Source: an uncultured Planctomycetia bacterium (GTDB taxonomy: Bacteria; Omnitrophota; Gorgyraeia; Duberdicusellales; 4484-171). From it: a DNA stretch of 64,000 nt. Made by a program: the position numbers and the translations under genes. Every line of letters begins with the position of its first letter. The stretch's first letter is position 1. The notes beneath the pieces are model-generated. The model was not told the origin of the DNA, did not search any database, and worked only from the letters and a program-made list of their open reading frames with translations. This document shows, piece after piece, positions 1 through 64,000 of the stretch. The DNA lies in the NCBI GenBank assembly GCA_964629655.1, contig CAZVQU010000002.1, positions 76,643 to 140,642 of the forward strand, read 5' to 3'.

Positions 1-58
1 ATACAGATAATTTTCCTTGGTCATTTATTGAAAGTTCTCACTCTAACCACAAAAAACC

Positions 59-367
59 ATGAATGAAGCAAGATTCCCTTTAAAGCTAACCTTTTACAAA
101 AAAGGAGATATGATCTACTACTCACAACTAGATCTGTTTCATCTCCTAGAAAAAGCCTTAAGAAGAACTGAACTTCCGGTTTACTTCACCGAAGGATTTA
201 ACCCTCATGTTAAAATTAGTTTCCCCTTTGCTTTAAAATTAGGTATCGAAGGCAGAGTAGAAGCTGTTCTTTACTTTATAGAAGAAGTATCAGCATCTGA
301 GCTTAAAAAAAATCTTTCAGTAGAACTTCCTCAAGGATTAGAAATCCTTAATATCGAAGAAATATAA
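59..367 (+). CDS. DUF2344-like (radical-SAM-linked, TIGR03936-type) short protein
   Basis: Motifs LDLFHLLEKALRR and GFNPHVKISF match the N-terminal half of DUF2344. An in-frame stop at 8-10 limits it to ~102 aa. Confidence 0.45.
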   Translation: MNEARFPLKLTFYKKGDMIYYSQLDLFHLLEKALRRTELPVYFTEGFNPHVKISFPFALKLGIEGRVEAVLYFIEEVSASELKKNLSVELPQGLEILNIEEI

Positions 368-407
368 TTATAGTTGATTTAGAAGATAAGGAACTTTCCG
401 GTGAGAC

Positions 408-767
408 TTAACGGATAAGGAACTGTATCTTTATTTTTTTAGCCTTAAAAAACTTACTGGTAAATTTTTTAGCCAGTTCCTTATTATATTTCTTGCAAGA
501 GAAGATGTTAATATAGGCTGTGCCCCAGAAGTCTGAAAAATGACCAGTTATAGAGCTGGTTTCGATTAGCTGGACTAAAGAATATCCTTTAGTAAAGGCC
601 TCTTTTTCGCCAAAATAAGGAAGCAGGGTCTTGCCGTACTTTTTCATTTTTATCAACTTACACAATTTATTAGTATATTCTTGTAATTTCTTCTTAGAAG
701 AGATTATACTCTTATCACATCCATAAAGGTCCATGACTAATTCGTAACCAAATGTCTTCTTTGTCAT
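408..767 (-). CDS. speH: S-adenosylmethionine decarboxylase proenzyme (class 1, pyruvoyl-dependent)
   Basis: GYELVMDLYGCD, the ETS|S processing-site motif and AYINIFSC resemble the SpeH/SpeD family. There is an AGGAGG RBS upstream. Confidence 0.7.
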   Translation of the reverse strand: MTKKTFGYELVMDLYGCDKSIISSKKKLQEYTNKLCKLIKMKKYGKTLLPYFGEKEAFTKGYSLVQLIETSSITGHFSDFWGTAYINIFSCKKYNKELAKKFTSKFFKAKKIKIQFLIR

Positions 768-1032
768 TTAATCACCTCCTTTAAAATACTCGATAAAATC
801 GAGAATTTTAAACCCTGAGTATTATTCAAAGGACCTAAGGGTTGGATTGATATACTTTTATTTTTGGAGAAGAGAAAGGGGTAGGTAGCACAAAAAAATC
901 CGCCAGAAGAGCGAATTCTTGCACAATCGGTACATTCGTCAGTCAGGGGGTATCTTTCGGTCACCATCCTTTTTTCTTATTTCTCTTGCTTTGTATAGCA
1001 TAAAAGCTAATTGTCCATTAATTTCTCTTATT

Positions 1033-1110
1033 ATTGCACAATTTTACTCTACTTGCAAGGACTTTTTAGTGAGACTTAGCCGAAATGCAGTTGAGGCTTT
1101 AGTCGAATTA
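1033..1110. repeat. Copy 1 of an ~80-nt conserved non-coding element flanking the polyamine genes
   Basis: ~85% identical to 3512..3591, with a shared core cttgcaaggacttttta...agacttagc...gaggct.tagtcgaatta. It lies between the CANSDH stop and the speH upstream region. Confidence 0.6.
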
Positions 1111-1116
1111 TGAGAC

Positions 1117-2352
1117 TCAGGCTTGTAAGGCTGGAACTTCAACTTCCTGGATTTTTGTTGGCAACCCGATTTCTTTAAGCAAATCTATAAACGGGTCCGG
1201 GTCTAGTTCTTCAACATTAACCATGGTTGCAACATCCCATATTCCTTGAGCAATTAGTATAGCGGCGGCTACCGGCGGAACGCCAGCAGTGTAGCAAATA
1301 GCTTGAGATTCTACCTCCTTAAAACACTGGACATGGTCGCAGGTGTTATAGATAAAAATCTCCTTATCTTTTCCTCCCTTTTGGCCTTTAATAAGGTTGC
1401 CAATGCAGGTTTTCCCAGTATAGTTAGGTGCCAATGAAAGAGGATCAGGTAAAACAGCTTTTAGAACCTTTAAAGGCACTACTTCAACTCCTTCAGCAGT
1501 TTTTACCGGATTTACTGAGGTTAAACCCAGCTCAGTAAGCACGTTAAAAACATTTATATAGTGATCGCTAAAACCCATCCAGAACCGGATAGTGTTAGCA
1601 TCAATATTTTTTGATAAGGAATGAATTTCATCATGGCCGCTTAAATAGATAGTTTGCTTACCGACAACCGGAAAGTCGTAAGTTCTTTTTATCTTGTGGA
1701 TATCTTCTTCAACCCATTTTCTATCAATCCAACTCCAAACCTTTATGAACTCTCTGAAATTTATCTCAGGATCAAAGTTAGTTGCAAAATATTTGCCGTG
1801 ATTTCCGGCATTAACATCCATCATGTCGATGGTGTCAATTGTGTCAAAGTGATGCTTAACCGCCAAAGCACAGTAGGCATTTACAACTCCCGGATCAAAG
1901 CCCACACCTAAAATAGTGGTAATCCCTTTTTCTTTGCACTCATCTTTACGCTTCCACTCATAGTTTGCATACCAAGGTGGACTCTCACAAGGCTTATCCG
2001 GCTCCTCATGCACAGCAGTATCCATGTAAGCTACACCAGTTTGCATGCAAGCCTCGAGAAGTGACTTGTTCACATATGTCGTTGCAAGATTGATTATTAT
2101 CTGCGAACTTGTATCTTTTATCAACTTTACTGTGGCTGGTATATCAAAGACATCTATCTGACGCGAGTATAGCTTCTTACTGGCATCTTTTATGTTATTC
2201 TTTCTTTTAATACTTTCGATTATTGCATCGCACTTATCCTGTTTTCTCGATGCAATGCAAATATCGCCTAAAATATCATTATTCTGTGCACACTTGTGTG
2301 CGGCTACATGAGCAACCCCGCCGGCACCGACAATTAATACGTTCTTTTTCAT
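1117..2352 (-). CDS. Carboxynorspermidine/carboxyspermidine dehydrogenase (saccharopine dehydrogenase family)
   Basis: N-terminal Rossmann motif VLIVGAGGVAHV. It is ~410 aa and adjacent to nspC. Confidence 0.7.
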   Translation of the reverse strand: MKKNVLIVGAGGVAHVAAHKCAQNNDILGDICIASRKQDKCDAIIESIKRKNNIKDASKKLYSRQIDVFDIPATVKLIKDTSSQIIINLATTYVNKSLLEACMQTGVAYMDTAVHEEPDKPCESPPWYANYEWKRKDECKEKGITTILGVGFDPGVVNAYCALAVKHHFDTIDTIDMMDVNAGNHGKYFATNFDPEINFREFIKVWSWIDRKWVEEDIHKIKRTYDFPVVGKQTIYLSGHDEIHSLSKNIDANTIRFWMGFSDHYINVFNVLTELGLTSVNPVKTAEGVEVVPLKVLKAVLPDPLSLAPNYTGKTCIGNLIKGQKGGKDKEIFIYNTCDHVQCFKEVESQAICYTAGVPPVAAAILIAQGIWDVATMVNVEELDPDPFIDLLKEIGLPTKIQEVEVPALQA

Positions 2353-2397
2353 TTCTTATCTCCTGCTTCTGTTTAGGGTTCGCCTAAACAGCGCCTT

Positions 2398-3510
2398 TTA
2401 TGATAGACTCTTTAGAAAATCCTTATATTCAAAGCGCCGAACCAAACGCACTGACCCGTTCTTCTTTTTTACAACAATTGAAGGCATTTTGAGCCCGTTA
2501 AACCAATTCTTTTTAACCATTGTGTACCCGGCCGCGTCACTAATTCTAATAATGCTCCCGACTTTTAACCGAGATTTAAAGCGATAGGTACCAAATACAT
2601 CACCAGCTAAGCAAGACCGCCCGGCTACCATGTATTTGAACTTGCCCTGGCCGGAGTTGCCTATCTTAGCATTTATTCGATAAACTAGCAAGTCTAACAT
2701 GTGAGCTTCAGTAGAGGAATCAACAATCGCAATATCTATTTCATTATGAACAATGTCTACTACCCTAGTTACCAACTCGGCGGATTGAGTTATAGCTGCC
2801 TCTCCGGGTTCTAGGTAAACCCGGACTCCGAATTTATCACTAAAATTCTTTAGTAACTTAGTAAATCTTTTTACCGGGTAACCTTTTTTGGTAAAGTGAA
2901 TTCCGCCGCCTAAACTAACCCACTCCATTTTTTTTAACAACTCTGGGTAGACACGGCTAATAAAATCAAGGCTCGAAGAAAAGTTACTGTAATTGTCATT
3001 TTCACAGTTAAAGTGAAACATTAAACCGCTAATTAAGGGTGTAACCTCCGAAAGGAGTTTTTTATCGACCACACCCAGCCTTGAAAATTTACGAGCCGGA
3101 TCAGCCAGGTCAAAATGCGAAAAACTAATCTGAGGATTTACTCTTAAGCCCATCTTTAACGAACTGACGTCACTGCGATATCTCTTTAATTGAGATATCG
3201 AGTTAAAAATAATCTTATCGGCGTATTGTTTGACCTTCCTTACCTCATCCTGAGAAAAAGCCACACTATAGGCATGAACTTCTTTACCGAGCTTTTCTCT
3301 TCCCAGGCGGGCCTCATATAATGAACTACTGGTTGTTCCATCAATGTATTTTCTCATAAGGGGAAAAACCGAGAAGGTTGAAAAACACTTTAGAGCCAAG
3401 ACGCACTTGGCGCCAGAATTATCCCTAACGTACTTTATGGTTTTAAGGTTTTTTAATAGTTTCTTCTCGTGAATTAGATAATAGGGCGTTGGCAAAATCA
3501 TAATTGGCAT
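2398..3510 (-). CDS. nspC: Carboxynorspermidine decarboxylase
   Basis: N-terminal TPYYLIHEKKL and the overall PLP-decarboxylase fold pattern match NspC. It neighbours CANSDH and speH. Confidence 0.75.
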   Translation of the reverse strand: MPIMILPTPYYLIHEKKLLKNLKTIKYVRDNSGAKCVLALKCFSTFSVFPLMRKYIDGTTSSSLYEARLGREKLGKEVHAYSVAFSQDEVRKVKQYADKIIFNSISQLKRYRSDVSSLKMGLRVNPQISFSHFDLADPARKFSRLGVVDKKLLSEVTPLISGLMFHFNCENDNYSNFSSSLDFISRVYPELLKKMEWVSLGGGIHFTKKGYPVKRFTKLLKNFSDKFGVRVYLEPGEAAITQSAELVTRVVDIVHNEIDIAIVDSSTEAHMLDLLVYRINAKIGNSGQGKFKYMVAGRSCLAGDVFGTYRFKSRLKVGSIIRISDAAGYTMVKKNWFNGLKMPSIVVKKKNGSVRLVRRFEYKDFLKSLS

Positions 3511-3511
3511 A

Positions 3512-3591
3512 TATTAGCAATATTTAATTATTCTTGCAAGGACTTTTTAATCAGACTTAGCTGAAACAAAGGTGAGGCTGTAGTCGAATTA
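3512..3591. repeat. Copy 2 of the ~80-nt conserved element
   Basis: Immediately upstream of the nspC start (minus strand) and upstream of tRNA-Thr (plus strand). See copy 1. Confidence 0.6.
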
Positions 3592-3651
3592 TTCCTTGAG
3601 AATTGTCATCATTTCTGTTAAAATCTGAAAACGCGTAGCTTTTCCTTTTCT

Positions 3652-3724
3652 GCCGAGGTAGCTCAGTTGGCAGAGCAGTGCATTCGTAATGCACAGGTCG
3701 AGAGTTCGACTCTCTCCCTCGGCT
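3652..3724 (+). tRNA. tRNA-Thr (anticodon CGT)
   Basis: Cloverleaf GCCGAGG / GCTC-AGTTGGCA-GAGC / GTGCA-TTCGTAA-TGCAC / GAGAG-TTCGACT-CTCTC / CCTCGGC plus discriminator T. CCA is not encoded. Confidence 0.85.
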
Positions 3725-3775
3725 TGGTAGAACGAGGTAGGAGCAAGGATACAAAGGCGTAACCTGGAAACCTAG

Positions 3776-5020
3776 ATGGTTTTAAAATACTTTAAAATTT
3801 TAGCTAAAAGGAACTTTTTCTGCCTTTGGTTTGGCCAAATCATCTCTCAATTTGGCGACCGGCTTACCCAGATAGCCCTGGTGGGGCTGGTCTCCCGAAT
3901 TTCAATGTCTTCCTCACGCCTAGCTCTAGTAATGAGTATGGCTATAATTCCGGTATTTATTATCTCGCCTATCTCAGGAGTATATATCGATCGTTGGAGC
4001 AAGAGAAAGACCATGTATGTCAGCGATCTCCTCAGAGGCTTATTCATACTTTTAATTCCGGTGTTTTTCTTAAAAATCCAATCCTTTATTGTAGTCTACG
4101 TCCTTATATTTCTCTCATTTAGCGCCGGAAGGTTCTTTGTTCCGGCTAAGATGGCATTTATCCCGGAAATTTCTAAAAAAGAAGACCTCTTTCTAGCTAA
4201 CTCTCTGATTTCAATAACCGCTACTATCGCTGCTGTTATTGGTTTTGGCTTAGGCGGGATTATTGTCGAGAAGTGGGGAATTACTGCTGCTTTCAGCTTA
4301 GACGCTGCCACTTTCTTTATTTCAGCCTTAGCAGTATTTCTTATTACTACCAAGGAAAAGGGAAGTTTTAAAGTCGGTGACATTATCCATCTGGGCAAAA
4401 ACGTGGTAAGTGAGGTTAAGCAATCCTTCATCTGGGAATTTCGTGAAGGGATAAAGTATATCCTTAACTCCAATGAGACCAAATACGCTTTCAAGATGTT
4501 TCTCTTTCTTTTCTCCTATGTCGGCGGGCTGTATGTTGTCTTCATTCGTTTTATCCAGGAAGCTTTATCATCCCTAACCAGTGACTTAGGTTTCATCACT
4601 GTTTCTTTGGGTGCCGGCATCTTTTTGGGATCTTTAATCTATGGGCGGATTGCCGATAAGTTTTCGGTAAAAAAAGTTATAAATTTAAGCTTGCTACTTA
4701 CCTCGCTGTATCTTATATTCTTTGTTGTATCTCTGCGCGCTTATCCTCAGACACTCTATGCAATAGCTCTGGCTTTTGTATTAGGAATGATTACTTCCCC
4801 GGTATTTGTAGGGGTAAATGCCTTGATACACAAAGAGAGCGACCAAAAGGTCCTAGGAAGAATTTTCAGCGGTTTGGAATTTACCTCACACTTAGGATTT
4901 TTAATTTCAATGTTTATCTGTTCAGCTCTGGCTGACTTCTTCAACCCCTTTACAATCATAGTATCACTTGGTATAATCGGATTCTTCTTATCAGTCATAT
5001 TCACATTTACCCATGATTAA
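3776..5020 (+). CDS. MFS transporter
   Basis: ~12 predicted TM helices and an MFS-like N-terminal motif FGDRLTQIAL. ~414 aa. Confidence 0.65.
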   Translation: MVLKYFKILAKRNFFCLWFGQIISQFGDRLTQIALVGLVSRISMSSSRLALVMSMAIIPVFIISPISGVYIDRWSKRKTMYVSDLLRGLFILLIPVFFLKIQSFIVVYVLIFLSFSAGRFFVPAKMAFIPEISKKEDLFLANSLISITATIAAVIGFGLGGIIVEKWGITAAFSLDAATFFISALAVFLITTKEKGSFKVGDIIHLGKNVVSEVKQSFIWEFREGIKYILNSNETKYAFKMFLFLFSYVGGLYVVFIRFIQEALSSLTSDLGFITVSLGAGIFLGSLIYGRIADKFSVKKVINLSLLLTSLYLIFFVVSLRAYPQTLYAIALAFVLGMITSPVFVGVNALIHKESDQKVLGRIFSGLEFTSHLGFLISMFICSALADFFNPFTIIVSLGIIGFFLSVIFTFTHD

Positions 5021-6305
5021 ATTAGCAGAATATAAAGAACCTCAGCATAATTTATCCAGCGAGGAATTTCTTAGCCCCTCTAAGCTTTATCTTCCTTTGT
5101 CTCAGCATACCGGAACTCCCTCAATACCCTGCGTTAGGAAAGGGGACGAGGTTAACGAGGGAGAAGTTATTGCTAAGGCAAGTGGGGCAATATCAGCGCA
5201 ACTCCATGCTCCCAGAAAGGGGAAAGTGATTGATATCATCAATTGGTACCATCCAACCCTAAAAAGAACTCCGGCAATCATTCTTCAATGCCAAGACGGG
5301 AAAAAGGAATACTTCCCGAAAAAAGACAATGACATTGAACTATTAAGTAAAGAAAAAATATTAGAAGCTGTCTCTGGTTCTGGCCTCATCGGTATGGGCG
5401 GAGCTGCTTTTCCGACTCATGTGAAATTAAGCCCTTCCAGGAAAATTGATACCCTGATAATCAATGGTTGCGAGTGCGAGCCTTACTTAGCCTGTGACTA
5501 TCGATTGATGATAGAAAATATGAGCGAAATATTCAAAGGGATTAAGTTAATCTGTAAGTTGATTAACCCTAAAGAAATAATATTTGCTATTGAGAAAAAT
5601 AAACTAGCAGCGATAAAAAAAGTTAATCTCCTGGTTAATACGAAAAGGTTTGATCTACCACCGATGCGCTCTTTTGTCTTAGATACTGACTACCCTCAGG
5701 GAGGAGAAAAGCAGCTTATCCAGATAACAACCAAGAAGAAAGTTCCTCCCGAGAAACTTCCACTTGATGTCGGCTGCCTGGTTCATAATGTTGCTACTTG
5801 CTTTGCAATTTATGAAGCTGTTTGTCTCAATAAGCCCTTGATTGAAAGATTGGTTAGTTTTTGCGGTGATGCCCTAAAGGCTCCTAAAAACATCTGGGTA
5901 AAGATTGGAACAACTCTGCAAGAATTAGTTGATAAGAAAATTTTAGAGTTTAGAAAGGAGCCGAAAAAAATCATCTGTGGTGGCCCAATGATGGGAATTG
6001 CTTTAGAGAGTTTAAACTATCCGATTCTTAAAAATGCCGGAGGCTTTTTATTTTTGGTTGATCAGGTTGATGATTCAAAAGAGGAGCCCTGCCTGCGCTG
6101 TAGCCGCTGTGTTGATACTTGTCCAATGGATTTGCTCCCTCTGGAGTATGTAAAACGGGTCCGGAAAGAAGAATATGGGTCATTATCTGAATTTAATATA
6201 GTTGATTGCATTGAATGCGGATGCTGTACTCATGGCTGTCCTGCAAAAATACCTATTGTCCATTATATAAAAACAGGGAAGAACTATGAATGTAATAGTA
6301 AGTAA
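5013..6305 (+). CDS. rnfC: Rnf electron transport complex subunit C
   Basis: GMGGAAFPTHVK and two 4Fe-4S motifs (CLRCSRCVDTCP, CIECGCCTHGCP). First gene of a cluster in rnfCDGEAB order. Confidence 0.85.
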   Translation: MIKLAEYKEPQHNLSSEEFLSPSKLYLPLSQHTGTPSIPCVRKGDEVNEGEVIAKASGAISAQLHAPRKGKVIDIINWYHPTLKRTPAIILQCQDGKKEYFPKKDNDIELLSKEKILEAVSGSGLIGMGGAAFPTHVKLSPSRKIDTLIINGCECEPYLACDYRLMIENMSEIFKGIKLICKLINPKEIIFAIEKNKLAAIKKVNLLVNTKRFDLPPMRSFVLDTDYPQGGEKQLIQITTKKKVPPEKLPLDVGCLVHNVATCFAIYEAVCLNKPLIERLVSFCGDALKAPKNIWVKIGTTLQELVDKKILEFRKEPKKIICGGPMMGIALESLNYPILKNAGGFLFLVDQVDDSKEEPCLRCSRCVDTCPMDLLPLEYVKRVRKEEYGSLSEFNIVDCIECGCCTHGCPAKIPIVHYIKTGKNYECNSK

Positions 6306-7212
6306 TCCACCCCACTTAAGGTCAAAGCTAAACACACCCTTTCTCATGAAGCAGGTAATAATTGCTCTCTCGCCAGCAGTAGTTGCGTCAACATACTTCT
6401 TTGGAGTGAGAGCTGTTATACTTATTGCCAACTGTGTATTAAGCGCCGTTGTCAGTGAAAGAATAATTTTGTTTATGCGCAAGAAACCCTCAGCAATAAG
6501 TGACTATAGCGCTGTTGTAACCGGCTTACTTCTGGCTCTTACCCTTCCACCTTCTCTGCCTTGGTATGCGGCTAGTTTAGGCTCAATAGTCGCTATTGGC
6601 ATAGGAAAACATATCTTCGGCGGATTAGGCGCAAACATCTTTAATCCGGCCTTAATCGGGCGAGCCTTTCTTATGGCTGCCTACCCTAAAATACTCACTA
6701 GTTTTATAAAGCCCGGTTCAATCGATGCCGTAAGCTGCGCCACTCCACTGGTCTTACGAAAGTTCAGCCAGGTGATAACGCCTACTTCAAGCTTATTTTT
6801 TGGTAAGGTTTCAGGAAGTTTAGGCGAGACCTCGGCGATTTGTTTAATTATCGGAGGGCTATATCTCTTAATAAGAAAAGTCGCTGGTTGGCGTATTCCT
6901 TTAAGTTTACTGCTTACTGCAACTATTACTTCAGCAATTTTCTTTCTCATTGACCATAACTGGGGCTCGGTCTGGTTTCATTTATTCGGCGGCGGATTAC
7001 TATTAGGAGCTTTTTTCATGGCTACTGATCCGGTTACTACCCCAACCACTAAAAGAGGACGGTATATCTTTGGCCTCGGTTGCGGAATACTGCTAATGAT
7101 AATAAGGTACTTTAGCGGATTGCCTGAGGGAGTTATGTATTCGATTCTTTTCATGAATGCACTAACACCTTTGATTAACCGTTATGCAAAACCACGGAGG
7201 TTTGGAATATGA
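6286..7212 (+). CDS. rnfD: Rnf complex subunit D
   Basis: Polytopic membrane protein of NqrB/RnfD type, with GGLLLGAFFMATDPVT. Confidence 0.8.
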   Translation: MNVIVSNPPHLRSKLNTPFLMKQVIIALSPAVVASTYFFGVRAVILIANCVLSAVVSERIILFMRKKPSAISDYSAVVTGLLLALTLPPSLPWYAASLGSIVAIGIGKHIFGGLGANIFNPALIGRAFLMAAYPKILTSFIKPGSIDAVSCATPLVLRKFSQVITPTSSLFFGKVSGSLGETSAICLIIGGLYLLIRKVAGWRIPLSLLLTATITSAIFFLIDHNWGSVWFHLFGGGLLLGAFFMATDPVTTPTTKRGRYIFGLGCGILLMIIRYFSGLPEGVMYSILFMNALTPLINRYAKPRRFGI

Positions 7213-7763
7213 AAGAGGTCTTTAGAATAACCTCAGTACTAACCTTGGTTTGCCTTATCTGTGCACTTTTGCTCTCAGTTGTTTATGGTTTAGCGAATAA
7301 AAAAATCGAGATGAATAAAGAGAAGCGGGTCGAAGAAGCATTAACTACTTTGGCTCCGGAAGCAGCAAGGGTAGAAAAAGTTACCTTGGAGAAAGAAACG
7401 CTATATCAGCTCTTTAATCAAAAGGGAAGTTTGACCGGATATGGATTCATAGCTTCTGGCCAAGGTTATCAAGGCAAGATAAAAATGCTAGTGGTCAGTG
7501 ACAGATCTCTAAGCTATTTGAAAGGTATTGAAGTTGTAGAATCTTTAGAAACACCGGGACTTGGTGCAAAAATTCAGGAAAAACCCTTTAAAGGTCAATT
7601 TAAAGGTTTAGGAGTAGCTAAGGATATGGCTTGCGTAAAAGACGAGGTAACGAAACCGGGACAGATAAAAGCAATCACCGGGGCAACAGTTTCCTCACGA
7701 GCAGTAGTAAATATCTTAAATACCAGGATAAGAGAAATACGGGAACTTATCAGCAAAAAATAA
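7209..7763 (+). CDS. rnfG: Rnf complex subunit G (FMN-binding)
   Basis: TGATVSSRAV flavinylation motif and an N-terminal anchor. Confidence 0.8.
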   Translation: MKEVFRITSVLTLVCLICALLLSVVYGLANKKIEMNKEKRVEEALTTLAPEAARVEKVTLEKETLYQLFNQKGSLTGYGFIASGQGYQGKIKMLVVSDRSLSYLKGIEVVESLETPGLGAKIQEKPFKGQFKGLGVAKDMACVKDEVTKPGQIKAITGATVSSRAVVNILNTRIREIRELISKK

Positions 7764-7784
7764 CTTCGAGAGAAGAGAATTATT

Positions 7785-8360
7785 ATGAAAGATTTTATTA
7801 GAGGTTTATGGAAAGATCATCCGGTATTTCGCCAACTCTTGGGTATGTGCCCAGCCTTAGCTGTAACCACCTCAGCAATAAACGGGATTTCTATGGGTTT
7901 GGCGGTAATCTTCGTTTTATCCTTCTCTTCACTGGTAGTTTCATTAATTAAAAAAATAGTTCCTCACCAGGTGCGGATTGCAGTTTACACTGTGATCATC
8001 GCAACTTTTGTTACAATCGTTGATTTATTCCTAAAAGCCCAATTCCCGGAAATTAGCCGTGCTCTAGGGCCTTACGTTCCTTTAATTATTGTTAATTGCA
8101 TTATCCTTGGCCGATGTGAGGCATTTGCTTCTAAGAATAGCATAACAAGCTCTTTGCGTGACGCTTTGGGTATGGGTATTGGCTTTAGCTGGGGATTATT
8201 TATCTTAGGCTCAATCCGGGAAATTCTCGGGGCCGGAAGCATTTTGGGAGTAAGGATACTGCCGGGAAACTACAACCCTTTGATTGTGATGATTCTTCCG
8301 GCAGGAGCATTTTTGGTTCTAGGTCTTTTGGTAGCTATAATGAATAAGGTTGAAGAGTAA
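7785..8360 (+). CDS. rnfE: Rnf complex subunit E
   Basis: GLWKDHPVFRQLLGMCPALAVT matches the RnfE/RsxE N-terminus. Confidence 0.8.
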   Translation: MKDFIRGLWKDHPVFRQLLGMCPALAVTTSAINGISMGLAVIFVLSFSSLVVSLIKKIVPHQVRIAVYTVIIATFVTIVDLFLKAQFPEISRALGPYVPLIIVNCIILGRCEAFASKNSITSSLRDALGMGIGFSWGLFILGSIREILGAGSILGVRILPGNYNPLIVMILPAGAFLVLGLLVAIMNKVEE

Positions 8361-8363
8361 AAG

Positions 8364-8945
8364 ATGAAAGATTTGATTTTAATATTTATCTCAACCCTCT
8401 TAATAAATAACCTGGTTCTCTCCTATTTTCTAGGGATCTGCCCCTTCTTGGGAGTTTCAGGTAAGATTGAATCTGCTTTTGGAATGGGTATGGCGGTTAC
8501 TTTTGTAATGACCCTAGCTACTAGCATTGGCTGGCTTATCTATAACCTTATCTTAGTTAAATTTGGTTTACATTACCTGGAGTATGTAGTATTTATACTG
8601 GTAATTGCCTCATTGGTCCAAATTGTCGAGATGTTTATACGAAAATACTCCAGCTCTCTCTACCAATCATTGGGGATATACTTACCCTTAATCACCACCA
8701 ATTGTGCAATTCTCGGTTCAGCTTTATTCATGGTAACTAGAAACTACCAATTCCTCGAGGCTGTTGTTTTTGGCTTCTCCGGTGGCCTGGGGTTTTCATT
8801 AGTCTTATTAATTATGGCTGGAATTCGCGAGGAGATTCACTACGTTGATATACCTCGGGCATTTCAAGGGGCAGCTTTAACTTTAATTACTGCCGGTTTA
8901 CTTGCCCTTGTATTTATGGGGTTTTCCGGATTAATCGCATCGTAA
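8364..8945 (+). CDS. rnfA: Rnf complex subunit A
   Basis: LVLSYFLGICPFLGVSGKIESAFGMGMAVTFVMTLA matches RnfA. Confidence 0.8.
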   Translation: MKDLILIFISTLLINNLVLSYFLGICPFLGVSGKIESAFGMGMAVTFVMTLATSIGWLIYNLILVKFGLHYLEYVVFILVIASLVQIVEMFIRKYSSSLYQSLGIYLPLITTNCAILGSALFMVTRNYQFLEAVVFGFSGGLGFSLVLLIMAGIREEIHYVDIPRAFQGAALTLITAGLLALVFMGFSGLIAS

Positions 8946-8947
8946 AA

Positions 8948-9757
8948 ATGAAAGAAATCATAATCCCAATATTAGTCCTCGGATTAAGTGGTTTTGCCTT
9001 TTCTCTGCTCTTAGCTTTACTAAGCAAAAGATTAAAAGTAGAGGAAGACCCCCAGACAGCAAAAATCTTAGAATTACTTCCGGGGTTAAATTGCGGTGCC
9101 TGCGGATTTAGCGGTTGTCGAGCCTTTGCCGAAGCTGTAGCAAAAGAGTGCAATGTCTTCTCAGGATGCTTACCAGCCACAGCTGAAGTTAATAAGCAAA
9201 TAGCTGAAACTCTGGGGGTAATCGGCTGCGTTTCGTCGCATACCCAAGTAGTTATCTGCCATTGTTCGGCAAAAAAGGGCGAAAAAAAAGCATCATCAAA
9301 ATACCTTGGCCCGAACACCTGCGGGGCTGCCAACATAAGTGGCGGAGTAATTGATTGTGCTTATGGTTGCCTAGCCCTTGGCGACTGTATAACCGCATGC
9401 CCGGTAGGCGCCTTAACCATTCAGGAACAAGCTATCAGTGTTGATTTTGAAAAATGTACTGGCTGCGGACAATGTATAAAAGTTTGTCCACGCGATCTCT
9501 TTGAACTTGTTCCAATTAAAAAAAATCTTTCTGTCTACAATGTCGCTTGCAGTAATAAGGAGACCTCTCTGGGCGTAAAGAAAGTTTGCAGCAAAGGGTG
9601 TATTAGTTGCACTCTCTGTACCAGAGTCGAGGACTCCCCATACCAGATGAAAGATAACCTCTCAGTAATTGACTACGGGAGGAAAGATAGCCAAAAGGCT
9701 TTGGAAGAAGGCAAGGGCAAGTGCCCGACAAAGTGTATAAGGCGCCAAAATTTATAA
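8948..9757 (+). CDS. rnfB: Rnf complex subunit B (Fe-S)
   Basis: N-terminal TM helix, CGACGFSGC and several CxxCxxCxxxCP ferredoxin motifs. Confidence 0.8.
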   Translation: MKEIIIPILVLGLSGFAFSLLLALLSKRLKVEEDPQTAKILELLPGLNCGACGFSGCRAFAEAVAKECNVFSGCLPATAEVNKQIAETLGVIGCVSSHTQVVICHCSAKKGEKKASSKYLGPNTCGAANISGGVIDCAYGCLALGDCITACPVGALTIQEQAISVDFEKCTGCGQCIKVCPRDLFELVPIKKNLSVYNVACSNKETSLGVKKVCSKGCISCTLCTRVEDSPYQMKDNLSVIDYGRKDSQKALEEGKGKCPTKCIRRQNL

Positions 9758-9758
9758 G

Positions 9759-10151
9759 ATGTTTAGAGAAATTGTTAGTGTAATCGGAGCCTGGAACAGC
9801 AAAGTTAGGGTAAAGTTTACCAAGAAGGAAATGTGCTCCTGCTGTAAGCTCTCTGGTGTCTGCGGCATGGGTAGGGAAGTCTTGACCCTAGATAATCATA
9901 GCCTTACCCTAAAAGCCGGGGATAACATTGAAATTGGGATCGAAGAAAAAAAGACCCTCCTGGCCAGCTTGATTATGTTTCTTATGCCGGCACTACTCTT
10001 TGTATCCAGCCTAGTTTTCTTCAAAAAATACGGTGAGGTCTTAAGCTTTTCTCTTGCCATATCAATGCTTTGCGTCTATTATGTAGGTGTTAAGCTAATA
10101 TTAAAGAAAAAAAGTAAAGAATTCAATCTAAAAATCTTGCGTAAAATATAG
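9759..10151 (+). CDS. RseC/MucC-family (SoxR-reducing-system-like) membrane protein
   Basis: CSCC...GVCG cysteine cluster followed by two TM helices, resembling E. coli RseC. It directly follows rnfB, as in rsx-rseC arrangements. Confidence 0.6.
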   Translation: MFREIVSVIGAWNSKVRVKFTKKEMCSCCKLSGVCGMGREVLTLDNHSLTLKAGDNIEIGIEEKKTLLASLIMFLMPALLFVSSLVFFKKYGEVLSFSLAISMLCVYYVGVKLILKKKSKEFNLKILRKI

Positions 10152-10155
10152 ACTA

Positions 10156-10767
10156 ATGCCAGTAAAAAGAAATATTGCAGTCTTGGCCTCAGGAAACGGA
10201 ACCAATTTTCAAGCCCTGGCTAAAGCTATTTGCAAACAAAAACTAAAAGCCAAAATAAAACTCTTAATTACCGACAATAAAAATTCTTTTGTGCGTAAGC
10301 GGGCTAAGTGTTTAGGCATAAAGGATATCTTTATTAATCCCAGGGAATTTAAATCCGATCTGAAGTTTGATAAAAGAATCGTTAAGATTTTGAGGGAAGA
10401 AGGAATTGATTTAATAATTTTAGCCGGCTACATGAGAATTGTCTCATCCTTCTTTGTGAAAAGCTTTAACCAAAAAATTTTAAATATCCATCCGGCACTC
10501 CTGCCTGCTTTCAAGGGTACAAACGCTATTTCAAGAGCATTCAGGTATGGCTGCAAGGTAACCGGAGTAACTGTTCACTTCATTGATGAAAAAATTGATC
10601 ACGGACCAATAATCTTACAGGAAACTATAGAGATAAAAAAAGGGATGAGCGAGGCCAAGCTCGAAGAAAAAATCCATAGACTCGAACATAAATTATATCC
10701 CCAAGCTTTAAAGCTTATCTTAAATAGAAAAGTAAGAGTAAGAGGAAGATATGTCAAAATTATTTAA
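10156..10767 (+). CDS. purN: Phosphoribosylglycinamide formyltransferase
   Basis: IAVLASGNGTNFQAL, HPALLPAF and the overall PurN pattern. Confidence 0.8.
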   Translation: MPVKRNIAVLASGNGTNFQALAKAICKQKLKAKIKLLITDNKNSFVRKRAKCLGIKDIFINPREFKSDLKFDKRIVKILREEGIDLIILAGYMRIVSSFFVKSFNQKILNIHPALLPAFKGTNAISRAFRYGCKVTGVTVHFIDEKIDHGPIILQETIEIKKGMSEAKLEEKIHRLEHKLYPQALKLILNRKVRVRGRYVKII

Positions 10768-11212
10768 ACTTGCCCTTATCGGGTTCTGGTTTTTCTCTTC
10801 AGGACTCCTCTTAGCCGAAGCCTTACCCTTAGGGATAGGAGAAAAAATAATTGACGTTAAGGTCAATAAGAGAAAAGTCGAAACCGGTGAAATTTTTACC
10901 TACGAGATAATCGTGCAGGGAAACTTAGAATCATCAGCCCAATTAAAATTGCCGGAGTTTAAAAATTTTAAGGTTGTTTCCCAAAGCCAATCCCGGAACT
11001 ATTCGACCAAGGGCGGTGTAGCGAAAACAACTATCAACTTTTCTTACCATATTTTCGCCCCTAATCCTGGAGTCTATACTATTGAACCGGCTATCCTTGA
11101 GAGTGGAGAGAATAAATACCCGAGCCGGGCAATCACCATAAAGGCTAGAGGAAAACCCTTGGAAGAAAAGAGAAAAATCCTCCCTTACATTGAAAAAGGA
11201 ACAAATCTTTAA
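10751..11212 (+). CDS. BatD-like N-terminal-domain secreted protein
   Basis: Signal peptide and weak similarity to the BatD N-domain. Much shorter than full BatD. Confidence 0.35.
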   Translation: MSKLFKLALIGFWFFSSGLLLAEALPLGIGEKIIDVKVNKRKVETGEIFTYEIIVQGNLESSAQLKLPEFKNFKVVSQSQSRNYSTKGGVAKTTINFSYHIFAPNPGVYTIEPAILESGENKYPSRAITIKARGKPLEEKRKILPYIEKGTNL

Positions 11213-12036
11213 AATTCTACTTTAGATAAAGGAGCAAGGTTCTCAGGAGTATAGACTCTTACATCACCAGTCAAAAGGTTATTCACCTCTATCTCGTCTA
11301 TAACCCCGGGAGAGTTATAGATATCTAAAACTTCCTTTGTTGCCATTCTAGCTTCATCAAAAGGGTCTATTAATCCCTCTTGGGGTTTAGTTATTTTTAT
11401 ATTGAAATTTACTTTTAAATTATTGCCCCAATAGTGGGTAGAAACTTTGTTTAGTTGAAAATTCTCATTGAGCAAAGGTGAGTTAAACTTTTTTTCAAGA
11501 TCCTGAGCCACCAACGAAGCAATAAATTCACCAAGAGGTATATCATACTCCTGCATATGGGCACCGTAGAAATCACCGGCTGCATTTGGATTTGAAAAAG
11601 AAACGAAGACCGTTCTCCTGTTGCGTTCCTCATGAGAGATAAAACCTAAATTAAATTTTACCATATCAGGGATATACCCTATTGTGTAGGCATCGAAACC
11701 GATTTCCTTTATGCTTGAGGCCAAGATACAATAGAATTTTGGCCGATCTTCCATGCTTAAAAATACCCGGCCTAGAGTAAGTAAAATCTTTACCCAGACA
11801 TTTTGGACATCTTCACTCCATTGCCCATCTTCGGTAATCAATTCCTCCAGCGGCGCATAAACCCAGATAGTCTCACCAGATAATCTAGGCCTAACAAGAA
11901 CATTAAACTCATCTTTGCAGATGTCCCGTATTGATTTCTGAATATTCTTGCGCGAGTGAGTGGCAGGGATTGTGCAAGATGAGAGAAAAATTAGAATAAG
12001 GCTAATTAGGAGAGTTTTGGGAACGTTCTTTGCCAT
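11209..12036 (-). CDS. Hypothetical lipoprotein
   Basis: MAKNVPKTLLISLILIFLSSC lipobox. The longest ORF runs to 12102 and would overlap ftsH. No SD is visible for any candidate start, so the start is uncertain. Confidence 0.45.
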   Translation of the reverse strand: MAKNVPKTLLISLILIFLSSCTIPATHSRKNIQKSIRDICKDEFNVLVRPRLSGETIWVYAPLEELITEDGQWSEDVQNVWVKILLTLGRVFLSMEDRPKFYCILASSIKEIGFDAYTIGYIPDMVKFNLGFISHEERNRRTVFVSFSNPNAAGDFYGAHMQEYDIPLGEFIASLVAQDLEKKFNSPLLNENFQLNKVSTHYWGNNLKVNFNIKITKPQEGLIDPFDEARMATKEVLDIYNSPGVIDEIEVNNLLTGDVRVYTPENLAPLSKVEF

Positions 12037-13681
12037 GCCTTTTAAATATTTCAACAATCTCATCATATTCAAGTTCGCTCTTTTGAAGTAATTCTTTTGC
12101 AAAATATTCCAAGAGTTCTTTCTCGCTATTTAATATTTCACTAACCTCATTAAGGCAGTTTTTTAATATCTTCTGCACATCACCATCAATCTTACGCTTC
12201 GTCTCTTCTGAGAGAGGAGAAGCTTGACCGTAAGATAAAGAGGGATTTAATGCCTCGAAATTACCTAAAATACCACTTTCGCCCATACCGTAACGATAGA
12301 CCATGTCATGAGCAAGTTTTAAAGCCGAATCAAAATCACCGGACACGCCTGAGCTAGTAGTCCCGAATTTAGCTTTCTCAGCCGCATACCCACCTAAACA
12401 AGTTTTAATATTAGCAATAAACCACTCTCTTGACGGTGCATACATTTCTTCCTTGGGTCTATGGCCTACGTAGCCCAGAGCACCTCGACGCGGAACAATT
12501 GAAGCCTTTATAACATCGTCAGTAGGATGAGTGAGGTAGGCAACAATTGCGTGGCCGGATTCGTGGTAAGCAGTCCACTTTTTTTCTTTTTCACTCAAAA
12601 CAATCTGGCTCTGCAAACCAAAGACTACCCGATCGTAAGCCTCAGAGAGATCCTTGTAGGTAATCTTCCCGCACTTATTGCGAATAACAATCAAAGATGC
12701 CTCACGTACCATATTGGCAATATCAGCCGGAGAAAAGCCTATGGTTCTCTTAGCTAAAACACCGCTATCGATTTCAGGATCAGACTGAGCCTTGCTCAAA
12801 TAATATTCAAATAATTTCTTTCTATCTTCAAGTCGGGGTTTGCTTACATAAATTTTACGATCAAACCGACCGGCCCGCATAAGCGCCGAATCCAATTCAC
12901 TCTCACTGACATTAGTAGCAGCAACAACTACAATATTGTTCTCAGTCTGACGCAAACCATCCATCTCGGTAAGAAGCTGATTCACCGTAGCGTTATACGA
13001 CATGCCGCCGCCGAAACCTGAAACTCCAACTCGGGGACGAGCTATGGTATCAATTTCATCGATAAATACAAGACAACCGCCATGAAGATCAGCCAAGGCT
13101 CTGGCTTCTTTGAATAAAGACTTTAGGCGAGCTGCCCCCATGCCTACGAACATACCCATAAACTCACTTCCAACAGTTGCTAAAAAGGGGAGGCCAGTCT
13201 CAGTCGCAAGTGCTTTAGCTAAATAAGTCTTACCACAGCCAGGGGGCCCTGACATAAGAATACCTTTGATAATCTTTCCGCCAACACGTTTAAGCTGAGT
13301 TCGGTCTTTAAGTAAGCTTATTACCTCAGCTACTTCCCGTTTAGATGACTCCATCCCAACGACATCAGACCACTTTACATTCACGCTAGCACTTTTTATT
13401 CTTTTCTGGCCCATCTTAGTTAAACCACCGCCAAACATAAACCAATAGTGAAAGCCCATGTATATACTGGCAAAAGCAATTGCTGTGACTATAGCCATAA
13501 ACATCTGAAAAGGGATGCTAGCCAGGGTAGTCCGCTTATAGAATGACTCTAGCCCTATAAATTGTTGAATTCCAATAACCAGTAGGAAGACCACTCCTGA
13601 GACAAGGATAAGGAGAAGAGTAATCAGAACAATTTTTAGCCAGTGCGATTTAATTAGTTTTCCGAGGTTTTTGCCAGTCAT
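12002..13681 (-). CDS. ftsH: ATP-dependent zinc metalloprotease FtsH (short periplasmic loop)
   Basis: Walker A GPPGCGKTYLAKA, Walker B LVFIDEID and zinc site HESGHA. Two N-terminal TM helices are separated by only ~15 residues. Confidence 0.85.
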   Translation of the reverse strand: MTGKNLGKLIKSHWLKIVLITLLLILVSGVVFLLVIGIQQFIGLESFYKRTTLASIPFQMFMAIVTAIAFASIYMGFHYWFMFGGGLTKMGQKRIKSASVNVKWSDVVGMESSKREVAEVISLLKDRTQLKRVGGKIIKGILMSGPPGCGKTYLAKALATETGLPFLATVGSEFMGMFVGMGAARLKSLFKEARALADLHGGCLVFIDEIDTIARPRVGVSGFGGGMSYNATVNQLLTEMDGLRQTENNIVVVAATNVSESELDSALMRAGRFDRKIYVSKPRLEDRKKLFEYYLSKAQSDPEIDSGVLAKRTIGFSPADIANMVREASLIVIRNKCGKITYKDLSEAYDRVVFGLQSQIVLSEKEKKWTAYHESGHAIVAYLTHPTDDVIKASIVPRRGALGYVGHRPKEEMYAPSREWFIANIKTCLGGYAAEKAKFGTTSSGVSGDFDSALKLAHDMVYRYGMGESGILGNFEALNPSLSYGQASPLSEETKRKIDGDVQKILKNCLNEVSEILNSEKELLEYFAKELLQKSELEYDEIVEIFKRHGKERSQNSPN

Positions 13682-13837
13682 AAAATCACCTTATTTACAA
13701 TACCATAGATCCCGGAATTTGTCCATATAGCAGACGCCCCGAAAAATAAAAAAAACTCTTCCAAAGCTTAAAAAACCGTTTATAATATGAACGTAACAAT
13801 ACGTGGTTTGGAAACTAAACAGGCAAGGAGGCCCCGG

Positions 13838-14497
13838 ATGAAAAAAGAATTTCAGAAGCTTTCTTTTATTCTGTGTTTTACTTTGGGTTTTACATTTCTT
13901 ATTGTAACTATTGCTTTACCGGAACAGCTTACTCTCACCACCTATTATCCTTCTCCTTACGGAGTCTACGCAGAGCTCCGGGCACAACAAATGGCCATAG
14001 GAGATGCCTATTATGATCAAGCTACATATCCGACTATTGATGCCAATGCCGATTTAATAGTAGAGGGCCGCGTCGGCATCGGGATGGTGGCTCCCACTGA
14101 AATGCTGGAAATCTCGGGTGGAAAGTTAAAAGTGGCTAGCACAATAATTGATGACGGTGATATAAGCCGTTCCGATAGTGGCATTCTTAGTTTGGGTTCA
14201 GCAACTACAGTTGCAGTGGCATCTGTCCCTCCTTTTTCCGCGCCAATAATGCTTGATTCAGACAATGGTTCATTTCTTGTTAACCCAGCTGGGACTTCTG
14301 TATTTGACACAATTGATTTAAATGGAGAGTCTCGAAACAATTGGTCGATCAAGCAATGGAAACTTGTAAGCTGCACAGGGGTTGGTGCTGGCGGTCATTG
14401 CACACCAGCTTGCGGTGCTGGTTGGAGCTTAATTAGTAACATGGCAATTTCATCTTATGCCTATTGGACACATGTCGGGTTGTGTAAGGAAAACTAA
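13838..14497 (+). CDS. Secreted Cys-rich hypothetical protein, paralog 1
   Basis: Signal peptide, ANADLIVEGRVGIG motif and C-terminal CTG...HCTPACGAGWSLIS...WTHVGLC. ATG with AAGGAGG at -6. ~60% identity to paralog 2. Confidence 0.7.
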   Translation: MKKEFQKLSFILCFTLGFTFLIVTIALPEQLTLTTYYPSPYGVYAELRAQQMAIGDAYYDQATYPTIDANADLIVEGRVGIGMVAPTEMLEISGGKLKVASTIIDDGDISRSDSGILSLGSATTVAVASVPPFSAPIMLDSDNGSFLVNPAGTSVFDTIDLNGESRNNWSIKQWKLVSCTGVGAGGHCTPACGAGWSLISNMAISSYAYWTHVGLCKEN

Positions 14498-14529
14498 GTT
14501 CAAAAACAAAACAGGCAAGGAGGCCCTGG

Positions 14530-15210
14530 GTGTTTAAATTAAAAACCTTTACTCTTTTTTTTCTCTCGGGTTTCTTTTTGCTAGCCTCTAATTCCAGTGC
14601 TTTTGCCGGAACAGTCACCTTCACCACTTTCTACCCTATACCTTTTGGGGTTTACGACGAGCTCCGGGTAAAAAGAATGGCCATAGGAGATACCTATTAT
14701 GAACCATCTTCATATTGCTGGCCCGGTGGTCCTTGTGGATCTTCGAATATTGATGCTAATGCTGATTTAGTAGTCGAAGGCCGCGTCGGCATCGCAACAA
14801 TGACTCCCTCCGAAAGTCTGGAAATTTTAGGTGGAAGGTTAAAAGTGGCTAATACAATGGTAGATGCTAACGGGATAAACCGTTCCGATAATGGCACTCT
14901 TACTTTGGGTTTAACAACTACAGCTGCAGTGGCATCTGTTCCTCCTTTTTCCGCACCAGAAATGATTGATTCAGACAATGGTTCCTTTCTTGTTAACCCA
15001 GCTGGGACTTCTGTATTTAACATAATTGAATTAGGTGGAGTACAGCGGAGCACTTGGCCGGTCGAAGGATGGAAACTTGTATCATGCACCGGAGCTGATG
15101 CTGATGATCATTGCACGCCAAGTTGTGGTGCTGGTTGGAGCCTAATCAGCGATATACCAATCTCATCTTATGACCATTGGACACATCTTGGATTGTGTAA
15201 ACAAGATTAG
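14530..15210 (+). CDS. Secreted Cys-rich hypothetical protein, paralog 2
   Basis: GTG start with identical leader (aaacaggcaaggaggccctgg). Same motifs as paralog 1. Confidence 0.7.
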   Translation: MFKLKTFTLFFLSGFFLLASNSSAFAGTVTFTTFYPIPFGVYDELRVKRMAIGDTYYEPSSYCWPGGPCGSSNIDANADLVVEGRVGIATMTPSESLEILGGRLKVANTMVDANGINRSDNGTLTLGLTTTAAVASVPPFSAPEMIDSDNGSFLVNPAGTSVFNIIELGGVQRSTWPVEGWKLVSCTGADADDHCTPSCGAGWSLISDIPISSYDHWTHLGLCKQD

Positions 15211-15266
15211 AAATATCTAAAAGAAATATCTTGCCAAAGTTACCCTATATGCTATAATTCCTGCCT

Positions 15267-16259
15267 ATGGATTTTGAACAGAAAAGCCCGGATGAAATCT
15301 TACAAAGCTTAAAGGAAAAGTTTAATTTCCGCAAACCGCAAGGTGCCGGTCTGCCGTTAATAGTAGGAATTTTTCTTATTATATTCCTTTTAAAAGGAGC
15401 CTTCTACACTATCCAGCCCAGCGAAGTAGGAGTAATCTTGCGTTTCGGTAAATTCGTAAAAACTACTTCACCAGGCCTTCATTTTAAACTGCCGCTGGGA
15501 ATTGAAAAAGCGATTCCGGTACCGGTAGAAAAAATCTACACCAGTGAGTTTGGGTTTCGAACCCGCTCAGCAGGCGTAAAAACAGTATATAGCCAAAAAT
15601 CATACGACGATGAGTCCTTAATGCTTACCGGGGACTTGAATGTCTTGGACTTAGAGTGGATTGTCCAATTTAAAATAAAGGACCCTTTTATGGCCTTATT
15701 CAATGTCCGCAGCGTTGATAAAACAATAAGAGATATTTCAGAATCAGTTATGCGCAGAATTGTTGGCAACCATGCTTTTAATGAGGTGCTTACTACTAAG
15801 CGTATCGATATAAATAACCAGGCTCAAGATGAGATGCAAAAAATTCTTGATTCCTACGGAATTGGGATTCAAATTGTAAAAATTAAATTACAGGACGTTA
15901 ACCCTCCTAAACAGGTAAAGCCGGCTTTTAACGAAGTAAACCAAGCAAAACAGGAAAGGGAGAAGCTAAAAAACCAAGCCTGGGAGGTATATAATCAAAA
16001 AATACCTCAGGCTAAGGGTGAAGCCTTGAAAAGGATTAGGGAAGCTGAAGGGTATGCCCTTGAAAAAATTAACAGAGCCAAGGGTGATGCCAAGAGGTTT
16101 CTTCTTTTGTACGAAGAATATGCCAGGGCTAAGGAAGTAACTTCCAGACGTCTTTATCTGGAACAGATGCAAGACGTTTTAACTAAAGCTGGTAAAAAAT
16201 TTATAGTTGATCCTAAAGAAAAAGGGATTTTACCTTTACTAAAGCTGGGAAATGAATAA
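15267..16259 (+). CDS. hflK: Protease modulator HflK (SPFH/band-7)
   Basis: SPFH domain and the HflK-type coiled-coil tail NEVNQAKQEREKLKNQAWEVYNQ. Confidence 0.75.
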   Translation: MDFEQKSPDEILQSLKEKFNFRKPQGAGLPLIVGIFLIIFLLKGAFYTIQPSEVGVILRFGKFVKTTSPGLHFKLPLGIEKAIPVPVEKIYTSEFGFRTRSAGVKTVYSQKSYDDESLMLTGDLNVLDLEWIVQFKIKDPFMALFNVRSVDKTIRDISESVMRRIVGNHAFNEVLTTKRIDINNQAQDEMQKILDSYGIGIQIVKIKLQDVNPPKQVKPAFNEVNQAKQEREKLKNQAWEVYNQKIPQAKGEALKRIREAEGYALEKINRAKGDAKRFLLLYEEYARAKEVTSRRLYLEQMQDVLTKAGKKFIVDPKEKGILPLLKLGNE

Positions 16260-17211
16260 CAAAAACTTAGGCTTAATTATTCCGATTATCATTGTGGTCC
16301 TTATTCTAATAGGCAACCCGTTTTATATTGTTGGAGAAGGAAAGCAAGCAATAATTACTCAATTTGGCCAGCCTATCGGTGATCCGGTAAGTTCTGCCGG
16401 CCTGCATTTGAAACTTCCTTTCATTCAAAAGGTTACTTCTTTTGAAAAGCGGATATTGGAGTGGGATGGTTTTCCCAGTGAAATACCTACAAAAGACAAA
16501 CGATACATCTGGATAGATACTACTGCTCGCTGGAAAATAGTTGACGCCCTGAAGTTTTTCAAATCTGTTGCTAACGAAAGGGGCGCTCACGCAATACTTG
16601 ACGGTATAATTGATGCTGCTGTTAGGGATGCTGTTACCGCCCAAAATTCAGTCGAGGTTGTACGTTCGTCAAATCGGCTAATTCAGATAATTCAGAAACA
16701 AAAAATACTGTTAAAAGAAGAGTTCATTGACGAGGGAGCCTTAGCAACCATAAGAATGGGCCGAGAAAAAATTAGAAAAGAGATTGTCGAAAAGGCAAGA
16801 AACGATTTAGGTACACGCTATGGTATTATGCTTATAGATGTGCGGATTAAAAGAGTGAACTATATAGAGAAAGTCCGGCGTAATGTCTATGAACGGATGA
16901 TTGCTGAACGAAAACGGGCTGCCGAGCAGTATCGTTCAGAGGGAAGGGGTATTCGCGCAGAGGTCGAGGGAAAAACCGAGAAAGAGCTTAAAGAAATTCT
17001 GTCTAAAGCTTACAAGAAATCTCAGGAAATCAAAGGTGGCGCTGATGCTGAATCTACCAAGATCTATGCTGACGCTTACAATAAAGACCCTGAATTTTTC
17101 TCTTTCCTGAAAACCTTGGAGACCTATAACGCAACCGTAGATGAAGATACTACTGTTATTCTTACTACTGAAGGAGAATACTTTAAATATTTAACTGATA
17201 TCTCTCCCTGA
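16252..17211 (+). CDS. hflC: Protease modulator HflC
   Basis: N-terminal TM helix and SPFH domain. Start overlaps hflK. Confidence 0.75.
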   Translation: MNNKNLGLIIPIIIVVLILIGNPFYIVGEGKQAIITQFGQPIGDPVSSAGLHLKLPFIQKVTSFEKRILEWDGFPSEIPTKDKRYIWIDTTARWKIVDALKFFKSVANERGAHAILDGIIDAAVRDAVTAQNSVEVVRSSNRLIQIIQKQKILLKEEFIDEGALATIRMGREKIRKEIVEKARNDLGTRYGIMLIDVRIKRVNYIEKVRRNVYERMIAERKRAAEQYRSEGRGIRAEVEGKTEKELKEILSKAYKKSQEIKGGADAESTKIYADAYNKDPEFFSFLKTLETYNATVDEDTTVILTTEGEYFKYLTDISP

Positions 17212-17248
17212 AATATCTTTTCCCTAAAACCTAAGAAAAGATAAGAGC

Positions 17249-18100
17249 ATGAGTACAGCCATTTTACTTATTTCCTGCCCAGATCAAAAAGGCATTACCG
17301 CCTGCGTTACTGACTTCATCTACCAAAATAACGGAAACATTGAACACGCTGACCAACACATTGACTTTCAATTTAATACTTTCTTCATGCGGATTGAATG
17401 GTCTCTGAATGGTTTTAGGCTATCCAAAGAGAAAATAGCTAAAGAATTCTCATCCCTGGCTAAGAAGTTTAATGTAGGCTGGGAGCTTCATTTTAGCGAT
17501 ACTCCGGCAAAGGTAGCGATTTTTGCCTCTTATTCTACCCATTGCCTATACGACCTTCTTCTCAAATATAAGGAATCCTATTTTAACTGTCAAATACCTC
17601 TCATTATCAGCAATACTACAAAAACCAAACATATCGCCAAAGATTTTGGTATAAAGTTTATCCACTTACCCAAAGATACCAAGAATAAGGAAGAAATTGA
17701 GAAAAAAGAAATTGCTCTGCTCAAAAAGGAGAGCATCGATACTGTTGTCTTAGCCCGTTATACCCAAATTCTGACAAAGCAATTTGTTGATCAATTTCCT
17801 AATAAAATTATTAATATTCACCACTCATTTCTGCCGGCATTTATCGGGAATAATCCTTATCAGCAAGCCTACAAAAGAGGGGTGAAGATAATCGGTGCTA
17901 CCGGCCACTATGTTACTGAAAATTTAGATGCTGGCCCGATTATCGAACAGGATACTGCCCAAATAAGCCACCGCGACTCTGTGGAGGATTTAAAGAGAAA
18001 AGGGCAAGAACTAGAAAGAGTGGTTTTAAGCCAGGCTCTTCGCTGGCACCTCGAACGAAAAATACTGGTCTACAACAATAAAACCGTAATCTTCGATTAA
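17249..18100 (+). CDS. purU: Formyltetrahydrofolate deformylase
   Basis: N-terminal ACT-like domain plus a formyltransferase domain (HHSFLPAF, GATGHYV). Confidence 0.8.
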   Translation: MSTAILLISCPDQKGITACVTDFIYQNNGNIEHADQHIDFQFNTFFMRIEWSLNGFRLSKEKIAKEFSSLAKKFNVGWELHFSDTPAKVAIFASYSTHCLYDLLLKYKESYFNCQIPLIISNTTKTKHIAKDFGIKFIHLPKDTKNKEEIEKKEIALLKKESIDTVVLARYTQILTKQFVDQFPNKIINIHHSFLPAFIGNNPYQQAYKRGVKIIGATGHYVTENLDAGPIIEQDTAQISHRDSVEDLKRKGQELERVVLSQALRWHLERKILVYNNKTVIFD

Positions 18101-18115
18101 CACTACTCATAACAA

Positions 18116-19447
18116 GTGGGGGAAAAAGGGGAAATGAAAATTTTATCTAAGATGCTTCTGGTTACCCTAATCGGACTTACCCTGATAGCTGGCTGCGCAG
18201 CTGGAAAGCCTAAAGAAGACAAATTGGTTATTTGGCATTGGATGACTGATAGAAGAGATGCTTTTGCTGAATTAGCCCAAAAATATACCCAGGAAAGCGG
18301 ACTAAAGGTAGAGTTTAGGCTCTTCTTTCCTCCGGAGATATACTCCCAGAAAGTAATCGCTGCTGCCCGGGCAAAGACCCTTCCCGATATATTTGGAATC
18401 TTGGGTGAAAGAAAAACCTTATCGTCTTTTATTAAGGCTGGGTACATCTTAAACCTTTCCCCTTACATGAAGGAAAAAATAGACAGCCGGAGAGAGACCA
18501 CTATAAAGTGGAAAGATAATTTTTATCCTCAAACCTTAAAAATAGTTACTTTTCACGAAAACAATACCTATGGTGTTAACGCGGGTATCTACGGAGTCCC
18601 GATTGACACTACAATTATGCAATTTGTTTACAATAAAACCTTATTCGAGGAAGCTGGCCTGGACCCTGAAAAAAGCCCTAAAACAGTGGCTGAATTTATA
18701 TCTTTAGCCCAAACCATAAGAGAGAAATCCTCTGTAGCCGGATTTATCTGCGGATGGGGAGAGGGTTGGCTGCTTAATGCCCTGGCTACTGAATGGGCAA
18801 TAAATTCTATGGGTGAAGATAAATTCTTGAAAACCATTGAAGGGAAAATATCATACACTGATCCCGATTGGATAGATGTTTTCGCCTTATTTGCCAAGCT
18901 AAAGGATTCAGGAATTCTATCTCCTAATATTGCAACAATGACCAACAAAGAAGCCGAGGCAGCTTTTGCTAGAGGCAAAGCAGCTTTTTCCTTTAATGGT
19001 AGTTGGTCAGTAAATGTCTATAGACAACTCTCTGAAGACTTAGATTATGCTTTTTTCTCTCTACCCAAAATATCTAGTGATCATCCGGTAAAAGTATGGG
19101 GTGGAGCAGGTTCTTCTTTTATGGTTGATCCTAATTCTCTTAAAAAAGACCAAGCCGTAAAATTTTTAAAGTGGCTTAGCGCAAAAGAACAGCAGGAATT
19201 CTTGGCTAAAGAAACCAACAACTTACCGGCGATTAAGGATGTTGTCGAGAAATTACCGCCAATACTTAAAAATTTACTCCCTACCTTCGAAAACCTGACT
19301 CATCCTGACATCTGGCCAAAGAACGAGGATTCTCGGGTTATTGAAATTATGAACAGGGGCTTGCAACAAATCGTCATGGACCTAAAGACTCCCGAGGAAG
19401 TTGCTCAGGAAATACAGCTAAAAAAAGAAAAGGTATCACGCAGATGA
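18116..19447 (+). CDS. Carbohydrate ABC transporter substrate-binding lipoprotein (family 1)
   Basis: LIAGCAAG lipobox and an extracellular solute-binding family-1 pattern. ~443 aa. Confidence 0.7.
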   Translation: MGEKGEMKILSKMLLVTLIGLTLIAGCAAGKPKEDKLVIWHWMTDRRDAFAELAQKYTQESGLKVEFRLFFPPEIYSQKVIAAARAKTLPDIFGILGERKTLSSFIKAGYILNLSPYMKEKIDSRRETTIKWKDNFYPQTLKIVTFHENNTYGVNAGIYGVPIDTTIMQFVYNKTLFEEAGLDPEKSPKTVAEFISLAQTIREKSSVAGFICGWGEGWLLNALATEWAINSMGEDKFLKTIEGKISYTDPDWIDVFALFAKLKDSGILSPNIATMTNKEAEAAFARGKAAFSFNGSWSVNVYRQLSEDLDYAFFSLPKISSDHPVKVWGGAGSSFMVDPNSLKKDQAVKFLKWLSAKEQQEFLAKETNNLPAIKDVVEKLPPILKNLLPTFENLTHPDIWPKNEDSRVIEIMNRGLQQIVMDLKTPEEVAQEIQLKKEKVSRR

Positions 19448-20352
19448 ATACGACTTTAAAAGATAAGGCGGCAAATTTCTCATTCATCTTACCGGCTCTG
19501 GTTATTTTCTCACTCTTCTACATTTACCCCTTCTTCTATAGCTTTATCTTAAGCTTAACCAATTATAATATAATCGGTGAATTCAGCTTTCAGGAATCTT
19601 TTGTCGGTCTAAGGAACTTTCAAGATATCGCCAGTGACAATGACTGGTGGAAATCAATGTATAACGGTGCTTTTATCACCTTCTGGGCTCTATCGTTTCA
19701 AAATGTCTTAGCTTTCATGCTGGCCTTAGCAGTAAGCCGAGTAATAAGGATGAATAAGTTTTATCGAGTTATATTCTTTATTCTTCCGGTTCTCTCGGAA
19801 ATTGTTATCGGCCTGCTTTTGCGACGGCTTATGCTTTCTGAGCCTACCGGACGCGATGTCTTAAACCACTTAGTTAATAACCTTGGTTTAGGCTTCCTGG
19901 CTCAAGATTGGATCAGCGGAGAAAGGGTGCGTCTGATTACGGCCTTAGTTCATTGCTGGAAGGGATTTGGCTGGGCTTTTGTAATTTTCCTAGCCGGATT
20001 ACAAAGCATACCTGAACAATTATATGAAGCAGCCAGAATTGATGGTGCAAATGCCTGGCAAAGTTTTCGTAAGATAACCTTGCCGCTTCTCATGCCGGTT
20101 ATTACTTTAATTATGGTCCTTACGATTCTCGGGACTATGTCAGCCTTTGCTATGATTCTGGCTTTAAATCAAGGGGCCGGAGGAGAGACTACAGTTCCAA
20201 TAATGATGATCTATAATCATCTGGGAACCGGCTTAGCCGGATTAGCCTGCGCTGAAGGCTTGGTTCTAGGAGTGGTTCTTATGGCAATATCATTTACAAT
20301 GTTCTTTGTTTCCAAGAAAATAAGGAAAAAATACGGTGTATTACCAGACTAA
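19444..20352 (+). CDS. Sugar ABC transporter permease (MalF/UgpA-like)
   Basis: Six TM helices and EAA-loop region EAARIDGANAWQSFRKITLP. Confidence 0.75.
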   Translation: MNTTLKDKAANFSFILPALVIFSLFYIYPFFYSFILSLTNYNIIGEFSFQESFVGLRNFQDIASDNDWWKSMYNGAFITFWALSFQNVLAFMLALAVSRVIRMNKFYRVIFFILPVLSEIVIGLLLRRLMLSEPTGRDVLNHLVNNLGLGFLAQDWISGERVRLITALVHCWKGFGWAFVIFLAGLQSIPEQLYEAARIDGANAWQSFRKITLPLLMPVITLIMVLTILGTMSAFAMILALNQGAGGETTVPIMMIYNHLGTGLAGLACAEGLVLGVVLMAISFTMFFVSKKIRKKYGVLPD

Positions 20353-21172
20353 AAAAATAGTTACTTTAATAATTCTCCATACCTTTTTATTAAGTATAGC
20401 TCTAAGCTGTATCTTCCCGTTCTTCTGGATGATAAATGCCTCATTTAAGAGTAACGCTGAGTTTAACAGCGACTACGGCTTAAAGCCGGCTTCTAGCCTC
20501 ATCTTAGACAATTACAAAGAGGTTGTTGTTGAGAGCGGGTTTTGGCGCTATTTTTTAAATAGCGTTCTCTACACTTTTACCACAGTCCTTTTAATTGTAT
20601 TTGTCTCATCCTTAGCTGCTTATTCTTTCTCGCGGTTGCAATTTCCCGGGAAAAATATTATATTTTATATGTTCTTGGCAGCAATGATGATACCTCTTCC
20701 GGCTGGTTTTGTTCCGGTCTATGTATTGTTGCAACAGCTAGGGCTCTTAAACCGAACCGGTTATGTTCTGGCCATGAGCAATATGGGCCTATCAATAAGC
20801 ATCTACCTCTTAAAGACCTTCTTCGACCAGCTACCTCGAGATCTAGAGGATGCAGCCAGGATTGATGGCTGCAATAAACTACAGACCTGGTGGAATGTGG
20901 GAATGCCCCTGGTTACCCCGGCTCTGGGAGTAGTTGTGATTTTTAATGCTTTGAATGTATGGAATGAGTTTGTTTTAGCCTCGATTATCTTTGTAAATAA
21001 AAAATATATGCCCTTGCAAGCTGCTCTTCTGCAGTATTCCGGTGAGCAAGTAACTAATCATGTTCTGGTTATGACTGCCTTAACCGTTACGGCTCTGCCG
21101 ATAATTGTCCTCTACGTTCTGATGCAGAAACAATTTGTTAAAGGGATAACCGCAGGAGCAATGGTAGGATGA
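20336..21172 (+). CDS. Sugar ABC transporter permease (MalG/UgpE-like)
   Basis: EAA-loop EDAARIDGCNKLQTWWNVGMP. Confidence 0.75.
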   Translation: MYYQTKKIVTLIILHTFLLSIALSCIFPFFWMINASFKSNAEFNSDYGLKPASSLILDNYKEVVVESGFWRYFLNSVLYTFTTVLLIVFVSSLAAYSFSRLQFPGKNIIFYMFLAAMMIPLPAGFVPVYVLLQQLGLLNRTGYVLAMSNMGLSISIYLLKTFFDQLPRDLEDAARIDGCNKLQTWWNVGMPLVTPALGVVVIFNALNVWNEFVLASIIFVNKKYMPLQAALLQYSGEQVTNHVLVMTALTVTALPIIVLYVLMQKQFVKGITAGAMVG

Positions 21173-23457
21173 GAAAAAAATTTAAGTTAATATTGTTCTT
21201 CAGTCTTTGTTTTCTATTTTCATCACTTAGTCTCTATGCCAAAGACAGTTCTTCTGATTATGTAAACAAGGCCTGGGCTCGTTTAGGAAAAAGAGAGTTT
21301 AGTGATGTCCATACTCTGGTTGATCAGTGTATTGAAGAATACTCTTCTCTGGCCCAAGATCAAGCCAGGACTTTGGGAAGCTTTCCGACCAAAGGTGAAG
21401 AAGATAACTTCAAGATTATGAATGATGTTGCAACCTGTTACTTTATTAAAGGCGAGTCTTTAATGCGCGAAGGAAAAACCGAAGAAGCAAAAGCTATTTT
21501 TGGGGAAGTTATTGATAAATACCCTTATGCTCAAAGTTTTGACCCTCGAGGATGGTATTGGTCAATAAAAGAAAAATCTGAAATAACCCTAAAAAAACTT
21601 GAAACCGGCCGGGTAGAGGAAGAGGAAGACGAGGAGGAAGGCGTAATAAGTAAGATTAAGCTCTATGATGCTGGAGGAGAATTTCCGGTTAATTATGACC
21701 GTTATGGAAAGTTTCAAAATGTCAGTGAGGAGAATTATAAGTACGTTGTTATAAATCCCGTTGAGTTAGCCAAGGCAACCGGGGAAGGAATTTATCCTAA
21801 TTCTACTTCAGTTAAGTTTGACCCGGAATTTGCTAAGGTTAAAAAAACATTATTCAAGATTGACCACTGGAAGATTGCCAATAGCCGGGATTTAAGCACT
21901 GCTTTTTATAAATGGCACATAACTCCTGAGTCAGAAGCATTAAAGCAATTCATGCGGGCTGATTTGCTAGAGCGAAGCGGCCTGATTAAACATGCGATTA
22001 AGGGTTACTATGCGGTTCTGGTTCATTTTCCACGCAGTTATGGCTGGACCTATTGGCATACTCCCTGGTATGTTGGCAAGGCTGCGCTATATCGATTAAA
22101 GTATCTCTTGCGCAATAACCCTCAATTCGACCTTACTCTTGAGGGCGGAGAAATCAAAATAATTAATGGTTACGACAATGACGTCCGCAATGATATTTTC
22201 CTGGTAAACCCTGGAAAACTAAGGCCCCTTACTTTTTGGGAGAAAAAATTTGCTTTTGGTGGTGGTTGCGGCAAGAAGAAAAGGAATTTGGAAAAAGTCG
22301 TTGAGACCAAGGGAGAAAAGGTAAAATTAGTCAAATATGATAGCGGAGATTGGCAATTATTAGTGGATGATGAGCCGTTTATGATTAAGGGAATGACCTA
22401 CGGGCCAACCCGGGTAGGTGAATCCCCTGATGACGGGACTATGCAGGATTGGACCACCCAGGACCTAAATAAAAACTCTATCATTGACTCACCCTATGAA
22501 AGTTGGGTTGATAAAGACCGAAATAGCCAACAAAATAAAGGTGAAATCGCTGTTGGCGACTTCCAATTAATGAAGGAAATGGGGGTGAACACCCTAAGGC
22601 TCTATCACCAGCCGTTTAAATTAAATAAAGAAATTCTTCGACAAATGTACCAAAAATATGGTATATATATACTAATGGGCGATTTCCTTGGAAAGTACGC
22701 CCTGGGGAGTGGAGCAGACTGGCAAGAGGGTACTGATTACGATAACCTTGAGCATCAAGAGAATATGCTCAAAAGCGTAGAAAAGATGGTTCAGGAATTC
22801 AAAGATGAACCATATGTCCTTATCTGGCTGCTGGGTAATGAAAATGTCTACGGATTAGGGTGTAACGCTGATAAAAATCCAGAAAGTTTCTTTAAATTTG
22901 CTAACAAGGCAGCCAAGCGAATTAAATCTCTGGATCCCCAAAAAAGACCGGTTGCTATTGCTTCCGGAGATGTGCTCTATCTAGACATATTCGCCAAAAA
23001 TTGTCCGGATATAGATATTTTTGGAGCTAATTGCTATCGGGGAAGATATGGGTTTCTAGATTTTTGGGATGAGGTAAAGAGAGTAGCTGATAAGCCAGCA
23101 ATGATTACTGAGTATGGCACTTCTTCCTATGCTAAGGGTTACTCTCAAGAAGAATCCGAAAACTATCAAGCTCAGTATCATAAAGAATGCTGGGCAGATA
23201 TTCTTTGCAATTCTTCAGGTTTTAGTGCTGGTAACGCTTTAGGAAGTGTTGTCTTTGAATGGCTAGATGAGTGGTGGAAAGCTTATGAACCTGCCTACCA
23301 TGACAAAAAAGGAGTGGCAGCTGGTCCTTTCTTAGATGGATATTACCACGAAGAGTGGTTTGGGGTATGCGGACAAGGAGATGGTATGAATTCTCCTTAC
23401 TTAAGAGAGCTTAAACCTGCTTACTTCATATACAGGGAGTTGTGGAGTCAAAACTAA
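21169..23457 (+). CDS. Secreted protein with GH2-like (clan GH-A) TIM-barrel domain
   Basis: Signal peptide. The C-terminal half has WLLGNENVYG (LacZ WSLGNE-like acid/base) and ITEYGTSSY (candidate nucleophile). Paralogous to 24712..25989. Confidence 0.5.
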   Translation: MRKKFKLILFFSLCFLFSSLSLYAKDSSSDYVNKAWARLGKREFSDVHTLVDQCIEEYSSLAQDQARTLGSFPTKGEEDNFKIMNDVATCYFIKGESLMREGKTEEAKAIFGEVIDKYPYAQSFDPRGWYWSIKEKSEITLKKLETGRVEEEEDEEEGVISKIKLYDAGGEFPVNYDRYGKFQNVSEENYKYVVINPVELAKATGEGIYPNSTSVKFDPEFAKVKKTLFKIDHWKIANSRDLSTAFYKWHITPESEALKQFMRADLLERSGLIKHAIKGYYAVLVHFPRSYGWTYWHTPWYVGKAALYRLKYLLRNNPQFDLTLEGGEIKIINGYDNDVRNDIFLVNPGKLRPLTFWEKKFAFGGGCGKKKRNLEKVVETKGEKVKLVKYDSGDWQLLVDDEPFMIKGMTYGPTRVGESPDDGTMQDWTTQDLNKNSIIDSPYESWVDKDRNSQQNKGEIAVGDFQLMKEMGVNTLRLYHQPFKLNKEILRQMYQKYGIYILMGDFLGKYALGSGADWQEGTDYDNLEHQENMLKSVEKMVQEFKDEPYVLIWLLGNENVYGLGCNADKNPESFFKFANKAAKRIKSLDPQKRPVAIASGDVLYLDIFAKNCPDIDIFGANCYRGRYGFLDFWDEVKRVADKPAMITEYGTSSYAKGYSQEESENYQAQYHKECWADILCNSSGFSAGNALGSVVFEWLDEWWKAYEPAYHDKKGVAAGPFLDGYYHEEWFGVCGQGDGMNSPYLRELKPAYFIYRELWSQN

Positions 23458-23494
23458 TATGAACTTGCGTAAAAAGCAAAACAAAGGAGGCAAA

Positions 23495-24673
23495 ATGCGT
23501 AAAGTACTTCTAACTATGGTTTGTTGGGCATTTATTTGCACAACAGCTTTAAATGGTTTCTGTGAAAAGCCGGAAAAAGATTTTTATGTCTATAGTGACA
23601 TGAACTCGCCGCTTAATCACTTCATACCAAGTGGTTGGATGGGAGATCATAATGACATAAGGTTCAATGGGCAAGCAACCGATGAGGTAGCTGCCGGAGC
23701 AACCTCAATTAAGCTAGTCTACACTGCTAAAGGTTCTCAAGGCAATAAGTGGGCTGGGATTTACTGGCAATCTGCACAAAATAACTGGGGCAGCAGAGAA
23801 AGCGGCTATGACTTAAGTGACTTTAATAAATTATTGTTTAAAGCCAAAGGCGCCCAAGGCGGAGAGGTTATAACAGAGATCAATATCGGTGGTATAACGA
23901 CTAACCCCGTTACCGGAGAACCAGTGGCTTTTCCAGACAGTCTTGAAGTTAAATCCGGTCCGATAAGACTAACTAACAAATGGCAGGAATATTCGGTTAA
24001 TTTAGCCGATAAAGACCTCTCTTACGTTAACGGTGGATTAGCGATAGTCTTTAACACTGCTCATGCCGGGGGAGAACAAACAGTCTACTTAGATGATATT
24101 CGCTACACTAAGGAAGAAGGATTGCAGAAAGAGAAAAAGGGAGTAAACCTACCTTTTTATGTTTACGCTGACAGTGTCTCTCTAGATAACCATTATGTTG
24201 CTAGTGGCTGGATGCCAGCAACTGCATCTAAGGATCTAGAATTGAATACTGGTTGGCAAAACTACCCCTTCAGCGGCAATACTTGTATCCGGGTAGGTTA
24301 CAGGAATCTTTCCGGGACTCGTTGGGCCGGAATCTTCTGGCAAAACCCGGCAAATAACTGGGGAACCATACCTAATGCCGGTTTTGATTTACAAGGAGCA
24401 AATAAGCTTACCTTCTGGGCCAGAGGAGACAAAGGAGGAGAGCTAATAACTGAATTTAAAATGGGTGGGCTTGCTAGCGGAGAATACTTTGATTCAGATA
24501 GCGCAAGTATTAGTCAGACTCAATTGACTAAAGAGTGGAAAAAGTACGAGATCGACCTAAGAGGCAGAGATCTCTCTTATGTAATTGGCGGTTTTTGTTG
24601 GTCTACAAGCATTGATGTAAATGATCCTGAAGGTATTGTATTCTACCTTGATGAGATTAAATACGAGAAGTAG
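23495..24673 (+). CDS. Secreted tandem-repeat protein (putative carbohydrate-binding module x2)
   Basis: Two ~190-aa internal repeats (WAGIYWQSAQNNWG...DLSDFNKLLFKAKGAQGGE and WAGIFWQNPANNWG...DLQGANKLTFWARGDKGGE). AAAGGAGG RBS. Signal peptide. Confidence 0.45.
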   Translation: MRKVLLTMVCWAFICTTALNGFCEKPEKDFYVYSDMNSPLNHFIPSGWMGDHNDIRFNGQATDEVAAGATSIKLVYTAKGSQGNKWAGIYWQSAQNNWGSRESGYDLSDFNKLLFKAKGAQGGEVITEINIGGITTNPVTGEPVAFPDSLEVKSGPIRLTNKWQEYSVNLADKDLSYVNGGLAIVFNTAHAGGEQTVYLDDIRYTKEEGLQKEKKGVNLPFYVYADSVSLDNHYVASGWMPATASKDLELNTGWQNYPFSGNTCIRVGYRNLSGTRWAGIFWQNPANNWGTIPNAGFDLQGANKLTFWARGDKGGELITEFKMGGLASGEYFDSDSASISQTQLTKEWKKYEIDLRGRDLSYVIGGFCWSTSIDVNDPEGIVFYLDEIKYEK

Positions 24674-24711
24674 GATTCCAACCAAACCTTAAAAATTGAC
24701 CTGCAATAGTT

Positions 24712-25989
24712 ATGAAGAAAGCTATAGGAATTTTCTGTATCTTGGGGACTATATTTTGCCTCGTAATTACTAACCTATCCGCGGCAGCCCCTGTAGGGAC
24801 GGCTTCGCCAAAACCAATTGAAATAAAACCTACCGAAGAGGGTGGGTACTTACTCTACGTAAATAAAAAACCCTTCCTGATAAAAGGTATCGGCTATAGT
24901 CCTACCCCGATAGGTAAAGGTTATGACTATGACTTATTCTCTGATCCTAACAAACCTTGGCTTGTCGATGGCAAACTAATGAAAAAAGCCAGGATAAATT
25001 GCGTAAGGATATATTCACCGGGAAAAGACCTGGAAAAAACAAGAGAGTTTATAAGAGACATGTACAAGAAGTACGGTATCTACACTATTATGAGCGATTG
25101 GTTAGGCTTATGGGATTATCCCCGGGCGAATTATTCTGACCAAGCTTTCAAAGACATGACAATGAGCAGAATTCTAAAAGTAGTTGAAGCCTTAAAAGAC
25201 GAGAAAGGACTTCTTCTATGGATTCTTGGCAATGAGAATAATTATACCTTCTCAGGTAAAATCGGTTTTTGGACTTCTAAGGAAATAGAAAAAATAGAGG
25301 AACCGCGCCAAAAACAAAAAAGAAGGGCTGAAATCTACTACACCTTTGTTAATGACCTGGCAAAAGAAATTAAAAAGATTGACCCGGTTCATCCGGTAAC
25401 CCTGGGAAACGGCGAGGACGGTTTCCTGACGGTTGCTTCAGGCATCTGTAAAGATATCGACGCTCTATCAATAATTATCTATCGCGGGAAAAGATTTGGC
25501 AATCTCTTTAATAATATCCGAAACTCCTTTGATAAGCCAATCTTACTGTCAGAATTCGGCTGTGACTCTTACAATGCTCATAAAGATTTTGAAGATCAGG
25601 AGATTCAAAGTGAATTCCTGCTAGCGCAATGGGAAGACCTCTACAGCAATACTGCTTTTAGCGGGATAAAAAATGGTAATGCCATAGGTGGAGTGTCTTT
25701 TGAATGGAGCGATGAGTGGTGGAAGTACAATGAGAGCTATGAAGAAGGCTGGCCTATCCACAATAAAGAAGCTACCTGGTCTCACGGAGCCTATTTCTAT
25801 GATATAAGAGCTAAGGATAACCTCAATATGAATGAAGAGTGGTTCGGAATTGTTAGTTTATCCGAACAAATTGTTAATGGCTTAAATAAAAGGTTGCCTA
25901 AAAAATCGTACTATGCTTTATCCAAGTATCTGCCTACTTTGAGATTCGGCTCTCTACGCAGGGCCAAAAAGAAAAGGCTAAGAAGATAA
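24712..25989 (+). CDS. GH2-like (clan GH-A) TIM-barrel protein, paralog
   Basis: WILGNENNYT, LSEFGCDSY and FEWSDEWWKY parallel the motifs of 21169..23457. Signal peptide. Confidence 0.5.
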   Translation: MKKAIGIFCILGTIFCLVITNLSAAAPVGTASPKPIEIKPTEEGGYLLYVNKKPFLIKGIGYSPTPIGKGYDYDLFSDPNKPWLVDGKLMKKARINCVRIYSPGKDLEKTREFIRDMYKKYGIYTIMSDWLGLWDYPRANYSDQAFKDMTMSRILKVVEALKDEKGLLLWILGNENNYTFSGKIGFWTSKEIEKIEEPRQKQKRRAEIYYTFVNDLAKEIKKIDPVHPVTLGNGEDGFLTVASGICKDIDALSIIIYRGKRFGNLFNNIRNSFDKPILLSEFGCDSYNAHKDFEDQEIQSEFLLAQWEDLYSNTAFSGIKNGNAIGGVSFEWSDEWWKYNESYEEGWPIHNKEATWSHGAYFYDIRAKDNLNMNEEWFGIVSLSEQIVNGLNKRLPKKSYYALSKYLPTLRFGSLRRAKKKRLRR

Positions 25990-26077
25990 AATAGACCCTC
26001 CTTTTTTTCCTTAAGATACACTTTAAATTCCTAAATAAATCTTTTCTATACATTCCTAATTTGGTATAATATTATTG

Positions 26078-26719
26078 ATGAGAAATTATTGGGGTTTGGC
26101 CTTAAGCCTATCTTTCCTCTTTCATACCGCTATCCTTACCGGAATTCCTCAACGTGTTGAGAAAGCTTTCTCTAAAAAAGACAAAATGGCTAAGGCTGAG
26201 AAAACAAAGGAAATTAGGATATCTCCTCAACGAATAGAGAAGATAAACAGAAAACCTCTGGTTAATCCAGCTGGCCCCAAGCCTCTGCCTTATGTTGAAA
26301 ACATTATGAGTAAATTAATACAAAGTAATAATTTTTCACCTCTGCAAAAACCGCAAATTTTTGAAAAAGACGTAAAGGAAATAGTTTTTAAAGAGATCCC
26401 TGAGAAGGTCGATAAAATTTTAAAAAAGAATCCAGCTTATATGGGCTACTACCGTTTAATTCGGGAGAGAATCAGGAATAGTGCCTTTCTTAACTACAGT
26501 AGCCAAAAAAGAGGCGAAGTCTTATTGAGCTTCCTCATTGGCAAAGATGGCTCTCTAGAGGAAGTCGATCTTGACCCCCAATCAGTAAAAAATAGGAATT
26601 TAAGGGGAATTGCCCTAAGGAGTGTCCGGGAATCTGCCCCTTTTCCTGAATTTCCCGAAGGATTACAGCAATATACCCGCCTTCAATTTAATATCTCTAT
26701 ATACTTCAAGAATAACTGA
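26078..26719 (+). CDS. TonB-family protein (possibly leaderless mRNA)
   Basis: N-terminal anchor and a C-terminal TonB-like domain (GEVLLSFLIGKDGSLEEVDL). Extended -10 TGGTATAAT at 26062-26070 leaves ~7 nt to the ATG. Confidence 0.55.
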   Translation: MRNYWGLALSLSFLFHTAILTGIPQRVEKAFSKKDKMAKAEKTKEIRISPQRIEKINRKPLVNPAGPKPLPYVENIMSKLIQSNNFSPLQKPQIFEKDVKEIVFKEIPEKVDKILKKNPAYMGYYRLIRERIRNSAFLNYSSQKRGEVLLSFLIGKDGSLEEVDLDPQSVKNRNLRGIALRSVRESAPFPEFPEGLQQYTRLQFNISIYFKNN

Positions 26720-26785
26720 TCTGTTTAGACCGGGTTTAAACAAATACTATGTTTTTTCGCTTTCTCGTTTTTTTTCATAAATGGG

Positions 26786-26814
26786 TTGACATTTCAAGGT
26801 AAATATAGTATATA
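26786..26814 (+). promoter_or_regulatory. Sigma70-like promoter (TTGACA-17-TATATA)
   Basis: -35 at 26786-26791 and -10 at 26809-26814. About 95 nt upstream of the 1180-aa ORF. Confidence 0.5.
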
Positions 26815-26826
26815 TTCCTTTAGGGA

Positions 26827-26874
26827 GGCGACAGAGATTCTGTGTAGACAGGGTCTAAATGTCGTCTTTTTTTT
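26827..26874 (+). terminator. Leader hairpin plus U8 tract (candidate attenuator)
   Basis: GGCGACA...UGUCGUC 7-bp stem enclosing sub-hairpins, followed by TTTTTTTT at 26867-26874. It sits between the promoter and the RBS. Confidence 0.45.
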
Positions 26875-26884
26875 ATTGGATAAA

Positions 26885-26900
26885 CTGAAAACGTTTTCAG
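26885..26900 (+). promoter_or_regulatory. Perfect 16-bp palindrome CTGAAAACGTTTTCAG overlapping the RBS
   Basis: Exact inverted repeat. Its 3' arm abuts AGGAGG of the giant gene. Candidate operator or RBS-sequestering hairpin. Confidence 0.45.
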
Positions 26901-26910
26901 GAGGAGAAAA

Positions 26911-29900
26911 ATGCTTAGCAAAATCAATAACTTTTTCAAATCAATCATCTGCTTGTTAACCTTAGTATCATTCCTAGGCACAACCACTATTACGACCTAT
27001 GCTCAGAGCCTAAGATTACCCGCTCCTAACCAGTTTATACCTTTATCTAATACCTACTCCTTGCCGATCTTAAAAGGTATAAAGATTAACCCTGAAAACC
27101 CCTTTGATGTAGAGTTTATAATCGATTCGGCTGATACGGATCAGATAAAAAAGGAAGAGGCAACCCGCCTTATAATGTACTTCCTGGCGGCATTAACCAT
27201 CCCTAAGGAAGATATCTGGGTCAACCTATCCCCCTATGAACAAGACAGAGTTGTCTCGGGCAACCTTGCCTTAACTGATTTAGGAAAAGATCTTCTAAGT
27301 CAAGACTACGTCTTAAAACAACTAACAGCATCTGTTACTTATCCTGAAAGTAAAGTTGGGGCTGATTTCTGGGCCAAGACCTACAAAGAAGTCTTAGAAG
27401 TGGCCCGAACTACTAATTTGCCAATTAATACCTTTAATAAGATCTGGATAATGCCGGATAAATCTGAGGTCTATGAGAACGGTAACCTCGGGTTCATCAC
27501 CAAAGCAAGCTTAAAGGTAATGCTCGAAGAAGACTATCTGGCAATGAATAATGCTAAAGATCAAAACCAAGGCCTAAGGGGAAATAGCCAAGCTCTGGCC
27601 AAGAAGATAAATGAAGCATCATCGAAGATAATGCGTCAGGTAGTATTACCTAAGATAAACCAAGATGTAAACAATGGTAAGAATTTCGCCACATTGCGTC
27701 AGGTTTATAATTCGATTGTTCTAGGTTTATGGTTTAAAGAGAAGTTCAAAGAGAGTGCCTATAAGCACTATATCAATCAAAATAAAATCAAAGGAATCGA
27801 CATAAAAGATAAGCAAGCCATAGAGAAAATCTATACCCAATATGTAGAAGCCTTTAAACAAGGTCTCTATGACTACATAAAACCAACTTATGACCCTGGT
27901 TCAAGGAAAATGCTAAAGAGAAGATACTACTCCGGAGGGTTTACCCTGGCCAGTAGCACTATTTCAACTAGGAAAACATTGCCCCAGGGTGTTCATTCCT
28001 TAGCCGAATTAGTTTCAGGAAGACCCTTTAAAGTGAACGGTAAAACCCTAGTTGAAACAGTTGAAAACATATGGAGTGAAGTAGATGCATCGAAGAGTCA
28101 ATCTCCTAAAGCCGGCAGTTCGAGCGCGATTAGCATAAATGACTTAAAAATTGCTGTAAATGAACAAAGACTCTTCTATTCACTTAGTGATAATAGAAAA
28201 TTCCCTCGGAATTCTCACGGTCGAGAAGCATTCTATGCGGCTGTTTTAGGTGACGTTGGGAAAAAAGTAGTGGTAACAGGTAAAGGGCTTGAAGTCGAGA
28301 TGGCCAAAGGGGATAGATTCAAAAGATTTCTTGAGAAAGAATCCTATAGCGTTGGTGATATTGGGGTAGAGAAAATCTATCAAGGAGAAGATAACTTTTT
28401 CCAGATGGGATACAAAATCGATGGTCAAGAACTATTGCTTACCTTTAAGAGAAGCACAAACCCTGAAACTGACGGATACTCTGTTCTAGTGCAACCAAGA
28501 ATGAGAATCATCATCAATGGTTATGGAGTTATTGGTAAGAAAGTAGCAGATCTATTGAGGAAGTCAGGTTATGAAATAATCGCTGCAGTAAATACTGGTC
28601 GATTAAGTGCTGATGGAAAAGCTAAACAGCTAACTCATGATGCGATATATAAAGGTTATCCGTTATTTACCGCTTTCGGTGCGGAGAAGTACTTAACCAG
28701 TGCTCGGGAAGCATACTTACCCTACCAAGGAAGCATAACAGACCTTCTAGAGCAATTAAGGAAAGATGGCAAAACTGCTATTGTTGTAGATGCTTCAACT
28801 GGTGGCAAAGGAGATAAAGAAACAAGAACAGGTTGGTTGAATCGAGAACAGCTTTACAAGCCGTATGATGACGTAATTAAAGCAGTTGTATATCAAGGGG
28901 GCGAAAGCCCAGAGGTTGCTGATGCCGCTTTTTCTCTTGATACTGCTGATTGGAGTGAGCTCAATGGCCTTTTTGGAGTACAGATTGTCTCCTGTAATAC
29001 TACCGGGATGAATCGTACCTATAGTGCGCTGAGACAAGCCTTGCTGGAAGCGGGTATTGATGCAAAGATCGTTATTGATAACAATGCACTTAGAAGAGAA
29101 GGGGATCCCGGTGCTGAGAAACCTGGAAAAACAGATGAGGTTCAGCTTAACGGTAGCAATACGGCTTTGTCGAAACAAATCGAAACGTCTTTGAATATAG
29201 GGGGAGCTAATGTTGATACTGTAACGACGTCGGCCAAAGGATTTTATGTCCATATAGCTACTTTAAGAAGTGATCTTAGCATAGAGGAGTTAAAAGAAAG
29301 GCTTTTCTCAGATAGGGCCGCGTACTTGGAGAGGCTAGATCAAGACATTCCAATTTCCCATATTCAAATAATCCAGGATAAGAGTTCAAAATTCGAAACA
29401 TCAAACTTATACAAGCAGGTATTTGAATCGAGTTCTCATTCTCCTGAGGAAGTTATGGTAGTTAACGTAATGCCTTCTGATATCCCGGGAGAAATAAAGG
29501 TAGTCTTTGGTTATTCCATGGATATAAAAGTGCCCAATAAAACAGATCCAGCAGTCTATGGAATAAATGCACTTTTCGCCCCGCTTAGAAATAGGCTTGA
29601 TGTATACCTTGATAACTTAGCATACATTCCTGGAGGGAATTTGGGCAGTCAGTTGGGAGGGATCTCGGTTGTTCCTAAATATCACCATGGAGACGACCTC
29701 AAACAAACCTTTAGAGATGTAGATAGTGCTGTTTTAGGAGCTGTAAATACACCGGCTTCTATGGTTCCAAGCACTCACTATCATGTTCATGTTGCAACGA
29801 TAAAAAGCAAAGGATTAACTGCCCCGATGGTAAGGGGAGCTTTAAAACAACACTCTCGCATGGCACTAGTAGATTTTCCGAATGGTATTTTTTCAAGCGC

Positions 29901-30453
29901 ACTGTTGTTTGAGGTAATCAACTCCGGGATAGGTGAAGAGGTAATCGGTGGTTCGCATCCCATGGTAATCATTTCCCAGGTAAAAGAGTCTCATATTCCA
30001 GGAGAAATAAAGGTTATCTATGCTGTTCCGCAAGAATCCGATGTAGTACCAGAAAACGCTAATGCTGTTCATGCTATCTTAGGAACATTCTCTAAGGGAG
30101 AATCGCGTAGAATAGTTGATGAAATATTACAACTGGATAGGATTAAACAGGGAATCGAAGTAAGGCTTCCAGTTGTAGAAAACTTGATAGTAACCTCCGG
30201 CGAGACGAAGAAAGCCCAAACAGCAGCAAGTTCGGGGATAAATTCAGAAGCTTCCCGCACGATAACGGAGAAGGCTTCAAGGCCATGGCAAACAGGTGGT
30301 ATTGACCTACAAAGCACAGTGGCAAAAACAGCACCGGGTTCAACAAGTTTAAGTTTTAACCTAACTGACTTTGATTTAGCTAATTTTAGCGGTCTCAAAT
30401 TCAAAGTTACTAAGGTCGAACAGATAACCGTTGGAGAGCTAGACAGTTTCTAA
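26911..30453 (+). CDS. 1180-aa signal-peptide protein containing an archaeal-type (type II) GAPDH domain plus a second partial catalytic-domain copy
   Basis: Residues ~531-700 read IIINGYGVIGKKVAD ... VYQGGESPEVADAAFSLD ... VQIVSCNTTGMNRT (archaeal GAPDH SCNTT catalytic motif, Cys codon 28993-28995). Downstream segments VPKYHHGDD, HYHVHVATIK and IPGEIKVIYAVPQESDVVPEN repeat archaeal-GAPDH C-domain motifs a second time. The N-terminal ~500 aa have no recognisable domain. Confidence 0.6.
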   Translation: MLSKINNFFKSIICLLTLVSFLGTTTITTYAQSLRLPAPNQFIPLSNTYSLPILKGIKINPENPFDVEFIIDSADTDQIKKEEATRLIMYFLAALTIPKEDIWVNLSPYEQDRVVSGNLALTDLGKDLLSQDYVLKQLTASVTYPESKVGADFWAKTYKEVLEVARTTNLPINTFNKIWIMPDKSEVYENGNLGFITKASLKVMLEEDYLAMNNAKDQNQGLRGNSQALAKKINEASSKIMRQVVLPKINQDVNNGKNFATLRQVYNSIVLGLWFKEKFKESAYKHYINQNKIKGIDIKDKQAIEKIYTQYVEAFKQGLYDYIKPTYDPGSRKMLKRRYYSGGFTLASSTISTRKTLPQGVHSLAELVSGRPFKVNGKTLVETVENIWSEVDASKSQSPKAGSSSAISINDLKIAVNEQRLFYSLSDNRKFPRNSHGREAFYAAVLGDVGKKVVVTGKGLEVEMAKGDRFKRFLEKESYSVGDIGVEKIYQGEDNFFQMGYKIDGQELLLTFKRSTNPETDGYSVLVQPRMRIIINGYGVIGKKVADLLRKSGYEIIAAVNTGRLSADGKAKQLTHDAIYKGYPLFTAFGAEKYLTSAREAYLPYQGSITDLLEQLRKDGKTAIVVDASTGGKGDKETRTGWLNREQLYKPYDDVIKAVVYQGGESPEVADAAFSLDTADWSELNGLFGVQIVSCNTTGMNRTYSALRQALLEAGIDAKIVIDNNALRREGDPGAEKPGKTDEVQLNGSNTALSKQIETSLNIGGANVDTVTTSAKGFYVHIATLRSDLSIEELKERLFSDRAAYLERLDQDIPISHIQIIQDKSSKFETSNLYKQVFESSSHSPEEVMVVNVMPSDIPGEIKVVFGYSMDIKVPNKTDPAVYGINALFAPLRNRLDVYLDNLAYIPGGNLGSQLGGISVVPKYHHGDDLKQTFRDVDSAVLGAVNTPASMVPSTHYHVHVATIKSKGLTAPMVRGALKQHSRMALVDFPNGIFSSALLFEVINSGIGEEVIGGSHPMVIISQVKESHIPGEIKVIYAVPQESDVVPENANAVHAILGTFSKGESRRIVDEILQLDRIKQGIEVRLPVVENLIVTSGETKKAQTAASSGINSEASRTITEKASRPWQTGGIDLQSTVAKTAPGSTSLSFNLTDFDLANFSGLKFKVTKVEQITVGELDSF

Positions 30454-30634
30454 GCTGCAACTAAACAAAAAGGGGAAGAAGTTCTTTCAATAAGGAACTA
30501 ATATAGAGACAGGAAGCAGTTCTTGCTCCCTAATCGCCTACCGCAGAGTATATTATAACCGCTATCTTATATGATTTAACCTACAGGGTTGACAGACTCC
30601 CTAATAATTGTTATCCTATTTAAAAATATCAAAA

Positions 30635-31465
30635 ATGGAAAGAGTTCCAGTTGTAAGCGGACAATTTTATCCAGAGGACCCTTCAGGTTTGAAGGTAATG
30701 ATTGAGGATTTTAGACCTCAGGGTTCCTTACCGCTACAGGAGTCTTCCAAGAAAATGTCAGCCAAGGGAATAGTCCTGCCCCATGCCGGCTATGTTTATT
30801 CCGGCCGGGTAGCAGTAAATACGATAAGTAAAATTTTACCTAAAAAGCGGCTACTGATACTAGGACCAAACCATACTGGCCGAGGATCCCAGTTTAGTCT
30901 TTGGTCCAAGGGCTCTTGGAAAATCCTTGATAAAGCAATTAAGATTGATCAAGAATTAGCTACGGCCATTTTAAGCAAAGGAAAAAATATAGACGAAGAT
31001 ACCTCGGCCCATACCTTAGAACATTCTATTGAGGTAGAGCTGCCGATTCTCGATTATTTTTTTAGTGATTTTAAGTTTGTGCCGATAGCTTGTCAAAGAG
31101 GAGCTATCCTTGACTACCAGGAGGCTGCTAAAGGGATCTTTGAGGCGATAAAAAGTTTAGGGAATTCGGAAGATATTCTTTTAGTTGCATCAACTGACCT
31201 TACCCACTATGAGAGCGACCAAGTAGCAAGAAAAAAGGATCGACGGGCAATAGAGACAATTATTGATTTAGACGAAGAAGAGTTAGTTAAACGGGTCCGG
31301 AAAGAAGACATAACCCTCTGCGGAGAAGCACCATTGGCAATATTTATCTCTTGTCTTAAAAGGCTCGGTGCCAGAAAATCTCAGGTAGCGCTATATCAAA
31401 CCAGCGGCGATGTTATTGGAGATAAAAGCGCAGTGGTAGGTTATGTCGGCATAATTGTTAACTAA
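30635..31465 (+). CDS. MEMO1-family protein (AmmeMemoRadiSam system protein B)
   Basis: PVVSGQFYP, PHAGYVYSG and LGPNHTG motifs. The ORF could start at 30608. Confidence 0.7.
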   Translation: MERVPVVSGQFYPEDPSGLKVMIEDFRPQGSLPLQESSKKMSAKGIVLPHAGYVYSGRVAVNTISKILPKKRLLILGPNHTGRGSQFSLWSKGSWKILDKAIKIDQELATAILSKGKNIDEDTSAHTLEHSIEVELPILDYFFSDFKFVPIACQRGAILDYQEAAKGIFEAIKSLGNSEDILLVASTDLTHYESDQVARKKDRRAIETIIDLDEEELVKRVRKEDITLCGEAPLAIFISCLKRLGARKSQVALYQTSGDVIGDKSAVVGYVGIIVN

Positions 31466-31491
31466 ACTTACTAACTATTAGGAGGTGGATT

Positions 31492-31833
31492 TTGAACCAG
31501 GATTCAAAGAAAAAAGTAGACCAAGACTGGAAAGACCAAGTGGGCAAAGAAAAGGAAGCAGCCCAAAGTAAGGATCAGGCCTATCATCAACCCACTTTCA
31601 CTGTCTTTGTCTCTTCTCTGGGTATGCAAGCGATGATCGCCATGGGTAAGCTTGAAAACCCGGTAACAAAGAAAAAAGAAAAAAACTACGATCAGGCCCG
31701 TTTCTTGATCGATACTCTCGGGGTAATCCAAGAAAAAACAAAGGGTAATCTCGATGAGGAAGAGGATAAGGCTCTTCAAGAGTATCTCTTTAATTTACGG
31801 ATGCTGTACATTGGAGAAAAGAAAAGTGATTAG
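31492..31833 (+). CDS. DUF1844-like protein
   Basis: PTFTVFVSSLGMQAMIAMG...NPVT...IDTLGVIQEKTKGNL matches the DUF1844 pattern. GGAGGTG RBS. Confidence 0.55.
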   Translation: MNQDSKKKVDQDWKDQVGKEKEAAQSKDQAYHQPTFTVFVSSLGMQAMIAMGKLENPVTKKKEKNYDQARFLIDTLGVIQEKTKGNLDEEEDKALQEYLFNLRMLYIGEKKSD

Positions 31834-31996
31834 TAAAGAACTTCTGGAAATTATTGCTTGCCCGGAATGCAAGAAAGATGTAATCTTAAAAGAGAGGAAA
31901 ATAGTCTGCACCGGCTGCGGCCGGCGATACCCGATAAAAAACAACATACCTATAATGATGGTAGAGGAGGCAGAATTAAATGGCGATGTTAAGTAA
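31826..31996 (+). CDS. Trm112-family small zinc-ribbon protein
   Basis: LLEIIACPECK...CTGCGRRYPI. GTG start chosen. The ORF-track version starts at 31754, inside the previous gene. Confidence 0.5.
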   Translation: MISKELLEIIACPECKKDVILKERKIVCTGCGRRYPIKNNIPIMMVEEAELNGDVK

Positions 31997-32438
31997 AATT
32001 CTAGTTATCCATGGGCCTAATTTACACCTTTTAGGAAAACGGGAGCCTGAAATCTACGGAAATTTCACCCTGCACCAGATTGATGAAGAGCTAAAGCTTA
32101 AAGCTTCGCAGAAAACTATAACAATTGAGGCTTTTCAATCTAACTCTGAAGGGGAGATAGTGGAAAGAATCACCGATACTGAGTATGATCTTTTAATCAT
32201 AAACCCTGCTGCCTACACCCACACCTCTGTGGCTATACGTGATGCCCTCCTAGGGGTAAATAAGCCAACTATAGAGGTACATCTTTCTAATATTTACAAG
32301 CGCGAAGAATTCCGCAAGAAATCTCTAATCAGCGATTTAGTGTTAGGGGTTATTGCTGGTTTTGGTAAGGAGAGTTATCTTCTGGCCTTTGACGCGGCAA
32401 TCGCCTTCTTTAGGGATAAATCTTCGGAAGCAAAGTGA
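31980..32438 (+). CDS. aroQ: 3-dehydroquinate dehydratase, type II
   Basis: ILVIHGPNLHLLGKREPEIYG and HLSNI motifs. Confidence 0.85.
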   Translation: MAMLSKILVIHGPNLHLLGKREPEIYGNFTLHQIDEELKLKASQKTITIEAFQSNSEGEIVERITDTEYDLLIINPAAYTHTSVAIRDALLGVNKPTIEVHLSNIYKREEFRKKSLISDLVLGVIAGFGKESYLLAFDAAIAFFRDKSSEAK

Positions 32439-33499
32439 AGACAAGAATTCGCAATTGTACAAAAAAGCTTAAAGAGCTTAATCTCGACTCCATCCTAATT
32501 ACTGAGGCAGTTAATATTGCTTACCTTACCGGCTTCTCGGCTGTCAATGGCTATCTGCTTCTAACTCAGGACGAAAGACTAGTCTACTTTACTAATTTCT
32601 TGTACCAGGAGGCTGCCAAGAGAATAAAGGGCTGGGAATTGGTCATAAGCAGCAGTAAGGATAATATCTTTACCCTTATCGCTGAGAAAATTAAGGAATT
32701 AGACTTAAGCACCCTCGGTTTTGAAGCTAAGAAGCTCCCTCTCTTAGAGTATAAAACCATAAACGGTTACCTATCTGCAGCAGCAATTGACTTTATTGAA
32801 ACTAAAGATTTAATCGAAGCGGTCAGGATGGTTAAGGATAAACAGGAGATATCCTGTATCAGGAAGGCGATTGAAGTAAGTAAAGAGGCCTTTGAATTTA
32901 CTAAAGAAATTTTTAATCCTGGGATGAGCGAAAAAGACTTAAGCATTGAAATCGAAAGGTTCCTGCGTCTTAAGGGTAACGGGGAGCTAGCCTTCCCAAG
33001 CATAGTTGCCTCTGGAGAAAATACGGTTTTTCCCCATCATCAACCCGGAGATAAAAAAATAAGTAATGAAATTCTCCTAATTGACTTGGGCTCAAAATAT
33101 TGTGGATATTGCGCTGACTTGACAAGGGTGTTTTTCTGGGGTAGAATGCCTCTTCTTTTAAGGAAAATATACGACACGATAAGGAAAGCTCAAGAGCTAA
33201 GCATAAGGAAAATACGCGATGGCATCAAGGCTTCTGAGGTAGATAAGGTGGCTCGTAAGATCATTGACAAAAAAGGCTGGGGTAAGTATTTTGGCCATGG
33301 TTTAGGCCATGGAGTCGGCCTTTGTGTCCATGAACCTCCGATAATCGGACCGAATTGCGACCAAGCCTTAAAAGAAGGAATGGTTGTAACCATAGAGCCG
33401 GCTATATACTTTAAGAATAAATTCGGGATACGTCTAGAGGAGATGATCCTGGTAGGAAAAAAAGGGGGAGAGGTCTTAAGTGGGAATTTCCATCGGTGA
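32435..33499 (+). CDS. pepP: Xaa-Pro aminopeptidase (M24B)
   Basis: HGLGHGVGLCVHEPP and a creatinase-like N-domain. Confidence 0.8.
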   Translation: MKTRIRNCTKKLKELNLDSILITEAVNIAYLTGFSAVNGYLLLTQDERLVYFTNFLYQEAAKRIKGWELVISSSKDNIFTLIAEKIKELDLSTLGFEAKKLPLLEYKTINGYLSAAAIDFIETKDLIEAVRMVKDKQEISCIRKAIEVSKEAFEFTKEIFNPGMSEKDLSIEIERFLRLKGNGELAFPSIVASGENTVFPHHQPGDKKISNEILLIDLGSKYCGYCADLTRVFFWGRMPLLLRKIYDTIRKAQELSIRKIRDGIKASEVDKVARKIIDKKGWGKYFGHGLGHGVGLCVHEPPIIGPNCDQALKEGMVVTIEPAIYFKNKFGIRLEEMILVGKKGGEVLSGNFHR

Positions 33500-34040
33500 G
33501 TTGAAACCGGCAATGGCCATCATTTATAACGGGGAACTATACAGCATCCTTGATTGTGAACACGCAAAGTTAGGAAGAGGTTCGGCTTTTTGTCGGGTTA
33601 GGATCAAGAATTTAAAAACTGGTCAGATTCGCGATTGTACCTTGCGGGATTCTGATAATGTTCAAATAGCTTTTATCGAAAAGAGGAAATTGCAATATCT
33701 CTATGCCTCGGATATTCATTACCACTTTCTGGATTTGGAAACTTACGAAGACTTGGTCTTAGATGAGTCTCAGATAAGCGATAAAACAGACTGGCTCAAG
33801 GATAATCTTGAATTAACTGGTCTTTATTACGAGAGTGAGCTGATTGATCTGGAGATACCATTATCTCTGGAATTAAAGGTAGTTGAAACTATGCCCGGAT
33901 ACCGAGGTAATACTGTAAAAGCAGGAACTAAAACTGCAAAGCTTGAAACTGGCTTAGTCATTACTGTTCCGCTTTTCATCAACAACGGAGATATCCTAAA
34001 GGTTGATACCCGAACTCGAGAATACTTGGGAAGAAAATAA
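33480..34040 (+). CDS. efp: Elongation factor P
   Basis: GELKPAMAIIYNGELY ... CRVRIKNLKTGQ ... KVDTRTREYLGR. GTG start. Confidence 0.85.
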   Translation: MGISIGELKPAMAIIYNGELYSILDCEHAKLGRGSAFCRVRIKNLKTGQIRDCTLRDSDNVQIAFIEKRKLQYLYASDIHYHFLDLETYEDLVLDESQISDKTDWLKDNLELTGLYYESELIDLEIPLSLELKVVETMPGYRGNTVKAGTKTAKLETGLVITVPLFINNGDILKVDTRTREYLGRK

Positions 34041-34055
34041 TTTAGGAGGGTTTTT

Positions 34056-34487
34056 ATGGAAACAAAAAAGCTAAAAGAGTTCATTAAATTCATGGAGGAT
34101 AATAACCTCAATGAGCTGGAAGTCGAAGAAGGCGGAAAACGAATTCGCTTAAAGAAGAATTCTTCTGATCAACCAGTGGTTATCTCTCAAGCACCCTCTC
34201 AAGCCCAAACTCCAGCAGCGTCGGAGAGTGAACCAAGTGATTCAAACACCCTAGAGATAAAATCACCTATGGTCGGAACTTTCTACGCAGCGCCGGGACC
34301 GGGAGCAAAACCTTATGTTGAAATAGGCACAGCTGTAAAGCCTGGCGACATAGTCTGCATTGTTGAGGCTATGAAGCTGATGAACGAGATTAAGGCTGAA
34401 GTCAGTGGCAGGGTTGTTCAGATTTTAGTTGAAAATGGTGGTCCAATAGAGTTTGGCCAGATCCTATTTGTTGTTGAACCAGCATAA
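34056..34487 (+). CDS. accB: Acetyl-CoA carboxylase biotin carboxyl carrier protein
   Basis: EAMKLMNEI biotinylation motif. AGGAGG RBS. Confidence 0.85.
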
Positions 34488-34501
34488 GCTTAAGCAAAAA
34501 T

Positions 34502-35854
34502 ATGTTTTCCAAAGTTTTAGTTGCCAATCGTGGAGAAATAGCTATCCGGATAATCCGGGCCTGCAAAGACTTAGGCCTTAAGACCGTAGCTGTCTACTCC
34601 GAAGCTGATAAAAATTCCCTGCATTTAGAATTTGCTGATGAGGCTATTTGCATCGGAAAACCCACATCAACTGATAGTTACCTTAATATCTCCCGCCTAA
34701 TTAGCGCAGCTGAAGTTACTGATTGTGATGCTATTCATCCTGGCTATGGCTTTTTAGCTGAAAATCCCGATTTCGCTGAAGTTTGCGAATCCTGCGGCAT
34801 AAAATTTATTGGTCCGACTGCTGAGAATATCCGTCTCATGGGCGATAAGGTCCAGGCAAAAAGAAGTATGCGCAAGGCAAACATCCCCTTAATTCCGGGA
34901 AGCGAAGGCGGAATCAAGAATAAAGAAGAAGCTTTAGAGTTAGCCAGAAAGATGGGCTACCCTGTAATTTTAAAAGCTAAGGCTGGCGGAGGAGGAAAAG
35001 GCATGCGCATTTGTCATAGCGACGTCAGGCTAGTTGGTGCTCTGATGACCGCCCAATCCGAAGCTGAAGCTGCTTTTGGTGATTCAGAAATTTATATGGA
35101 AAAATTTCTTGAAAACCCCAGGCATATCGAAGTTCAAATTGTTGCTGATAACCATGGTAATGCAATTTATCTCGGAGAAAGAGATTGCAGTATTCAGAGA
35201 AGGCATCAAAAAGTTATTGAAGAAACTCCATCACCAGCCGTAGATAGCCGTTTAAGGAAAAAACTAGGTGAGTTGTGTCTCCGAGGCGTAAAGGCTATAA
35301 ATTATCAGAACGTTGGTACAATAGAATTTTTACTTGACGATGATGGTAATTTTTACTTTATGGAGATGAATACAAGAATCCAGGTAGAACATCCGATAAC
35401 CGAAGAAGTAACCGGCATAGATCTAGTTAAATTACAGATACTTCTTGCCGCCGGTGAAAAATTAAAGATAAAACAGGATGATGTTCGAATAAAAGGCTCG
35501 GCAATTGAATGCCGGATTAATGCTGAGGATCCTGATAAAGGCTTTATGCCTTCTCCAGGAGCAATAAATTTTTGCTATACTCCCGGCGGTAAAGACGTTC
35601 GAATCGATACCCATATATACTCCGGGTATCATATCCCGCCTTATTACGATTCCCTTATTGCCAAGGTAATAACTAAAGGCAAAAACCGTTCTGAAGCCTT
35701 AAAAAATATGGATAGAGCCTTAGGAGAATTTTTAATTGAGCCGATAAAGACAACTGTCGGCTTTTGTAAGGAAGTAATTAATAATCCTGACTTTAAGAGA
35801 GGGAAATACCATACCGGATTCTTAGAAAAGTTTTTAGGGAATCAAAGCGAATAA
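34502..35854 (+). CDS. accC: Biotin carboxylase
   Basis: ATP-grasp domain, GGGGKGMR and [11 protein letters not shown]. Confidence 0.9.
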
Positions 35855-35867
35855 AAAGGAGGTTATA

Positions 35868-36446
35868 ATGGGTTTTTTAACAGTATTGATCTATATTATC
35901 TTATCCCTTACCACCGGCTTAATCCTCGCTGGCTTATCTTTAAACATTATTACTGTAGATACAATTGCCGCTTGTTTGGATGGAATTCCAGCAGATTTCC
36001 CTTTAAGATGGGTTTCTCTCCTGGTAGGTCTGCTTCTGATACTCCTTTGCTTACGTTATGTACAAGCATCTTTCCGACACTTAAGAAAGGATAAGTCGAT
36101 AACCTTTGAGTCTGAGGAGGGAAAAGTAAGCATAACCTTAGTTGCCATTGAGGAAATGCTAAGAAAAATGTTAGAGGCCAAGACCGAAGTCTCAAGGATA
36201 AGGCCCAAAGTTCTCTTAAAAAAGAAAGGCATTGAAGTAGTTGCCCGCGGTGTATTAACTACTGAAGTAAATTTAGTTGAATTTACTAAAGAGATACAGG
36301 AACAAATCAGAGAAAAAGTACATGCTCTCTTGGGAGAGGATAAACAGGTTCAGGTTAATTTAGAAATTAGAAAGATTGCCTTAAGCAAGAAAGACTTAAT
36401 GGCCGAAGACAAAGAACCTGAGATACCTTTTAGAAATTACGAATAA
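35868..36446 (+). CDS. Membrane-anchored Asp23/Gls24-like (AmaP-like) protein
   Basis: Two N-terminal TM helices and an Asp23-like C-region. AAGGAGG RBS. Confidence 0.4.
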   Translation: MGFLTVLIYIILSLTTGLILAGLSLNIITVDTIAACLDGIPADFPLRWVSLLVGLLLILLCLRYVQASFRHLRKDKSITFESEEGKVSITLVAIEEMLRKMLEAKTEVSRIRPKVLLKKKGIEVVARGVLTTEVNLVEFTKEIQEQIREKVHALLGEDKQVQVNLEIRKIALSKKDLMAEDKEPEIPFRNYE

Positions 36447-36479
36447 ACTAAAAACCTAACAAACTACGGGAGGCAAACG

Positions 36480-37505
36480 ATGAAAATTGGTATTCTTACT
36501 GGTGGAGGAGATTGTCCGGGTCTAAATCCGGTTATCCGAGCAGTAGTCAGAAAAACTATACTTGATGGCAAAGAAGTTATCGGCTTACGCTACGGATGGA
36601 AAGGCCTGATAGAAAAAGATACTGTACCCTTAGATATACGCTCGGTATCAGGAATCCTTCATAGAGGGGGAACTATCCTCGGTACATCTCGCACCAATCC
36701 TTACAAAAAAGAAGGCGATTCTAAAAAGGCTATGGCGAATTTTAAAGAACTCGGCTTGGATGCCTTGATTGCCATAGGAGGAGAAGACACCTTAGGCGCA
36801 GCAACAAAGCTCTTCAAGGAAGGCTTAAATATTGTAGGGGTCCCGAAAACGATAGACAATGATCTTGGCGCAACCGATTTTACATTTGGTTTTGACACCG
36901 CAGTAAATATTGTAACTGACTGTCTTGATCGGTTACACACCACTGCTGAATCCCATAACCGAATTATGGTAGTTGAAGTTATGGGTCGTCACGCCGGCTG
37001 GATTGCGGCGTATTCGGGGATAGCCGGAGGGGCCGACTACATACTTATCCCCGAGACTCCGATTGACATTGAAGAAGTATGCCAATCGATAAAAAAGCGC
37101 CACGAGAGAGGTAAAGACTTTAGTATTGTTGTGGTAGCTGAAGGTGCTTTTTTCAAAAATGAAAATGTAGCCCTTCAAGAAAAAAAGCTGGATGCCTTTG
37201 GCCATGTAAGATTAGGCGGGATCGGCCACACCCTAGGTGAAATGGTTGAGAAAAAAACCGGGTACGAGACAAGAGTAACAGTCCTCGGACACATTCAAAG
37301 AGGTGGTTCACCGTCAGCATTTGACAGGGTCTTGGGAACAAGGTTCGGTGTAAAAGCCTATGAACTGGTGAGAGATGGCAAATTCGGAAGAATGGCTAGT
37401 TTAAAAGGAGATAAAATTGTCGATGTTCCTTTGGAAGAAGCAATCGCGGAATTAAAGACTCTCGACATGGAACTCTATGATATTGCAAAAATATTCTTTG
37501 GCTAA
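36480..37505 (+). CDS. pfp: 6-phosphofructokinase, PPi-dependent-type signature
   Basis: GGGDCPGLN. IGGEDTLGA and PKTIDND carry Asp and Lys at the E. coli Gly104/Gly124 positions, the known PPi-PFK discriminators. Confidence 0.7.
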   Translation: MKIGILTGGGDCPGLNPVIRAVVRKTILDGKEVIGLRYGWKGLIEKDTVPLDIRSVSGILHRGGTILGTSRTNPYKKEGDSKKAMANFKELGLDALIAIGGEDTLGAATKLFKEGLNIVGVPKTIDNDLGATDFTFGFDTAVNIVTDCLDRLHTTAESHNRIMVVEVMGRHAGWIAAYSGIAGGADYILIPETPIDIEEVCQSIKKRHERGKDFSIVVVAEGAFFKNENVALQEKKLDAFGHVRLGGIGHTLGEMVEKKTGYETRVTVLGHIQRGGSPSAFDRVLGTRFGVKAYELVRDGKFGRMASLKGDKIVDVPLEEAIAELKTLDMELYDIAKIFFG

Positions 37506-37519
37506 AAAAAGTTTATCTT

Positions 37520-38092
37520 ATGGAAAAAAATATCAAAACAGCTCTAGAAAAGCACACCGAAGCCTTAAAGCTTCTTGAGAAGCAAAGCCCAACCATTGCC
37601 AAAATTGCTCTTTTGTTTAACCAGAGCCTGGAAGCTGGAGGCAAAATTATCTTTATCGGTAACGGCGGTAGCGCTGCCGATGCCCAACACCTAGCAGCAG
37701 AATTAGTAGGTCGGTTTAAAAAGAACCGAAAAGCCTTAGCTGCAATTGCTCTTACTACTAACACTTCTATTCTTACTGCCCTAGGCAATGACTTCGGATT
37801 TGATCAAGTATTCTCTCGACAAGTTGAGTCTTTAGCTAAAAAAGAAGACCTTTTAGTTGGAATATCTACATCAGGAAAGTCGAACAACATCATAAAAGCT
37901 ATCAAAAAAGCTAAAGATATCGGATTAAAAGTCGTTGGATTCTTAGGCAAAGATGGCGGAGATATGAAAAGTCTCGTTGACATTAATTTGACTATTTCTC
38001 TGGATAATACGCCAAGCATACAAGAAATGCATATACTTGCCGGTCATATTATTTGCGGAATAGTCGAAAATAACTTTAGCAATGATGGGTAA
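37520..38092 (+). CDS. gmhA: D-sedoheptulose-7-phosphate isomerase (SIS domain)
   Basis: GNGGSAADAQHLAAELVGRF. Confidence 0.8.
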   Translation: MEKNIKTALEKHTEALKLLEKQSPTIAKIALLFNQSLEAGGKIIFIGNGGSAADAQHLAAELVGRFKKNRKALAAIALTTNTSILTALGNDFGFDQVFSRQVESLAKKEDLLVGISTSGKSNNIIKAIKKAKDIGLKVVGFLGKDGGDMKSLVDINLTISLDNTPSIQEMHILAGHIICGIVENNFSNDG

Positions 38093-38546
38093 GATTAAGA
38101 ACCTCAAGGGTTTAGAGACTGTAATCTCCAGGCTAAAACGTAAAGGCAAAAAAATAGTCTTTACTAACGGCTGTTTTGACATCCTTCACTTAGGACATTT
38201 AAAAATTCTTAGCGAAGCTAAACGAAGAGGAGATGTATTAATCGTAGGGCTAAACTCTGACTCCTCGATACAAAAAATAAAAGGTTTGAAACGTCCTATT
38301 CTTGCCCAGAAGACTCGGGCAAAGCTTCTGGCAAACATGATTCAAGTAGACTACGTAGTCATATTTAGCGAAGCCACTCCCTACAATTTAATTAAAAAAA
38401 TTAAGCCCGACATTTTAGTCAAGGGTGGCGATTGGAAAAAAGACAAAATCGTAGGAAAAAAGCTAGTTAAAAAGGTTTATCGCGTAAAACTCTGTTCGGG
38501 ACATTCTACTACCCGCATAATCAATAAAATAAAAAAAAGTGGTTGA
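38082..38546 (+). CDS. D-glycero-beta-D-manno-heptose-1-phosphate adenylyltransferase (HldE domain II / RfaE2)
   Basis: FTNGCFDILHLGHLKIL cytidylyltransferase motif. Confidence 0.8.
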   Translation: MMGKIKNLKGLETVISRLKRKGKKIVFTNGCFDILHLGHLKILSEAKRRGDVLIVGLNSDSSIQKIKGLKRPILAQKTRAKLLANMIQVDYVVIFSEATPYNLIKKIKPDILVKGGDWKKDKIVGKKLVKKVYRVKLCSGHSTTRIINKIKKSG

Positions 38547-38964
38547 TAAAGGAGTGCTCCGCGTTATTGACGCCAACTTTAACCGTTGCAAGGAAGGCTT
38601 GCGGGTTATCGAGGACATATTTCGTTTTATCCTAAAACACGACAGTTTGCGAAAAATTCTGCGTAAGCTGCGCCACAGCCTAGATGAAATAGCTCAAGAA
38701 GAAATCCTTAAAAAAGCGATTTTAAGCCGTAACTCCAAAAAAGACCTCGGTAAGGAGTGCGATAGCCTAGAGTTAAAGCGCAAAAACGTAAATAGCCTCC
38801 TTTATGCTAATTTTCAGAGAGTTAAGGAATCCTTAAGAGTGCTTGAAGAGTTCTTTAAGCTAATTCTCCCCCAACGTGTGCCAAAAATTAAAGAAATACG
38901 GTATGAAATCTATGAACTTGAAAAGAAAATCCTCAAAAAATGGCCTCCTTTACGTAATCCTTGA
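38539..38964 (+). CDS. Hypothetical protein, possible ThiE-associated N-terminal domain
   Basis: GTG start. RVIDANFNRCKEGLRVIEDIFRF. It overlaps the following thiE in a different frame. Confidence 0.4.
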   Translation: MVDKGVLRVIDANFNRCKEGLRVIEDIFRFILKHDSLRKILRKLRHSLDEIAQEEILKKAILSRNSKKDLGKECDSLELKRKNVNSLLYANFQRVKESLRVLEEFFKLILPQRVPKIKEIRYEIYELEKKILKKWPPLRNP

Positions 38965-39580
38965 CAAAGAAGTAACTGATAAGGCTGGGATCAATGTCTT
39001 CTCGCTGGCTGATAGATTAGCTCATTTTGGAGTTGATATTTTTCAACTTAGAGCGAAAGGAATCTCTGATAAAGAATACTTGTCTATAGCTATAAAACTC
39101 TCGAAAATTATTCGAAGGAGAAAAAAATTATTTATTGTAAATGACCGAGCCGACATTGCTCACCTTTCAAGAGCTTCCGGGCTTCATTTAGGAGAGACTG
39201 ACATCTCCCTTAGCCAGGCTAGGAAAATCGTAGGAAAACAGGCAATTATCGGCAAGACTGTCCATTCTTTGGAAGAATTAAAGAGACTTAATGATCAGAA
39301 ACGCAAGCAAGGGGGAAGGATAGATTACACCAGCTTCGGACCAGTATTTAGGACAAAGACAAAACCTAACCTAAAACCTTTGACTTCTAAAAAATTAAAG
39401 GCTTTAATCGCCGAAGGTGGAAAACTAATGTTTGCTATCGGCGGAATAACTCAGTATAATATAGAATCTTTGCTGGAATCCGGCATAAAAAATATTGCAA
39501 TTTGCCGGGGAATCATCCTGGCAAAAAATCTAAAAACATGTGTTAAAGAGTATAAAAAATGTTTAAAGAAAGCTTCTTAA
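38903..39580 (+). CDS. thiE: Thiamine-phosphate synthase
   Basis: LYVILD, HLGETD and FAIGGIT motifs. Alternative GTG start at 38876. Confidence 0.75.
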   Translation: MKSMNLKRKSSKNGLLYVILDKEVTDKAGINVFSLADRLAHFGVDIFQLRAKGISDKEYLSIAIKLSKIIRRRKKLFIVNDRADIAHLSRASGLHLGETDISLSQARKIVGKQAIIGKTVHSLEELKRLNDQKRKQGGRIDYTSFGPVFRTKTKPNLKPLTSKKLKALIAEGGKLMFAIGGITQYNIESLLESGIKNIAICRGIILAKNLKTCVKEYKKCLKKAS

Positions 39581-40812
39581 AAACTCTGGCCAAAAAGGAA
39601 GCTGTTTCGGCAGCTTTCCTAAAAAAACAATTGCGCGAAGGAAGAATAGTCATCCCTTTAAATAAAAAACGAAAGATATCGAAACCCTGTGCTGTCGGCG
39701 AGGGCTTAAAAGTAAAGATTAATACTAACATTGGGCTATCTACCTCGGTCATTAACATCCAAAATGAAGTAAAAAAAGTAGAGTGTGCGATCAAGCACGG
39801 AACTGATACTATTATGGATTTAAGTGTCAGTGATAACTTAGCGGTGTTGAGAAAGCAACTACTTAAGAAGTCTTCGGTCCCTCTGGGCACGGTTCCAATG
39901 TATGAGATAGCCTTAGAAGCAAAGAGGAGACGGGGGAGAATCGAAGACATCAACTTTGATGATATTTGGGATGTATTGAAGATGCAAGCTGAGGATGGAG
40001 TAGACTTCTTTACTATCCATGCCGGAATCCTGAAAAAAAATATCAGTATGTTAAAGCGTAAGAAACGGGTTGGCGGAGTTGTCAGCAGAGGCGGGGCCTT
40101 GCTTACCTACTGGATGTCGATTAATAAACAAGAAAATCCTTTTTACAAAAATTTTGATAAGATTCTACAACTAGCTAAGGCCTACAATATTACCTTGAGC
40201 TTAGGTGATGCTCTCAGGCCCGGTGCAATATCTGATTCAACTGACGCTTTGCAAATCTCAGAATTAAGAACCTTAGGCCAACTAGCCAAACGATGTCGGG
40301 AAAAAGGAGTACAGGTAATGATCGAGGGACCTGGCCATATTCGTTTAGACGAAATCGCCATGAACATGATGCTTGAGAAGAAAATTTGTTCAAATAGCCC
40401 TTTCTATGTCTTAGGACCTTTGCCAACTGATATCGCTGCTGGTTATGACCATATCACCTCAGCTATTGGCGGAGCAATTGCTGCACTACACGGAGCAGAC
40501 TTCCTATGCGTCGTCACTCCGGCAGAGCATCTACGCCACCCGACTGTCGATGACATTCGAAAGGGAGTCATTGCTTCAAAAATTGCTGCCCATTCAGTTG
40601 ACGTTTTACGGTTTAAGGACGAATGGGAAAAAGATCGCAAATTATCTCTCTGGCGAGCTAGAAGAAAGTGGGATAAGATCATGCCCTTGGTAGTTGATAA
40701 GGATAAAGCTAAGGAATACCGAAAGAAATCAAAGCCTTCAGAGGATATCTGTGCGATGTGCGGAAATTTCTGCTCTTTAAAGATAATTGAAGAGTGTAAA
40801 CTCTTAAAATAA
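39559..40812 (+). CDS. thiC: Phosphomethylpyrimidine synthase
   Basis: KINTNIG and C-terminal CAMCGNFCSLK. Confidence 0.9.
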   Translation: MFKESFLKTLAKKEAVSAAFLKKQLREGRIVIPLNKKRKISKPCAVGEGLKVKINTNIGLSTSVINIQNEVKKVECAIKHGTDTIMDLSVSDNLAVLRKQLLKKSSVPLGTVPMYEIALEAKRRRGRIEDINFDDIWDVLKMQAEDGVDFFTIHAGILKKNISMLKRKKRVGGVVSRGGALLTYWMSINKQENPFYKNFDKILQLAKAYNITLSLGDALRPGAISDSTDALQISELRTLGQLAKRCREKGVQVMIEGPGHIRLDEIAMNMMLEKKICSNSPFYVLGPLPTDIAAGYDHITSAIGGAIAALHGADFLCVVTPAEHLRHPTVDDIRKGVIASKIAAHSVDVLRFKDEWEKDRKLSLWRARRKWDKIMPLVVDKDKAKEYRKKSKPSEDICAMCGNFCSLKIIEECKLLK

Positions 40813-40839
40813 TCTTTTAGATATTGAAGTGGTGAGTGT

Positions 40840-40913
40840 GCGGGCGTGGTTCAATGGCAGAATATGACCTTCCCAAGGTCGAGACGGCGGTTCGATTCCG
40901 CTCGCCCGCTCCA
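40840..40913 (+). tRNA. tRNA-Gly (anticodon CCC)
   Basis: GCGGGCG acceptor stem, anticodon loop TTCCCAA, TTCGATT T-loop. CCA is encoded. Confidence 0.85.
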
Positions 40914-41022
40914 TATTTTTTGTAGTTCTTTTATATTGAACTATTTTTGTTTTAAGGTAATATATAGCTTCCGGAAGTTATTTAGAAAACTCTTAATAAA
41001 ACTTTTCAGCTAGTCTTTAATA

Positions 41023-41655
41023 ATGCTTAGGCTAACGTTTTTATCTACAATTATATTTTTTCTTGCTTGCGCTCCGTCTAGAATTCCCAAGAGAAGATCC
41101 CACCTTCTGCCATCTAAACATAGTGGCATTCAGTACTCGATAAAAAAAGGCGACTCTCTCTGGAAAATATCAAAGCAACACAATGTTAGTGTCGAGAGGT
41201 TAATGCGAGAAAATAACATATCTTCCCCCTACAATCTACAGGTAGGAGAAAAAATATTTATACCCCGCTATCAGTTAAAAACTAGCAAGGGCTTCCTTTG
41301 GCCGATAAAAGGGGATATCGTTAATTACTTTAATGAAAACGTCGACAGCTCTCTAAACAGAGGAGTAAATATTCAAGCAACCTCTGAGAACAGAGAAGTT
41401 AAAGCTTCTACCCAGGGAAGAGTGGCATTTTCTAACCCCCTTAAAGGCTGGGGTAAGACTATTATATTAAAGCATGATTCAAATCTCTATACTGTCTATG
41501 CAAATCTCGACGAAACGTCAGTTATGCAAGGAAACAATGTTAGTGCGGGTGAGGCTCTCGGCACGGTTGCCTCAGGAAAAAATGGAAGCTATGTGCTTCA
41601 CTTTGAAGTAAGAAAAAGGAATATTCCCCAAGACCCTTTGAAATACCTTAACTAA
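41023..41655 (+). CDS. LysM-domain M23 peptidase (NlpD-like)
   Basis: LysM (YSIKKGDSLWKISKQHNVS) plus an M23 core (HFEVRK). Confidence 0.75.
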   Translation: MLRLTFLSTIIFFLACAPSRIPKRRSHLLPSKHSGIQYSIKKGDSLWKISKQHNVSVERLMRENNISSPYNLQVGEKIFIPRYQLKTSKGFLWPIKGDIVNYFNENVDSSLNRGVNIQATSENREVKASTQGRVAFSNPLKGWGKTIILKHDSNLYTVYANLDETSVMQGNNVSAGEALGTVASGKNGSYVLHFEVRKRNIPQDPLKYLN

Positions 41656-41656
41656 A

Positions 41657-43234
41657 ATGAGCAGCGAACCTTGGATGGTTAAACTTTCAGCCTTAGACAA
41701 AAGAGTAAAAGCTTTTACTCTCGGCTATCGCCAAAACATCGCCCTCCTGGGAGGAGATAAGGAAGAAATATCTTATCTTTTGAGTAACTATCTTCAACGA
41801 AATAAATCTGATGAGCTTACCTATCTTTATGCTAGTTCGGCTTATGCCGGAAAAAAAGAATTCTTCAAAGCCATAGCTTTTTCTTTGCTTAGCGACTATA
41901 CCCGCAAAAGCGAAAGTCTTGACAACCTGATAAACTACGCCAGCCCTGTTCTTGTATCGACTACAAATTTCATTAAAGATTGCTTAAAGAAAGATAATCT
42001 CAGTTTTCTAGACGTTCTTGAAACTATAAATAAGTTTATTAATGAGAGCAACCGCAATTGTGTATTGATTATCGAAGAATTCCTAAATCTTGCTGAAATG
42101 TTTAAAGACTTTTACCAAGATTTCTCAAAATTCATTATAATTCAAAGAAATTGCATGATTGTTTTAACCACCTCAAATTCCCGTGATGCCGAAAAAGTCC
42201 TTTCCGGAGAACTAAATCTACTCTTTGGTAATTTCGAAAAAGTTTTCTTGGGCGAAAATGTCTCTTTGGCTAATTACTTTTACTTCAAAAACCTCCTCCA
42301 GCCTTTATCACCATCACCGTTATTTCTATCCTTTTTTGTTAATATGCTTGGTGCAAATATTGTTTACTATGATTTAATGGCAGGGGTCATAAAGGAAAAT
42401 TATCAAAGCGAGGACGAAGAAACTTCGTTAGCAACAATAGTTGAAAAAACTCTTTACTCAAGAGAGACTTATCTCTTCCAGAAATTCATTAAAAAAATTG
42501 ACCTGATAAAATTTTACTTTAAAGATTCAATCCTGACTCTGAAATTGTTGTTTGCCCTAAGCCAGGGCTACTTACGAAAAGGAGAGCTAGTCTCTTTGGG
42601 CATCTATAATTCCAAAGATCTAAATAGCCGGTTGCAAAAACTTCTTGATTTAAATTATATCGAAAGCTTAGGAAATATTTATAAAATCAGAGACTCTTTA
42701 TTTTCGTTCTGGTTAACCTCCGTCTTTAAGCTGTACTTCTCACCTCCTGTCCTTAACCCACAGCAGAAACAGGCCTTGCTTAAAAAAGGTCTGGGGGAGA
42801 AACTCACACTCTTTAAAGAAGAGTTCGCCAAGGATAAGCTGAAGAAGGTTATGCAACTGTTTTCTTCATTCAAAAACGACAGTTTATGCTTGGGAAAAAA
42901 TAGGTATCAACTTCCTGCAGTGGAGAATGCTAAAGTAATCTCCTATCCTACCCGGGATTTTCATCTGCTTATCGGGGAAGGCAAGGAAATTGTTTTTGCC
43001 GGGATCAAGGAAAGGGATGTTGAAGATAATGATATCTTTGATTTTATTGAAAAAGGTAGTAATATAAAAGGGAAGAAGGTTAAAAAAATATTTGTATCTT
43101 TGGATAGCTTACCGCCAACAGCAAGATTAATTGCTAAAAACAATAAGCTTACTATTTGGGATATAAACGAGGTTAATCGTCTCTTAACTGTATATAATAA
43201 ACCCATTGTTTCCTCGGAAATAGGCGTTGAATAA
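41657..43234 (+). CDS. Archaeal-ATPase/DUF234-like protein with degenerate P-loop
   Basis: Overall AAA-like layout and DUF234-like RDSLFSFWLTSVF. Walker A is replaced by LLGGDKEE. Confidence 0.35.
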   Translation: MSSEPWMVKLSALDKRVKAFTLGYRQNIALLGGDKEEISYLLSNYLQRNKSDELTYLYASSAYAGKKEFFKAIAFSLLSDYTRKSESLDNLINYASPVLVSTTNFIKDCLKKDNLSFLDVLETINKFINESNRNCVLIIEEFLNLAEMFKDFYQDFSKFIIIQRNCMIVLTTSNSRDAEKVLSGELNLLFGNFEKVFLGENVSLANYFYFKNLLQPLSPSPLFLSFFVNMLGANIVYYDLMAGVIKENYQSEDEETSLATIVEKTLYSRETYLFQKFIKKIDLIKFYFKDSILTLKLLFALSQGYLRKGELVSLGIYNSKDLNSRLQKLLDLNYIESLGNIYKIRDSLFSFWLTSVFKLYFSPPVLNPQQKQALLKKGLGEKLTLFKEEFAKDKLKKVMQLFSSFKNDSLCLGKNRYQLPAVENAKVISYPTRDFHLLIGEGKEIVFAGIKERDVEDNDIFDFIEKGSNIKGKKVKKIFVSLDSLPPTARLIAKNNKLTIWDINEVNRLLTVYNKPIVSSEIGVE

Positions 43235-43239
43235 GAATA

Positions 43240-43737
43240 ATGAGAATTTTAGTACTTTCTGATACTCACATACCAGTAACCGCACCTAAGTTACCTGATA
43301 TAATAGAAGCGGAAGCCAAAGCCAGTGATTGCTGCCTTCACTGCGGAGATTATATTGTTTACCCGGTCTATGAAACCCTAAGCCAGTGGACTAAAATCTA
43401 CGGTGTTTGCGGAAACATGGATGGAGAAGTCATCAAAACAAAACTACCTGAAAAGCAAATCCTGAAATTTGAGGGAATTACCTTAGCCCTTACTCACGGC
43501 GGAGGACATCCCAAGAAAATACTCGAACATGTAAATAAAGAATTTGTTTGTGAGGCTAAAGATATTGACATTTTTGTCTTTGGCCACTCCCACACACCTC
43601 TTAATGAAGAAATTGGTCAAAAGATTTACTTTAATCCTGGCTCACCCACAGATACAATGTTTACTCCTTACCGTTCTTATGGTATCCTAGAAATAAGCGG
43701 TAAAGAGATTAAAAGGAGGATCGTAAAAATTGGATAG
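43240..43737 (+). CDS. Metallophosphoesterase (YfcE/MJ0936 family)
   Basis: ILVLSDTH, GNMD and GHSHTP motifs. Confidence 0.8.
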   Translation: MRILVLSDTHIPVTAPKLPDIIEAEAKASDCCLHCGDYIVYPVYETLSQWTKIYGVCGNMDGEVIKTKLPEKQILKFEGITLALTHGGGHPKKILEHVNKEFVCEAKDIDIFVFGHSHTPLNEEIGQKIYFNPGSPTDTMFTPYRSYGILEISGKEIKRRIVKIG

Positions 43738-44203
43738 ACTTTGGGCTCCCTGGAGAATAAAGTATGTCAGTAGAAAAAAACAGAGGGGCTGCGTATTCTG
43801 TAAGGCTCTTAAAGAAAGGAAAGACAAAAAAAATTTTATTGTTCTACGTTCTAAGCATTGCTTTGCAATTTTAAACACTTACCCTTACAACAACGGCCAT
43901 GTGATGATCGTTCCTAAAAGGCATGTTAAGTCATTAGAAGCTCTGACGGCTGCTGAATTACTAGACATGAACAAAGTTCTTATTAAAATTAAATCTACAT
44001 TAAAAATAATCCTTAATCCCGGAGGTTTTAATATTGGCATGAACGTCGGTAAGGTTGCCGGAGCCGGAATCGCTAACCACATCCATACTCATATTGTTCC
44101 CCGTTGGCTAGGGGATATTAATTGTATGCCGATTATCGCTAATACCAAGGTAGTCTCGCAGAGCTTGGAAGAATTATATATAAAGCTAAAGAAAAATCTT
44201 TAA
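43730..44203 (+). CDS. HIT-family hydrolase
   Basis: Histidine triad HIHTHIV. Confidence 0.8.
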   Translation: MDRLWAPWRIKYVSRKKQRGCVFCKALKERKDKKNFIVLRSKHCFAILNTYPYNNGHVMIVPKRHVKSLEALTAAELLDMNKVLIKIKSTLKIILNPGGFNIGMNVGKVAGAGIANHIHTHIVPRWLGDINCMPIIANTKVVSQSLEELYIKLKKNL

Positions 44204-44223
44204 TCTTGATTTGATATTGCAGC

Positions 44224-45261
44224 ATGACTTATAAAACTGTATTTTCATCATTCCATACTATATACCGTCTTGCTACTACCTCTGGTGATCTAACCAGCTT
44301 TACTGTTGGGGCATGCCGGCTATTTCGAAGTCTACTTAAAGCCAGCAAAGTAGTCATGATCTGCACTAACGGTACACCTCAGACCTTTCTTAAAATTCGC
44401 CTAGAGAATAAAAAACAATTTGTAAAAAAAGGCGGTAAATCTATTCTTACTCGTATCGAAAAAGAAATCCTCAAGCAAGAGAAGGAGATGTCTTTTGGCC
44501 GCAGGCTTATCTACCCGTTTATCTTTAACGAGACTTTGGGTGCAATTTACGTAAAGAGAGACTCATCCCTAAAACTATACAACGAAGCTGAAAGAATGTG
44601 GTTTTCATCCCTTTGCGAGGAGATAAGCGTTGGTTTGAAGGTTATAAATCTCTACCGGGAACAACAAAAACTAATGCTAAACTATGTGAATTCTCTAACT
44701 AAATTCTTAAACCAATACGTGCCAACATCCTATCTACATACAAAGACTATGCTCCGATTGATTAAAGCTACCGGTAAAGCCATGCGTTTGTCCGAAATTG
44801 AAACTAAAGCTCTGATAAATGCCTCACTTCTCCATGATGCCGGGAAAATGCAGGTTCCTTCCAAGCTCCTCAAAAAGCAAAAACCCCTTACTGATGAAGA
44901 ATTTAAATTAATGGCCAAGCACCCTCGAAAAGGGGTAGAGTTGATTAAAAACCTAGAGATATTAAAGCCCGCTATCCCAATAATCCTACATCACCACGAG
45001 AGATATGATGGCCAGGGCTACCCTTCAAAGCTTAAGAAGGATAAAATACCCTTGGGTTCACGTATTCTCTCAGTTTTAGACTCTTTTGATGCCATGTTTT
45101 TCGGCCGTCCATATCGAAAAGGAAGATCTTTGGAAGAAATCGAGCAAGAGCTTAAAAAGCAAAAAAGTAGGCAATTTGACCCTAAGATTGTTGATGTTTT
45201 CTTAAAGATTTTAAAGAGAAAAACTATCCGGGAACACCTAAAAATATCCCCCAAAAAGTAG
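44224..45261 (+). CDS. HD-GYP domain protein (c-di-GMP phosphodiesterase family) with N-terminal GAF-like region
   Basis: LLHDAGK ... HHERYDGQGYP. Confidence 0.75.
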   Translation: MTYKTVFSSFHTIYRLATTSGDLTSFTVGACRLFRSLLKASKVVMICTNGTPQTFLKIRLENKKQFVKKGGKSILTRIEKEILKQEKEMSFGRRLIYPFIFNETLGAIYVKRDSSLKLYNEAERMWFSSLCEEISVGLKVINLYREQQKLMLNYVNSLTKFLNQYVPTSYLHTKTMLRLIKATGKAMRLSEIETKALINASLLHDAGKMQVPSKLLKKQKPLTDEEFKLMAKHPRKGVELIKNLEILKPAIPIILHHHERYDGQGYPSKLKKDKIPLGSRILSVLDSFDAMFFGRPYRKGRSLEEIEQELKKQKSRQFDPKIVDVFLKILKRKTIREHLKISPKK

Positions 45262-45314
45262 GAATTTCACCCCAGAGCGCTTGATTTTTTCCAAAAATCC
45301 TTTATAATGTATCT

Positions 45315-45839
45315 ATGCGTGGGAAACAGCTTTATCTTTTTAGTCACCGCAAAGACAATGAAAAGGGTAGTTCTCGGCCAAAGGTCATCCTGCCTCTAGA
45401 CACCCTTATTTTACTGGGTGTAATTGCAATTCTCCTCTTTACCATGTCCTTTTCCATGGGGGTAGAAAAGGGTAAAAATATTGCCCGTGGAGTAATGGTA
45501 GCAAAGGAAAAGATAGCGATTCCGGCCCAAAACCAGGATACCGTAACAACTAAAAATACAAACATAAATAAGGATAGTGAAGATAATCAACGAACAAAAG
45601 AGGAAGTTGGAGAAGAACGAGAACGCTATCACGTGCAAGTAGCTAGTTTTAAAAAAGAAAATTCAGCCAGCAAAGAGATTGAAAGGCTGGAAAATAACGG
45701 CTATCCGGTAGTTGTAACGAAAAAAGGAGATTACGTAGTAATCTACGTTGGCGGCTTTGAAAATGAGAGAGAAGCCAGAAGCAATTTTAAAGACCTGAGG
45801 AAAAGGTACAAAGATTGCATCTTTAAAAATAGTTTGTAA
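45315..45839 (+). CDS. SPOR-domain membrane protein
   Basis: TM helix and a C-terminal SPOR domain (YHVQVASFKKENSASKEIERLE). Confidence 0.65.
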   Translation: MRGKQLYLFSHRKDNEKGSSRPKVILPLDTLILLGVIAILLFTMSFSMGVEKGKNIARGVMVAKEKIAIPAQNQDTVTTKNTNINKDSEDNQRTKEEVGEERERYHVQVASFKKENSASKEIERLENNGYPVVVTKKGDYVVIYVGGFENEREARSNFKDLRKRYKDCIFKNSL

Positions 45840-45849
45840 GGAGGTTACA

Positions 45850-46125
45850 ATGGGTTTGCATCCATCATTGAAGGGGGCAGAAAAATTAGGCGGCTCCCGC
45901 TCAGTAATGAAACGTACTGAAAGAATAAAGTGGTTAAAAGAGAAAGGAAAGTGGACTGAAGATGACCCGGTATTGGGTCTACCAAAGATAAAAATCGTAA
46001 AGCTAAAAGCATTGAAGAAAGAAAAGAAAGAGGCTGAAGAGGGCGCTGTTGAGGGAGAAGGACAAGTTCAGGACAAAGAACAAACACAGAAGCCCGTAGA
46101 AGACAAGAAAAAACCTACTAAATAA
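45850..46125 (+). CDS. Small Lys/Glu-rich hypothetical protein
   Basis: Strong AAGGAGG RBS. 91 aa. Confidence 0.45.
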   Translation: MGLHPSLKGAEKLGGSRSVMKRTERIKWLKEKGKWTEDDPVLGLPKIKIVKLKALKKEKKEAEEGAVEGEGQVQDKEQTQKPVEDKKKPTK

Positions 46126-46160
46126 AAGATAGAACCTCGATTTGATCAAGGCAAATAATA

Positions 46161-46772
46161 ATGCCAATTCTTATTCTCATTCTTCTTGTATCGATAACTT
46201 TCCATGAATATGCCCACGGATTGATGGCCTCTAAGTTAGGGGATCCCACTCCTAAGCAATCGGGCCGGCTAAGTTTAAACCCCCTTGTCCATATTGACCT
46301 CTTTGGAACGATTATCCTTCCGATTGTTCTTTTGATTCTATCAACCCGGCTTATCGGCCAGCCTTTTGCTATCGGATACGCTAAGCCGGTTCCAATAAAT
46401 CCTTATCATTTCAAAAATCCAAAGAAAGATACTGCTTTAGTAGGGCTAGCCGGACCATTAATGAACATTTTAATCGCCGTAGCCCTATCGCTATTAATTA
46501 GAGTAAGATTTCCTCTATTTATTGAAGCGATCGTCTTGGGAATAATGATAAATCTAATCTTGGCAATATTTAATCTTACTCCAATACCGCCTTTAGACGG
46601 CTCTAAGCTATTACTTCCTTTTCTACCTAAAAAAACTGCTCGTAATTACCTTAAGCTCGAGCCTTATGGCTTTTTTATTATAGCCCTGCTTCTTATGAGT
46701 GGTTTCTTTAAATGGTTTATCTTCCCCTTAGTGACTCTAATATTAGTTAATCTCTTGGGAATAAGTATATAG
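46161..46772 (+). CDS. Site-2 protease family (M50) zinc metalloprotease
   Basis: HEYAHG HExxH motif in TM1. ~6 TM helices. Confidence 0.7.
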   Translation: MPILILILLVSITFHEYAHGLMASKLGDPTPKQSGRLSLNPLVHIDLFGTIILPIVLLILSTRLIGQPFAIGYAKPVPINPYHFKNPKKDTALVGLAGPLMNILIAVALSLLIRVRFPLFIEAIVLGIMINLILAIFNLTPIPPLDGSKLLLPFLPKKTARNYLKLEPYGFFIIALLLMSGFFKWFIFPLVTLILVNLLGISI

Positions 46773-46782
46773 AGGGAAAAAA

Positions 46783-47868
46783 GTGAAAACGATAAGTGTT
46801 AAATTAAAAAAGAATCCTTACAAAATCCGCATTGGCTATAGACTTCTGAAAGAGGTTCCCAAATACATAAAAAGCCTTAAACTTGGCAATTTCGGCTTAG
46901 TTATTACCTCTCCGAAGATCCTCTCGCTCCACGGAAAGGGGATCAGAAGGGCTTTTGGTAGCAAAAACTATAAGATAACTACGGTTATCGACGGCGAAAA
47001 GGCTAAATCCAAAAAGTGGCTAAACAAAGTAATAAGCGAGGTAGTAAAGGCCGACGCCTTAAACCGAAAAATATTTATTATATGCCTTGGCGGAGGCACT
47101 ATCGGTGATTTAGGGGGTTTTGTAGCCTCGATCTACAAGCGCGGCATACCCTACATCCAGATTCCGACCACACTCCTGGGACAAATCGACTCTAGTATCG
47201 GCGGTAAAACTGCGATTGACCTAAAAGAGGCAAAAAATATCCTCGGCGCCTTTTACCAGCCTAAGGCTGTATTTATTGATCCCGGGTTCTTAAAAACCCT
47301 CTCAGTGAGAGAGATGAGACAAGGTTTAGCTGAAGCGATAAAGTATGGGGTAATAAAAGATAAAGAATTCTTTGATTTTCTCAAAAAAAATCATAAGAAA
47401 ATCTTAAAACTCGACTCAATCTGCATCTTAAAGTTGATTTCAGTCTGCACAGGCATAAAAGCAAAGATAGTAGCTGCAGATGAGCGAGAAAAAAGGGGAT
47501 TGCGGACAATTCTTAACTTTGGACACACTCTTGCTCATGCTTTAGAAAGTTCTCTGCAATATAAGCGGTTATCTCACGGAGAAGCAGTTTCTTTGGGAAT
47601 GCTTTACGCAGCTCACCTTTCAAAAGTTCTCAAAAAATGCTCTGAGGAAGAAGTTAACCAGATAGAGGAAATCCTCAAGCTGTTTTTCCTTCCAATCAAG
47701 GTAAAGTTTAGAGTTCTAACTCTTTATAAGTCATTGACTTATGACAAGAAGTTTGTTTCAGGAAAAATCCGAATGGTAATCTTACGAAAAATCGGAAGAG
47801 TAGAGGTAGTTGAAGGAATTTCTCCCCAAAATATCAAAAGAACCCTTAAACTTTTCGCCTCACGTTGA
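46783..47868 (+). CDS. aroB: 3-dehydroquinate synthase
   Basis: LGGGTIGDLGGFVAS and a metal-binding His cluster. Confidence 0.85.
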   Translation: MKTISVKLKKNPYKIRIGYRLLKEVPKYIKSLKLGNFGLVITSPKILSLHGKGIRRAFGSKNYKITTVIDGEKAKSKKWLNKVISEVVKADALNRKIFIICLGGGTIGDLGGFVASIYKRGIPYIQIPTTLLGQIDSSIGGKTAIDLKEAKNILGAFYQPKAVFIDPGFLKTLSVREMRQGLAEAIKYGVIKDKEFFDFLKKNHKKILKLDSICILKLISVCTGIKAKIVAADEREKRGLRTILNFGHTLAHALESSLQYKRLSHGEAVSLGMLYAAHLSKVLKKCSEEEVNQIEEILKLFFLPIKVKFRVLTLYKSLTYDKKFVSGKIRMVILRKIGRVEVVEGISPQNIKRTLKLFASR

Positions 47869-47929
47869 CAAAGACATATATATATGTTATATTCTAATGT
47901 ACCGTCCGAATGTAAACGTTTTAAAAAAT

Positions 47930-48259
47930 ATGAGTGATAAGAGAAAATTTCCTAGAGTAGATGTTTCGTTTCCGATTGAATACAAGCCACTTCCGGCCCG
48001 AAATTATTTTTACACTGTAAGTAAAGATTTAAGTCTTGGCGGAGTAAAGATTGTAAGCAATTATTTTCTGCCTAAAAACGATACCGTGAAGGTAAACGTA
48101 AACCTTATTGACAGCATACTGGGCCTGAAGGCAAAAGTAGCTTGGTGCAACAAGGAAAGGCTATCAGAAAGGTATTCTACCGGACTAGAATTCGTAGAAA
48201 CTACCGAGAGTTCCAAAAAGCGTTTATTCCAATTTCTAAACCGAATATTCAACGTCTAA
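47930..48259 (+). CDS. PilZ-domain protein
   Basis: RKFPRV plus a downstream D/S...G c-di-GMP motif. The ORF track starts earlier, at 47810. Confidence 0.6.
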   Translation: MSDKRKFPRVDVSFPIEYKPLPARNYFYTVSKDLSLGGVKIVSNYFLPKNDTVKVNVNLIDSILGLKAKVAWCNKERLSERYSTGLEFVETTESSKKRLFQFLNRIFNV

Positions 48260-48260
48260 A

Positions 48261-48410
48261 ATGGCAAAAGCAGAAGAAAAAAGAAAAAATTGTCTTAGTT
48301 GCAATAAATCCTTAAGAAGGGTAGATTGGTATTACCGGAACAACGGTTATTACTGCAACAAGTCTTGCTTCAAAACCCACCTGGCAAAAAAAGAATCTGC
48401 GCAAAGTTAA
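48261..48410 (+). CDS. 49-aa C4 zinc-ribbon protein
   Basis: MAKAEEKRKNCLSCNK...YYCNKSCF. Its TAA overlaps the ATG of the next PilZ gene (TAATG). Not in the ORF track (<60 aa). Confidence 0.45.
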   Translation: MAKAEEKRKNCLSCNKSLRRVDWYYRNNGYYCNKSCFKTHLAKKESAQS

Positions 48411-48763
48411 TGAAAGAAAAACGACAATGCCCCCGCGTAGAGAAAATCCTGCCAATAAAGTTATCGGTCAGTGATTTTGACGTCCTTACTGAAACCAATA
48501 ATATTAGCGCCAGCGGAGCCTATTTTCCAGTAGACAAACCGCTAGAGTTAATGAGCAAGCTAAATGTTGTTCTTCTGATTCCGCTTAAGAGGAATCGGGG
48601 TAAGACCATAGAGAAAATTAACTGTGTCGGAGTTATTGTCCGTTGTGAAATCTCTGCAGAGAGCACAAAGCACCCTTATCGGGCAGCAATGTATTTTAGC
48701 GATTTAAGTGACCGTGACCGAAAAATACTTCGTACCTTTGTAAATCCTTTTCTAAAATCGTAA
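48410..48763 (+). CDS. PilZ-domain protein
   Basis: RQCPRV and ISASGAYF. Confidence 0.6.
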   Translation: MKEKRQCPRVEKILPIKLSVSDFDVLTETNNISASGAYFPVDKPLELMSKLNVVLLIPLKRNRGKTIEKINCVGVIVRCEISAESTKHPYRAAMYFSDLSDRDRKILRTFVNPFLKS

Positions 48764-48779
48764 TTAAGTCTTCTTTAAC

Positions 48780-49310
48780 ATGCTCGAGATCCACTTGCCC
48801 TTGCCGGTAAAATTTATCTGCGGTTTTATCTACACGACTGAAAAAGTCTATCAGGAAGCAAAAAAAGTTTTGGAAAGAAAATTCGGTTCGATAGACTTTG
48901 AGAGTGAGAGGATTGACTTTGATTTTACTGAATACTACTATCCGGAAATGGGTAAGCCTCTTAGCAGGCGTTTTATATCTTTTAAGAAACTGCGCAAGCC
49001 TGAGCAATTTGTAAAGATTAAACTTGATTGTATAAAACTGGAGAAAAAGTTTGCCCTTGGCTTGCACCGACAAATAAATATTGACCCCGGCTATATTAAC
49101 GAAGCTAAGCTGATTTTAACTACTACTAAAGACTTTGCTCATCGGATCTATCTTGGTAAAGGAATTTATGCTGAGCTGACTCTTTCTTATGTGAACGATC
49201 ACTTCTCTGAAGTACCGACAACCTTCCCCGATTACCGGACCTCACAATACAAAGAGATCTTCTCCCAGATCAGAAGAATATACCGTCAACAGATACAGGT
49301 AAATAAGTAA
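48780..49310 (+). CDS. DUF4416-like hypothetical protein
   Basis: PVKFICGFIY N-terminus. Confidence 0.35.
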   Translation: MLEIHLPLPVKFICGFIYTTEKVYQEAKKVLERKFGSIDFESERIDFDFTEYYYPEMGKPLSRRFISFKKLRKPEQFVKIKLDCIKLEKKFALGLHRQINIDPGYINEAKLILTTTKDFAHRIYLGKGIYAELTLSYVNDHFSEVPTTFPDYRTSQYKEIFSQIRRIYRQQIQVNK

Positions 49311-49343
49311 TTAGATAACTTGGTAAGCTTTAAAGAATACGCC

Positions 49344-49727
49344 TTATATATGTAGCAGATTTTTTATAGCTGTTATCACTTCTTGGCTCTGGACAGTTTT
49401 AGCAATAAAATTGTTACCGCCTATCTCGCTAACTACCTTGGCTCCCAGCTCTTTTCGGGTAACTACTGCCGTAAGAAATATTATCGGGATTCTTCTGGTA
49501 TCAGGGTCGTTTAAGAGAATACTGGCCACATCTGTACCTGAAACCCCTGGCAAAACAATGTCGAGAAGAATCAAATCCGGGCGTTCTTTCCTGGCTAGGT
49601 CAATTCCCTCCTGGCCATCGTGAGCAACTATTACCGAGAATTCACCACTAGCTTCAAGATTGCGCGCCATGAAATAACAATAATCTTCTTCATCGTCAAC
49701 CAACAAGATTCGTCTCTTCTCAGGCAT
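49344..49727 (-). CDS. Stand-alone response regulator receiver (CheY-like)
   Basis: ILLVDDE, phospho-Asp region LILLDIVLPG, and a conserved T/K. Confidence 0.8.
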   Translation of the reverse strand: MPEKRRILLVDDEEDYCYFMARNLEASGEFSVIVAHDGQEGIDLARKERPDLILLDIVLPGVSGTDVASILLNDPDTRRIPIIFLTAVVTRKELGAKVVSEIGGNNFIAKTVQSQEVITAIKNLLHI

Positions 49728-49811
49728 TTTTCATCCCTCCATTTGTAACTCTCTACATATCTATTATAGTATGATATAATAGCTGCTGGCAACTAAAATA
49801 ATTAATTTTTT

Positions 49812-50750
49812 ATGGTTACAGATTTAGAAAAAAAAGCTGCATTAGCTAAAACCTCTGCCAACTGCTTAGAAAAACGCTTAGAAAGTTGTGATATCTGCCC
49901 TCGAGACTGCAAGGTAAACCGTCTAAGGGGTGAAACAGGTTACTGCGGAACTGATCAAGACATGGTGGTTTACAGCGCTTTCTTACACCACGGAGAAGAA
50001 CCGGGAATAAGCGGACAAAAAGGGAGCGGTACTATATTCTTCTCTGGCTGTAACCTCAAGTGCATCTATTGCCAGAATTATAAATTCTCCCACACTGTAG
50101 TGGGCAAGAAAGTTTCGGTAATTGATTTAGCTAAAATTATGCTCGACCTTCAGGAGCAGGGAGCTCACAATATAAATCTAGTAACTCCTACGCATTTCCT
50201 GCCACAAATTTTAAATACCTTGGCTTTAGCATTTAAAGGCGGCCTTAGTATTCCGATTGTCTATAATACTTCGGGGTATGAGAAAGAAGAGACCGTTAAG
50301 TATCTTGAAGGAATAGTAGACATCTACTTAACCGACCTTAAATATATGGAGATTTCACTGGCAAAACTATATTCTAAGGCCTCAGGATACCCTGAATTTG
50401 CCTCTAGAAGCCTCCTGGAAATGGATAGGCAGGTTGAACCCCTAACCAGCAAAAATTTGCTAAAAAAAGGGGTAGTTATCAGACACCTTGTGCTTCCTAA
50501 TCACGTCAATCAATCAAAAAAACTGCTATCCTGGATAAAAGGAAATACTCCTAGGGTTTTAGTAAGCGTGATGTTTCAATACCAACCTTACTATAGAGCT
50601 TATCTTCATCCTCAGATAAACCGGTCAATAAATTACCAGGAATACCTTGAAATTAAGAATTTTGTCGAGGAATTGAGGCTTGGAGGCTGGGTCCAAGAAC
50701 ATACCCCCGAAGAGGATTTAGCCGGACCTTATTTTGAACCAAATATCTAA
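49812..50750 (+). CDS. AmmeMemoRadiSam-system radical SAM enzyme (AmrS-like)
   Basis: CNLKCIYCQN CxxxCxxC. N-terminal CDICPRDC...GETGYCG. Confidence 0.7.
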   Translation: MVTDLEKKAALAKTSANCLEKRLESCDICPRDCKVNRLRGETGYCGTDQDMVVYSAFLHHGEEPGISGQKGSGTIFFSGCNLKCIYCQNYKFSHTVVGKKVSVIDLAKIMLDLQEQGAHNINLVTPTHFLPQILNTLALAFKGGLSIPIVYNTSGYEKEETVKYLEGIVDIYLTDLKYMEISLAKLYSKASGYPEFASRSLLEMDRQVEPLTSKNLLKKGVVIRHLVLPNHVNQSKKLLSWIKGNTPRVLVSVMFQYQPYYRAYLHPQINRSINYQEYLEIKNFVEELRLGGWVQEHTPEEDLAGPYFEPNI

Positions 50751-50817
50751 AATTGTGGTATAATTGCTTACCTGTTAAGTGACTAGTGACTACTTAGATA
50801 AAAGGAGGAAGGCTGAG

Positions 50818-51513
50818 ATGAAAAAAGCAATAGTTTTCTTGGTTATAAGTTGTTTTTACCTTTCAATAACTGTTTTAGCCGAAAGTGATCTCTCACGGGT
50901 AGGTAAAAAATTTAGATCTTTTACTAAAGAATCTCGAAAAGGGATTGCCGAACTTTCTGAGGAAGAGTTCGAAGCCTTGGTAGATGATGTTATCGAGATA
51001 TCCCTGAAAGAGTTTGAGAGAGACTTTGGTGATCTTCCTAATTACACGCCGGTCTCCCAAGAAGAAAAAGAAGCCGGAAAACAAGAAGTCATGAAGCTGA
51101 TCAGGGCCAATCCTGAACTGTTAGAAGAATCAAGAGATGAAACCGGAGAAATTACTGCTAAAAATTTAGTTGAAACACTGAATAATTATAGCAAAAAAGA
51201 AACAAAGGAGACCTATCTTATCGTAGCCCAGGGCAATATAGCAATGCTAGAAACATCTTTAGCTTTATACGAACTTGATAATGGGTTTTACCCTAGCACT
51301 AGCCAGGGCTTACTGGCATTACTTGAGAAACCAACATCAGGACCAACACCAACCGCCTGGAACGGTCCTTATCTGCCTAAGATGATTGAAGACCCTTGGG
51401 AAAATTCTTATCACTATGTTTACCCCGGTATTCACAATAAAGACAAATTTGATATCTCATCCTACGGTCCGGATGAGGTTGAAAGCGACGACGACATTAA
51501 CAACTGGGACTAA
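50818..51513 (+). CDS. Sec-signal-peptide protein with C-terminal GspG (T2SS major pseudopilin) globular domain
   Basis: LYELDNGFYPSTSQGL ... DPWENSYHYVYPG ... SYGPDEVESDDDINNW matches the GspG C-domain. There is no GFTLIE prepilin motif. AAGGAGG RBS. Confidence 0.55.
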   Translation: MKKAIVFLVISCFYLSITVLAESDLSRVGKKFRSFTKESRKGIAELSEEEFEALVDDVIEISLKEFERDFGDLPNYTPVSQEEKEAGKQEVMKLIRANPELLEESRDETGEITAKNLVETLNNYSKKETKETYLIVAQGNIAMLETSLALYELDNGFYPSTSQGLLALLEKPTSGPTPTAWNGPYLPKMIEDPWENSYHYVYPGIHNKDKFDISSYGPDEVESDDDINNWD

Positions 51514-51642
51514 AAATAAATTTAGCTAATGCCTCGAGAAAGAATAACTAGAAGGCAGAAAAATATATCCCGGTTGCTACGGGAAAAGAAGCAGGCTCAC
51601 AAAGGTAAATTAAAGGCCTTGAAGAAAAAGTAGGAGGTGGCT

Positions 51643-51774
51643 ATGAGCTGGAAGATGTTTTTGCAAATCGTGCTGTTGATCGTTATTGCTGCGGTAGTAA
51701 TGCTAGGATCAAAATGCGCTCTTTATAAGGGCGGGCTTAAGTGCTATAAGAGCACAATGCATATGAAGCGGTAG
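51643..51774 (+). CDS. 43-aa small membrane protein (putative)
   Basis: TAGGAGGTGG RBS 5 nt upstream and a single TM helix. Confidence 0.35.
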   Translation: MSWKMFLQIVLLIVIAAVVMLGSKCALYKGGLKCYKSTMHMKR

Positions 51775-51845
51775 GTAAAGGTAGCTGAGAATTACTATCC
51801 TAAATAATCGGGCTCGGAGGAGAAAGGAATTAAGATTGGTTTGCC

Positions 51846-52124
51846 CTAGCGAGTCTTTTTAGTGAAAAATCCCACTTTCTTCTCTTTTTCCGGGCCTTTT
51901 ATAATTATATGATGGATATTGCAAGTAGGGATAATGGCCAGGTCTTCTTCGCCTAAGTTCACATCTATTATTATTAAAGGTTCAAAATTAACTACATTCG
52001 GTTCAATAATCTTATAAATTGAGTTAGTTTCGTAAGATTTACCATCGTTAAGGTAGATAACAGCTGTATTGCTTTTATTTTTCTTTAAAAATTCTTCAGT
52101 GGTCTTTATGGCAATGATATCCAT
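51846..52124 (-). CDS. Hypothetical protein
   Basis: 92-aa ORF with GGAGG-like RBS. No recognisable motif. Confidence 0.35.
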   Translation of the reverse strand: MDIIAIKTTEEFLKKNKSNTAVIYLNDGKSYETNSIYKIIEPNVVNFEPLIIIDVNLGEEDLAIIPTCNIHHIIIKGPEKEKKVGFFTKKTR

Positions 52125-52267
52125 AGTTTACCTCCTTATATATATTCTAAAGGGAAATACTCAGGTGTCAATTTCATTCTTAATATAGCCCTTATTTTTT
52201 GTTAATATTTTTCTTGAAAAAGGGGGCAATAAACTGTAAATTAGTATAGTAAATCCAAAGGAGCAAT

Positions 52268-53773
52268 ATGAAAATTTACCTAGCTGGTTTTAATGTCGAC
52301 ACCGAAGTATTACGGCAATTAGAAGAAGCGGGCGGAAAACGCACCGATATAACCCCTGAAGTTCTTTCAGCTGCTTATGCCCGAATAAGCCGGGACCCTC
52401 GGCCAATAAATGAGATCAGAAAGACTTCCCGGGAAGAAGTAGATAAATCCCGTAAATCTAACTCTGCTATTATCTTTAAAATGGGGCACCATTCAGTTGC
52501 TGAACATGCTGTATTTAATCTAGATATACTCGGGGTCTCAAGGTATGTGATGGAGGAAGTAGAAAAATTCAGGCTTTGCGCTTATACTGAAAAATCCCAA
52601 CGTTATATCACCCTTGATAAGGATCACGTCATCCCTGATGAGATAAAAGGCTCCTCGCTTGAGAAAACTTTTCTAGATATGATTCAGGAGCAGAATGAAA
52701 TGTATTTTACTCTCCTTGAGAAGCTGAAAAAGCATGTCTTTAATAAAAATCCTGAACTGGCAAAAGATCCTAAGAAACACAACCTCTTAGAAGGCTGGGC
52801 CAAAGAGGATGCCCGATATATTGTAGCCCTAGCTACTGAAACCCAGGTCGGCCAAACTATTAACGCCCGCAATGCTGAACTGTTGCTACGAAGATTTGCA
52901 TCACACCCATTATCCGAAGTTAAGAAGTTAGGACGGGCAATATATGAGCAAATTTCCAGTATTGCTCCTTCGATTGTAATTTTTCATGAGGTCAATGACC
53001 GCGATAGCAAGACCTATCCTGAATTGAAAAAACTTAGTGATAGAATTTTAGATGATGCTTGCAACCATAAAGAAAAAGAGGACGTAGAGTTGGTTGAGCA
53101 CACTCAAGATGCTGATAATATTATCGCTGCTTCCCTGCTCCACGCCTCATCAGGCCTTTCCTTTGAGAAGTGCAAGAATAAAGTAAAAAGCCTTGGTGAA
53201 AGGGAAAAGTTGGAGATTTTTAAAACATCTTGGCGAAATATGCAGCTTTATGATTCGATGCTAAGAGAATTTGAATATGTGAATTTGACCTTTAATATTA
53301 TTCTTTCATCTGCCTGCTTTGGCCAGCTTAAAAGGCACCGGATGTCAACAATCACTTCTCAAGCCTATGACCCCAGCCTGGGAATTACCATTCCTGAATC
53401 AATTAAAGAAATTGGCATGGAGGATGAGTTTAACAGGGTTGTTGATAAGACTAATCGGGTATATAATCAAATAAATAAAGAAATCCCTTTAGCAGCTCCT
53501 TATGTACTGACCAATGCCCATAAAAGGAGGGTATTAATACGAGTAAATGCTAGAGAGCTCTACCATATTTCACGACTAAGGGAAGATGCTCACGCCCAAT
53601 GGGATATTCAGAATATTTCAAGAGTTATGGCTAGTAAGGCAAAAAAAGTAATGCCTCTTACCTTTGCGCTCATCGGTGGTAAAGATAAGTATAGCCAAAT
53701 CTATGCAAAGCTTTACGGAGAACTTCCCAAGGTAACCCAAGTGGCTTTACCGGGAGCAAGGAAGATAGGCTAG
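52268..53773 (+). CDS. thyX: FAD-dependent thymidylate synthase ThyX, tandem-domain form
   Basis: C-terminal half carries the ThyX signature RHRMSTITS. The N-terminal half is a degenerate ThyX-like repeat. Confidence 0.7.
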   Translation: MKIYLAGFNVDTEVLRQLEEAGGKRTDITPEVLSAAYARISRDPRPINEIRKTSREEVDKSRKSNSAIIFKMGHHSVAEHAVFNLDILGVSRYVMEEVEKFRLCAYTEKSQRYITLDKDHVIPDEIKGSSLEKTFLDMIQEQNEMYFTLLEKLKKHVFNKNPELAKDPKKHNLLEGWAKEDARYIVALATETQVGQTINARNAELLLRRFASHPLSEVKKLGRAIYEQISSIAPSIVIFHEVNDRDSKTYPELKKLSDRILDDACNHKEKEDVELVEHTQDADNIIAASLLHASSGLSFEKCKNKVKSLGEREKLEIFKTSWRNMQLYDSMLREFEYVNLTFNIILSSACFGQLKRHRMSTITSQAYDPSLGITIPESIKEIGMEDEFNRVVDKTNRVYNQINKEIPLAAPYVLTNAHKRRVLIRVNARELYHISRLREDAHAQWDIQNISRVMASKAKKVMPLTFALIGGKDKYSQIYAKLYGELPKVTQVALPGARKIG

Positions 53774-53813
53774 GAGAAAACATTCCAGGTGAAGTCTAGC
53801 TTTAAACCAGGAG

Positions 53814-54278
53814 GTGGACATGAAAGATATAAAAGAAATTCTAAAAGAACACTCATTTTTTAAAGACTTAAAGCCAGAGTATCTTGATTTTATCGCTGGC
53901 TGCGCGTCTAATGTAGTATTCAGAGAGGGCGAGACGATTCTTAAGGAAGGCGAGGATGCGAATAAATTTTGTCTTATCCGGCATGGTAAGATAGCAATCG
54001 ATATCCCCTTAAGTAAAGAGAGAGGAATTACCATCCAAACAATTAAAGACGGTGATATCCTTGGTTGGTCCTGGCTTATACCTCCGCATAATTACCGTTT
54101 CAATGCCAGAGCAGTTACAGAAACCCGGGCAATCTCCTTTGACGGAAAGTGCTTAAGAGAAAAATGTGAGAGTAAGCCTGACCTAGGCTACGAACTGCTT
54201 AAAAGATTGGCTGCGGTTTTTATTAGCCGGCTTGAGATGACCCGGATGCAAGTTATTAATAGCCAAGGCAGAAAATAA
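53814..54278 (+). CDS. Cyclic-nucleotide-binding-domain protein (no DNA-binding domain)
   Basis: cNMP-binding pattern GETILKEGEDANKFCLIRHGKIAI...TETRAISF. Confidence 0.65.
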   Translation: MDMKDIKEILKEHSFFKDLKPEYLDFIAGCASNVVFREGETILKEGEDANKFCLIRHGKIAIDIPLSKERGITIQTIKDGDILGWSWLIPPHNYRFNARAVTETRAISFDGKCLREKCESKPDLGYELLKRLAAVFISRLEMTRMQVINSQGRK

Positions 54279-54334
54279 ACAGGAGGTTTTCGATTTTGAA
54301 AAATATTAAAGTGGGGAATAAAAAGGGAGGTAGC

Positions 54335-54694
54335 ATGAAGAAACCGAGCACAGAATTTATAATTGGCGCAATTGTGTTCACTTTAATCGCCATAGGATCT
54401 TTCGGGGTATACCTATCGCTGCTGGAACAAACACAAAAGCTCACTAACCTTGAAGATAAAACTCAACTTATTTTTGATAGCCAAATAAAAATATATGATA
54501 GGGTAGCGAAACTTATCGAGGTAAAAGCTGTGAATCGGGGAGAAATCCAAAGCTGGAAAGAAAAGTACAATGCCTTTTTAAACAGCATAAAAAAAGGCAT
54601 AGACACTCTCACAGAAGTCGATTCGGAAAATATTAAAGCAGAAAAGAAGGGTAAAAAGAAAGATAAGAAGAAAGGTAGGAAGAAAGCTAAATAG
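54335..54694 (+). CDS. Membrane protein with Lys-rich tail
   Basis: GGGAGG RBS and one TM helix. Confidence 0.4.
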   Translation: MKKPSTEFIIGAIVFTLIAIGSFGVYLSLLEQTQKLTNLEDKTQLIFDSQIKIYDRVAKLIEVKAVNRGEIQSWKEKYNAFLNSIKKGIDTLTEVDSENIKAEKKGKKKDKKKGRKKAK

Positions 54695-54760
54695 TAAGAG
54701 TAATAGTAGCCTAATTAAAGGGTATTGCGTAAGTAATAAAAACTGATTACGGTATCGGAT

Positions 54761-55342
54761 ATGGAGTTATTTAGCAAATTTAAAAGCCTGTTTGTCCCCA
54801 GGGAAGAGGAGAAATCCCGTCGCAAAACCACAAAAAAGATTAAAAGAAAGACCACGAGAACTAAGAAAAAACTTAAAAAGAAACCAAAAGTTAAGGTCAA
54901 AAAGAAGGTTTTAAAGAAGAAGAAAAAAATATTAAAAAAGAGAAAAAAAGTAGTAAAAAAGAGAAAGAAGATAAAGAAGGTCAAGAAAAAGGTAGTAAAA
55001 AAGAAAGTAAGCCTCAAGGTTAAGAAAAAACCTTCCAATAAGCGCCAGCCCACAAAGATCAAAAAGAAATCAGCTGCAGCTTTAAAGAAGTTGTTTAAGG
55101 AAGAGGAAATCGGTATCATAACCCATTATTTTGGAAAAATATCCGTAGGAATCATTAAGCTTAGATCCACCCTTAGGGTCGGGGAAAGAATCCACATAAA
55201 GGGCGCACACGATAATTTTACCCAGACAGTTAAATCAATGCAAATTAACCATAACGATGTTCCAATGGCCGGAAGAGGCGATGAAATCGGCATCAAAGTC
55301 CCTGCCCCGGTACATGAAAACGATCGGGTGTATAGAGTATAA
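54761..55342 (+). CDS. Histone-H1-like poly-Lys domain fused to a beta-barrel domain resembling translation-factor domain 2
   Basis: ~100 residues of K/R-rich low complexity, then IGIITHYFGKISVGIIKL...GERIHIKG...DEIGIKV. Confidence 0.45.
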   Translation: MELFSKFKSLFVPREEEKSRRKTTKKIKRKTTRTKKKLKKKPKVKVKKKVLKKKKKILKKRKKVVKKRKKIKKVKKKVVKKKVSLKVKKKPSNKRQPTKIKKKSAAALKKLFKEEEIGIITHYFGKISVGIIKLRSTLRVGERIHIKGAHDNFTQTVKSMQINHNDVPMAGRGDEIGIKVPAPVHENDRVYRV

Positions 55343-55427
55343 TACCGGTTGAGATCTAATCTCAACCAGATGGAATGAAAGTGAAATGATTACTATCGTT
55401 TCCTGCTCAACGATTTGCTAAGCTAAT

Positions 55428-57158
55428 ATGAAAAGGAAATTGATTTGGGTTTTGGCCTTGGGCCTGCTTGTTATAAGCACTTTTTGTGTTTATCAATTAT
55501 GCTACAGTAATACATCTTCCCGCGAATATGAAGATCTACACGTTAATGACGACCTCAGTTATGGTGATTCACCACTCGAGCAACTCCTAGCCAGCAGCAA
55601 AAGAGATAACTCACACTACGTTACCATACTTAACAACGGTGACGATGCTTTGCTGGCCAGAATACATCTTATCCGTAAAGCACAAAAATCAATCCTTATC
55701 CAAACATTCATCTGGGGTAGTGACGAGACTAGCCGTTTTGTAGCCTATGAATTAATTCAGGCCGCAAAAAGGGGAGTCAAAATCAAGCTCATCCTTGATT
55801 ATTTAATATCATCCAAAGATTTTGAGTTAATTACCTCCTTAACTGCTGCTCATCCTAATCTTGAAATTAAATTATACAATCCGATTTCAAAAAACATTGT
55901 CCCTTCAAAACTAGCGATGCTTAAAAAAGCCTTCCTTAATTTTAGAGGCTTTAACCAGAGAATGCATAATAAGATATTTATAGTTGACGATCGAATAGCT
56001 ATTACCGGCGGCCGGAATTATCAAAACGACTATTACGACAGAGGAATAACCAGAAATTTTAAAGACTACGATGTAGCAGTTACCGGTAAGCTAGTTAAAG
56101 AAATGACCGATTCATTTATCGAGTATTGGATACATCCTTTATCTGTACCAAGTGGAGATATGAAAGATGTCCAGCGTTTAATCCGGACTAACAAATATAA
56201 AAAATATTCCTCAAGAGAGGCTTGTGTGCTTTCGGACTTGTTCACAGAACTAGAAGCTTGCGAGGCAGATACAAGTTGTATCGCAAAAAGAATCTATGAT
56301 ATTAGCTACATGGTTAAAAAAATCAGATTTATCGCTGATAAGCCTGGCAAGATTGGGCAAGTTGGAAAGGATAAAGTCACAAAAACGACTTATGAACTTG
56401 GTAATTTTTTCCAACAAGCCCAAAGGTCCCTGGTTATACAAACACCTTACGTTGTTATCGGAGAGAGGAATACTAGGTATTTTAAAAAATTAGCCAGAGA
56501 TAAACCAGATCTAAAAGTTTTAATATCCAGTAATAGTTTATCCTCGGCTGATCATATACACGCTTATGCTTTTTCTTATAAGAATAAAAAGAAATATCTC
56601 AAGACCTTTCGCTGGCAAATGTTTGAGCTAAAACTTCGACCGAAAGATGTTGATCTACTGATTACACCAATCAATAAGGAAAAACGATCCCGGGATTATA
56701 TTACCTGCCTTCATTCTAAGGTTTATGTTGTTGATAGTGAAAAGGTCTGGATCGGCTCATTCAACCTTGATCCCCGTTCAGCTAATTTAAATACTGAAGT
56801 TGGCGTGATTATTGACGATAAAACAGTAGCTATAGCCATTGAAGGAGATATACGACGTGACATGGCCACTCAAAACAGCTGGACGATTGCCAAACGCAAG
56901 CAACCGCCGGTAATATCACACTTTAGCGGATTATTATCTAGTATTATGGAGTTAGTTCCGATTGTTGATATATGGCCATTTACTTACTCGGGAAGCTTTG
57001 AATTAAAACCGGGGAGAACTGCTATGTCGTTTTTTAATAAAGGTTTTTATAGCAATTACCGGTATGCCGGGCCATTTCCCGATGTCCAATTAACCGAAAA
57101 AGAAATTAAAGCCCGGCTAATAAAGACATTCTTGGGGCCGATACAGCCGTTATTATGA
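55428..57158 (+). CDS. Phospholipase D family protein (two HKD motifs)
   Basis: HNKIFIVDDRIAITGGRN and HSKVYVVDSEKVWIGSFNLDPRS. Confidence 0.8.
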   Translation: MKRKLIWVLALGLLVISTFCVYQLCYSNTSSREYEDLHVNDDLSYGDSPLEQLLASSKRDNSHYVTILNNGDDALLARIHLIRKAQKSILIQTFIWGSDETSRFVAYELIQAAKRGVKIKLILDYLISSKDFELITSLTAAHPNLEIKLYNPISKNIVPSKLAMLKKAFLNFRGFNQRMHNKIFIVDDRIAITGGRNYQNDYYDRGITRNFKDYDVAVTGKLVKEMTDSFIEYWIHPLSVPSGDMKDVQRLIRTNKYKKYSSREACVLSDLFTELEACEADTSCIAKRIYDISYMVKKIRFIADKPGKIGQVGKDKVTKTTYELGNFFQQAQRSLVIQTPYVVIGERNTRYFKKLARDKPDLKVLISSNSLSSADHIHAYAFSYKNKKKYLKTFRWQMFELKLRPKDVDLLITPINKEKRSRDYITCLHSKVYVVDSEKVWIGSFNLDPRSANLNTEVGVIIDDKTVAIAIEGDIRRDMATQNSWTIAKRKQPPVISHFSGLLSSIMELVPIVDIWPFTYSGSFELKPGRTAMSFFNKGFYSNYRYAGPFPDVQLTEKEIKARLIKTFLGPIQPLL

Positions 57159-57295
57159 GTGTAGGCCTGGATAGGACGTCCGCAAAGGATGCTCTTTTCT
57201 GATAAAACAATTACCCATTAACAACATATTGGTGTATAATTAGCAAAGACGGGGAATCGTTCCCTGGTAATTTTTTTGCTAAATTAACCAAAAAA

Positions 57296-58897
57296 ATGGA
57301 GACTAACAGAATGAAAACCTTTAAAGGCCTTGGGTTATCTGAGGCAACTTTGGAAATATTAAAGAAAAGAGGTTTTGAAGTGCCTACGTCGATTCAGGAA
57401 AGAGTGATTCCGACTATACTCACTCAAAGCTATGACATCGTTGGCCAAGCTCAGACTGGAACCGGAAAAACTGCTGCTTTTGGCCTTCCGATACTTGAGA
57501 AGATGAAAGGACATACCGGGGTAGTGCAGGTTTTGGTGCTTACTCCGACTCGAGAGTTAGCGATTCAGGTAGCTGAGGAGATCTACTCACTCAAGGGGAA
57601 AAAAAGATTAAGTATTGTTCCGATATATGGCGGACAGTCAATATCTCTACAGTTACGCAGCTTAAAAAAAGGAGTTGATATTGTAGTCGGCACCCCGGGG
57701 AGAATACTTGATCATATCCGACGCCGTACTTTAAAACTGAAAAACATATCCTACCTTGTTTTGGATGAAGCCGATGAGATGTTAAACATGGGTTTTCTTG
57801 AAGACGTTAAGAAAATCATGGCTGAGACCGGTCCAGATAAACGAACTATGCTATTCTCAGCCACAATGCCCAATGAAATAATGCAAATTGCTAAAAAATA
57901 TATGGGCGAATACAAGTTGTTTAAAGTGTCTGAGGGACAACTGACTGTTAGCCAAACCGATCAGATTTATTTTGAAGTTTCAGTAAGTGATAAATTTGAA
58001 GCCCTCTGCAGAATCATAGACATAGAAGAGGAGTTCTATGGACTTATTTTTTGCCGGACCAAAGTAGATGTTGATAATGTTGCCAACCGTTTAATTGAAC
58101 GTGGTTATGACGCCGACGCCTTACACGGGGACATGTCACAGGCATTAAGAGGAAAAATACTCAGTAAATTCAAAAAGCAGACAATTAATGTCTTGGTAGC
58201 TACTGATGTCGCTTCACGCGGTATTGACGTACAGAATCTCACCCATGTTATTAACTATTCTCTTCCTCAGGACCCCGAATCATATGTCCACAGGATCGGA
58301 CGTACCGGAAGAGCCGGCAAAAAAGGAAATGCCATAACTTTTATTACACCGGCAGAGTATCGAAAATTACAATTTATCAAAAGAAAGGCTCAGACCGATA
58401 TCCGTAAAGCAAAATTACCACGGGTTAAGGATGTAATCCGGGCAAAAAAAATCAGAATTAAGACTCGTCTCACCGATATTGTAAAGGCTGAACTTACCGA
58501 TGAATACCGCCGGATGTCTCAAGAGCTGCTTAGGGAAAATAATCCTGAAGATATACTAGCTGCTATTTTGCAGAATTCTTTTGGTAAGGAGCTCGATGAG
58601 AAAAAATACAGCGAGATCGGAAACATCGGAAGCAAAGGCATCGACTTAAAAGGTAAGACCCGACTGTTCGTACGAGGAGGAAAAGGAGACGGGTTGACAA
58701 TTATTAAGCTCATCGATATTATCAAAAATAAGTGTAACATTGACGGACGAAAAATACAGGATATTCAGCTTTTTGATAAGTTTTCTTTTATCAGTCTTCC
58801 CTTTAATGAAGCTGAGAAGGTTTTGGCCTATTTTGGAAGTACAAGAGGAGGGTCCCGTCTAGTTATTGTTAAGGCTAAGAAAAAACGGTCAAAATAA
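57296..58897 (+). CDS. DEAD-box ATP-dependent RNA helicase (DeaD/CsdA-like with C-terminal extension)
   Basis: AQTGTGKT, DEAD, SAT and HRIGRTGRAG motifs. Confidence 0.9.
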   Translation: METNRMKTFKGLGLSEATLEILKKRGFEVPTSIQERVIPTILTQSYDIVGQAQTGTGKTAAFGLPILEKMKGHTGVVQVLVLTPTRELAIQVAEEIYSLKGKKRLSIVPIYGGQSISLQLRSLKKGVDIVVGTPGRILDHIRRRTLKLKNISYLVLDEADEMLNMGFLEDVKKIMAETGPDKRTMLFSATMPNEIMQIAKKYMGEYKLFKVSEGQLTVSQTDQIYFEVSVSDKFEALCRIIDIEEEFYGLIFCRTKVDVDNVANRLIERGYDADALHGDMSQALRGKILSKFKKQTINVLVATDVASRGIDVQNLTHVINYSLPQDPESYVHRIGRTGRAGKKGNAITFITPAEYRKLQFIKRKAQTDIRKAKLPRVKDVIRAKKIRIKTRLTDIVKAELTDEYRRMSQELLRENNPEDILAAILQNSFGKELDEKKYSEIGNIGSKGIDLKGKTRLFVRGGKGDGLTIIKLIDIIKNKCNIDGRKIQDIQLFDKFSFISLPFNEAEKVLAYFGSTRGGSRLVIVKAKKKRSK

Positions 58898-58944
58898 TCG
58901 GGAGTGCTAGCAGATAATCATTTTTTTAAAAAAAGGAGGTAAGC

Positions 58945-59334
58945 ATGGCATCAGTATTTCTAGCTCAACTTCTTGGACCTTATTGCATAATCGTAGCAAT
59001 AGGAGTTCTTCTTAACCAGAAAATCTATCATAAGGTTATGGAGGATTTCTTTAAAAACTCTGCAGTAGTTTACATCGGCGGAATATTTGCGCTTTTCCTT
59101 GGACTTCTCATCGTACTAACTCACAATATATGGACAGCTAACTGGGCTGTATTTATTACAATTTTTGGTTGGTCTGGAATCATCAAAGGTGTCTGCATAA
59201 TTGTCTTCCCGAATAAATTGGCCAAATTTGTCGAGATATACCAAAAAAAGCCAGCCCTATTAGTGGTTAATTTACTCTTGGTTCTTGCTATTGGCGCAAT
59301 TTTAACCTTTTTTGGCTACTTTTACTTTGCATAG
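58945..59334 (+). CDS. Hypothetical membrane protein
   Basis: Four predicted TM helices. AGGAGG RBS. Confidence 0.5.
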   Translation: MASVFLAQLLGPYCIIVAIGVLLNQKIYHKVMEDFFKNSAVVYIGGIFALFLGLLIVLTHNIWTANWAVFITIFGWSGIIKGVCIIVFPNKLAKFVEIYQKKPALLVVNLLLVLAIGAILTFFGYFYFA

Positions 59335-59391
59335 AACTCATTTGTTTAGGTTCAATCTCAAACTGAAACTAAAAATTCGGAGTAACTAGGA

Positions 59392-60357
59392 ATGAGAAAA
59401 ATAATTATGTATAGTGGGATTATTATCTTTCTTATTTTGTCCCTTCTCGCGATTGCTCTGGCCAGTGCTGAATCAGAATTATTACCTTCTCATAAGCAAA
59501 AGATCTTGAAAATTCTTAATACTATCGAAAAAGAAAAAGAGGAGATGGCAAGACTGAGAAAGAAACAAGCCGATTTAGAAAAGGGTGAAGATGAAGACTA
59601 CAATAATCTTCCTTTGGTAAGAGATTTGCAAAGAGAGGGCAAAGAGATTGTGGCTTCTTCGGTAGGTAAACAGTTAGAAAAAAATATACAAGAGTGGAAT
59701 AACTCCGCTCAAACCAAACCAATGGCTGATTTCCTTAATCAGGAAGAGGAAGCAGCCCTCCAGCAACTAATGTATATATCCGATGAGCTAGATGAGATAT
59801 ACGCCGATGAGTTGGCCAAGCTATCTCGGCTTAAACACAGCTCAGAAGAAATTTTAGTTTACAATAATGAGAAGTTAAGGAATTTTAAAGAAAAATACGG
59901 TAGCGATGCTATTGCTGAAATTAGAGAAGAGTTCGGAGCCAGGAAAAAAGGAAAACGCAAGGAAGGGGAAACATTAGATGCAACTGCCAACTACTACAAC
60001 TGTCTTCGTGCCTGTTGTATAAAGATGGGCGGTGAATGGGTAACCGATGCAGAAAGCCAGAAGCTAACTGACAAGATATCCCAAGCCATAGAAGAGGCGA
60101 ATGAAAGCCTCTCAGGAGCGGATCAGGTAAGGACAGACTTTATGCAGGGGGACGACGCACCCTGCTTCATTAGACTTCCTCCGATGATTAAACCATATCC
60201 TGATGAAAAAGGTTGCTATTTTAATAAATGTAGCGAGAGGAATAGTAAGACTTTCTTTTTAAATGAAGATTGCGCCGATACAAATGCCTGTGGCGAAAGA
60301 GCTCGGAAGGACTACGTTGAAGAACAGGAAATAATGATAAAGAAATACCGGCGTTAA
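59392..60357 (+). CDS. Secreted hypothetical protein with Cys-rich C-terminus
   Basis: Signal peptide. No recognisable motif. Confidence 0.45.
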   Translation: MRKIIMYSGIIIFLILSLLAIALASAESELLPSHKQKILKILNTIEKEKEEMARLRKKQADLEKGEDEDYNNLPLVRDLQREGKEIVASSVGKQLEKNIQEWNNSAQTKPMADFLNQEEEAALQQLMYISDELDEIYADELAKLSRLKHSSEEILVYNNEKLRNFKEKYGSDAIAEIREEFGARKKGKRKEGETLDATANYYNCLRACCIKMGGEWVTDAESQKLTDKISQAIEEANESLSGADQVRTDFMQGDDAPCFIRLPPMIKPYPDEKGCYFNKCSERNSKTFFLNEDCADTNACGERARKDYVEEQEIMIKKYRR

Positions 60358-60410
60358 AATATAGACAGATTCATTAAAGCGACTATCAGTAAAGCAAGGA
60401 AAGAGGTAAT

Positions 60411-60800
60411 ATGTACACAAAAAAAATCGTAGACAAAAGGGAATATATAAGATTTAACTCCGAAGGTAAAATTAATCTTCAAATTCAAAAGAAAGGACAA
60501 GACCAAACTCCTTCTGATAAGACTTCTACCATAGCTAAAAATTTGAGCATTAAAGGGATTTGTTTTATCTACGATAAGAATTTAACACCCGGCGATATTA
60601 TTAAGTTGGAAATCGTTCTTCTTCCTCAAACGCGGCCTTTGCATTTAGAAGGACAGGTAAAGTGGGTTAACCCCCTAAAGCCAACCGAGAATACAGAAGT
60701 ATTTGAGACCGGGGTAGAGCTTTTTACACTTAAAGAAAATGACGAAAGCCGATTTATTAAATATACATTTGAAAAAGTGATCGGGTGTTTAAGCCAATAA
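60411..60800 (+). CDS. PilZ-like domain protein
   Basis: REYIRF and LSIKGICFIY fit a PilZ-like pattern. Confidence 0.4.
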   Translation: MYTKKIVDKREYIRFNSEGKINLQIQKKGQDQTPSDKTSTIAKNLSIKGICFIYDKNLTPGDIIKLEIVLLPQTRPLHLEGQVKWVNPLKPTENTEVFETGVELFTLKENDESRFIKYTFEKVIGCLSQ

Positions 60801-60899
60801 CTGCACATTTAAGGAAGCCGGTTGCGGATATCCTCAACCGCCCCCCTGAAGTACAGCTAACCGAATTATACTCACAATCTAACTAACAAAAGGAGTTAT

Positions 60900-61571
60900 A
60901 TGCAACTAAATGGACCATTAGCACTTCATTCGAACAACCAGAATACCGGCTTAGCTGACATGGACGCTTCAGCTGTAAGAGACCAAGTTAGGAAAGCTAC
61001 TTTAGATTTCAAAAACTCCTGGCGTAATTTAGCCCAGGCTTTACATACAGTATTTACCGATAAGCTTTACCGTAATTGGGGTTACGATAAATTTGATCAA
61101 TACACCGAAAAAGAAGTCCACATACGAAAGCACACTGCAATGAAGCTTATTCGTTCTTATGCTTTTCTTGAGTCAGAAGAGGAATCACTGCACCTAACCT
61201 ACGGAGGAGAAGATAAGTCTTCTGAGAATAGGCCTGCTTTAACCCTTGAGGCCACTGATATCCTCCGCAAGGCAAAAAAATCCTTAGATGAAGACGGTTA
61301 TCAAAAGGTAAAAAAAGATCTTATAGATGAAAGTAAAGGGTCAAAGGAAGTAAAAAAGGACTTAACCGCACTAATAATGAAACGCCGAAAAGATATTAAT
61401 CCCGAGGAAGAAAGAACTAAGAATAGAAAGATAACTATCAACCGCTTTTTAGGCCTTTTAAGGGCATTTAAAAGTGAAATTGAAGTGCTTAAGATACTTC
61501 CCGGCACCGTAGCCGAGGAAATCGAACAACTACTTAAAAGCATCCAAAAACATGAGATTGAAAAAACTTGA
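60900..61571 (+). CDS. Hypothetical protein
   Basis: AAGGAG RBS. No recognisable motif. Confidence 0.4.
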   Translation: MQLNGPLALHSNNQNTGLADMDASAVRDQVRKATLDFKNSWRNLAQALHTVFTDKLYRNWGYDKFDQYTEKEVHIRKHTAMKLIRSYAFLESEEESLHLTYGGEDKSSENRPALTLEATDILRKAKKSLDEDGYQKVKKDLIDESKGSKEVKKDLTALIMKRRKDINPEEERTKNRKITINRFLGLLRAFKSEIEVLKILPGTVAEEIEQLLKSIQKHEIEKT

Positions 61572-61602
61572 AATATTTTATATTACGCTTAACATCTAAT
61601 AT

Positions 61603-63522
61603 ATGCTTACTCTAAATAACCTTTCGAAAAGCTACGGGGTAAGGACCCTTTTTGAAGGCATAAACCTTACTATTAACCGAGGAGTCAAGTGTGGTTTGGT
61701 CGGGCCTAACGGAACCGGCAAAAGTACTCTTTTTTCGATCATTCTCGGTTTAGAAGAATCAACATCGGGGGTAGTGCAGATAAATAAAAATGTCCATATC
61801 GGATATTTGCCGCAGGAAGCATCTTTTAAATCTAAGGCCTCTGTTTTATCTGAGACAATGAAAGGTGATGAAACCATAAAGCGTCTGGTTAAAGAAAAGC
61901 AAGAGATGGAGGAACAGGGTGAAGCCGGATCAAAACACTACGGAAATATCTTACATGATTTAGAATTCAGGGGTTACTTTAGTTTAGAGCATAAAGCTGA
62001 GAAAATCCTTACCGGCTTAGGTTTCAATGAAAAAACACTTCAACAACCGGTAAATGAACTCAGCGGCGGATGGCAAATGCGAGTCTTACTTGCCCGGCTC
62101 CTGACCTGCCATTACGATATACTTCTTCTTGATGAGCCAATGAACCATCTTGACCTAGCTGCGGCCATATGGTTTAAGGATTACCTGCTGGGCTTCTCAG
62201 GAACCTTTATTATGATTTCACACGATAAAGACTTTCTAGATCAAGTAACTAACCACATACTGGTGTTAGAGAATGAAACCATAGTTAAAGTTAAAGGTAA
62301 CTACCAAAATTACCAAAAGATACAACAAGAAAAGTTAAGCCACCTCTTAAAGCAATCAATCGAACAGGAAAAAAAACGCAAGCAACTACAGGATTTTATC
62401 TACCAGTTTCACGGCCAACCGACTAAAGCTGCTCAGGTCCGGGCCAAAAGAAGAATTATCGAAAAAATGGAAGCGATAAACGTGCCTTTGCGCCGCCGGG
62501 ATAGTATAAGAAATTTCACCTTTCCCAGCACTGAGAAAAGCGGATATCAGGTTATCGAATTAAAAAAGATATCGAAGTCATACGGGGATATAAAAGTATA
62601 CCAGGATTTTGATTTTGAAATAAGCCGGGAAGAAAAGGCAGTATTAGTAGGCGAGAATGGAGCCGGAAAATCTACCCTGCTTAAAATATTGGCCGGAGTA
62701 ATCGACGCTGATAGCGGACAACGCTGTTTGGGCCACAATGTAACTATAGGCTACTTCTCACAGCAGCGCATGGAAGTCTTAAGCTCCACAAACACAGTAT
62801 ATGATGAAGTATATTACGCTGCCAGAGGTAATCTATCCGGAGAAAGAGTAAGAACAATATTGAGTTTATTCCTATTCACCGGAGATGATGTTGAAAAAAA
62901 AGTAAGCGTCTTATCGGGAGGGGAGAAGAGCCGTCTTATTTTAGCAAAACTACTGATTAACCCCCCAAACTTTCTTCTACTTGATGAACCTACAATCCAC
63001 TTGGATATTGATGCTGTAGAGGCCTTAATCAAGGCCCTTACGGCTTACCAAGGAACTCTGGTATTTATAAGCCATGATATACACTTTGTCCGTTCTGTAG
63101 CTAATACTGTCTTCGATGTTAAGGACGGGGAGATAAGGAAATTTCCCGGTAACTTTGATTATTACTGGAGAAGAGTCAAAAGCGGAGAACTAGACAAAGA
63201 AACAGCCGTATCAAAAGATAAATTAAAACCTAAAAAAATTAAGTCAAAGAAAAAAAATAAACCAACAGTCGAAAAGGAAGTTATCAATCCCAAGAAGCAT
63301 AACTTTAAAACCGCCAAAATGATAAAGACACTGAGAAAGGAAAAGGAGAAACTTGAGCTTGAAAATTATGCTAAAAGCCGCAGCTTAAATAATAAAAAGG
63401 GGTTCCACAGCAAACAGACAGACCAGGCTTATCGTAAGCGCTTGAAGGAAATTGAGATACGCCTCAAAGAGATAGCCGAGGAAATTCCCCGGCTTAAGGA
63501 TTCATTCATTAAAACGGCTTGA
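61603..63522 (+). CDS. ABC-F family ATPase (two ABC domains, no TM domain)
   Basis: Two Walker A sites (GPNGTGKST, GENGAGKST) and two LSGG signatures with a linker. C-terminal basic coiled-coil. Confidence 0.85.
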   Translation: MLTLNNLSKSYGVRTLFEGINLTINRGVKCGLVGPNGTGKSTLFSIILGLEESTSGVVQINKNVHIGYLPQEASFKSKASVLSETMKGDETIKRLVKEKQEMEEQGEAGSKHYGNILHDLEFRGYFSLEHKAEKILTGLGFNEKTLQQPVNELSGGWQMRVLLARLLTCHYDILLLDEPMNHLDLAAAIWFKDYLLGFSGTFIMISHDKDFLDQVTNHILVLENETIVKVKGNYQNYQKIQQEKLSHLLKQSIEQEKKRKQLQDFIYQFHGQPTKAAQVRAKRRIIEKMEAINVPLRRRDSIRNFTFPSTEKSGYQVIELKKISKSYGDIKVYQDFDFEISREEKAVLVGENGAGKSTLLKILAGVIDADSGQRCLGHNVTIGYFSQQRMEVLSSTNTVYDEVYYAARGNLSGERVRTILSLFLFTGDDVEKKVSVLSGGEKSRLILAKLLINPPNFLLLDEPTIHLDIDAVEALIKALTAYQGTLVFISHDIHFVRSVANTVFDVKDGEIRKFPGNFDYYWRRVKSGELDKETAVSKDKLKPKKIKSKKKNKPTVEKEVINPKKHNFKTAKMIKTLRKEKEKLELENYAKSRSLNNKKGFHSKQTDQAYRKRLKEIEIRLKEIAEEIPRLKDSFIKTA

Positions 63523-63551
63523 GTCGATCGTTTTTCAGGATATAATAAATT

Positions 63552-63722
63552 ATGAAGTTTTTATTATTTATATTTCGAATATTCTTATTTTACTTTATAC
63601 TGAAAGTTCTCCTCCGGGCTTTTCTCTTCTTTGTTCTTTCCTCAAGAGCCGCCAGACAGAAAAAGTCAAAACAGGCCCACTCCGGAAAAAATATTATTGA
63701 TGCCGAGTATAAAGAGCTCTGA
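63552..63722 (+). CDS. 56-aa small membrane protein (DUF4834-like ending ...DAEYKEL), putative
   Basis: One TM helix then a basic stretch. No clear SD. Confidence 0.3.
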   Translation: MKFLLFIFRIFLFYFILKVLLRAFLFFVLSSRAARQKKSKQAHSGKNIIDAEYKEL

Positions 63723-63724
63723 CT

Positions 63725-64000
63725 GTGATAATTGAAATTGAAGGTATCGGGCCGGTATTATTTAAAAAGTCTAAATTCCCCAGAAAGAATCTTACCATAT
63801 CTATAAAACCATCAAATCCGGTTAAAGTTATAATGCCTAGAGGATTATCGTTTAAACAAGCTAAAGATTTCCTTCGGCAAAAGAAAGATTGGATAAATAA
63901 GAGTTTAGACAGGCTCAATTTTTTAAAGGAGAAACATAAAAGTACTTTACAGGATATCTCATCTTTAAGCCCTAACCAGCAAAAGATAAAACTTATTCAG
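63725..64000 (+). CDS. DUF45/YgjP-like (WLM/M48-related) protein, 5' partial, runs off window
   Basis: GTG start. IEIEGIGPVLFKKSKFPRKNLTISIKPSNPVKVIMPRGLSFKQAKDFLRQKKDWINK resembles the DUF45 N-terminus. Confidence 0.45.
   Translation, partial: MIIEIEGIGPVLFKKSKFPRKNLTISIKPSNPVKVIMPRGLSFKQAKDFLRQKKDWINKSLDRLNFLKEKHKSTLQDISSLSPNQQKIKLIQ

Follow-up and report, generated by a model that had tools for sequence, protein, structure and literature searches.

What are the two small genes that stand one behind the other between ftsH and hflK-hflC in the 64-kb stretch of DNA analysed here (the window), and what might their products do? Gene A (13838-14497, plus strand) starts with ATG and encodes 219 aa followed by a stop codon, and gene B (14530-15210, plus strand) starts with GTG and encodes 226 aa followed by a stop codon. 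The listed open reading frame of gene A opens earlier, at 13787; we place the start at the ATG at 13838 because this codon follows AGGAGG. Of the sizes given in the original prediction, 220 and 226 aa, the second is exact and the first becomes 219. BLASTP aligns the two proteins with 62% identity over 203 aa (E=5e-88), in agreement with the ~60% predicted for these adjacent genes, and the three motifs singled out at the start, ANADL[IV]VEGRVGI[GA], VPPFSAPxMxDSDNGSFLVNPAGTSVF and CTG-x5-HCTP[AS]CGAGWSLIS...WTH[VL]GLCK, are found in both. The stretch ahead of VPPFSAP, which had been described as a glycine-rich run, is not really rich in glycine. Each protein opens with a signal-peptide-like segment, which in A spans aa 1-27 (13838..13918, plus strand; a basic N-terminus, then a hydrophobic stretch) and in B spans aa 1-26 (14530..14607, plus strand), ending in SSAFA before a G, as read from its sequence and from the family-wide pattern. 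The prediction of tandem, secreted paralogues with a cysteine-containing C-terminus thus stands, and A and B are genuine genes, copies of one small secreted protein that arose through natural duplication. Two other classes of exported protein were considered and rejected: type IV pilins or pseudopilins, as there is no class III signal and no G-F-T-L-x-E motif and the N-termini are Sec type I-like, and lipoproteins, as A and B have no lipobox.

How did the pair arise? Both genes are preceded by the same leader, AAACAGGCAAGGAGGCCCCGG in front of A (13817..13837, plus strand) and AAACAGGCAAGGAGGCCCTGG in front of B (14509..14529, plus strand), each an exact match in which the Shine-Dalgarno sequence AGGAGG ends 6 nt before the ATG or GTG. 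The shared leader and its spacing were correctly predicted; its length is 21 nt, not 22. The leader AAACAGGCAAGGAGGCCCYGG occurs exactly twice in the 64 kb against 0.00 copies expected from shuffles, and a similar one, AAACAAGCAAGGAGACGCTGG, lies ahead of the gene B orthologue in the related contig L001. What had looked engineered is part of the duplicated unit, namely its ribosome-binding region. Site patterns and sliding identity further delimit a 109-bp gene-conversion tract, located at 14174..14282 in A and at 14887..14995 in B (both plus strand). Within it 22 sites place A together with B and apart from the two L001 genes, and 0 follow orthology; the two copies agree at 97 of the 109 positions (89%). 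Identical leaders and one tract of such similarity could also stem from an engineered construct or from a repeat that was collapsed or expanded in assembly. Set against this are the divergence of the copies over their full length, the ortholog-grouping sites that flank the tract, and the fact that each copy has its own orthologue in L001 and L002, which come from two independently assembled samples. Since these contigs stem from different JGI samples and show the same tandem arrangement, we reject an assembly artefact and give an artefact or a construct practically no probability. The A and B copies are being homogenized by gene conversion, and both are under purifying selection (dN/dS against the L001 orthologue of 0.40 for A and 0.49 for B). 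In our reading the tandem pair arose when a single gene at a conserved position between ftsH and hflKC was duplicated locally, and gene conversion between the copies produced the near-identical leader and the 109-bp tract. The window pair is an ordinary example of duplication and gene conversion within its family.

What is this family? Taken alone, A and B have no match in Pfam, NCBIfam, PHROGs or PDB sequence searches. A profile built from the pair and two relatives places them instead in a very large Omnitrophota family: counted as cluster representatives, 8,265 sequences match at E<=1e-3, 1,258 at E<=1e-10 and 89 at E<=1e-30, and with more than 1,200 representatives at E<=1e-10 the pair is no near-orphan novelty. 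Nearly all of these matches are confined to profile positions 1-110. After the signal peptide the family consensus reads ITITTYYPSPYGVYxELRxxRMAIGD..YCWxxxxC..DLVVEGxVGIGTxxPxxxLxV, followed by very diverse C-terminal ends. The N-terminal motif begins at median residue 32, after a hydrophobic stretch, in 140 of 151 family proteins, and in A and B the pattern [TS]x[YF]YPxPx[GS]xY...R..A.G...Y starts at aa 32-33. Profile searches delimit the N-terminal module (N-module) of gene A at aa 28-92 (13919..14113, plus strand; HMM E=1.3e-28), with the sequence LTLTTYYPSPYGVYAELR..MAIGD..IDANADLIVEGRVGIGMVAPTEMLEISG and one capping-loop motif, and that of gene B at aa 27-99 (14608..14826, plus strand; HMM E=5.8e-35), with a YCWPGGPC loop between Cys63 and Cys69 and the capping-loop motif GRVGIATMTPSESLEILG. 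These two cysteines, which belong to the YCW-x4-5-C loop ahead of ID-x-x-ADLVVEG, are at least 90% conserved in the family; the loop is present in B and deleted in A and in the L001 orthologue of A. A minority of other members also miss it (YSWDS variants). For the first ~45 aa of the N-module, searches of PDB, Pfam, NCBIfam and PHROGs yield no relative. A total of 246 genome loci were confirmed by tblastn; the best 80 of the 246 are almost all in Omnitrophota metagenome-assembled genomes (MAGs), with several loci per genome, and at least 12 loci hold tandem arrays of 2-3 members. The family reads as large, unnamed and phage-tail-fibre-like, in many copies per uncultured Omnitrophota genome.

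What do the members carry at their other end? Clustering the last 90 aa of 130 representatives gives 69 groups, of which 59 hold a single sequence. A domain search of 147 representatives found a Peptidase_S74 domain at the C-terminal end of 31 and a Peptidase_G2 autoproteolytic cleavage domain in 3, while Gp53-like_C, YadA_head and UspA1_rep were each seen in a single member; tail-fibre PHROGs are also matched. Polymorphic toxin systems typically combine a conserved N-terminus with hypervariable C-termini and occur in tandem arrays. The architecture of the family matches this description, and one could picture the N-module delivering a variable, cysteine-stabilized C-terminus that acts as a toxic or signalling payload, in the manner of polymorphic secreted effectors or bacteriocin-like toxins. 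A and B are small, secreted and contain cysteines, and in one member of the family the tip weakly resembles ApeC. The recognizable tips, however, are S74, Peptidase_G2, Gp53-like_C, YadA_head and tail-collar domains rather than toxin domains, and no small immunity-like gene follows the members, whose neighbours are housekeeping genes. On balance a payload function appears rather unlikely to us.

The original prediction had likened GRVGIG...L.V to a motif of tail-fibre-like, beta-helix proteins, and this likeness is borne out. The motif occurs once per protein, as RVGIGMVAPTEML in A and RVGIATMTPSESL in B, and corresponds to the capping loop of S74 and MAT trimeric beta-helix fibres; PMC10769870 describes its consensus, V-G-G/N-pi-x-x-P-x-x-x-L in the MAT fibres, as the capping loop of the beta-helix. 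The N-module profile matches structures of mosaic adhesive trimers (MATs) of Bdellovibrio bacteriovorus, first 8OND (Bd2133; E=3.3e-6), then 8OJN and 8OML, all through the GxVGIGTxxPxxxLxV motif, so that the homology is one at the level of this motif. Like the Omnitrophota family, the MAT fibres (Bd2133, Bd3182, Bd1334, Bd2439, Bd2734, Bd2740; Caulton et al. 2024, PMC10769870) are a multi-copy family of a predatory or host-dependent bacterium. In both, a signal peptide precedes a conserved N-terminal domain, and A and B show the basic, hydrophobic and AxA-like regions of such a peptide. Both have S74-terminated and non-S74 subfamilies and highly diverse, swappable tips ('tip swapping'), and a VGxG/NxxxPxxxL capping-loop motif punctuates the fibre segments. 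Disulfide-containing, beta-rich tips are known in MATs (Bd1334), and the A and B tips have four cysteines. The differences are equally clear. MATs measure ~1,000 aa, A and B only 219 and 226 aa (against a family median of ~295 aa), with a single capping-loop motif, without long beta-helices and with a tip that has no detectable relative. The N-module has ~45 aa before the first capping loop and MATs a beta-rich N-domain of ~130 aa that is homologous from member to member, the MAT entries in the PDB being C-terminal parts only. Finally, MATs are displayed on the predator surface and bind prey glycans, whereas display and binding are putative for A and B.

Capping-loop and fibre motifs are also common to the family and to phage S74-type fibres and tailspikes (K1F endosialidase, T5 L-shaped fibre) and tail-collar fibres. 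The resemblance extends to the intramolecular chaperone Peptidase_S74 of the 31 members mentioned above and to a tail-collar-fibre-like tip in L022; in A and B themselves Pfam finds no match to this domain (PF13884; a C-terminal chaperone with an SDxxxK motif). Could A and B then be what is left of the tail-fibre genes of a prophage or tailocin? The motif-level likeness and the S74 domains in the family would fit such an origin. In contrast to phage fibre genes, the family genes are chromosomal, carry Sec signals, which are atypical for virion proteins, and sit among housekeeping genes; the N-module has no match in 2.9 million viral contigs. No phage genes were found near the pair, its GC content equals that of the flanks, and the locus is conserved between housekeeping genes. 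We regard a phage remnant as extremely unlikely. Trimeric autotransporter adhesins (YadA/UspA1) are likewise modular and trimeric, and YadA_head and UspA1_rep occur in the single members noted above; they are held by a C-terminal beta-barrel anchor, whereas the conserved part of the Omnitrophota family is N-terminal and no membrane-anchor domain was detected in it.

We consider it probable that A and B belong, as short proteins exported by the Sec route, to a multi-copy Omnitrophota family whose modular members resemble phage tail fibres. They are best read, by analogy with MATs, as MAT-like surface fibres that are short and lack S74, with a base that is conserved and a tip that is lineage-specific and holds four cysteines. 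Each protein has four parts. A predicted cleavable signal peptide is followed by the ~45-aa N-module (ITITTYYPxPxGxYxELR..MAIGD..[YCWxxxxC]..ID), the only part common to the whole family, which may attach it to a shared element of the cell surface or to a route of export or assembly. Next comes one capping-loop motif, DLVVEGRVGIGxxxPxExLEI, as in MAT adhesins and S74-type phage fibres. The fourth part is a lineage-specific tip of ~100 aa whose four conserved cysteines likely form two disulfides and which may bind a ligand. A trimeric fibre is a tentative prediction for A and B, since each has just one capping-loop motif and neither has an S74 domain. Surface display would follow the example of the MAT fibres, and the exchangeable tip would recognize some structure on the surface of a host or prey cell, or else a different substrate; the family members are probably exchangeable 'grappling hooks' that attach to other cells. 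We advance more tentatively, as a possibility short of an even chance, that the ~45-aa N-module is a surface-anchoring or sorting domain peculiar to the Omnitrophota and not described before, which mounts on these ultra-small cells a large set of rapidly exchanged, miniature tail-fibre-like tips. Three processes would exchange the tips at hot spots like the one between ftsH and hflK, namely duplication in tandem, gene conversion and the replacement of cassettes.

What are the implications of such a repertoire? The Omnitrophota are uncultured, mostly ultra-small bacteria that are thought to be predators or parasites. The debate on how they attach to their hosts has centred on pili and giant open reading frames (PMC10066038, bioRxiv 10.1101/2023.11.21.568195), and S74 or fibre proteins are unmentioned in these two works and in a 2026 complete-genome survey. 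The present family is phylum-wide and multi-copy, has a common base and swappable tips, and offers a concrete and tractable candidate set for host recognition, as its members are short enough for expression and their tips can be compared across near-identical genomes. The MAT principle of Bdellovibrio would thereby be extended to a second predatory or host-dependent lineage. If the anchoring-domain reading is true, the family would chiefly decide to which hosts or prey an Omnitrophota cell can attach, independently of giant proteins and pili.

Is the position of the pair next to ftsH and hflKC meaningful? The predicted gene order is confirmed by domain search: the FtsH-type protease gene (12002..13681, minus strand; AAA 2.7e-35, Peptidase_M41 4.8e-46) is divergent, and two HflK/HflC-like Band_7/SPFH genes (15267-16259 and 16252-17211, plus strand) lie downstream. 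The arrangement also recurs in related genomes, as at least five related contigs (window, L001, L002, L022, L065) have a family gene between ftsH and hflK, and the first three have the same tandem pair. In L063 a family gene also adjoins ftsH. Such co-occurrence could suggest envelope or periplasmic structural proteins tied to FtsH/HflKC membrane quality control, for instance as substrates or accessory factors. Most members of the family are located elsewhere, adjoining GGDEF, purB, alaS, valS, recA/recX, miaB or purL genes; a neighbourhood search found no conserved partner gene near them that might serve as anchor or exporter, only housekeeping neighbours, and a promoter scan gives hflK its own strong promoter-like site (15231-15258, plus strand). 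The tip also changes at the fixed position. Among the window, L001, L022 and L065, FtsH is 88.6-96% and HflK 86-95% identical, and the flanking proteins are 86-96% identical to those of Omnitrophota MAG contigs, including Ca. Susulua stagnicola, on which the assignment of the window to this phylum is based. L022 and L065 nevertheless have one family gene with a different tip, and only ~100 N-terminal aa of the intervening gene are common to the window and its relatives (43-53% identity). The L022 tip resembles tail-collar fibres (phrog_8469, 3e-16; phrog_1800, 2e-8), that of L065 looks like a coiled coil by inspection of its sequence only, and an IS30-like transposase gene occupies the same spot in L065. 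Since the tip changes while the flanks stay 86-96% identical, the gene behaves like variable cargo at a hot spot and not like a co-evolving partner; a functional link to ftsH/hflKC is not supported, and a role in FtsH/HflKC quality control is very unlikely.

The tips of the pair itself extend over aa 116-219 in A (14183..14494, plus strand; Cys 179, 188, 192 and 216) and over aa 123-226 in B (14896..15207, plus strand; Cys 186, 195, 199 and 223), and have relatives only in the window and in L001/L002. A local tip HMM matches only the four known copies, and a tip-only scan of metagenome contigs returned no match. AlphaFold predicts a three-stranded sheet for the last ~45 aa of gene B, with pLDDT 86-91 at residues 180-226; the monomer model from 45 sequences has a mean pLDDT of 62 and is confident only at these residues, and from a 4-sequence alignment pLDDT is 35.

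Two minor features accompany the pair. A TATAAT box (13781..13786, plus strand), read from the sequence on weak evidence, may serve as the -10 element of a transcript spanning A and B; it has a weak TTCCAA 16 nt upstream, was not reported by the promoter scan because the -35 matches at only 3 of 6 positions, and has a TATAAT counterpart upstream of the orthologue in L001. The predicted antisense open reading frames do exist, one of 119 aa over gene A (14017..14376, minus strand) and one of 130 aa over gene B (14697..15089, minus strand). We judge both non-coding because family homologues exist for the sense frame only, and they are plausibly by-products, as similar antisense frames recur opposite the conserved N-module in 15 other loci.

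Gene A (13838-14497, + strand, 219 aa), which starts with ATG after a Shine-Dalgarno sequence, and gene B (14530-15210, + strand, 226 aa), which starts with GTG, lie 32 nt apart in the ORF listing, and their GC content (0.43-0.45) is that of the surroundings. The original prediction described adjacent paralogues about 60% identical, and the two proteins indeed share 62% identity over 203 aligned residues (E=5e-88). Every motif quoted is found in both, the listing contains both antisense ORFs, and the length proposed for B is right; A had been given 220 aa, and the Gly-rich run has no genuine counterpart in the proteins. The flanks are as described: a divergent FtsH-type protease gene (AAA + Peptidase_M41; 12002-13681, - strand) on one side and two Band_7 (HflK/HflC-like) genes 3' of the pair. 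Immediately 5' of both start codons is the same leader, AAACAGGCAAGGAGGCCCYGG, of 21 nt rather than 22, with two exact copies in the window (0.00 expected by chance).

The order ftsH, gene A', gene B', hflK recurs in L001 and L002, contigs of different JGI metagenomes whose FtsH is 96% identical to that of the window; the pair is thus not an assembly artefact, under which the paralogue structure would be lost. The four-way DNA alignment of A, B and their orthologues A' and B' is a mosaic. Towards the 5' end (13858-14090) and again towards the 3' end (14310-14500), informative sites join each gene to its orthologue, whereas in the tract 14174-14282 of A (14887-14995 of B) 22 sites pair the paralogues within each genome and 0 follow orthology, A and B being identical at 97 of the 109 positions. 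Such a pattern is what gene conversion between tandem copies leaves behind. The leader belongs to the duplicated unit; since B' in L001 carries the variant AAACAAGCAAGGAGACGCTGG, the near-identity in the window, which had been called engineered-looking, reflects homogenisation and not design. Measured against their orthologues, A and B have dN/dS values of 0.40 and 0.49, so that both have been retained as protein-coding genes, though the constraint on them is rather relaxed. As such the pair is nothing unusual: tandem duplication with gene conversion produced it. The first observation was real and its interpretation partly right.

What does the pair lead to? As single queries A and B had no match in Pfam, NCBIfam, PHROGs or PDB, and a word-indexed search of 5.8 billion proteins gave only four relatives. 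A profile changed the picture. Among 1.84 billion cluster representatives the profile returned 8,265 matches at E<=1e-3, the weakest of which certainly include unrelated fibre proteins sharing the repeat motif only, such as P0034, P0075 and P0101 (2,200-3,600 aa); stricter cut-offs of E<=1e-10 and E<=1e-30 left 1,258 and 89. Nearly all representatives match only profile positions ~1-110. This common part, the N-module, consists of a signal-peptide-like segment followed directly by xITITTYYPSPYGVYxELRxxRMAIGDNYxxxxxYCWxxxxCxNxIDANADLVVEGNVGIGTxxPxxxLxVxG. In 140 sequences the motif starts at a median residue of 32, after a hydrophobic stretch (median maximal Kyte-Doolittle score 2.8) with an AxA-like end. 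The N-module carries no Pfam domain, and the database names of members are all "hypothetical protein". It is almost certain that A and B belong to this fibre-like family and, jointly, that conversion accounts for their leader. 

Against PDB sequences the N-module profile matched best Bd2133 (8OND, E=3.3e-6, three stretches), one of the mosaic adhesive trimer (MAT) fibres of Bdellovibrio bacteriovorus, then 8OJN/8ONB/8ONC and 8OML, all through DLVVEGxVGIGTxxPxxxLxVxG. The suggestion that the GRVGIG motif resembles tail-fibre or beta-helix proteins was therefore correct in kind: the motif is the capping loop of a trimeric beta-helix (consensus V-G-G/N-pi-x-x-P-x-x-x-L), also present in MyRF (Caulton et al., PMC10769870). 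A full-length family member bearing the Peptidase_S74 fibre chaperone matches 8OND, plus MyRF in the S74 region. The 21 MAT paralogues, 13 in the S74 and 8 in the non-S74 subfamily, each have a signal peptide and a conserved N-terminal domain, are displayed on the surface, and have diverse tips that may be swapped (PMC10769870). The Omnitrophota family to which the pair leads repeats this design in miniature: large, phylum-wide and so far unannotated, it consists of small MAT-like fibre proteins whose N-terminal module is distinctive.

Downstream of the N-module divergence is complete: the 90 C-terminal residues of 130 representatives form 69 clusters, of which 59 have a single member. Polymorphic toxins or effectors would also combine a constant N-terminus with variable C-termini; the recognisable C-terminal domains of 147 representatives are all fibre or adhesin modules (Peptidase_S74 in 31, the Peptidase_G2 autoproteolytic cleavage domain in 3, Gp53-like_C, YadA_head and UspA1_rep in 1 each), and this alternative is less well supported. 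The A/B tip, VPPFSAP...NPAGTSVF...CTG-x5-HCTPxCGAGWSLIS...GLCK with four conserved Cys, was not found outside the window, L001 and L002 by the word-indexed search above, a tip HMM or a metagenome-contig scan. The AlphaFold prediction suggested earlier was informative for the last ~45 residues, a confident three-stranded sheet (pLDDT 86-91), and not for the rest of the protein; fold comparison yielded no match. We consider a surface-fibre or adhesin mechanism for A and B moderately probable. The proteins would be exported by Sec and their signal peptides, predicted from sequence, cleaved; the N-module, given its invariance, its position and the MAT analogy, may be the conserved base by which members dock to a surface element or assembly route that they share; the capping-loop segment, whose motif homology is demonstrated, would form a short, putatively trimeric beta-helix stub; and a tip, presumably stabilised by disulfides, would bind a ligand.

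In a GTDB scan of one genome per species, tblastn confirmed 246 loci, the best 80 of which come almost entirely from MAGs labelled either "Candidatus Omnitrophota" or with a placeholder Planctomycetia name. Several of the loci share a genome, for example at least 6 genes in the 1.82-Mb chromosome CP070807.1, and arrays of two or three tandem members are common. Several members match tail-fibre PHROGs, as a phage remnant might; 2.9 million viral contigs held no relatives, and this origin is less well supported. The Omnitrophota papers PMC10066038 and bioRxiv 10.1101/2023.11.21.568195 and a 2026 complete-genome survey do not mention such proteins, and a full-text search gave no text joining Omnitrophota with "tail fiber". 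An envelope protein linked to FtsH/HflKC would suit the location of the pair; across the family the flanking genes have unrelated housekeeping roles, without a recurrent partner, so the suggested co-occurrence does not extend to it, and this reading too is less well supported. The ftsH|hflK position is instead a replacement hot spot. In L022 and L065 (Ca. Susulua stagnicola), with FtsH 88.6% and HflK 86-95% identical to those of the window, a single family gene lies between ftsH and hflK and has only its first ~100 aa in common with A and B (43-53% identity). The L022 tip resembles tail-collar fibres (phrog_8469, 3e-16; phrog_1800, 2e-8), that of L065, on inspection of its sequence alone, looks like a coiled coil, and that of the related contig L063 is Cys-rich and different. 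The repertoire is diversified by duplication, gene conversion and cassette replacement, all three of which are seen in these data.

Several smaller features accompany these loci. An IS30-like transposase ORF (L065:4253-5254) between ftsH and the family gene fits the hot-spot reading. P0034, P0075 and P0101 lack the N-module and alternate dozens of capping-loop motifs with ILIPKGxTxQRPxxPxxGHIRYNTxxNxFEGYG units. The YCW-x4-5-C loop, at least 90% conserved in the family N-module, is missing from gene A (14020-14035, compared with 14716-14757 in gene B) and its L001 orthologue, so that at least one lineage can dispense with it. In A', a 157-bp element (L001:5129-5285, equal to L002:5226-5382) sits in frame after codon 4, between start codon and signal peptide. 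It has terminal inverted repeats (AACCCCGTTAGAGAA...TTCTCTAACGGGGT) of ~14 nt, is predicted to fold strongly (-49.5 kcal/mol) and resembles a MITE; the DNA examined contained no second copy. The insertion may inactivate or re-target this gene. Immediately 5' of hflK, a strong sigma-70-like promoter match (15231-15258; TTGCCA, 16 nt, TG-TATAAT; 11/12) suggests that hflKC does not depend on the fibre genes for its transcription. Downstream of ftsH, a 297-aa ORF (11209-12102, - strand) overlaps the ftsH 3' end by ~100 nt as listed; its L001 orthologue is annotated with 278 aa, which makes a start further downstream probable. The protein has no Pfam match and is kept beside ftsH in five related contigs.

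Follow-up and report, generated by a model that had tools for sequence, protein, structure and literature searches.

The DNA upstream of a gene for a GAPDH-like fusion protein in Omnitrophota carries a promoter, a compound hairpin followed by a run of eight U residues, and a perfect palindrome that reaches into the ribosome-binding site (Table 1). With somewhat better than even confidence, these elements can be read as one control region in which a promoter, a leader terminator, and a cre-like operator govern a gene of the N-domain fusion type. Judged by its distribution in sequence, the palindromic motif marks a phylum-wide regulon of N-domain genes that appears to be new and is assembled from parts of known kinds. 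The window, which is the whole stretch of DNA that was analysed, is 64 kb long, and all elements that a sequence-only reading had described in it were recovered where that reading had placed them.

Table 1. Elements of the control region and the gene that follows it, in window positions.
Feature	Position	Strand	Remarks
Small A/U-rich hairpin, directly 3' of the stop codon of the TonB_C-like gene	26722..26742	+	Predicted in window and ortholog
-35 hexamer TTGACA	26786..26791	+	Identical in ortholog
-10 hexamer TATATA	26809..26814	+	17-nt spacer from -35; GTATATAT conserved
Compound leader hairpin	26822..26866 (span elsewhere given to 26871)	+	Fold prediction; carries motif GGGAGGCGACA
U8 tract, terminator-like tail	26867..26874	+	Sequence; only strong intergenic hairpin with T run in 64 kb
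Perfect 16-bp palindrome CTGAAAACGTTTTCAG	26885..26900	.	Core 26887-26898
Shine-Dalgarno AGGAGG	26899..26904	+	6 nt before ATG; conserved in ortholog
Regulated gene, 1,180 aa	26911..30453	+	ATG at 26911

The regulated gene is a member of a large Omnitrophota family in whose proteins a signal peptide and a conserved N-domain are combined with an enzyme domain that varies. Its product is composed of a signal peptide, the N-domain (about residues 1-350), a linker, a GAPDH-like region of the archaeal type II, and a C-terminal part in which the sequence GGIDL occurs. The description of the gene as a GAPDH fusion was borne out, as the enzyme domain falls into the archaeal type II class (PDB 2yyy, 2czc, 1b7g, and 1cf2, E 3e-21 to 1e-16). 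The premise that it encodes a housekeeping GAPDH has to be given up, as this domain is joined to a signal peptide and an Omnitrophota-specific N-domain. The N-domain comprises about 340 residues and recurs in over 2,800 proteins whose cargo domains are highly diverse; more than 1,100 related loci were detected. An AlphaFold model of the N-domain (pLDDT 74.4) yielded no significant match in the PDB, and its best structural matches are ClyA-family toxins with E ~0.1 and TM-scores of ~0.1. No second N-domain gene is encoded within the 64-kb window. The literature searched contained nothing relevant on the N-domain family or on the motif in Omnitrophota, and nothing was found there on gene regulation in this uncultured phylum.

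The two promoter hexamers, previously called near-consensus, are separated by 17 nt and are both identical in an 80%-identical ortholog, despite a diverged spacer that measures 18 nt there. The ortholog additionally reads TGgTATATA at the second hexamer, which corresponds to an extended -10. A distant paralog, L009, harbors TTGATT-17-TATATA at the corresponding place, and its -10 region reads TGGTATATAT. The pattern TTGACA-N16-18-TATA[AT]N occurs three times in 64 kb, compared to an expectation of 0.3. The -10 hexamer lacks the usual final T, and the automated promoter scan missed the pair because it accepts only -10 hexamers that end in T. Hexamers that are conserved at a spacing of 16-18 nt while the spacer between them drifts are the signature expected of a sigma-70-type promoter, and the pair is accordingly assigned to this type as a predicted promoter. 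Transcription would start at about 26821-26823, as estimated from the position of the -10 alone. A start site inside the stem, by which the gene's own transcripts would escape termination, was ruled out because GGCGACA lies 3' of the predicted start. A candidate for a leftward promoter, located 42 nt away from the palindrome, was likewise discarded (CACAGA). Between the U tract and the ATG, the only candidate for a second promoter, TAAACT at 26881-86, has neither a -35 nor a TG extension. On inspection of the sequence, no promoter fits into these 36 nt, and therefore read-through would be required for the gene to be expressed.

The leader hairpin is built from two stems. The outer stem pairs GGCGACA (26827-33) with TGTCGTC (26860-66; GGCGACA/UGUCGUC in the RNA), and the inner stem pairs 26835-43 with 26848-56 over 9 bp and is closed by the loop GUAG. 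Folding of the leader, which had been proposed as a check, predicts a stable structure (-29.5 kcal/mol for 96 nt, z = -4.05) that none of 200 shuffled sequences equalled, and the hairpin by itself is predicted at -24.2 kcal/mol. As a check on chance occurrence, all T6+ runs preceded by a hairpin were surveyed in the window, and the hairpin with its U8 tract was the sole strong intergenic site of terminator-like form. The hairpin and the eight U residues of the earlier reading are thus present, and the pairing is conserved in the ortholog with compensatory changes: in the inner stem, three pairs are changed on both sides and two on one side. In a structural comparison that comprises two distinct sequences, 95.8% of the cells remain paired, compared to 42-54% in slid controls. 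The sequence from the U tract to the start codon (26868-26913) is 96% identical to the ortholog, versus 67% for the upstream coding sequence and 25% for the neighboring intergenic region. The comparison supports the hairpin as a real RNA structure that is probably under selection. With a predicted stable, G+C-rich stem and a U tract of about 6-8 residues directly after it, the element has the form of an intrinsic terminator, and the hairpin with U8 would terminate or attenuate transcription.

The same arrangement is found in distant members of the family. A promoter-like box followed by a GG(A/T)GGCGA hairpin is also present in L005, L009, and L087, and in the paralogs L005 and L009 the full module, in which a promoter is followed by a GGAGGCGA hairpin and U6-8, recurs downstream of genes that are unrelated to the upstream gene of the window. 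The U tract comprises eight residues in the window, seven in the ortholog, eight in L005, and six in L009. L155 carries the close variant UGCCU-GGGG-AGGCA with only U4. In L087 the GGAGGCGA hairpin is present and the U run is absent, and because of this termination may not be the conserved function of the hairpin.

These variants bring up a different role for the element, namely that of a 5'-terminal stem-loop that stabilizes the transcript or binds a protein (e.g. as the target of a GGGAGG/GGA regulator), with the U-rich tract as a translational enhancer. The predicted +1 coincides with the start of the hairpin in the window, L005, and L009, the conserved (G)GGGAGGCGA exceeds what a terminator needs, and the motif lies in or beside a GGGG loop in L005, L009, L087, and L155; the missing U run of L087 and the U4 of L155 would also fit. 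However, in four leaders, which represent three lineages, the stem is immediately followed by U6-U8, and the stem beside the U tract is rich in G+C, which is also the case in functional terminators. The ortholog moreover reads GGGTGG at the motif, which breaks GGAGG, and no RNA-binding regulator was identified. A role as such a stem-loop is therefore judged quite improbable. As a separate observation, the conserved motif is located on differing hairpin arms among five or six members.

Upstream of the leader, an operon on the same strand encodes an ABC sugar transporter, glycoside hydrolases, and a TonB_C-like protein, and its last gene ends 103 nt before the leader hairpin. The small hairpin that directly follows the stop codon of this gene keeps 9/9 pairs in the ortholog, two of them via one-sided changes, and is adjoined by no U tract. 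The leader hairpin with U8 could hence be the terminator of the upstream operon, in which case TTGACA/TATATA would be weak or irrelevant, the downstream gene would be expressed from read-through, and the palindrome would still be a regulator site. Besides the short distance and the small hairpin without an adjacent U tract, a same-strand gene that ends 70-110 nt upstream in L005 and L009 speaks for this explanation, as do L033, L099, L122, and L129, in which the terminator of the upstream gene lies directly 5' of the palindrome. It does not account for promoter hexamers that stay conserved next to a diverged spacer, and a terminator gives no insulation to a promoter that lies 5' of it. Furthermore, the module of promoter, hairpin, and GGAGGCGA recurs beside non-homologous upstream genes, and therefore travels with the N-domain gene. 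Overall, a hairpin that serves the upstream operon only is considered rather unlikely.

A classical RNA switch was searched for around the putative leader terminator. Folds of the 211-nt intergenic RNA of the window and of the ortholog contain no competitor for the terminator arms, i.e. no mutually exclusive antiterminator. At gathering thresholds, Rfam recognizes only two tRNAs in the window, and a permissive Rfam scan of 26650-26960 returned matches at chance level only. Neither an antiterminator nor a known aptamer thus marks the leader as a regulated attenuator or riboswitch, and a protein-dependent mechanism is possible. Two further candidates were rejected. A leader peptide could be encoded by a 9-codon ORF from the AUG at 26859, but its frame is shifted in the ortholog and it is absent in L005. 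GGGAGGCG could pair with the palindrome's right half (7 bp with three G-U), but such pairing is weak and would form 3' of the point at which termination is decided.

A strong-looking promoter directly before a terminator-shaped hairpin might also constitute a stand-alone small RNA gene of ~53 nt, with which the downstream gene would be linked only incidentally. The module of L005, located 330 nt upstream of its N-domain gene like a separate unit, fits such an arrangement. Orthologs, however, differ in sequence outside the stem partners: loop and inner stem are changed, and a conserved single-stranded seed is not seen. No other promoter is available for the gene in the window and in L009, and Rfam gives no match. 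This makes a separate small RNA very improbable, and a terminator within the leader of the fusion gene is retained as the preferred reading.

The palindrome with the core GAAAACGTTTTC overlaps the Shine-Dalgarno sequence, as had been noted, and two functions had been proposed for it: a site for a dimeric regulator and a hairpin that sequesters the ribosome-binding site. The second did not hold up. In the window a 6-bp stem is possible that ends with the first two bases of AGGAGG, but its predicted stability amounts to only -3.3 kcal/mol, only 2/6 Shine-Dalgarno bases are paired, and no structure is predicted in the ortholog, in which a single substitution breaks a pair and is uncompensated. 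In the predicted ensemble the Shine-Dalgarno sequence is partly open, with p(unpaired) of 0.13-0.84 over the six bases. Elsewhere in the family the motif is located 50-350 nt from the start codon and usually upstream of the promoter, and the sites vary asymmetrically (e.g. GAAAGCGTTTTC) and would not fold as RNA. A palindrome that acts as RNA and hides the ribosome-binding site is therefore scarcely credible. The palindrome is best read as a putative DNA operator for a dimeric regulator.

Within the window, CTGAAAACGTTTTCAG has a single match even when up to three mismatches are allowed, and relaxed matches to the core are confined to coding sequence apart from a single degenerate match at 47910-47925. 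The search for the palindrome as a regulon marker, which had been suggested for the genome, succeeded across the phylum. The core motif is present upstream of 39 of the 159 related Omnitrophota genes sampled, i.e. about a quarter (odds ratio 19, p 3e-29, pooled). In a first set of loci, the 14.7 kb of non-coding DNA that precede N-domain genes contain 24 sites, whereas the remaining intergenic DNA (20.1 kb) contains none. A replication on 80 metagenome loci gave 0.54 sites per kb upstream of N-domain genes versus 0.03 per kb. Enrichment in two independent locus sets upholds the palindrome as a site for a dimeric regulator. The central CG is kept in 41 of the 47 upstream matches, compared to 28 of 74 elsewhere. 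In more than half of the upstream sites (23/41), a -10-like hexamer begins 41-44 nt after the core, which places the operator center at about -61.5.

Taken as a family, the sites follow the cis-element AAGAAA(A/G)CG(T/C)TTTC, and the associated promoter grammar consists of a TATACT -10 box, an operator center near -61.5, and frequent leaderless starts. The site in the window deviates in its flanks, which are CT and AG versus AA and TT in the family consensus, and the operator of the ortholog bears a G at a position where 0/41 sites have a G. The leader yields a testable cis-element, a promoter grammar, and a defined regulon, and the definition of the regulon narrows the search for its regulator. 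The regulon is made up of an unexplained family whose members join a signal peptide and the N-domain to enzymes that are normally cytoplasmic (such as GAPDH, PGK, enolase, PGM, and TIM).

The position of the site differs with the class of cargo. In fusions with PGK, enolase, PGM, GAPDH, malate synthase, and HMGL-like domains, the site follows the promoter-like box, and the GAPDH fusion of the window likewise has its palindrome downstream of the promoter. Sites at -61.5 were linked to a central-carbon enzyme domain in 0 of ~22 cases tested; the relation between cargo and position is drawn from few annotated proteins, many of which are cut at the locus edge. The geometry suggests that a regulator would act from an activator-type position at -61.5, and from a repressor or roadblock position at sites over or after the start in the central-carbon fusions. 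A common regulator with opposite site geometry per cargo class would offer a handle on the purpose of the family.

A 14-16 bp palindrome with a central CG, an A/T-rich core, and regulon-like placement is characteristic of LacI-family and cre-type operators, and the sites of the family show all of these properties, which makes them candidate operators of this type. In sequence, the site is indistinguishable from a CcpA cre or a LacI-family operator. CcpA cre sites located upstream of the promoter are associated with activation, and those over or after the start with repression or a roadblock; the position of the Omnitrophota sites relative to the promoter parallels this split. The TGAAAACGTTTTCA of the window falls within ATGAAAACGTTTTCAA, the cre consensus that RegPrecise gives for S. 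thermophilus (PMC6090898). Both ATGAAAACGTTTTCAA and AAAGAAAACGTTTTCT are among the cre sites published for CcpA (PMC6090898, PMC8359418), and a site that CcpA occupies in vivo in group A Streptococcus (PMC8359418) is matched by the Omnitrophota family consensus AAGAAAACGTTTTCT. The two systems differ, however, in their hosts (Omnitrophota versus Firmicutes), in the very uniform placement of the Omnitrophota upstream sites at -61.5, and in the regulon, which is one paralogous family of signal-peptide fusions instead of catabolic operons in general. A further difference is that no LacI-family protein was found in the Omnitrophota DNA sampled: tblastn with LacI, PurR, CcpA, and Cra detected no homologs in the window and 163 loci, which are genome fragments with a total of 0.97 Mb.

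A second parallel is provided by Cra (FruR) of Enterobacteria, which binds a palindromic LacI-type operator with a central CG, targets glycolytic and gluconeogenic enzymes, and exerts control in a direction that is set by the position of the site relative to the promoter. The central CG in a palindromic operator is shared, and the central-carbon enzyme fusions of Omnitrophota, as far as the few annotated proteins go, carry the site in the downstream position. The half-sites of the Cra operator, CTGAAnCGnTTCAG, are each one base shorter than the Omnitrophota half-site.

Based on these elements, the following course of events is proposed for the gene in the window. The sigma-70-type promoter would start the mRNA at about 26822, and the first 45-50 nt of the transcript would form the conserved compound hairpin followed by U8, most likely an intrinsic terminator within the leader. 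Transcripts arriving from the sugar-utilisation operon upstream would end at this terminator, which would in addition attenuate those of the gene itself, so that the GAPDH-fusion gene would be expressed only by read-through. A putative dimeric regulator bound to the operator core GAAAACGTTTTC would stand in the way of RNA polymerase immediately 5' of the ribosome-binding site. The distance of 12 nt between the U tract and the core, which is the same in the window, the ortholog, and L005, would probably stall the polymerase on the U tract and thereby reinforce termination.

Both halves of the proposed mechanism have known counterparts. The rplL-rpoB attenuator and T1 of rpsU-dnaG in E. coli are leaky intrinsic terminators whose downstream gene is expressed by read-through, and here too a G+C-rich hairpin with a U tract is located between promoter and gene. 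Different from these examples, the hairpin in the window would begin at the first transcribed base and is followed, after 12 nt, by a putative protein operator. Roadblocks by DNA-bound repressors are known for CcpA at xyl/ara, PurR at purB, CodY, and, in vitro, EcoRI Q111, and the polymerase is expected to stall ~14 bp before the edge of the protein. To our knowledge, no natural roadblock that is coupled to a leader terminator at a fixed spacing has been described. That one cre-like operator coordinates the paralogous fusion genes and, placed 12 nt after a terminator, works as a protein-controlled switch of a leaky terminator is, as a complete proposal, distinctly unlikely. If true, the pairing of terminator and operator would amount to an uncomplicated natural way of placing attenuation under protein control, in which the switch is worked by a DNA-binding protein rather than by RNA structure. 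As in the known roadblocks, the operator in the window lies well downstream of the predicted start, and the expected stall point, ~26871, falls inside the U tract.

The window has a G+C content of 39.6%, carries nearly all of its genes on the plus strand, and is placed in the Omnitrophota by its best protein matches. In the intergenic leader of the GAPDH-fusion gene (26911-30453), the promoter, hairpin with U8 tract, palindrome, and AGGAGG described in a sequence-only reading are all found at the positions given there.

Elements of the leader before the GAPDH-fusion gene, in window coordinates
Feature	Position	Strand	Remark or basis
Weak TonB_C-like gene, upstream neighbour	26075-26719	+	stop codon bounds the intergenic leader
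-35 TTGACA	26786-91	+	17-nt spacer to -10
-10 TATATA	26809-14	+	sequence
Compound hairpin	26822-26866	+	outer stem GGCGACA/UGUCGUC; inner stem of 9 bp with GUAG loop
U8 tract	26867-74	+	sequence
12-nt stretch ATTGGATAAACT	directly before palindrome core GAAAACGTTTTC		sequence
Perfect palindrome CTGAAAACGTTTTCAG	26885-26900		sequence
AGGAGG, strong ribosome-binding site	26899-26904	+	ATG at 26911

The promoter scan used accepts only -10 hexamers that end in T and therefore overlooks the leader promoter. By our own pattern count, promoters of this pattern occur three times in the 64 kb vs 0.3 expected. The leader folds with -29.5 kcal/mol (z = -4.05), and none of 200 shuffled sequences is as stable. 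In a survey of all runs of six or more Ts with a preceding hairpin, this hairpin with its U8 tract is the sole strong intergenic terminator-like site of the window, and it has the sequence features of an intrinsic terminator. It lacks the alternative folds of a riboswitch or classical attenuator, the predicted folds of the leader RNAs from the window and its ortholog hold no antiterminator, and no Rfam family is matched at the leader. The palindrome occurs once in the window, even at three mismatches.

The leader was aligned with that of a full-length ortholog (80% identity) from one other lineage, in which the gene order matches on both sides. Neither the -35 (TTGACAT) nor the -10 element (GTATATAT) differs between the two, and the spacer carries many changes and one extra base; identical hexamers around a diverged spacer are the signature of a functional promoter, which these boxes are predicted to form. 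Many positions of the inner stem have changed with pairing kept: three pairs are altered on both sides (window to ortholog, A-U to G-C, U-G to G-C, and U-A to C-G), two pairs on one side, and one is broken, and in the outer stem one G-U becomes G-C. Paired cells make up 95.8% of the hairpin alignment vs 42-54% when partners are slid, and one and the same compound hairpin is predicted for both RNAs. Along the 46-nt stretch that runs from U tract to ATG, the two leaders differ at two positions (96% identity); for comparison, the upstream gene is 67% identical, the coding region of the N-domain 87%, and the adjacent intergenic region 25%.

One of these two differences renders the palindrome imperfect in the ortholog (CTGAAAACGTTTGCAG). 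Folded as RNA, the palindrome reaches -3.3 kcal/mol in the window and forms no structure in the ortholog, which argues against a hairpin over the ribosome-binding site. This function, one of two that the sequence-only reading had offered for the palindrome, is rejected. The imperfect ortholog site fits a DNA element in which one half may be weaker.

The inner 12 bp of the palindrome (core, 26887-26898) recur before genes that encode the same N-domain, an Omnitrophota-specific domain fused to variable cargo domains. Loci were retrieved by N-domain alignment, 80 from GTDB species genomes and, for an independent second set, another 80 from metagenomes. At 13 of the 80 loci in the first set, the N-domain gene has the core with at most one mismatch in its 400 upstream nt, a density 33 times that elsewhere. 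With up to two mismatches and a central CG, 24 sites are found in 14.7 kb of upstream non-coding DNA; the remaining intergenic DNA of these loci (20.1 kb) has none, and their coding DNA has 0.038 per kb. The metagenome set replicates the enrichment (0.54 per kb upstream vs 0.03 per kb elsewhere). Pooled, the sets contain 41 sites in 62 kb upstream vs 28 in 805 kb (odds ratio 19, p = 3e-29), with an upstream site at 39 of 159 loci. When the CG is not required, it is nevertheless present in 41 of 47 upstream matches vs 28 of 74 elsewhere. The suggestion to search for the palindrome as a regulon marker proved fruitful: judged by its distribution, it marks what appears to be a regulon throughout the Omnitrophota. 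The consensus is AAGAAA(A/G)CG(T/C)TTTC(T/C)(T/C), and common core variants are asymmetric (GAAAGCGTTTTC, GAAAACGCTTTC), as would fit protein-DNA recognition and not RNA pairing.

By sequence, the operator is indistinguishable from the cre sites of CcpA, for which the RegPrecise consensus in S. thermophilus is ATGAAAACGTTTTCAA (PMC6090898); AAAGAAAACGTTTTCT is one such site with binding in vivo in group A Streptococcus (PMC8359418). It also shares the general pattern of LacI-family operators, a palindrome with central CG. No LacI-family gene was found in 0.97 Mb of sampled Omnitrophota DNA (genome fragments), and the putative operator is a candidate member of this family. The parts of the leader are of known kinds (promoter, terminator-like hairpin, cre-like operator, and Shine-Dalgarno sequence). 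New are the regulon that they reveal in an uncultured phylum and possibly also the pairing of terminator and operator.

The sites fall into two positional classes, whose putative position-dependent action recalls CcpA and Cra. In the upstream class, 23 sites have a -10-like hexamer, usually TATACT, 41-44 nt (mostly 42 or 43) past the core, which would place the dyad near -61.5, the classic upstream-activator position. In roughly nine genes of this class, the start codon follows the -10 by 6-11 nt, and the mRNAs appear leaderless. A shared promoter grammar of core, 42-43 nt, and TATACT box, often with a preceding TG, is seen at L017, L020, L032, L054, L058, L074, L083, L099, L122, L127, L129, L138, L161, and other sampled loci; no clear -35 was noticed there by eye. 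In the downstream class, formed by the remaining sites (for example L013, L041, L050, L056, L076, L088, L101, and L103), the core follows a promoter-like box, TG(C/T)TAT(C/A)TT or TGGTATA(A/C)T, by 3-19 nt and would lie over or just past the start. L101 is a close analog with the layout of the window minus the hairpin: TTGACA, extended -10, 19 nt, palindrome, 22 nt, ATG.

Cargo may follow site position. Downstream sites precede fusions with PGK (L013), enolase (L041), PGM (L056), type I GAPDH (L005), malate synthase (L103), an HMGL-like domain (L088, assigned through the precomputed Pfam list for the related protein P0067 and protein-locus mapping), and the type II GAPDH of the window. For about 22 genes with a -61.5 site, Pfam shows nothing beyond HATPase_c, HEAT, GNAT, or HTH repeats, or no domain at all, in a survey in which many of the proteins are cut at the locus edge. 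Among complete or annotated first-set proteins, the split is 5/6 vs 0/6. Because so many proteins end at a locus edge, the cargo-position rule is a lead. L013, L041, and L088 (fusions with PGK, enolase, and an HMGL-like domain from Aceula-like genomes) share another conserved element of the leader, UUAAUUGCCRCGG (UUAAUUCGCCACGG in L041), some 8-11 nt before the ribosome-binding site.

The hairpin module is common to the window and its closest non-orthologous relatives, L005 and L009 (N-domains 60% and 52% identical). L005 has an extended -10, a hairpin with GGGGAGGCGACA at about +1, and U8; the next 12 nt end in ATTGGCCT, and then comes the core GAAAACGCTTAC. The distance from U tract to core is 12 nt in the window, the ortholog, and L005 alike. 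L009 has TTGATT, 17 nt, TATATA, TAGGGAAGC, a hairpin with GGGGAGGCGA, and U6, with a ribosome-binding site and GTG 25 nt past the U6. The upstream genes of L005 and L009 are unrelated to those of the window, and the module therefore belongs to the leader of the N-domain gene. That the hairpin is only the terminator of the upstream operon is possible and compatible with other readings, but it leaves the conserved promoter and the recurrence beside unrelated neighbours unexplained. A GGGG-loop hairpin behind a promoter-like box also occurs in L087 (with GGAGGCGA and no U tail) and L155 (with GGAGGCA and U4). These two loci and the conserved motif support a 5' stabiliser or protein-binding element whose U tract acts as translational enhancer, against which the U6-8 tails of four leaders speak. 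A stand-alone tiny RNA would be compatible with the 330-nt distance in L005, but no single-stranded seed is conserved and there is no other promoter in the window or L009.

The short GGGG-loop hairpins of L005 (~2437-2475), L009 (~2820-2866), L087, and L155, behind their promoter-like boxes, carry AGGCGA in the 3' arm, with the consensus YU-GGGG-AGGCGA (AGGCA in L155); in the window and ortholog, the GGCGACA string is instead the 5' arm and pairs downstream. The GGA-containing loop presumably resembles the binding sites of CsrA-type regulators.

The data show that the promoter of the leader is conserved, that its RNA hairpin with the U tract is under selection, that its DNA operator is family-wide and obeys strict positional rules, and that its ribosome-binding site is strong. 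Transcription would start at about 26822, and the hairpin with U8 would terminate a share of the transcripts from both the leader promoter and the upstream operon. Because no promoter fits within the 36 nt past the U tract, the fusion gene would be expressed via read-through. A dimeric regulator bound at 26885-26900 would repress by blocking RNA polymerase. Polymerase stalls roughly 14 bp ahead of the edge of a bound protein; here the stall would fall at about 26871, within the U tract and with the hairpin just formed, so that release would be favoured. Such coupling of stall and release is an attractive hypothesis that would explain the conserved 12-nt spacing. If read-through is regulated, control could lie in operator occupancy or in an RNA-binding factor on the GGGAGGCGA motif.

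The product of 1,180 aa begins with a signal-peptide-like segment (MLSKINNFFKSIICLLTLVSFLGTTTITTYA), followed by the ~340-aa N-domain, which has no Pfam match. Its AlphaFold model (pLDDT 74.4) has no significant fold match in the PDB, the best being ClyA-family toxins (E ~0.1). The C-terminal half resembles archaeal type II GAPDH (PDB 2yyy, 2czc, 1b7g, and 1cf2; E 3e-21 to 1e-16), and Pfam reports only a sub-threshold Gp_dh_N there. A similar C-terminal stretch of ~55-73 aa is present in the window protein, where it contains GGIDL, and in the related proteins P0003 and P0004. At least 2,810 database proteins, nearly all from Omnitrophota, share the N-domain (>580 loci per collection scan) in a layout of signal peptide or TM segment, N-domain, and widely varying cargo, among which are TIM, FBP aldolase/phosphatase, PPDK, enolase, phosphoglycerate mutase, PGM, hexokinase plus PGI, kinases, methyltransferases, and HEAT repeats. 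In many cases, the cargo is an enzyme that normally resides in the cytoplasm, for example TIM, enolase, PGK, PGM, GAPDH, PPDK, or hexokinase. In the searchable Omnitrophota literature, there is no mention of the N-domain family, of promoters, or of terminators. According to a recent preprint on complete genomes of the phylum, every genome has a canonical GAPDH, and many membrane-anchored or secreted multi-enzyme proteins occur. The first description had taken the gene for a housekeeping enzyme under unusual control; given the canonical GAPDH elsewhere and the architecture of signal peptide, N-domain, and type II GAPDH-like half, strong regulation is not as odd as it seemed.

The window and L005 represent the two closest N-domain lineages, and their homologous leaders have stayed with the N-domain despite the GAPDH difference. 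The window (28486-30453) encodes a type II and L005 (3860-5701) a bacterial type I enzyme, and BLASTP finds no similarity between the C-terminal parts. This suggests a replacement of the cargo by a functionally equivalent enzyme. The Pfam order appears swapped in L005 (3860-5701; Gp_dh_C, 330-464, ahead of Gp_dh_N, 540-599) and in L041 (3970-7032; Enolase_C, 586-900, ahead of Enolase_N, 919-1012), which could reflect circular permutation or tandem copies. In L161 (3012-4985), signal peptide and N-domain precede a long winged-helix/HTH-like array (HVO_A0114, DprA_WH, ArsR, and TrmB-like matches), an odd cargo for an exported protein.

Upstream of the leader, a same-strand cluster (18116-26719) with synteny in the ortholog resembles a sugar-utilisation operon; it encodes a solute-binding protein, two ABC permeases, two GH2/GH72-like TIM-barrel hydrolases, one ORF without Pfam match, and the weak TonB_C-like protein. 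Right behind its last stop lies a small A/U-rich hairpin (26722-26742) without adjoining U tract, whose pairs are all retained in the ortholog (9/9) via two one-sided changes. The stop codon of aroB is overlapped by a second promoter of the same style (region 47865-47932; TTGACA, 17 nt, TATATT containing ATATGTTATATT). A degenerate cre-like palindrome, TGTAAACGTTTTAA (47911-47924), lies 18 nt beyond this promoter, ahead of the probable start codon (ATG, 47930) of a gene with a PilZ domain; the palindrome could be a weak target of the same regulator or could match by chance. Another promoter-like site (30589-30617; TTGACA, 17 nt, TATCCT with TG extension) precedes a Memo-like gene (30608-31465). 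A conserved block of ~210 nt (86% identity) takes in the fusion gene's end and the spacer behind it, where a 73-aa minus-strand gene is called in the ortholog.

Follow-up and report, generated by a model that had tools for sequence, protein, structure and literature searches.

Single-domain PilZ proteins are the commonest receptors of c-di-GMP, and most of them have no known partner. They are described as trans-acting adaptors (PMC11250160, PMC10912698) and are presumed to bind another protein, as in the pairs formed by MapZ and CheR1, by a Xanthomonas PilZ protein and a glutamine methyltransferase, by a PilZ protein and HinK, and by CdbS and CdbA (PMC11250160, PMC10912698, PMC10313047, bioRxiv 10.1101/814665). 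In the last of these pairs the Myxococcus PilZ protein CdbS works with a nucleoid protein, CdbA (PMC10313047), and for PlzA a c-di-GMP-dependent binding of DNA and RNA has been described (PMC9915621). Omnitrophota have been reported to contain GGDEF domains, housed in giant proteins, as well as small pilZ genes (bioRxiv 10.1101/2023.11.21.568195).

The locus analysed here differs from these adaptor systems in that the gene of the candidate partner lies between members of two distinct PilZ orthologue groups, within what appears to be one translationally coupled operon, and in that this candidate is an uncharacterised, predicted treble-clef zinc finger. It was found in a stretch of 64,000 nucleotides, called the window in the following, in the genome of an Omnitrophota bacterium related to Candidatus Susulua. 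The features to which we refer are these:

44224..45261, plus strand: HD-GYP phosphodiesterase-family protein, 345 aa (Pfam HD_5, 1.6e-36; motif HHERYDGQGYP)
47865..47893, plus strand: sigma-70-like promoter between aroB and PilZ1 (TTGACA-17 nt-TATATT, extended TG)
47930..48259, plus strand: PilZ1, single-domain PilZ protein, 109 aa (Pfam PilZ, 5.4e-14; RKFPR and DLSLGG)
48261..48410, plus strand: ZnR, predicted basic treble-clef zinc-finger protein, 49 aa, of an uncurated family
48410..48763, plus strand: PilZ2, single-domain PilZ protein, 117 aa (Pfam PilZ, 9.8e-10; RQCPR and NISASG)
48780..49310, plus strand: DUF4416 protein, 176 aa (1.7e-60), which closes the module in this genome
49344..49727, minus strand: stand-alone receiver-domain gene, convergent with the module (Pfam Response_reg, 1.2e-19)
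49812..50750, plus strand: radical SAM activase-like gene (sub-threshold NCBIfam matches to activases)
60411..60800, plus strand: PilZ3, a third single-domain PilZ protein, outside the module (Pfam PilZ, 1.2e-10; REYIR and NLSIKG)

Gene order and spacing mark PilZ1, ZnR, PilZ2 and DUF4416 as a four-gene operon, situated just 3' of aroB and provided with its own conserved promoter. The promoter matches 11 of 12 consensus positions, and an equivalent site (TTGAC[AT]-17-TATAxT, at least 10/12) is present in the aroB-PilZ1 spacer of 39 out of 40 loci, despite saturated synonymous sites. A single nucleotide separates the PilZ1 stop codon from the ATG of ZnR, and the final A of the ZnR stop codon (TAA, 48408-48410) is shared with the ATG of PilZ2 (48410-48412), which results in a 1-base overlap, TAATG. 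The first-pass annotation had read this overlap as a sign of translational coupling, with which the tight gene junctions agree. Because the three genes lie end to end, PilZ1, ZnR and PilZ2 are probably made together. An Rfam search of the window returned two tRNAs only, with neither a GEMM (c-di-GMP) riboswitch nor any other Rfam element.

All three PilZ proteins score above the gathering cut-off of PF07238 (22.5 bits), with 52.8 bits for PilZ1, 39.1 bits for PilZ2 and 42 bits for PilZ3, so that the first-pass assignment of the pair and of the additional gene at 60411 was borne out. Each of them also contains both motifs by which a canonical c-di-GMP-binding PilZ domain is defined, namely RxxxR followed by [D/N]hSxxG (bioRxiv 10.1101/814665). 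With their binding motifs intact, PilZ1 and PilZ2 are predicted c-di-GMP receptors; in the PDB, a profile built from the PilZ1 orthologues finds the PilZ domains of YpfA/MotI and VCA0042. The open reading frame of PilZ1 was listed as 47810-48259, but its true start is probably the ATG at 47930, because of the position of the promoter and the orthologue consensus MxERRKxPR. The short start of PilZ2 (ATG 48410) is likewise backed by an orthologue consensus, xMxERRKxPR, and an extension to 145 aa from a TTG start is not conserved in relatives. The following gene, which had also been recognised from the beginning, belongs to DUF4416 (PF14385), with 204.1 bits against a cut-off of 27 and an alignment over profile positions 2-162 of 162.

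The protein encoded upstream of the two PilZ genes scores 126 bits against HD_5 (cut-off 27.2), carries the signature HHExxDGxGYP at 44992-45024 and has a sub-threshold NCBIfam match to a response-regulator c-di-GMP phosphodiesterase family. By these features it is a canonical HD-GYP protein, as had been noticed from its motif, and c-di-GMP hydrolysis is predicted. The first-pass annotation had placed it in one c-di-GMP neighbourhood with the PilZ, zinc-finger and DUF4416 genes. The grouping of the latter three stands, but the HD-GYP gene does not belong to the same unit, as five genes and the conserved promoter lie between it and PilZ1. Of 84 loci, 23 have an HD-GYP gene no more than 4 kb away from ZnR, with synteny mainly in close relatives. 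The gene is loosely linked and forms a separate transcription unit outside the operon. In distant lineages (L062), an unrelated stand-alone HD-GYP gene adjoins a PilZ pair. In agreement with the earlier reading, no GGDEF or EAL gene was detected in the six frames of the window by GG[DE]EF, DxDxFK, DDFGTGYSS or looser signatures, and a GGDEF motif scan of 615 kb of related loci found no diguanylate cyclase.

The open reading frame between the PilZ genes, 48261-48410, has four cysteines in the arrangement C11-x2-C14-x17-C32-x3-C36, as expected from its initial description as an unannotated C4 protein of 49 aa. Automatic annotation of near-identical contigs gives a 145-aa PilZ2 that overlaps ZnR, and no small gene, and the 49 codons could be taken for a chance open reading frame, a regulatory upstream open reading frame or the front of a frameshifted or longer PilZ2. 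This explanation is refuted by the conservation data and strikes us as scarcely tenable. Nine database clusters match ZnR at 73-89% identity, the family profile matches at least 157 clusters (clustering at 50% identity), and among 31 relatives the core has a pN of 0.01-0.2 against a pS of at least 0.5, which is saturated; these values identify the open reading frame as a real gene under strong purifying selection on its protein sequence. In addition, the predicted structure is a confident model, and the consensus of the PilZ2 orthologues begins with MxERRK. A gap of 5-12 nt lies between ZnR and PilZ2 in many relatives, and the PilZ2 extension is absent there. A frameshift or fusion of ZnR and PilZ2 is ruled out by the short intergenic gap together with the unconserved extension, and no ZnR-PilZ fusion occurred among 29 proteins from a word-index profile search. 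Gene callers missed ZnR because the start of PilZ2 was over-extended.

The core of the ZnR family follows the motif NCxxCNK...WYYRNGxYYCxKxCW, and the strongest conservation is seen in the aromatic/basic hairpin, beyond the metal ligands alone. Its members are free-standing bacterial proteins (PVC group) of 44-230 aa with K/E/A/P-rich tails and a median core charge of +7.8. No Pfam or NCBIfam model of the family was found, and no member reaches a Pfam gathering score. Sub-threshold matches were obtained to zf-FLZ (11 of 72 cores, best 3e-4), zf-FCS (3 of 72) and prokaryotic metallothionein (5 of 72), while ZnR of the window matches only VATC (0.003) and LIM (0.018). YacG (PF03884) was not matched at E <=0.01 by any of the 72 cores and appeared in a PDB sequence search with E 1.6-1.8; eL24/Rlp24 was not matched at the level of sequence profiles. 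On profile scores, membership of ZnR in the YacG, eL24, LIM or metallothionein families was ruled out. The PDB matches of the family profile were mainly spurious, aligning the EKPxNCxxCNKS stretch with C2H2 linkers, and were discarded.

The top fold matches of the ZnR model are ribosomal eL24/Rlp24 and YacG. The original label "zinc ribbon" is better replaced; the model predicts a basic treble-clef finger, of the class to which FCS/TRASH fingers, eL24 and YacG belong. In comparison to FCS, MYM and TRASH fingers, including eL24, the family has an invariant WYYRNGxYY hairpin of its own and includes cysteine-less variants. YacG, a small zinc-finger inhibitor of DNA gyrase, has a different genomic context and a C-terminal DLGxW-type tail, which is apparently missing from ZnR.

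For modules of the TRASH type, with the pattern C-x2-C...C-x3-C, a role in sensing or trafficking metals such as zinc or copper has been proposed. The four-cysteine pattern and the metallothionein matches mentioned above would suit a ZnR that handles metal, supplying or sensing it for its neighbours, such as the radical SAM enzyme or the metal centre of HD-GYP. However, some family members lack three or four cysteines and have an unchanged genomic context, and cysteine-less members retain the WYYRNG core and the PilZ flanks. The peak of conservation in the hairpin, not only at the metal ligands, and the lack of radical SAM and HD-GYP genes in many loci that retain ZnR and PilZ also argue against such a role, which we consider improbable. 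Because the cysteine-poor members keep their context, the binding of zinc is perhaps dispensable.

How regularly does the finger occur beside PilZ? Adjacency was counted in 72 loci, each representing a species and extending 500 nt or more to either side of ZnR; the sample was found through a 15-sequence alignment and is biased by the pattern WYYRN[GN]xY[YF] toward that motif. A PilZ gene lies within 100 nt of ZnR in 63 of these loci, and on both sides in 43. Each of the 112 neighbours, 60 downstream and 52 upstream, matches PF07238, with RxxxR and [DN]xSxxG in register in 58 and 49 of them, respectively, and in most loci 5-40 nt separate the ZnR stop codon from RxxxR in the PilZ gene that follows. 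Because gene order is inherited, the 38 close loci cannot be counted as independent. The 34 divergent loci have ZnR cores of about 44-68% identity and a different cluster architecture; an adjacent PilZ is kept in 25 of them, and three further divergent members, one of them cysteine-less, are again flanked by PilZ according to independent gene calls. These counts mark the ZnR-PilZ pairing as genuine, widespread and phylum-wide in Omnitrophota, and the same holds for the conservation of the small open reading frame, on which the first-pass reading depended. The pairing had been called unfamiliar; we found no curated family for the finger, and no description of the pairing in the literature on DUF4416, on PilZ with a zinc ribbon, and on Omnitrophota with c-di-GMP or PilZ.

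A directly adjacent PilZ is absent in 9 of the 72 loci. In five of these cases, from high-GC PVC lineages (L048, L051, L063 and L067, as well as L060 outside the 72-locus set), ZnR follows a gene for an EF-Tu-domain-2-like barrel, which in other PVC phyla is small, stands alone and overlaps ZnR by 4 nt. The partnership with PilZ is therefore not obligatory. In L071 and L075, moreover, the nearest PilZ is 2 kb from ZnR. Such loci would fit an independent housekeeping protein of the ribosome, RNA or nucleoid that happens to be encoded among conserved PilZ paralogues. Inherited order and co-expression would then account for the adjacency, with neither a physical nor a regulatory link to c-di-GMP; the nearest folds, eL24/Rlp24 and YacG, the basic core and the K/E/A/P-rich tails point in the same direction. 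On the other hand, the adjacency outlasts rearrangements of other neighbours, and with insertions on either side at least one PilZ is still adjacent in the 25 divergent loci. Junctions that overlap or leave 1 nt are typically seen between genes whose products co-assemble, and chance adjacency would amount to a few per cent, because the PilZ density of the window away from the cluster is about one gene per 60 kb. We regard the housekeeping explanation as a serious but rather unlikely one.

Could the finger instead be the protein on which the two PilZ receptors act? Since the PilZ-ZnR-PilZ sandwich recurs across Omnitrophota, ZnR is probably a new partner of c-di-GMP signalling. That it contacts the two single-domain PilZ adaptors as their partner or output is our main reading, to which we assign a probability of roughly 0.5. 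PilZ1 and PilZ2 would act as c-di-GMP-dependent adaptors, like other single-domain PilZ proteins, ZnR would be the partner or output bound by them, and binding of c-di-GMP to PilZ would change the freedom of ZnR to engage its own target. Because of the charge of ZnR and its resemblance to eL24, YacG and FCS fingers, this target would most plausibly be a nucleic acid or a nucleic-acid-handling machine. Charge complementarity was rejected as support for a ZnR-PilZ complex, as all four operon proteins are basic. The nine loci with no PilZ directly beside ZnR, the cysteine-poor members and the failure to find a diguanylate cyclase in the window or in the 615 kb of related loci also count against this reading. 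In a wider and distinctly speculative version, the WYYRNG finger would be the output subunit in a c-di-GMP switch of three proteins, shared by the whole phylum Omnitrophota, in which two PilZ receptors clamp or release a finger acting on the ribosome or nucleoid; more broadly, it would be a dedicated partner of small β-barrels across the PVC group, of PilZ in Omnitrophota and of the EF-Tu-domain-2-like barrel in Auribacterota and related lineages. If true, such a switch would constitute a new class of second-messenger effector.

For single-domain PilZ receptors, genome context itself thus nominates a candidate partner. Throughout an uncultured phylum whose members are very small and possibly predatory or host-dependent, an uncurated and often unannotated zinc-finger family is kept beside PilZ genes. 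It provides a new protein family to model and brings to light a systematic error of annotation: a PilZ start placed too far upstream conceals a small gene.

In most close relatives the radical SAM gene is located directly 3' of DUF4416, often overlapping it, and Pfam Radical_SAM is recorded for these counterparts. The receiver-domain gene at 49344..49727 is present in only 7 of 84 loci; by this distribution it is a lineage-specific insertion that separates DUF4416 from the radical SAM gene.

The first-pass annotation had placed a zinc-ribbon ORF between two PilZ genes, downstream of an HD-GYP gene and upstream of a DUF4416 gene. The 43-51 kb stretch, in which two single-domain PilZ genes (PilZ1 and PilZ2) flank the 49-aa ORF (ZnR) downstream of AroB, encodes:

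43240-43737 (+), Metallophos_2 phosphoesterase
43730-44203 (+), HIT protein
44224-45261 (+), HD-GYP protein (HD_5 1.6e-36, motif HHERYDGQGYP)
45315-45839 (+), SPOR protein
45850-46125 (+), TIGR04137 "small basic protein" (Chlam_Ver_rRNA; 91 aa, 1.8e-19), between the SPOR and M50 genes
46161-46772 (+), M50 peptidase
46783-47868 (+), AroB
47930-48259 (+), PilZ1
48261-48410 (+), ZnR
48410-48763 (+), PilZ2
48780-49310 (+), DUF4416
49344-49727 (-), receiver-domain gene, convergent
49812-50750 (+), radical SAM gene
50779-51513 (+), GspG-like gene

The HD-GYP assignment upstream of the PilZ pair is borne out by the HD_5 match and the motif, and all three PilZ candidates, including the one at 60411-60800 (+), match the PF07238 profile. 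The TIGR04137 marker is consistent with a window of PVC-group origin. The GspG-type pseudopilin matches TIGR01710 in its C-terminal half and has an unusual, acidic N-terminal region of 145 residues. An Rfam scan of the window returned two tRNAs only and no riboswitch. A stand-alone cyclic-nucleotide-binding domain protein encoded at 53814-54278 (+) gives the window another second-messenger receptor.

Read directly in the DNA, the PilZ1 stop TAA (48257-48259) is followed by one base and the ZnR ATG at 48261, while the final A of the ZnR stop TAA (48408-48410) is also the first base of the PilZ2 ATG (48410-48412); the TAATG overlap described at first pass (48408-48412) is therefore correct. Mechanical ORFs over-extend PilZ1 to a TTG at 47810 and PilZ2 to a TTG at 48326, and the orthologue consensus start MxERRKxPR places the two starts at 47930 and 48410. 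In two near-identical contigs, located via a 99%-identical DUF4416 protein, the gene calls (L084:1896-2849 and L085:314-1267, numbered within each locus) give a 149-aa PilZ1 and a 145-aa PilZ2 from upstream TTG starts, and the small ORF is uncalled. ZnR is unannotated because the over-extended PilZ2 start covers it, and its omission, together with the PilZ over-extension, probably reflects systematic misannotation of this clade.

Judged by its conservation in sequence, the small ORF is a genuine gene, and its family is uncurated. In a word-index search, nine clusters were 73-89% identical to ZnR; all are of 45-59 aa, and one is a hypothetical protein of a Candidatus Omnitrophica MAG. Searching 1.84 billion representative proteins exhaustively with the ZnR profile gave 157 clusters at E ≤0.001, all small proteins (44-230 aa). 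The family core, [KR]PxNCxxC[NGK]Kx[LI][KR][RK]xxWYYRNGx[YF][YF]CxKxC[WF]K, is strongly basic (median charge +7.8) and lies between low-complexity tails (~19% K, 19% A, 19% E and 9% P). In comparisons with 31 relatives, non-synonymous divergence of the core is 0.01-0.2 with synonymous sites at or near saturation, and dN/dS is ~0.02 where the ratio is computable. Profile searches with the window protein and 72 cores found no Pfam or NCBIfam model that covers the family: VATC (0.003) and LIM (0.018) were the only matches of the window protein, and the cores gave only sub-threshold matches (LIM 44, zf-FLZ 11, zf-FCS 3, VATC 3). An AlphaFold2 model built from 30 sequences (mean pLDDT 82.8) predicts a CxxC knuckle, a β hairpin at residues 24-31 containing WYYRNN, and a helix whose start, at residue 34, coincides with the second cysteine pair. 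A few members (P0070, P0112, P0118, P0140, P0159, P0170, P0171, L068:3908-4207 and L088:4001-4249; for example NCAQTNKRIRRKDWYYRNGKYFANKKSFK) no longer have three or four of the zinc-ligand cysteines but retain the WYYRNG hairpin and, in every known context, the PilZ flanks.

The pattern WYYRN[GN]xY[YF] was run against a single genome from each GTDB species and gave 113 confirmed loci. Eighty of these were retained; their ORFs were called and then labelled by iterated HMMs seeded from window proteins. Nearly all are Omnitrophota MAGs, several of them labelled generically or plainly incorrectly. Many loci filed as "uncultured Planctomycetia" likewise resemble Omnitrophota. L009 (JAIWAR010000028.1), labelled "Methanosarcinales archaeon", has the gene order of the Omnitrophota loci and a zinc-finger gene at 84% identity; this contig probably belongs to Omnitrophota and was mis-binned, which would be compatible with an archaeon-associated lifestyle.

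Of the 72 loci whose two flanks each extend for 500 nt or more, 63 have a PilZ gene no more than 100 nt from ZnR on one side or both, and 43 have one on both, so that the pairing noticed at first pass holds; the remainder of the 64-kb window has one PilZ gene. The close group (L004-L040 and L077), arranged (HD-GYP)-SPOR-p91-...-M50-AroB-PilZ-ZnR-PilZ-DUF4416-(REC)-rSAM, has PilZ on both sides in 38 of 38 loci, which share ancestry and are not independent observations. The divergent group (L041-L083; ZnR core ~44-68% identical) has at least one PilZ in 25 of 34 loci and other architectures, namely AroB...ExeA-like ATPase...PilZ-x-PilZ-ZnR-(0-2 kb insertion)-PilZ-(membrane-anchored PilZ)-DUF4416 and PilZ-PilZ-(stand-alone HD-GYP)-...-ZnR-PilZ-DUF4416-...-PilZ. 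The informative point is that ZnR remains beside PilZ while neighbours on either side get replaced. PF07238 matched 60/60 downstream and 52/52 upstream neighbours at E ≤0.001, with both PilZ binding motifs in register in 58/60 and 49/52, respectively, and in most loci the distance between the ZnR stop and the leading arginine of the following PilZ is 5-40 nt. For three further divergent members (P0165, P0060 and the cysteine-less P0171), independently made gene calls that come with precomputed Pfam matches agree on the PilZ context. Both the existence of the ZnR gene and its link to PilZ are firmly supported. In divergent Omnitrophota a PilZ paralogue whose N-terminal hydrophobic segment resembles a membrane anchor lies directly upstream of DUF4416 (L053:4556-5047, L078:5740-6243, L041:6661-7149), and up to five PilZ genes occur within 8 kb.

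Right after aroB, 37 nt 5' of the PilZ1 ATG, is a sigma-70-like site (47865-47893) that reads TTGACA-17-TATATT and has an extended TG. Across the loci with an aroB-PilZ1 junction (L001-L040 and L077), an equivalent promoter (TTGAC[AT]-17-TATAxT, 17-nt spacing) occurs in 39/40 spacers, with synonymous sites saturated, and these Omnitrophota thus apparently use canonical -35/-10 promoters. No terminator-like site was found between the four genes on the + strand, which, with the promoter, defines a predicted transcription unit PilZ1-ZnR-PilZ2-DUF4416. In most relatives the radical SAM gene overlaps DUF4416 and joins the predicted unit; in the window's lineage the convergent receiver-domain gene is inserted after DUF4416.

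The c-di-GMP neighbourhood proposed at first pass stands as a theme, although not as a fixed linkage: the HD-GYP gene lies five genes upstream, outside the unit, and is syntenic in 23/84 loci. In distant lineages another HD-GYP, which stands alone (187 aa, HHERYDGRGYP, in L062), adjoins a PilZ pair; L057 and L079 have similarly labelled matches at the same position. As first reported, the window contains no GGDEF or EAL signature in any frame; no GGDEF motif was found in 615 kb of related loci either. A preprint describes Omnitrophota giant proteins that carry GGDEF domains and are followed by small pilZ genes (bioRxiv 10.1101/2023.11.21.568195).

Single-domain PilZ proteins have been documented as adaptors acting in trans, which in their c-di-GMP-bound form associate with a partner protein (PMC11250160, PMC10912698). 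PilZ proteins tied to nucleic-acid-binding functions include CdbS with CdbA (PMC10313047) and PlzA (PMC9915621). We hypothesize that ZnR is most likely a partner of, or an output for, at least one of the two flanking adaptors (a probability of roughly one half), with both the interaction and the target being hypothetical; the end-to-end gene packing, the persistence of ZnR beside PilZ through rearrangements and the fold, a basic treble clef, bear on this. ZnR would then be an undescribed candidate partner family within known PilZ adaptor signalling; the initial observation is confirmed and its interpretation supported.

The main rival, which we regard as plausible though less likely, is that ZnR is an independent ribosome-, RNA- or nucleoid-associated protein that merely resides in a conserved operon. 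It draws on five high-GC loci (L048:999-1597, L051:1392-2434, L060:207-721, L063:3612-4147, L067:3396-4147) in which ZnR is away from PilZ and follows a gene for a small stand-alone EF-Tu-domain-2-like β-barrel (PF03144). All are PVC-group MAGs, of Auribacterota or labelled Planctomycetota or Chlamydiota; L067 is Candidatus Tritonobacter (phylum Auribacterota), with the barrel at 9.4e-9. In L048 and L067, where coordinates were checked, the overlap between barrel gene and ZnR is 4 nt. With either neighbour ZnR is consistently coupled to a small β-barrel, not always PilZ, which fits a general barrel-partner role and a PilZ-independent core function equally well.

The window itself encodes a homologue of this barrel at 54761-55342 (+) (phmmer 1.7e-17; no Pfam match at 0.001), 6 kb from the ZnR gene and fused to a lysine-rich, histone H1-like N-terminal tail of ~115 residues.
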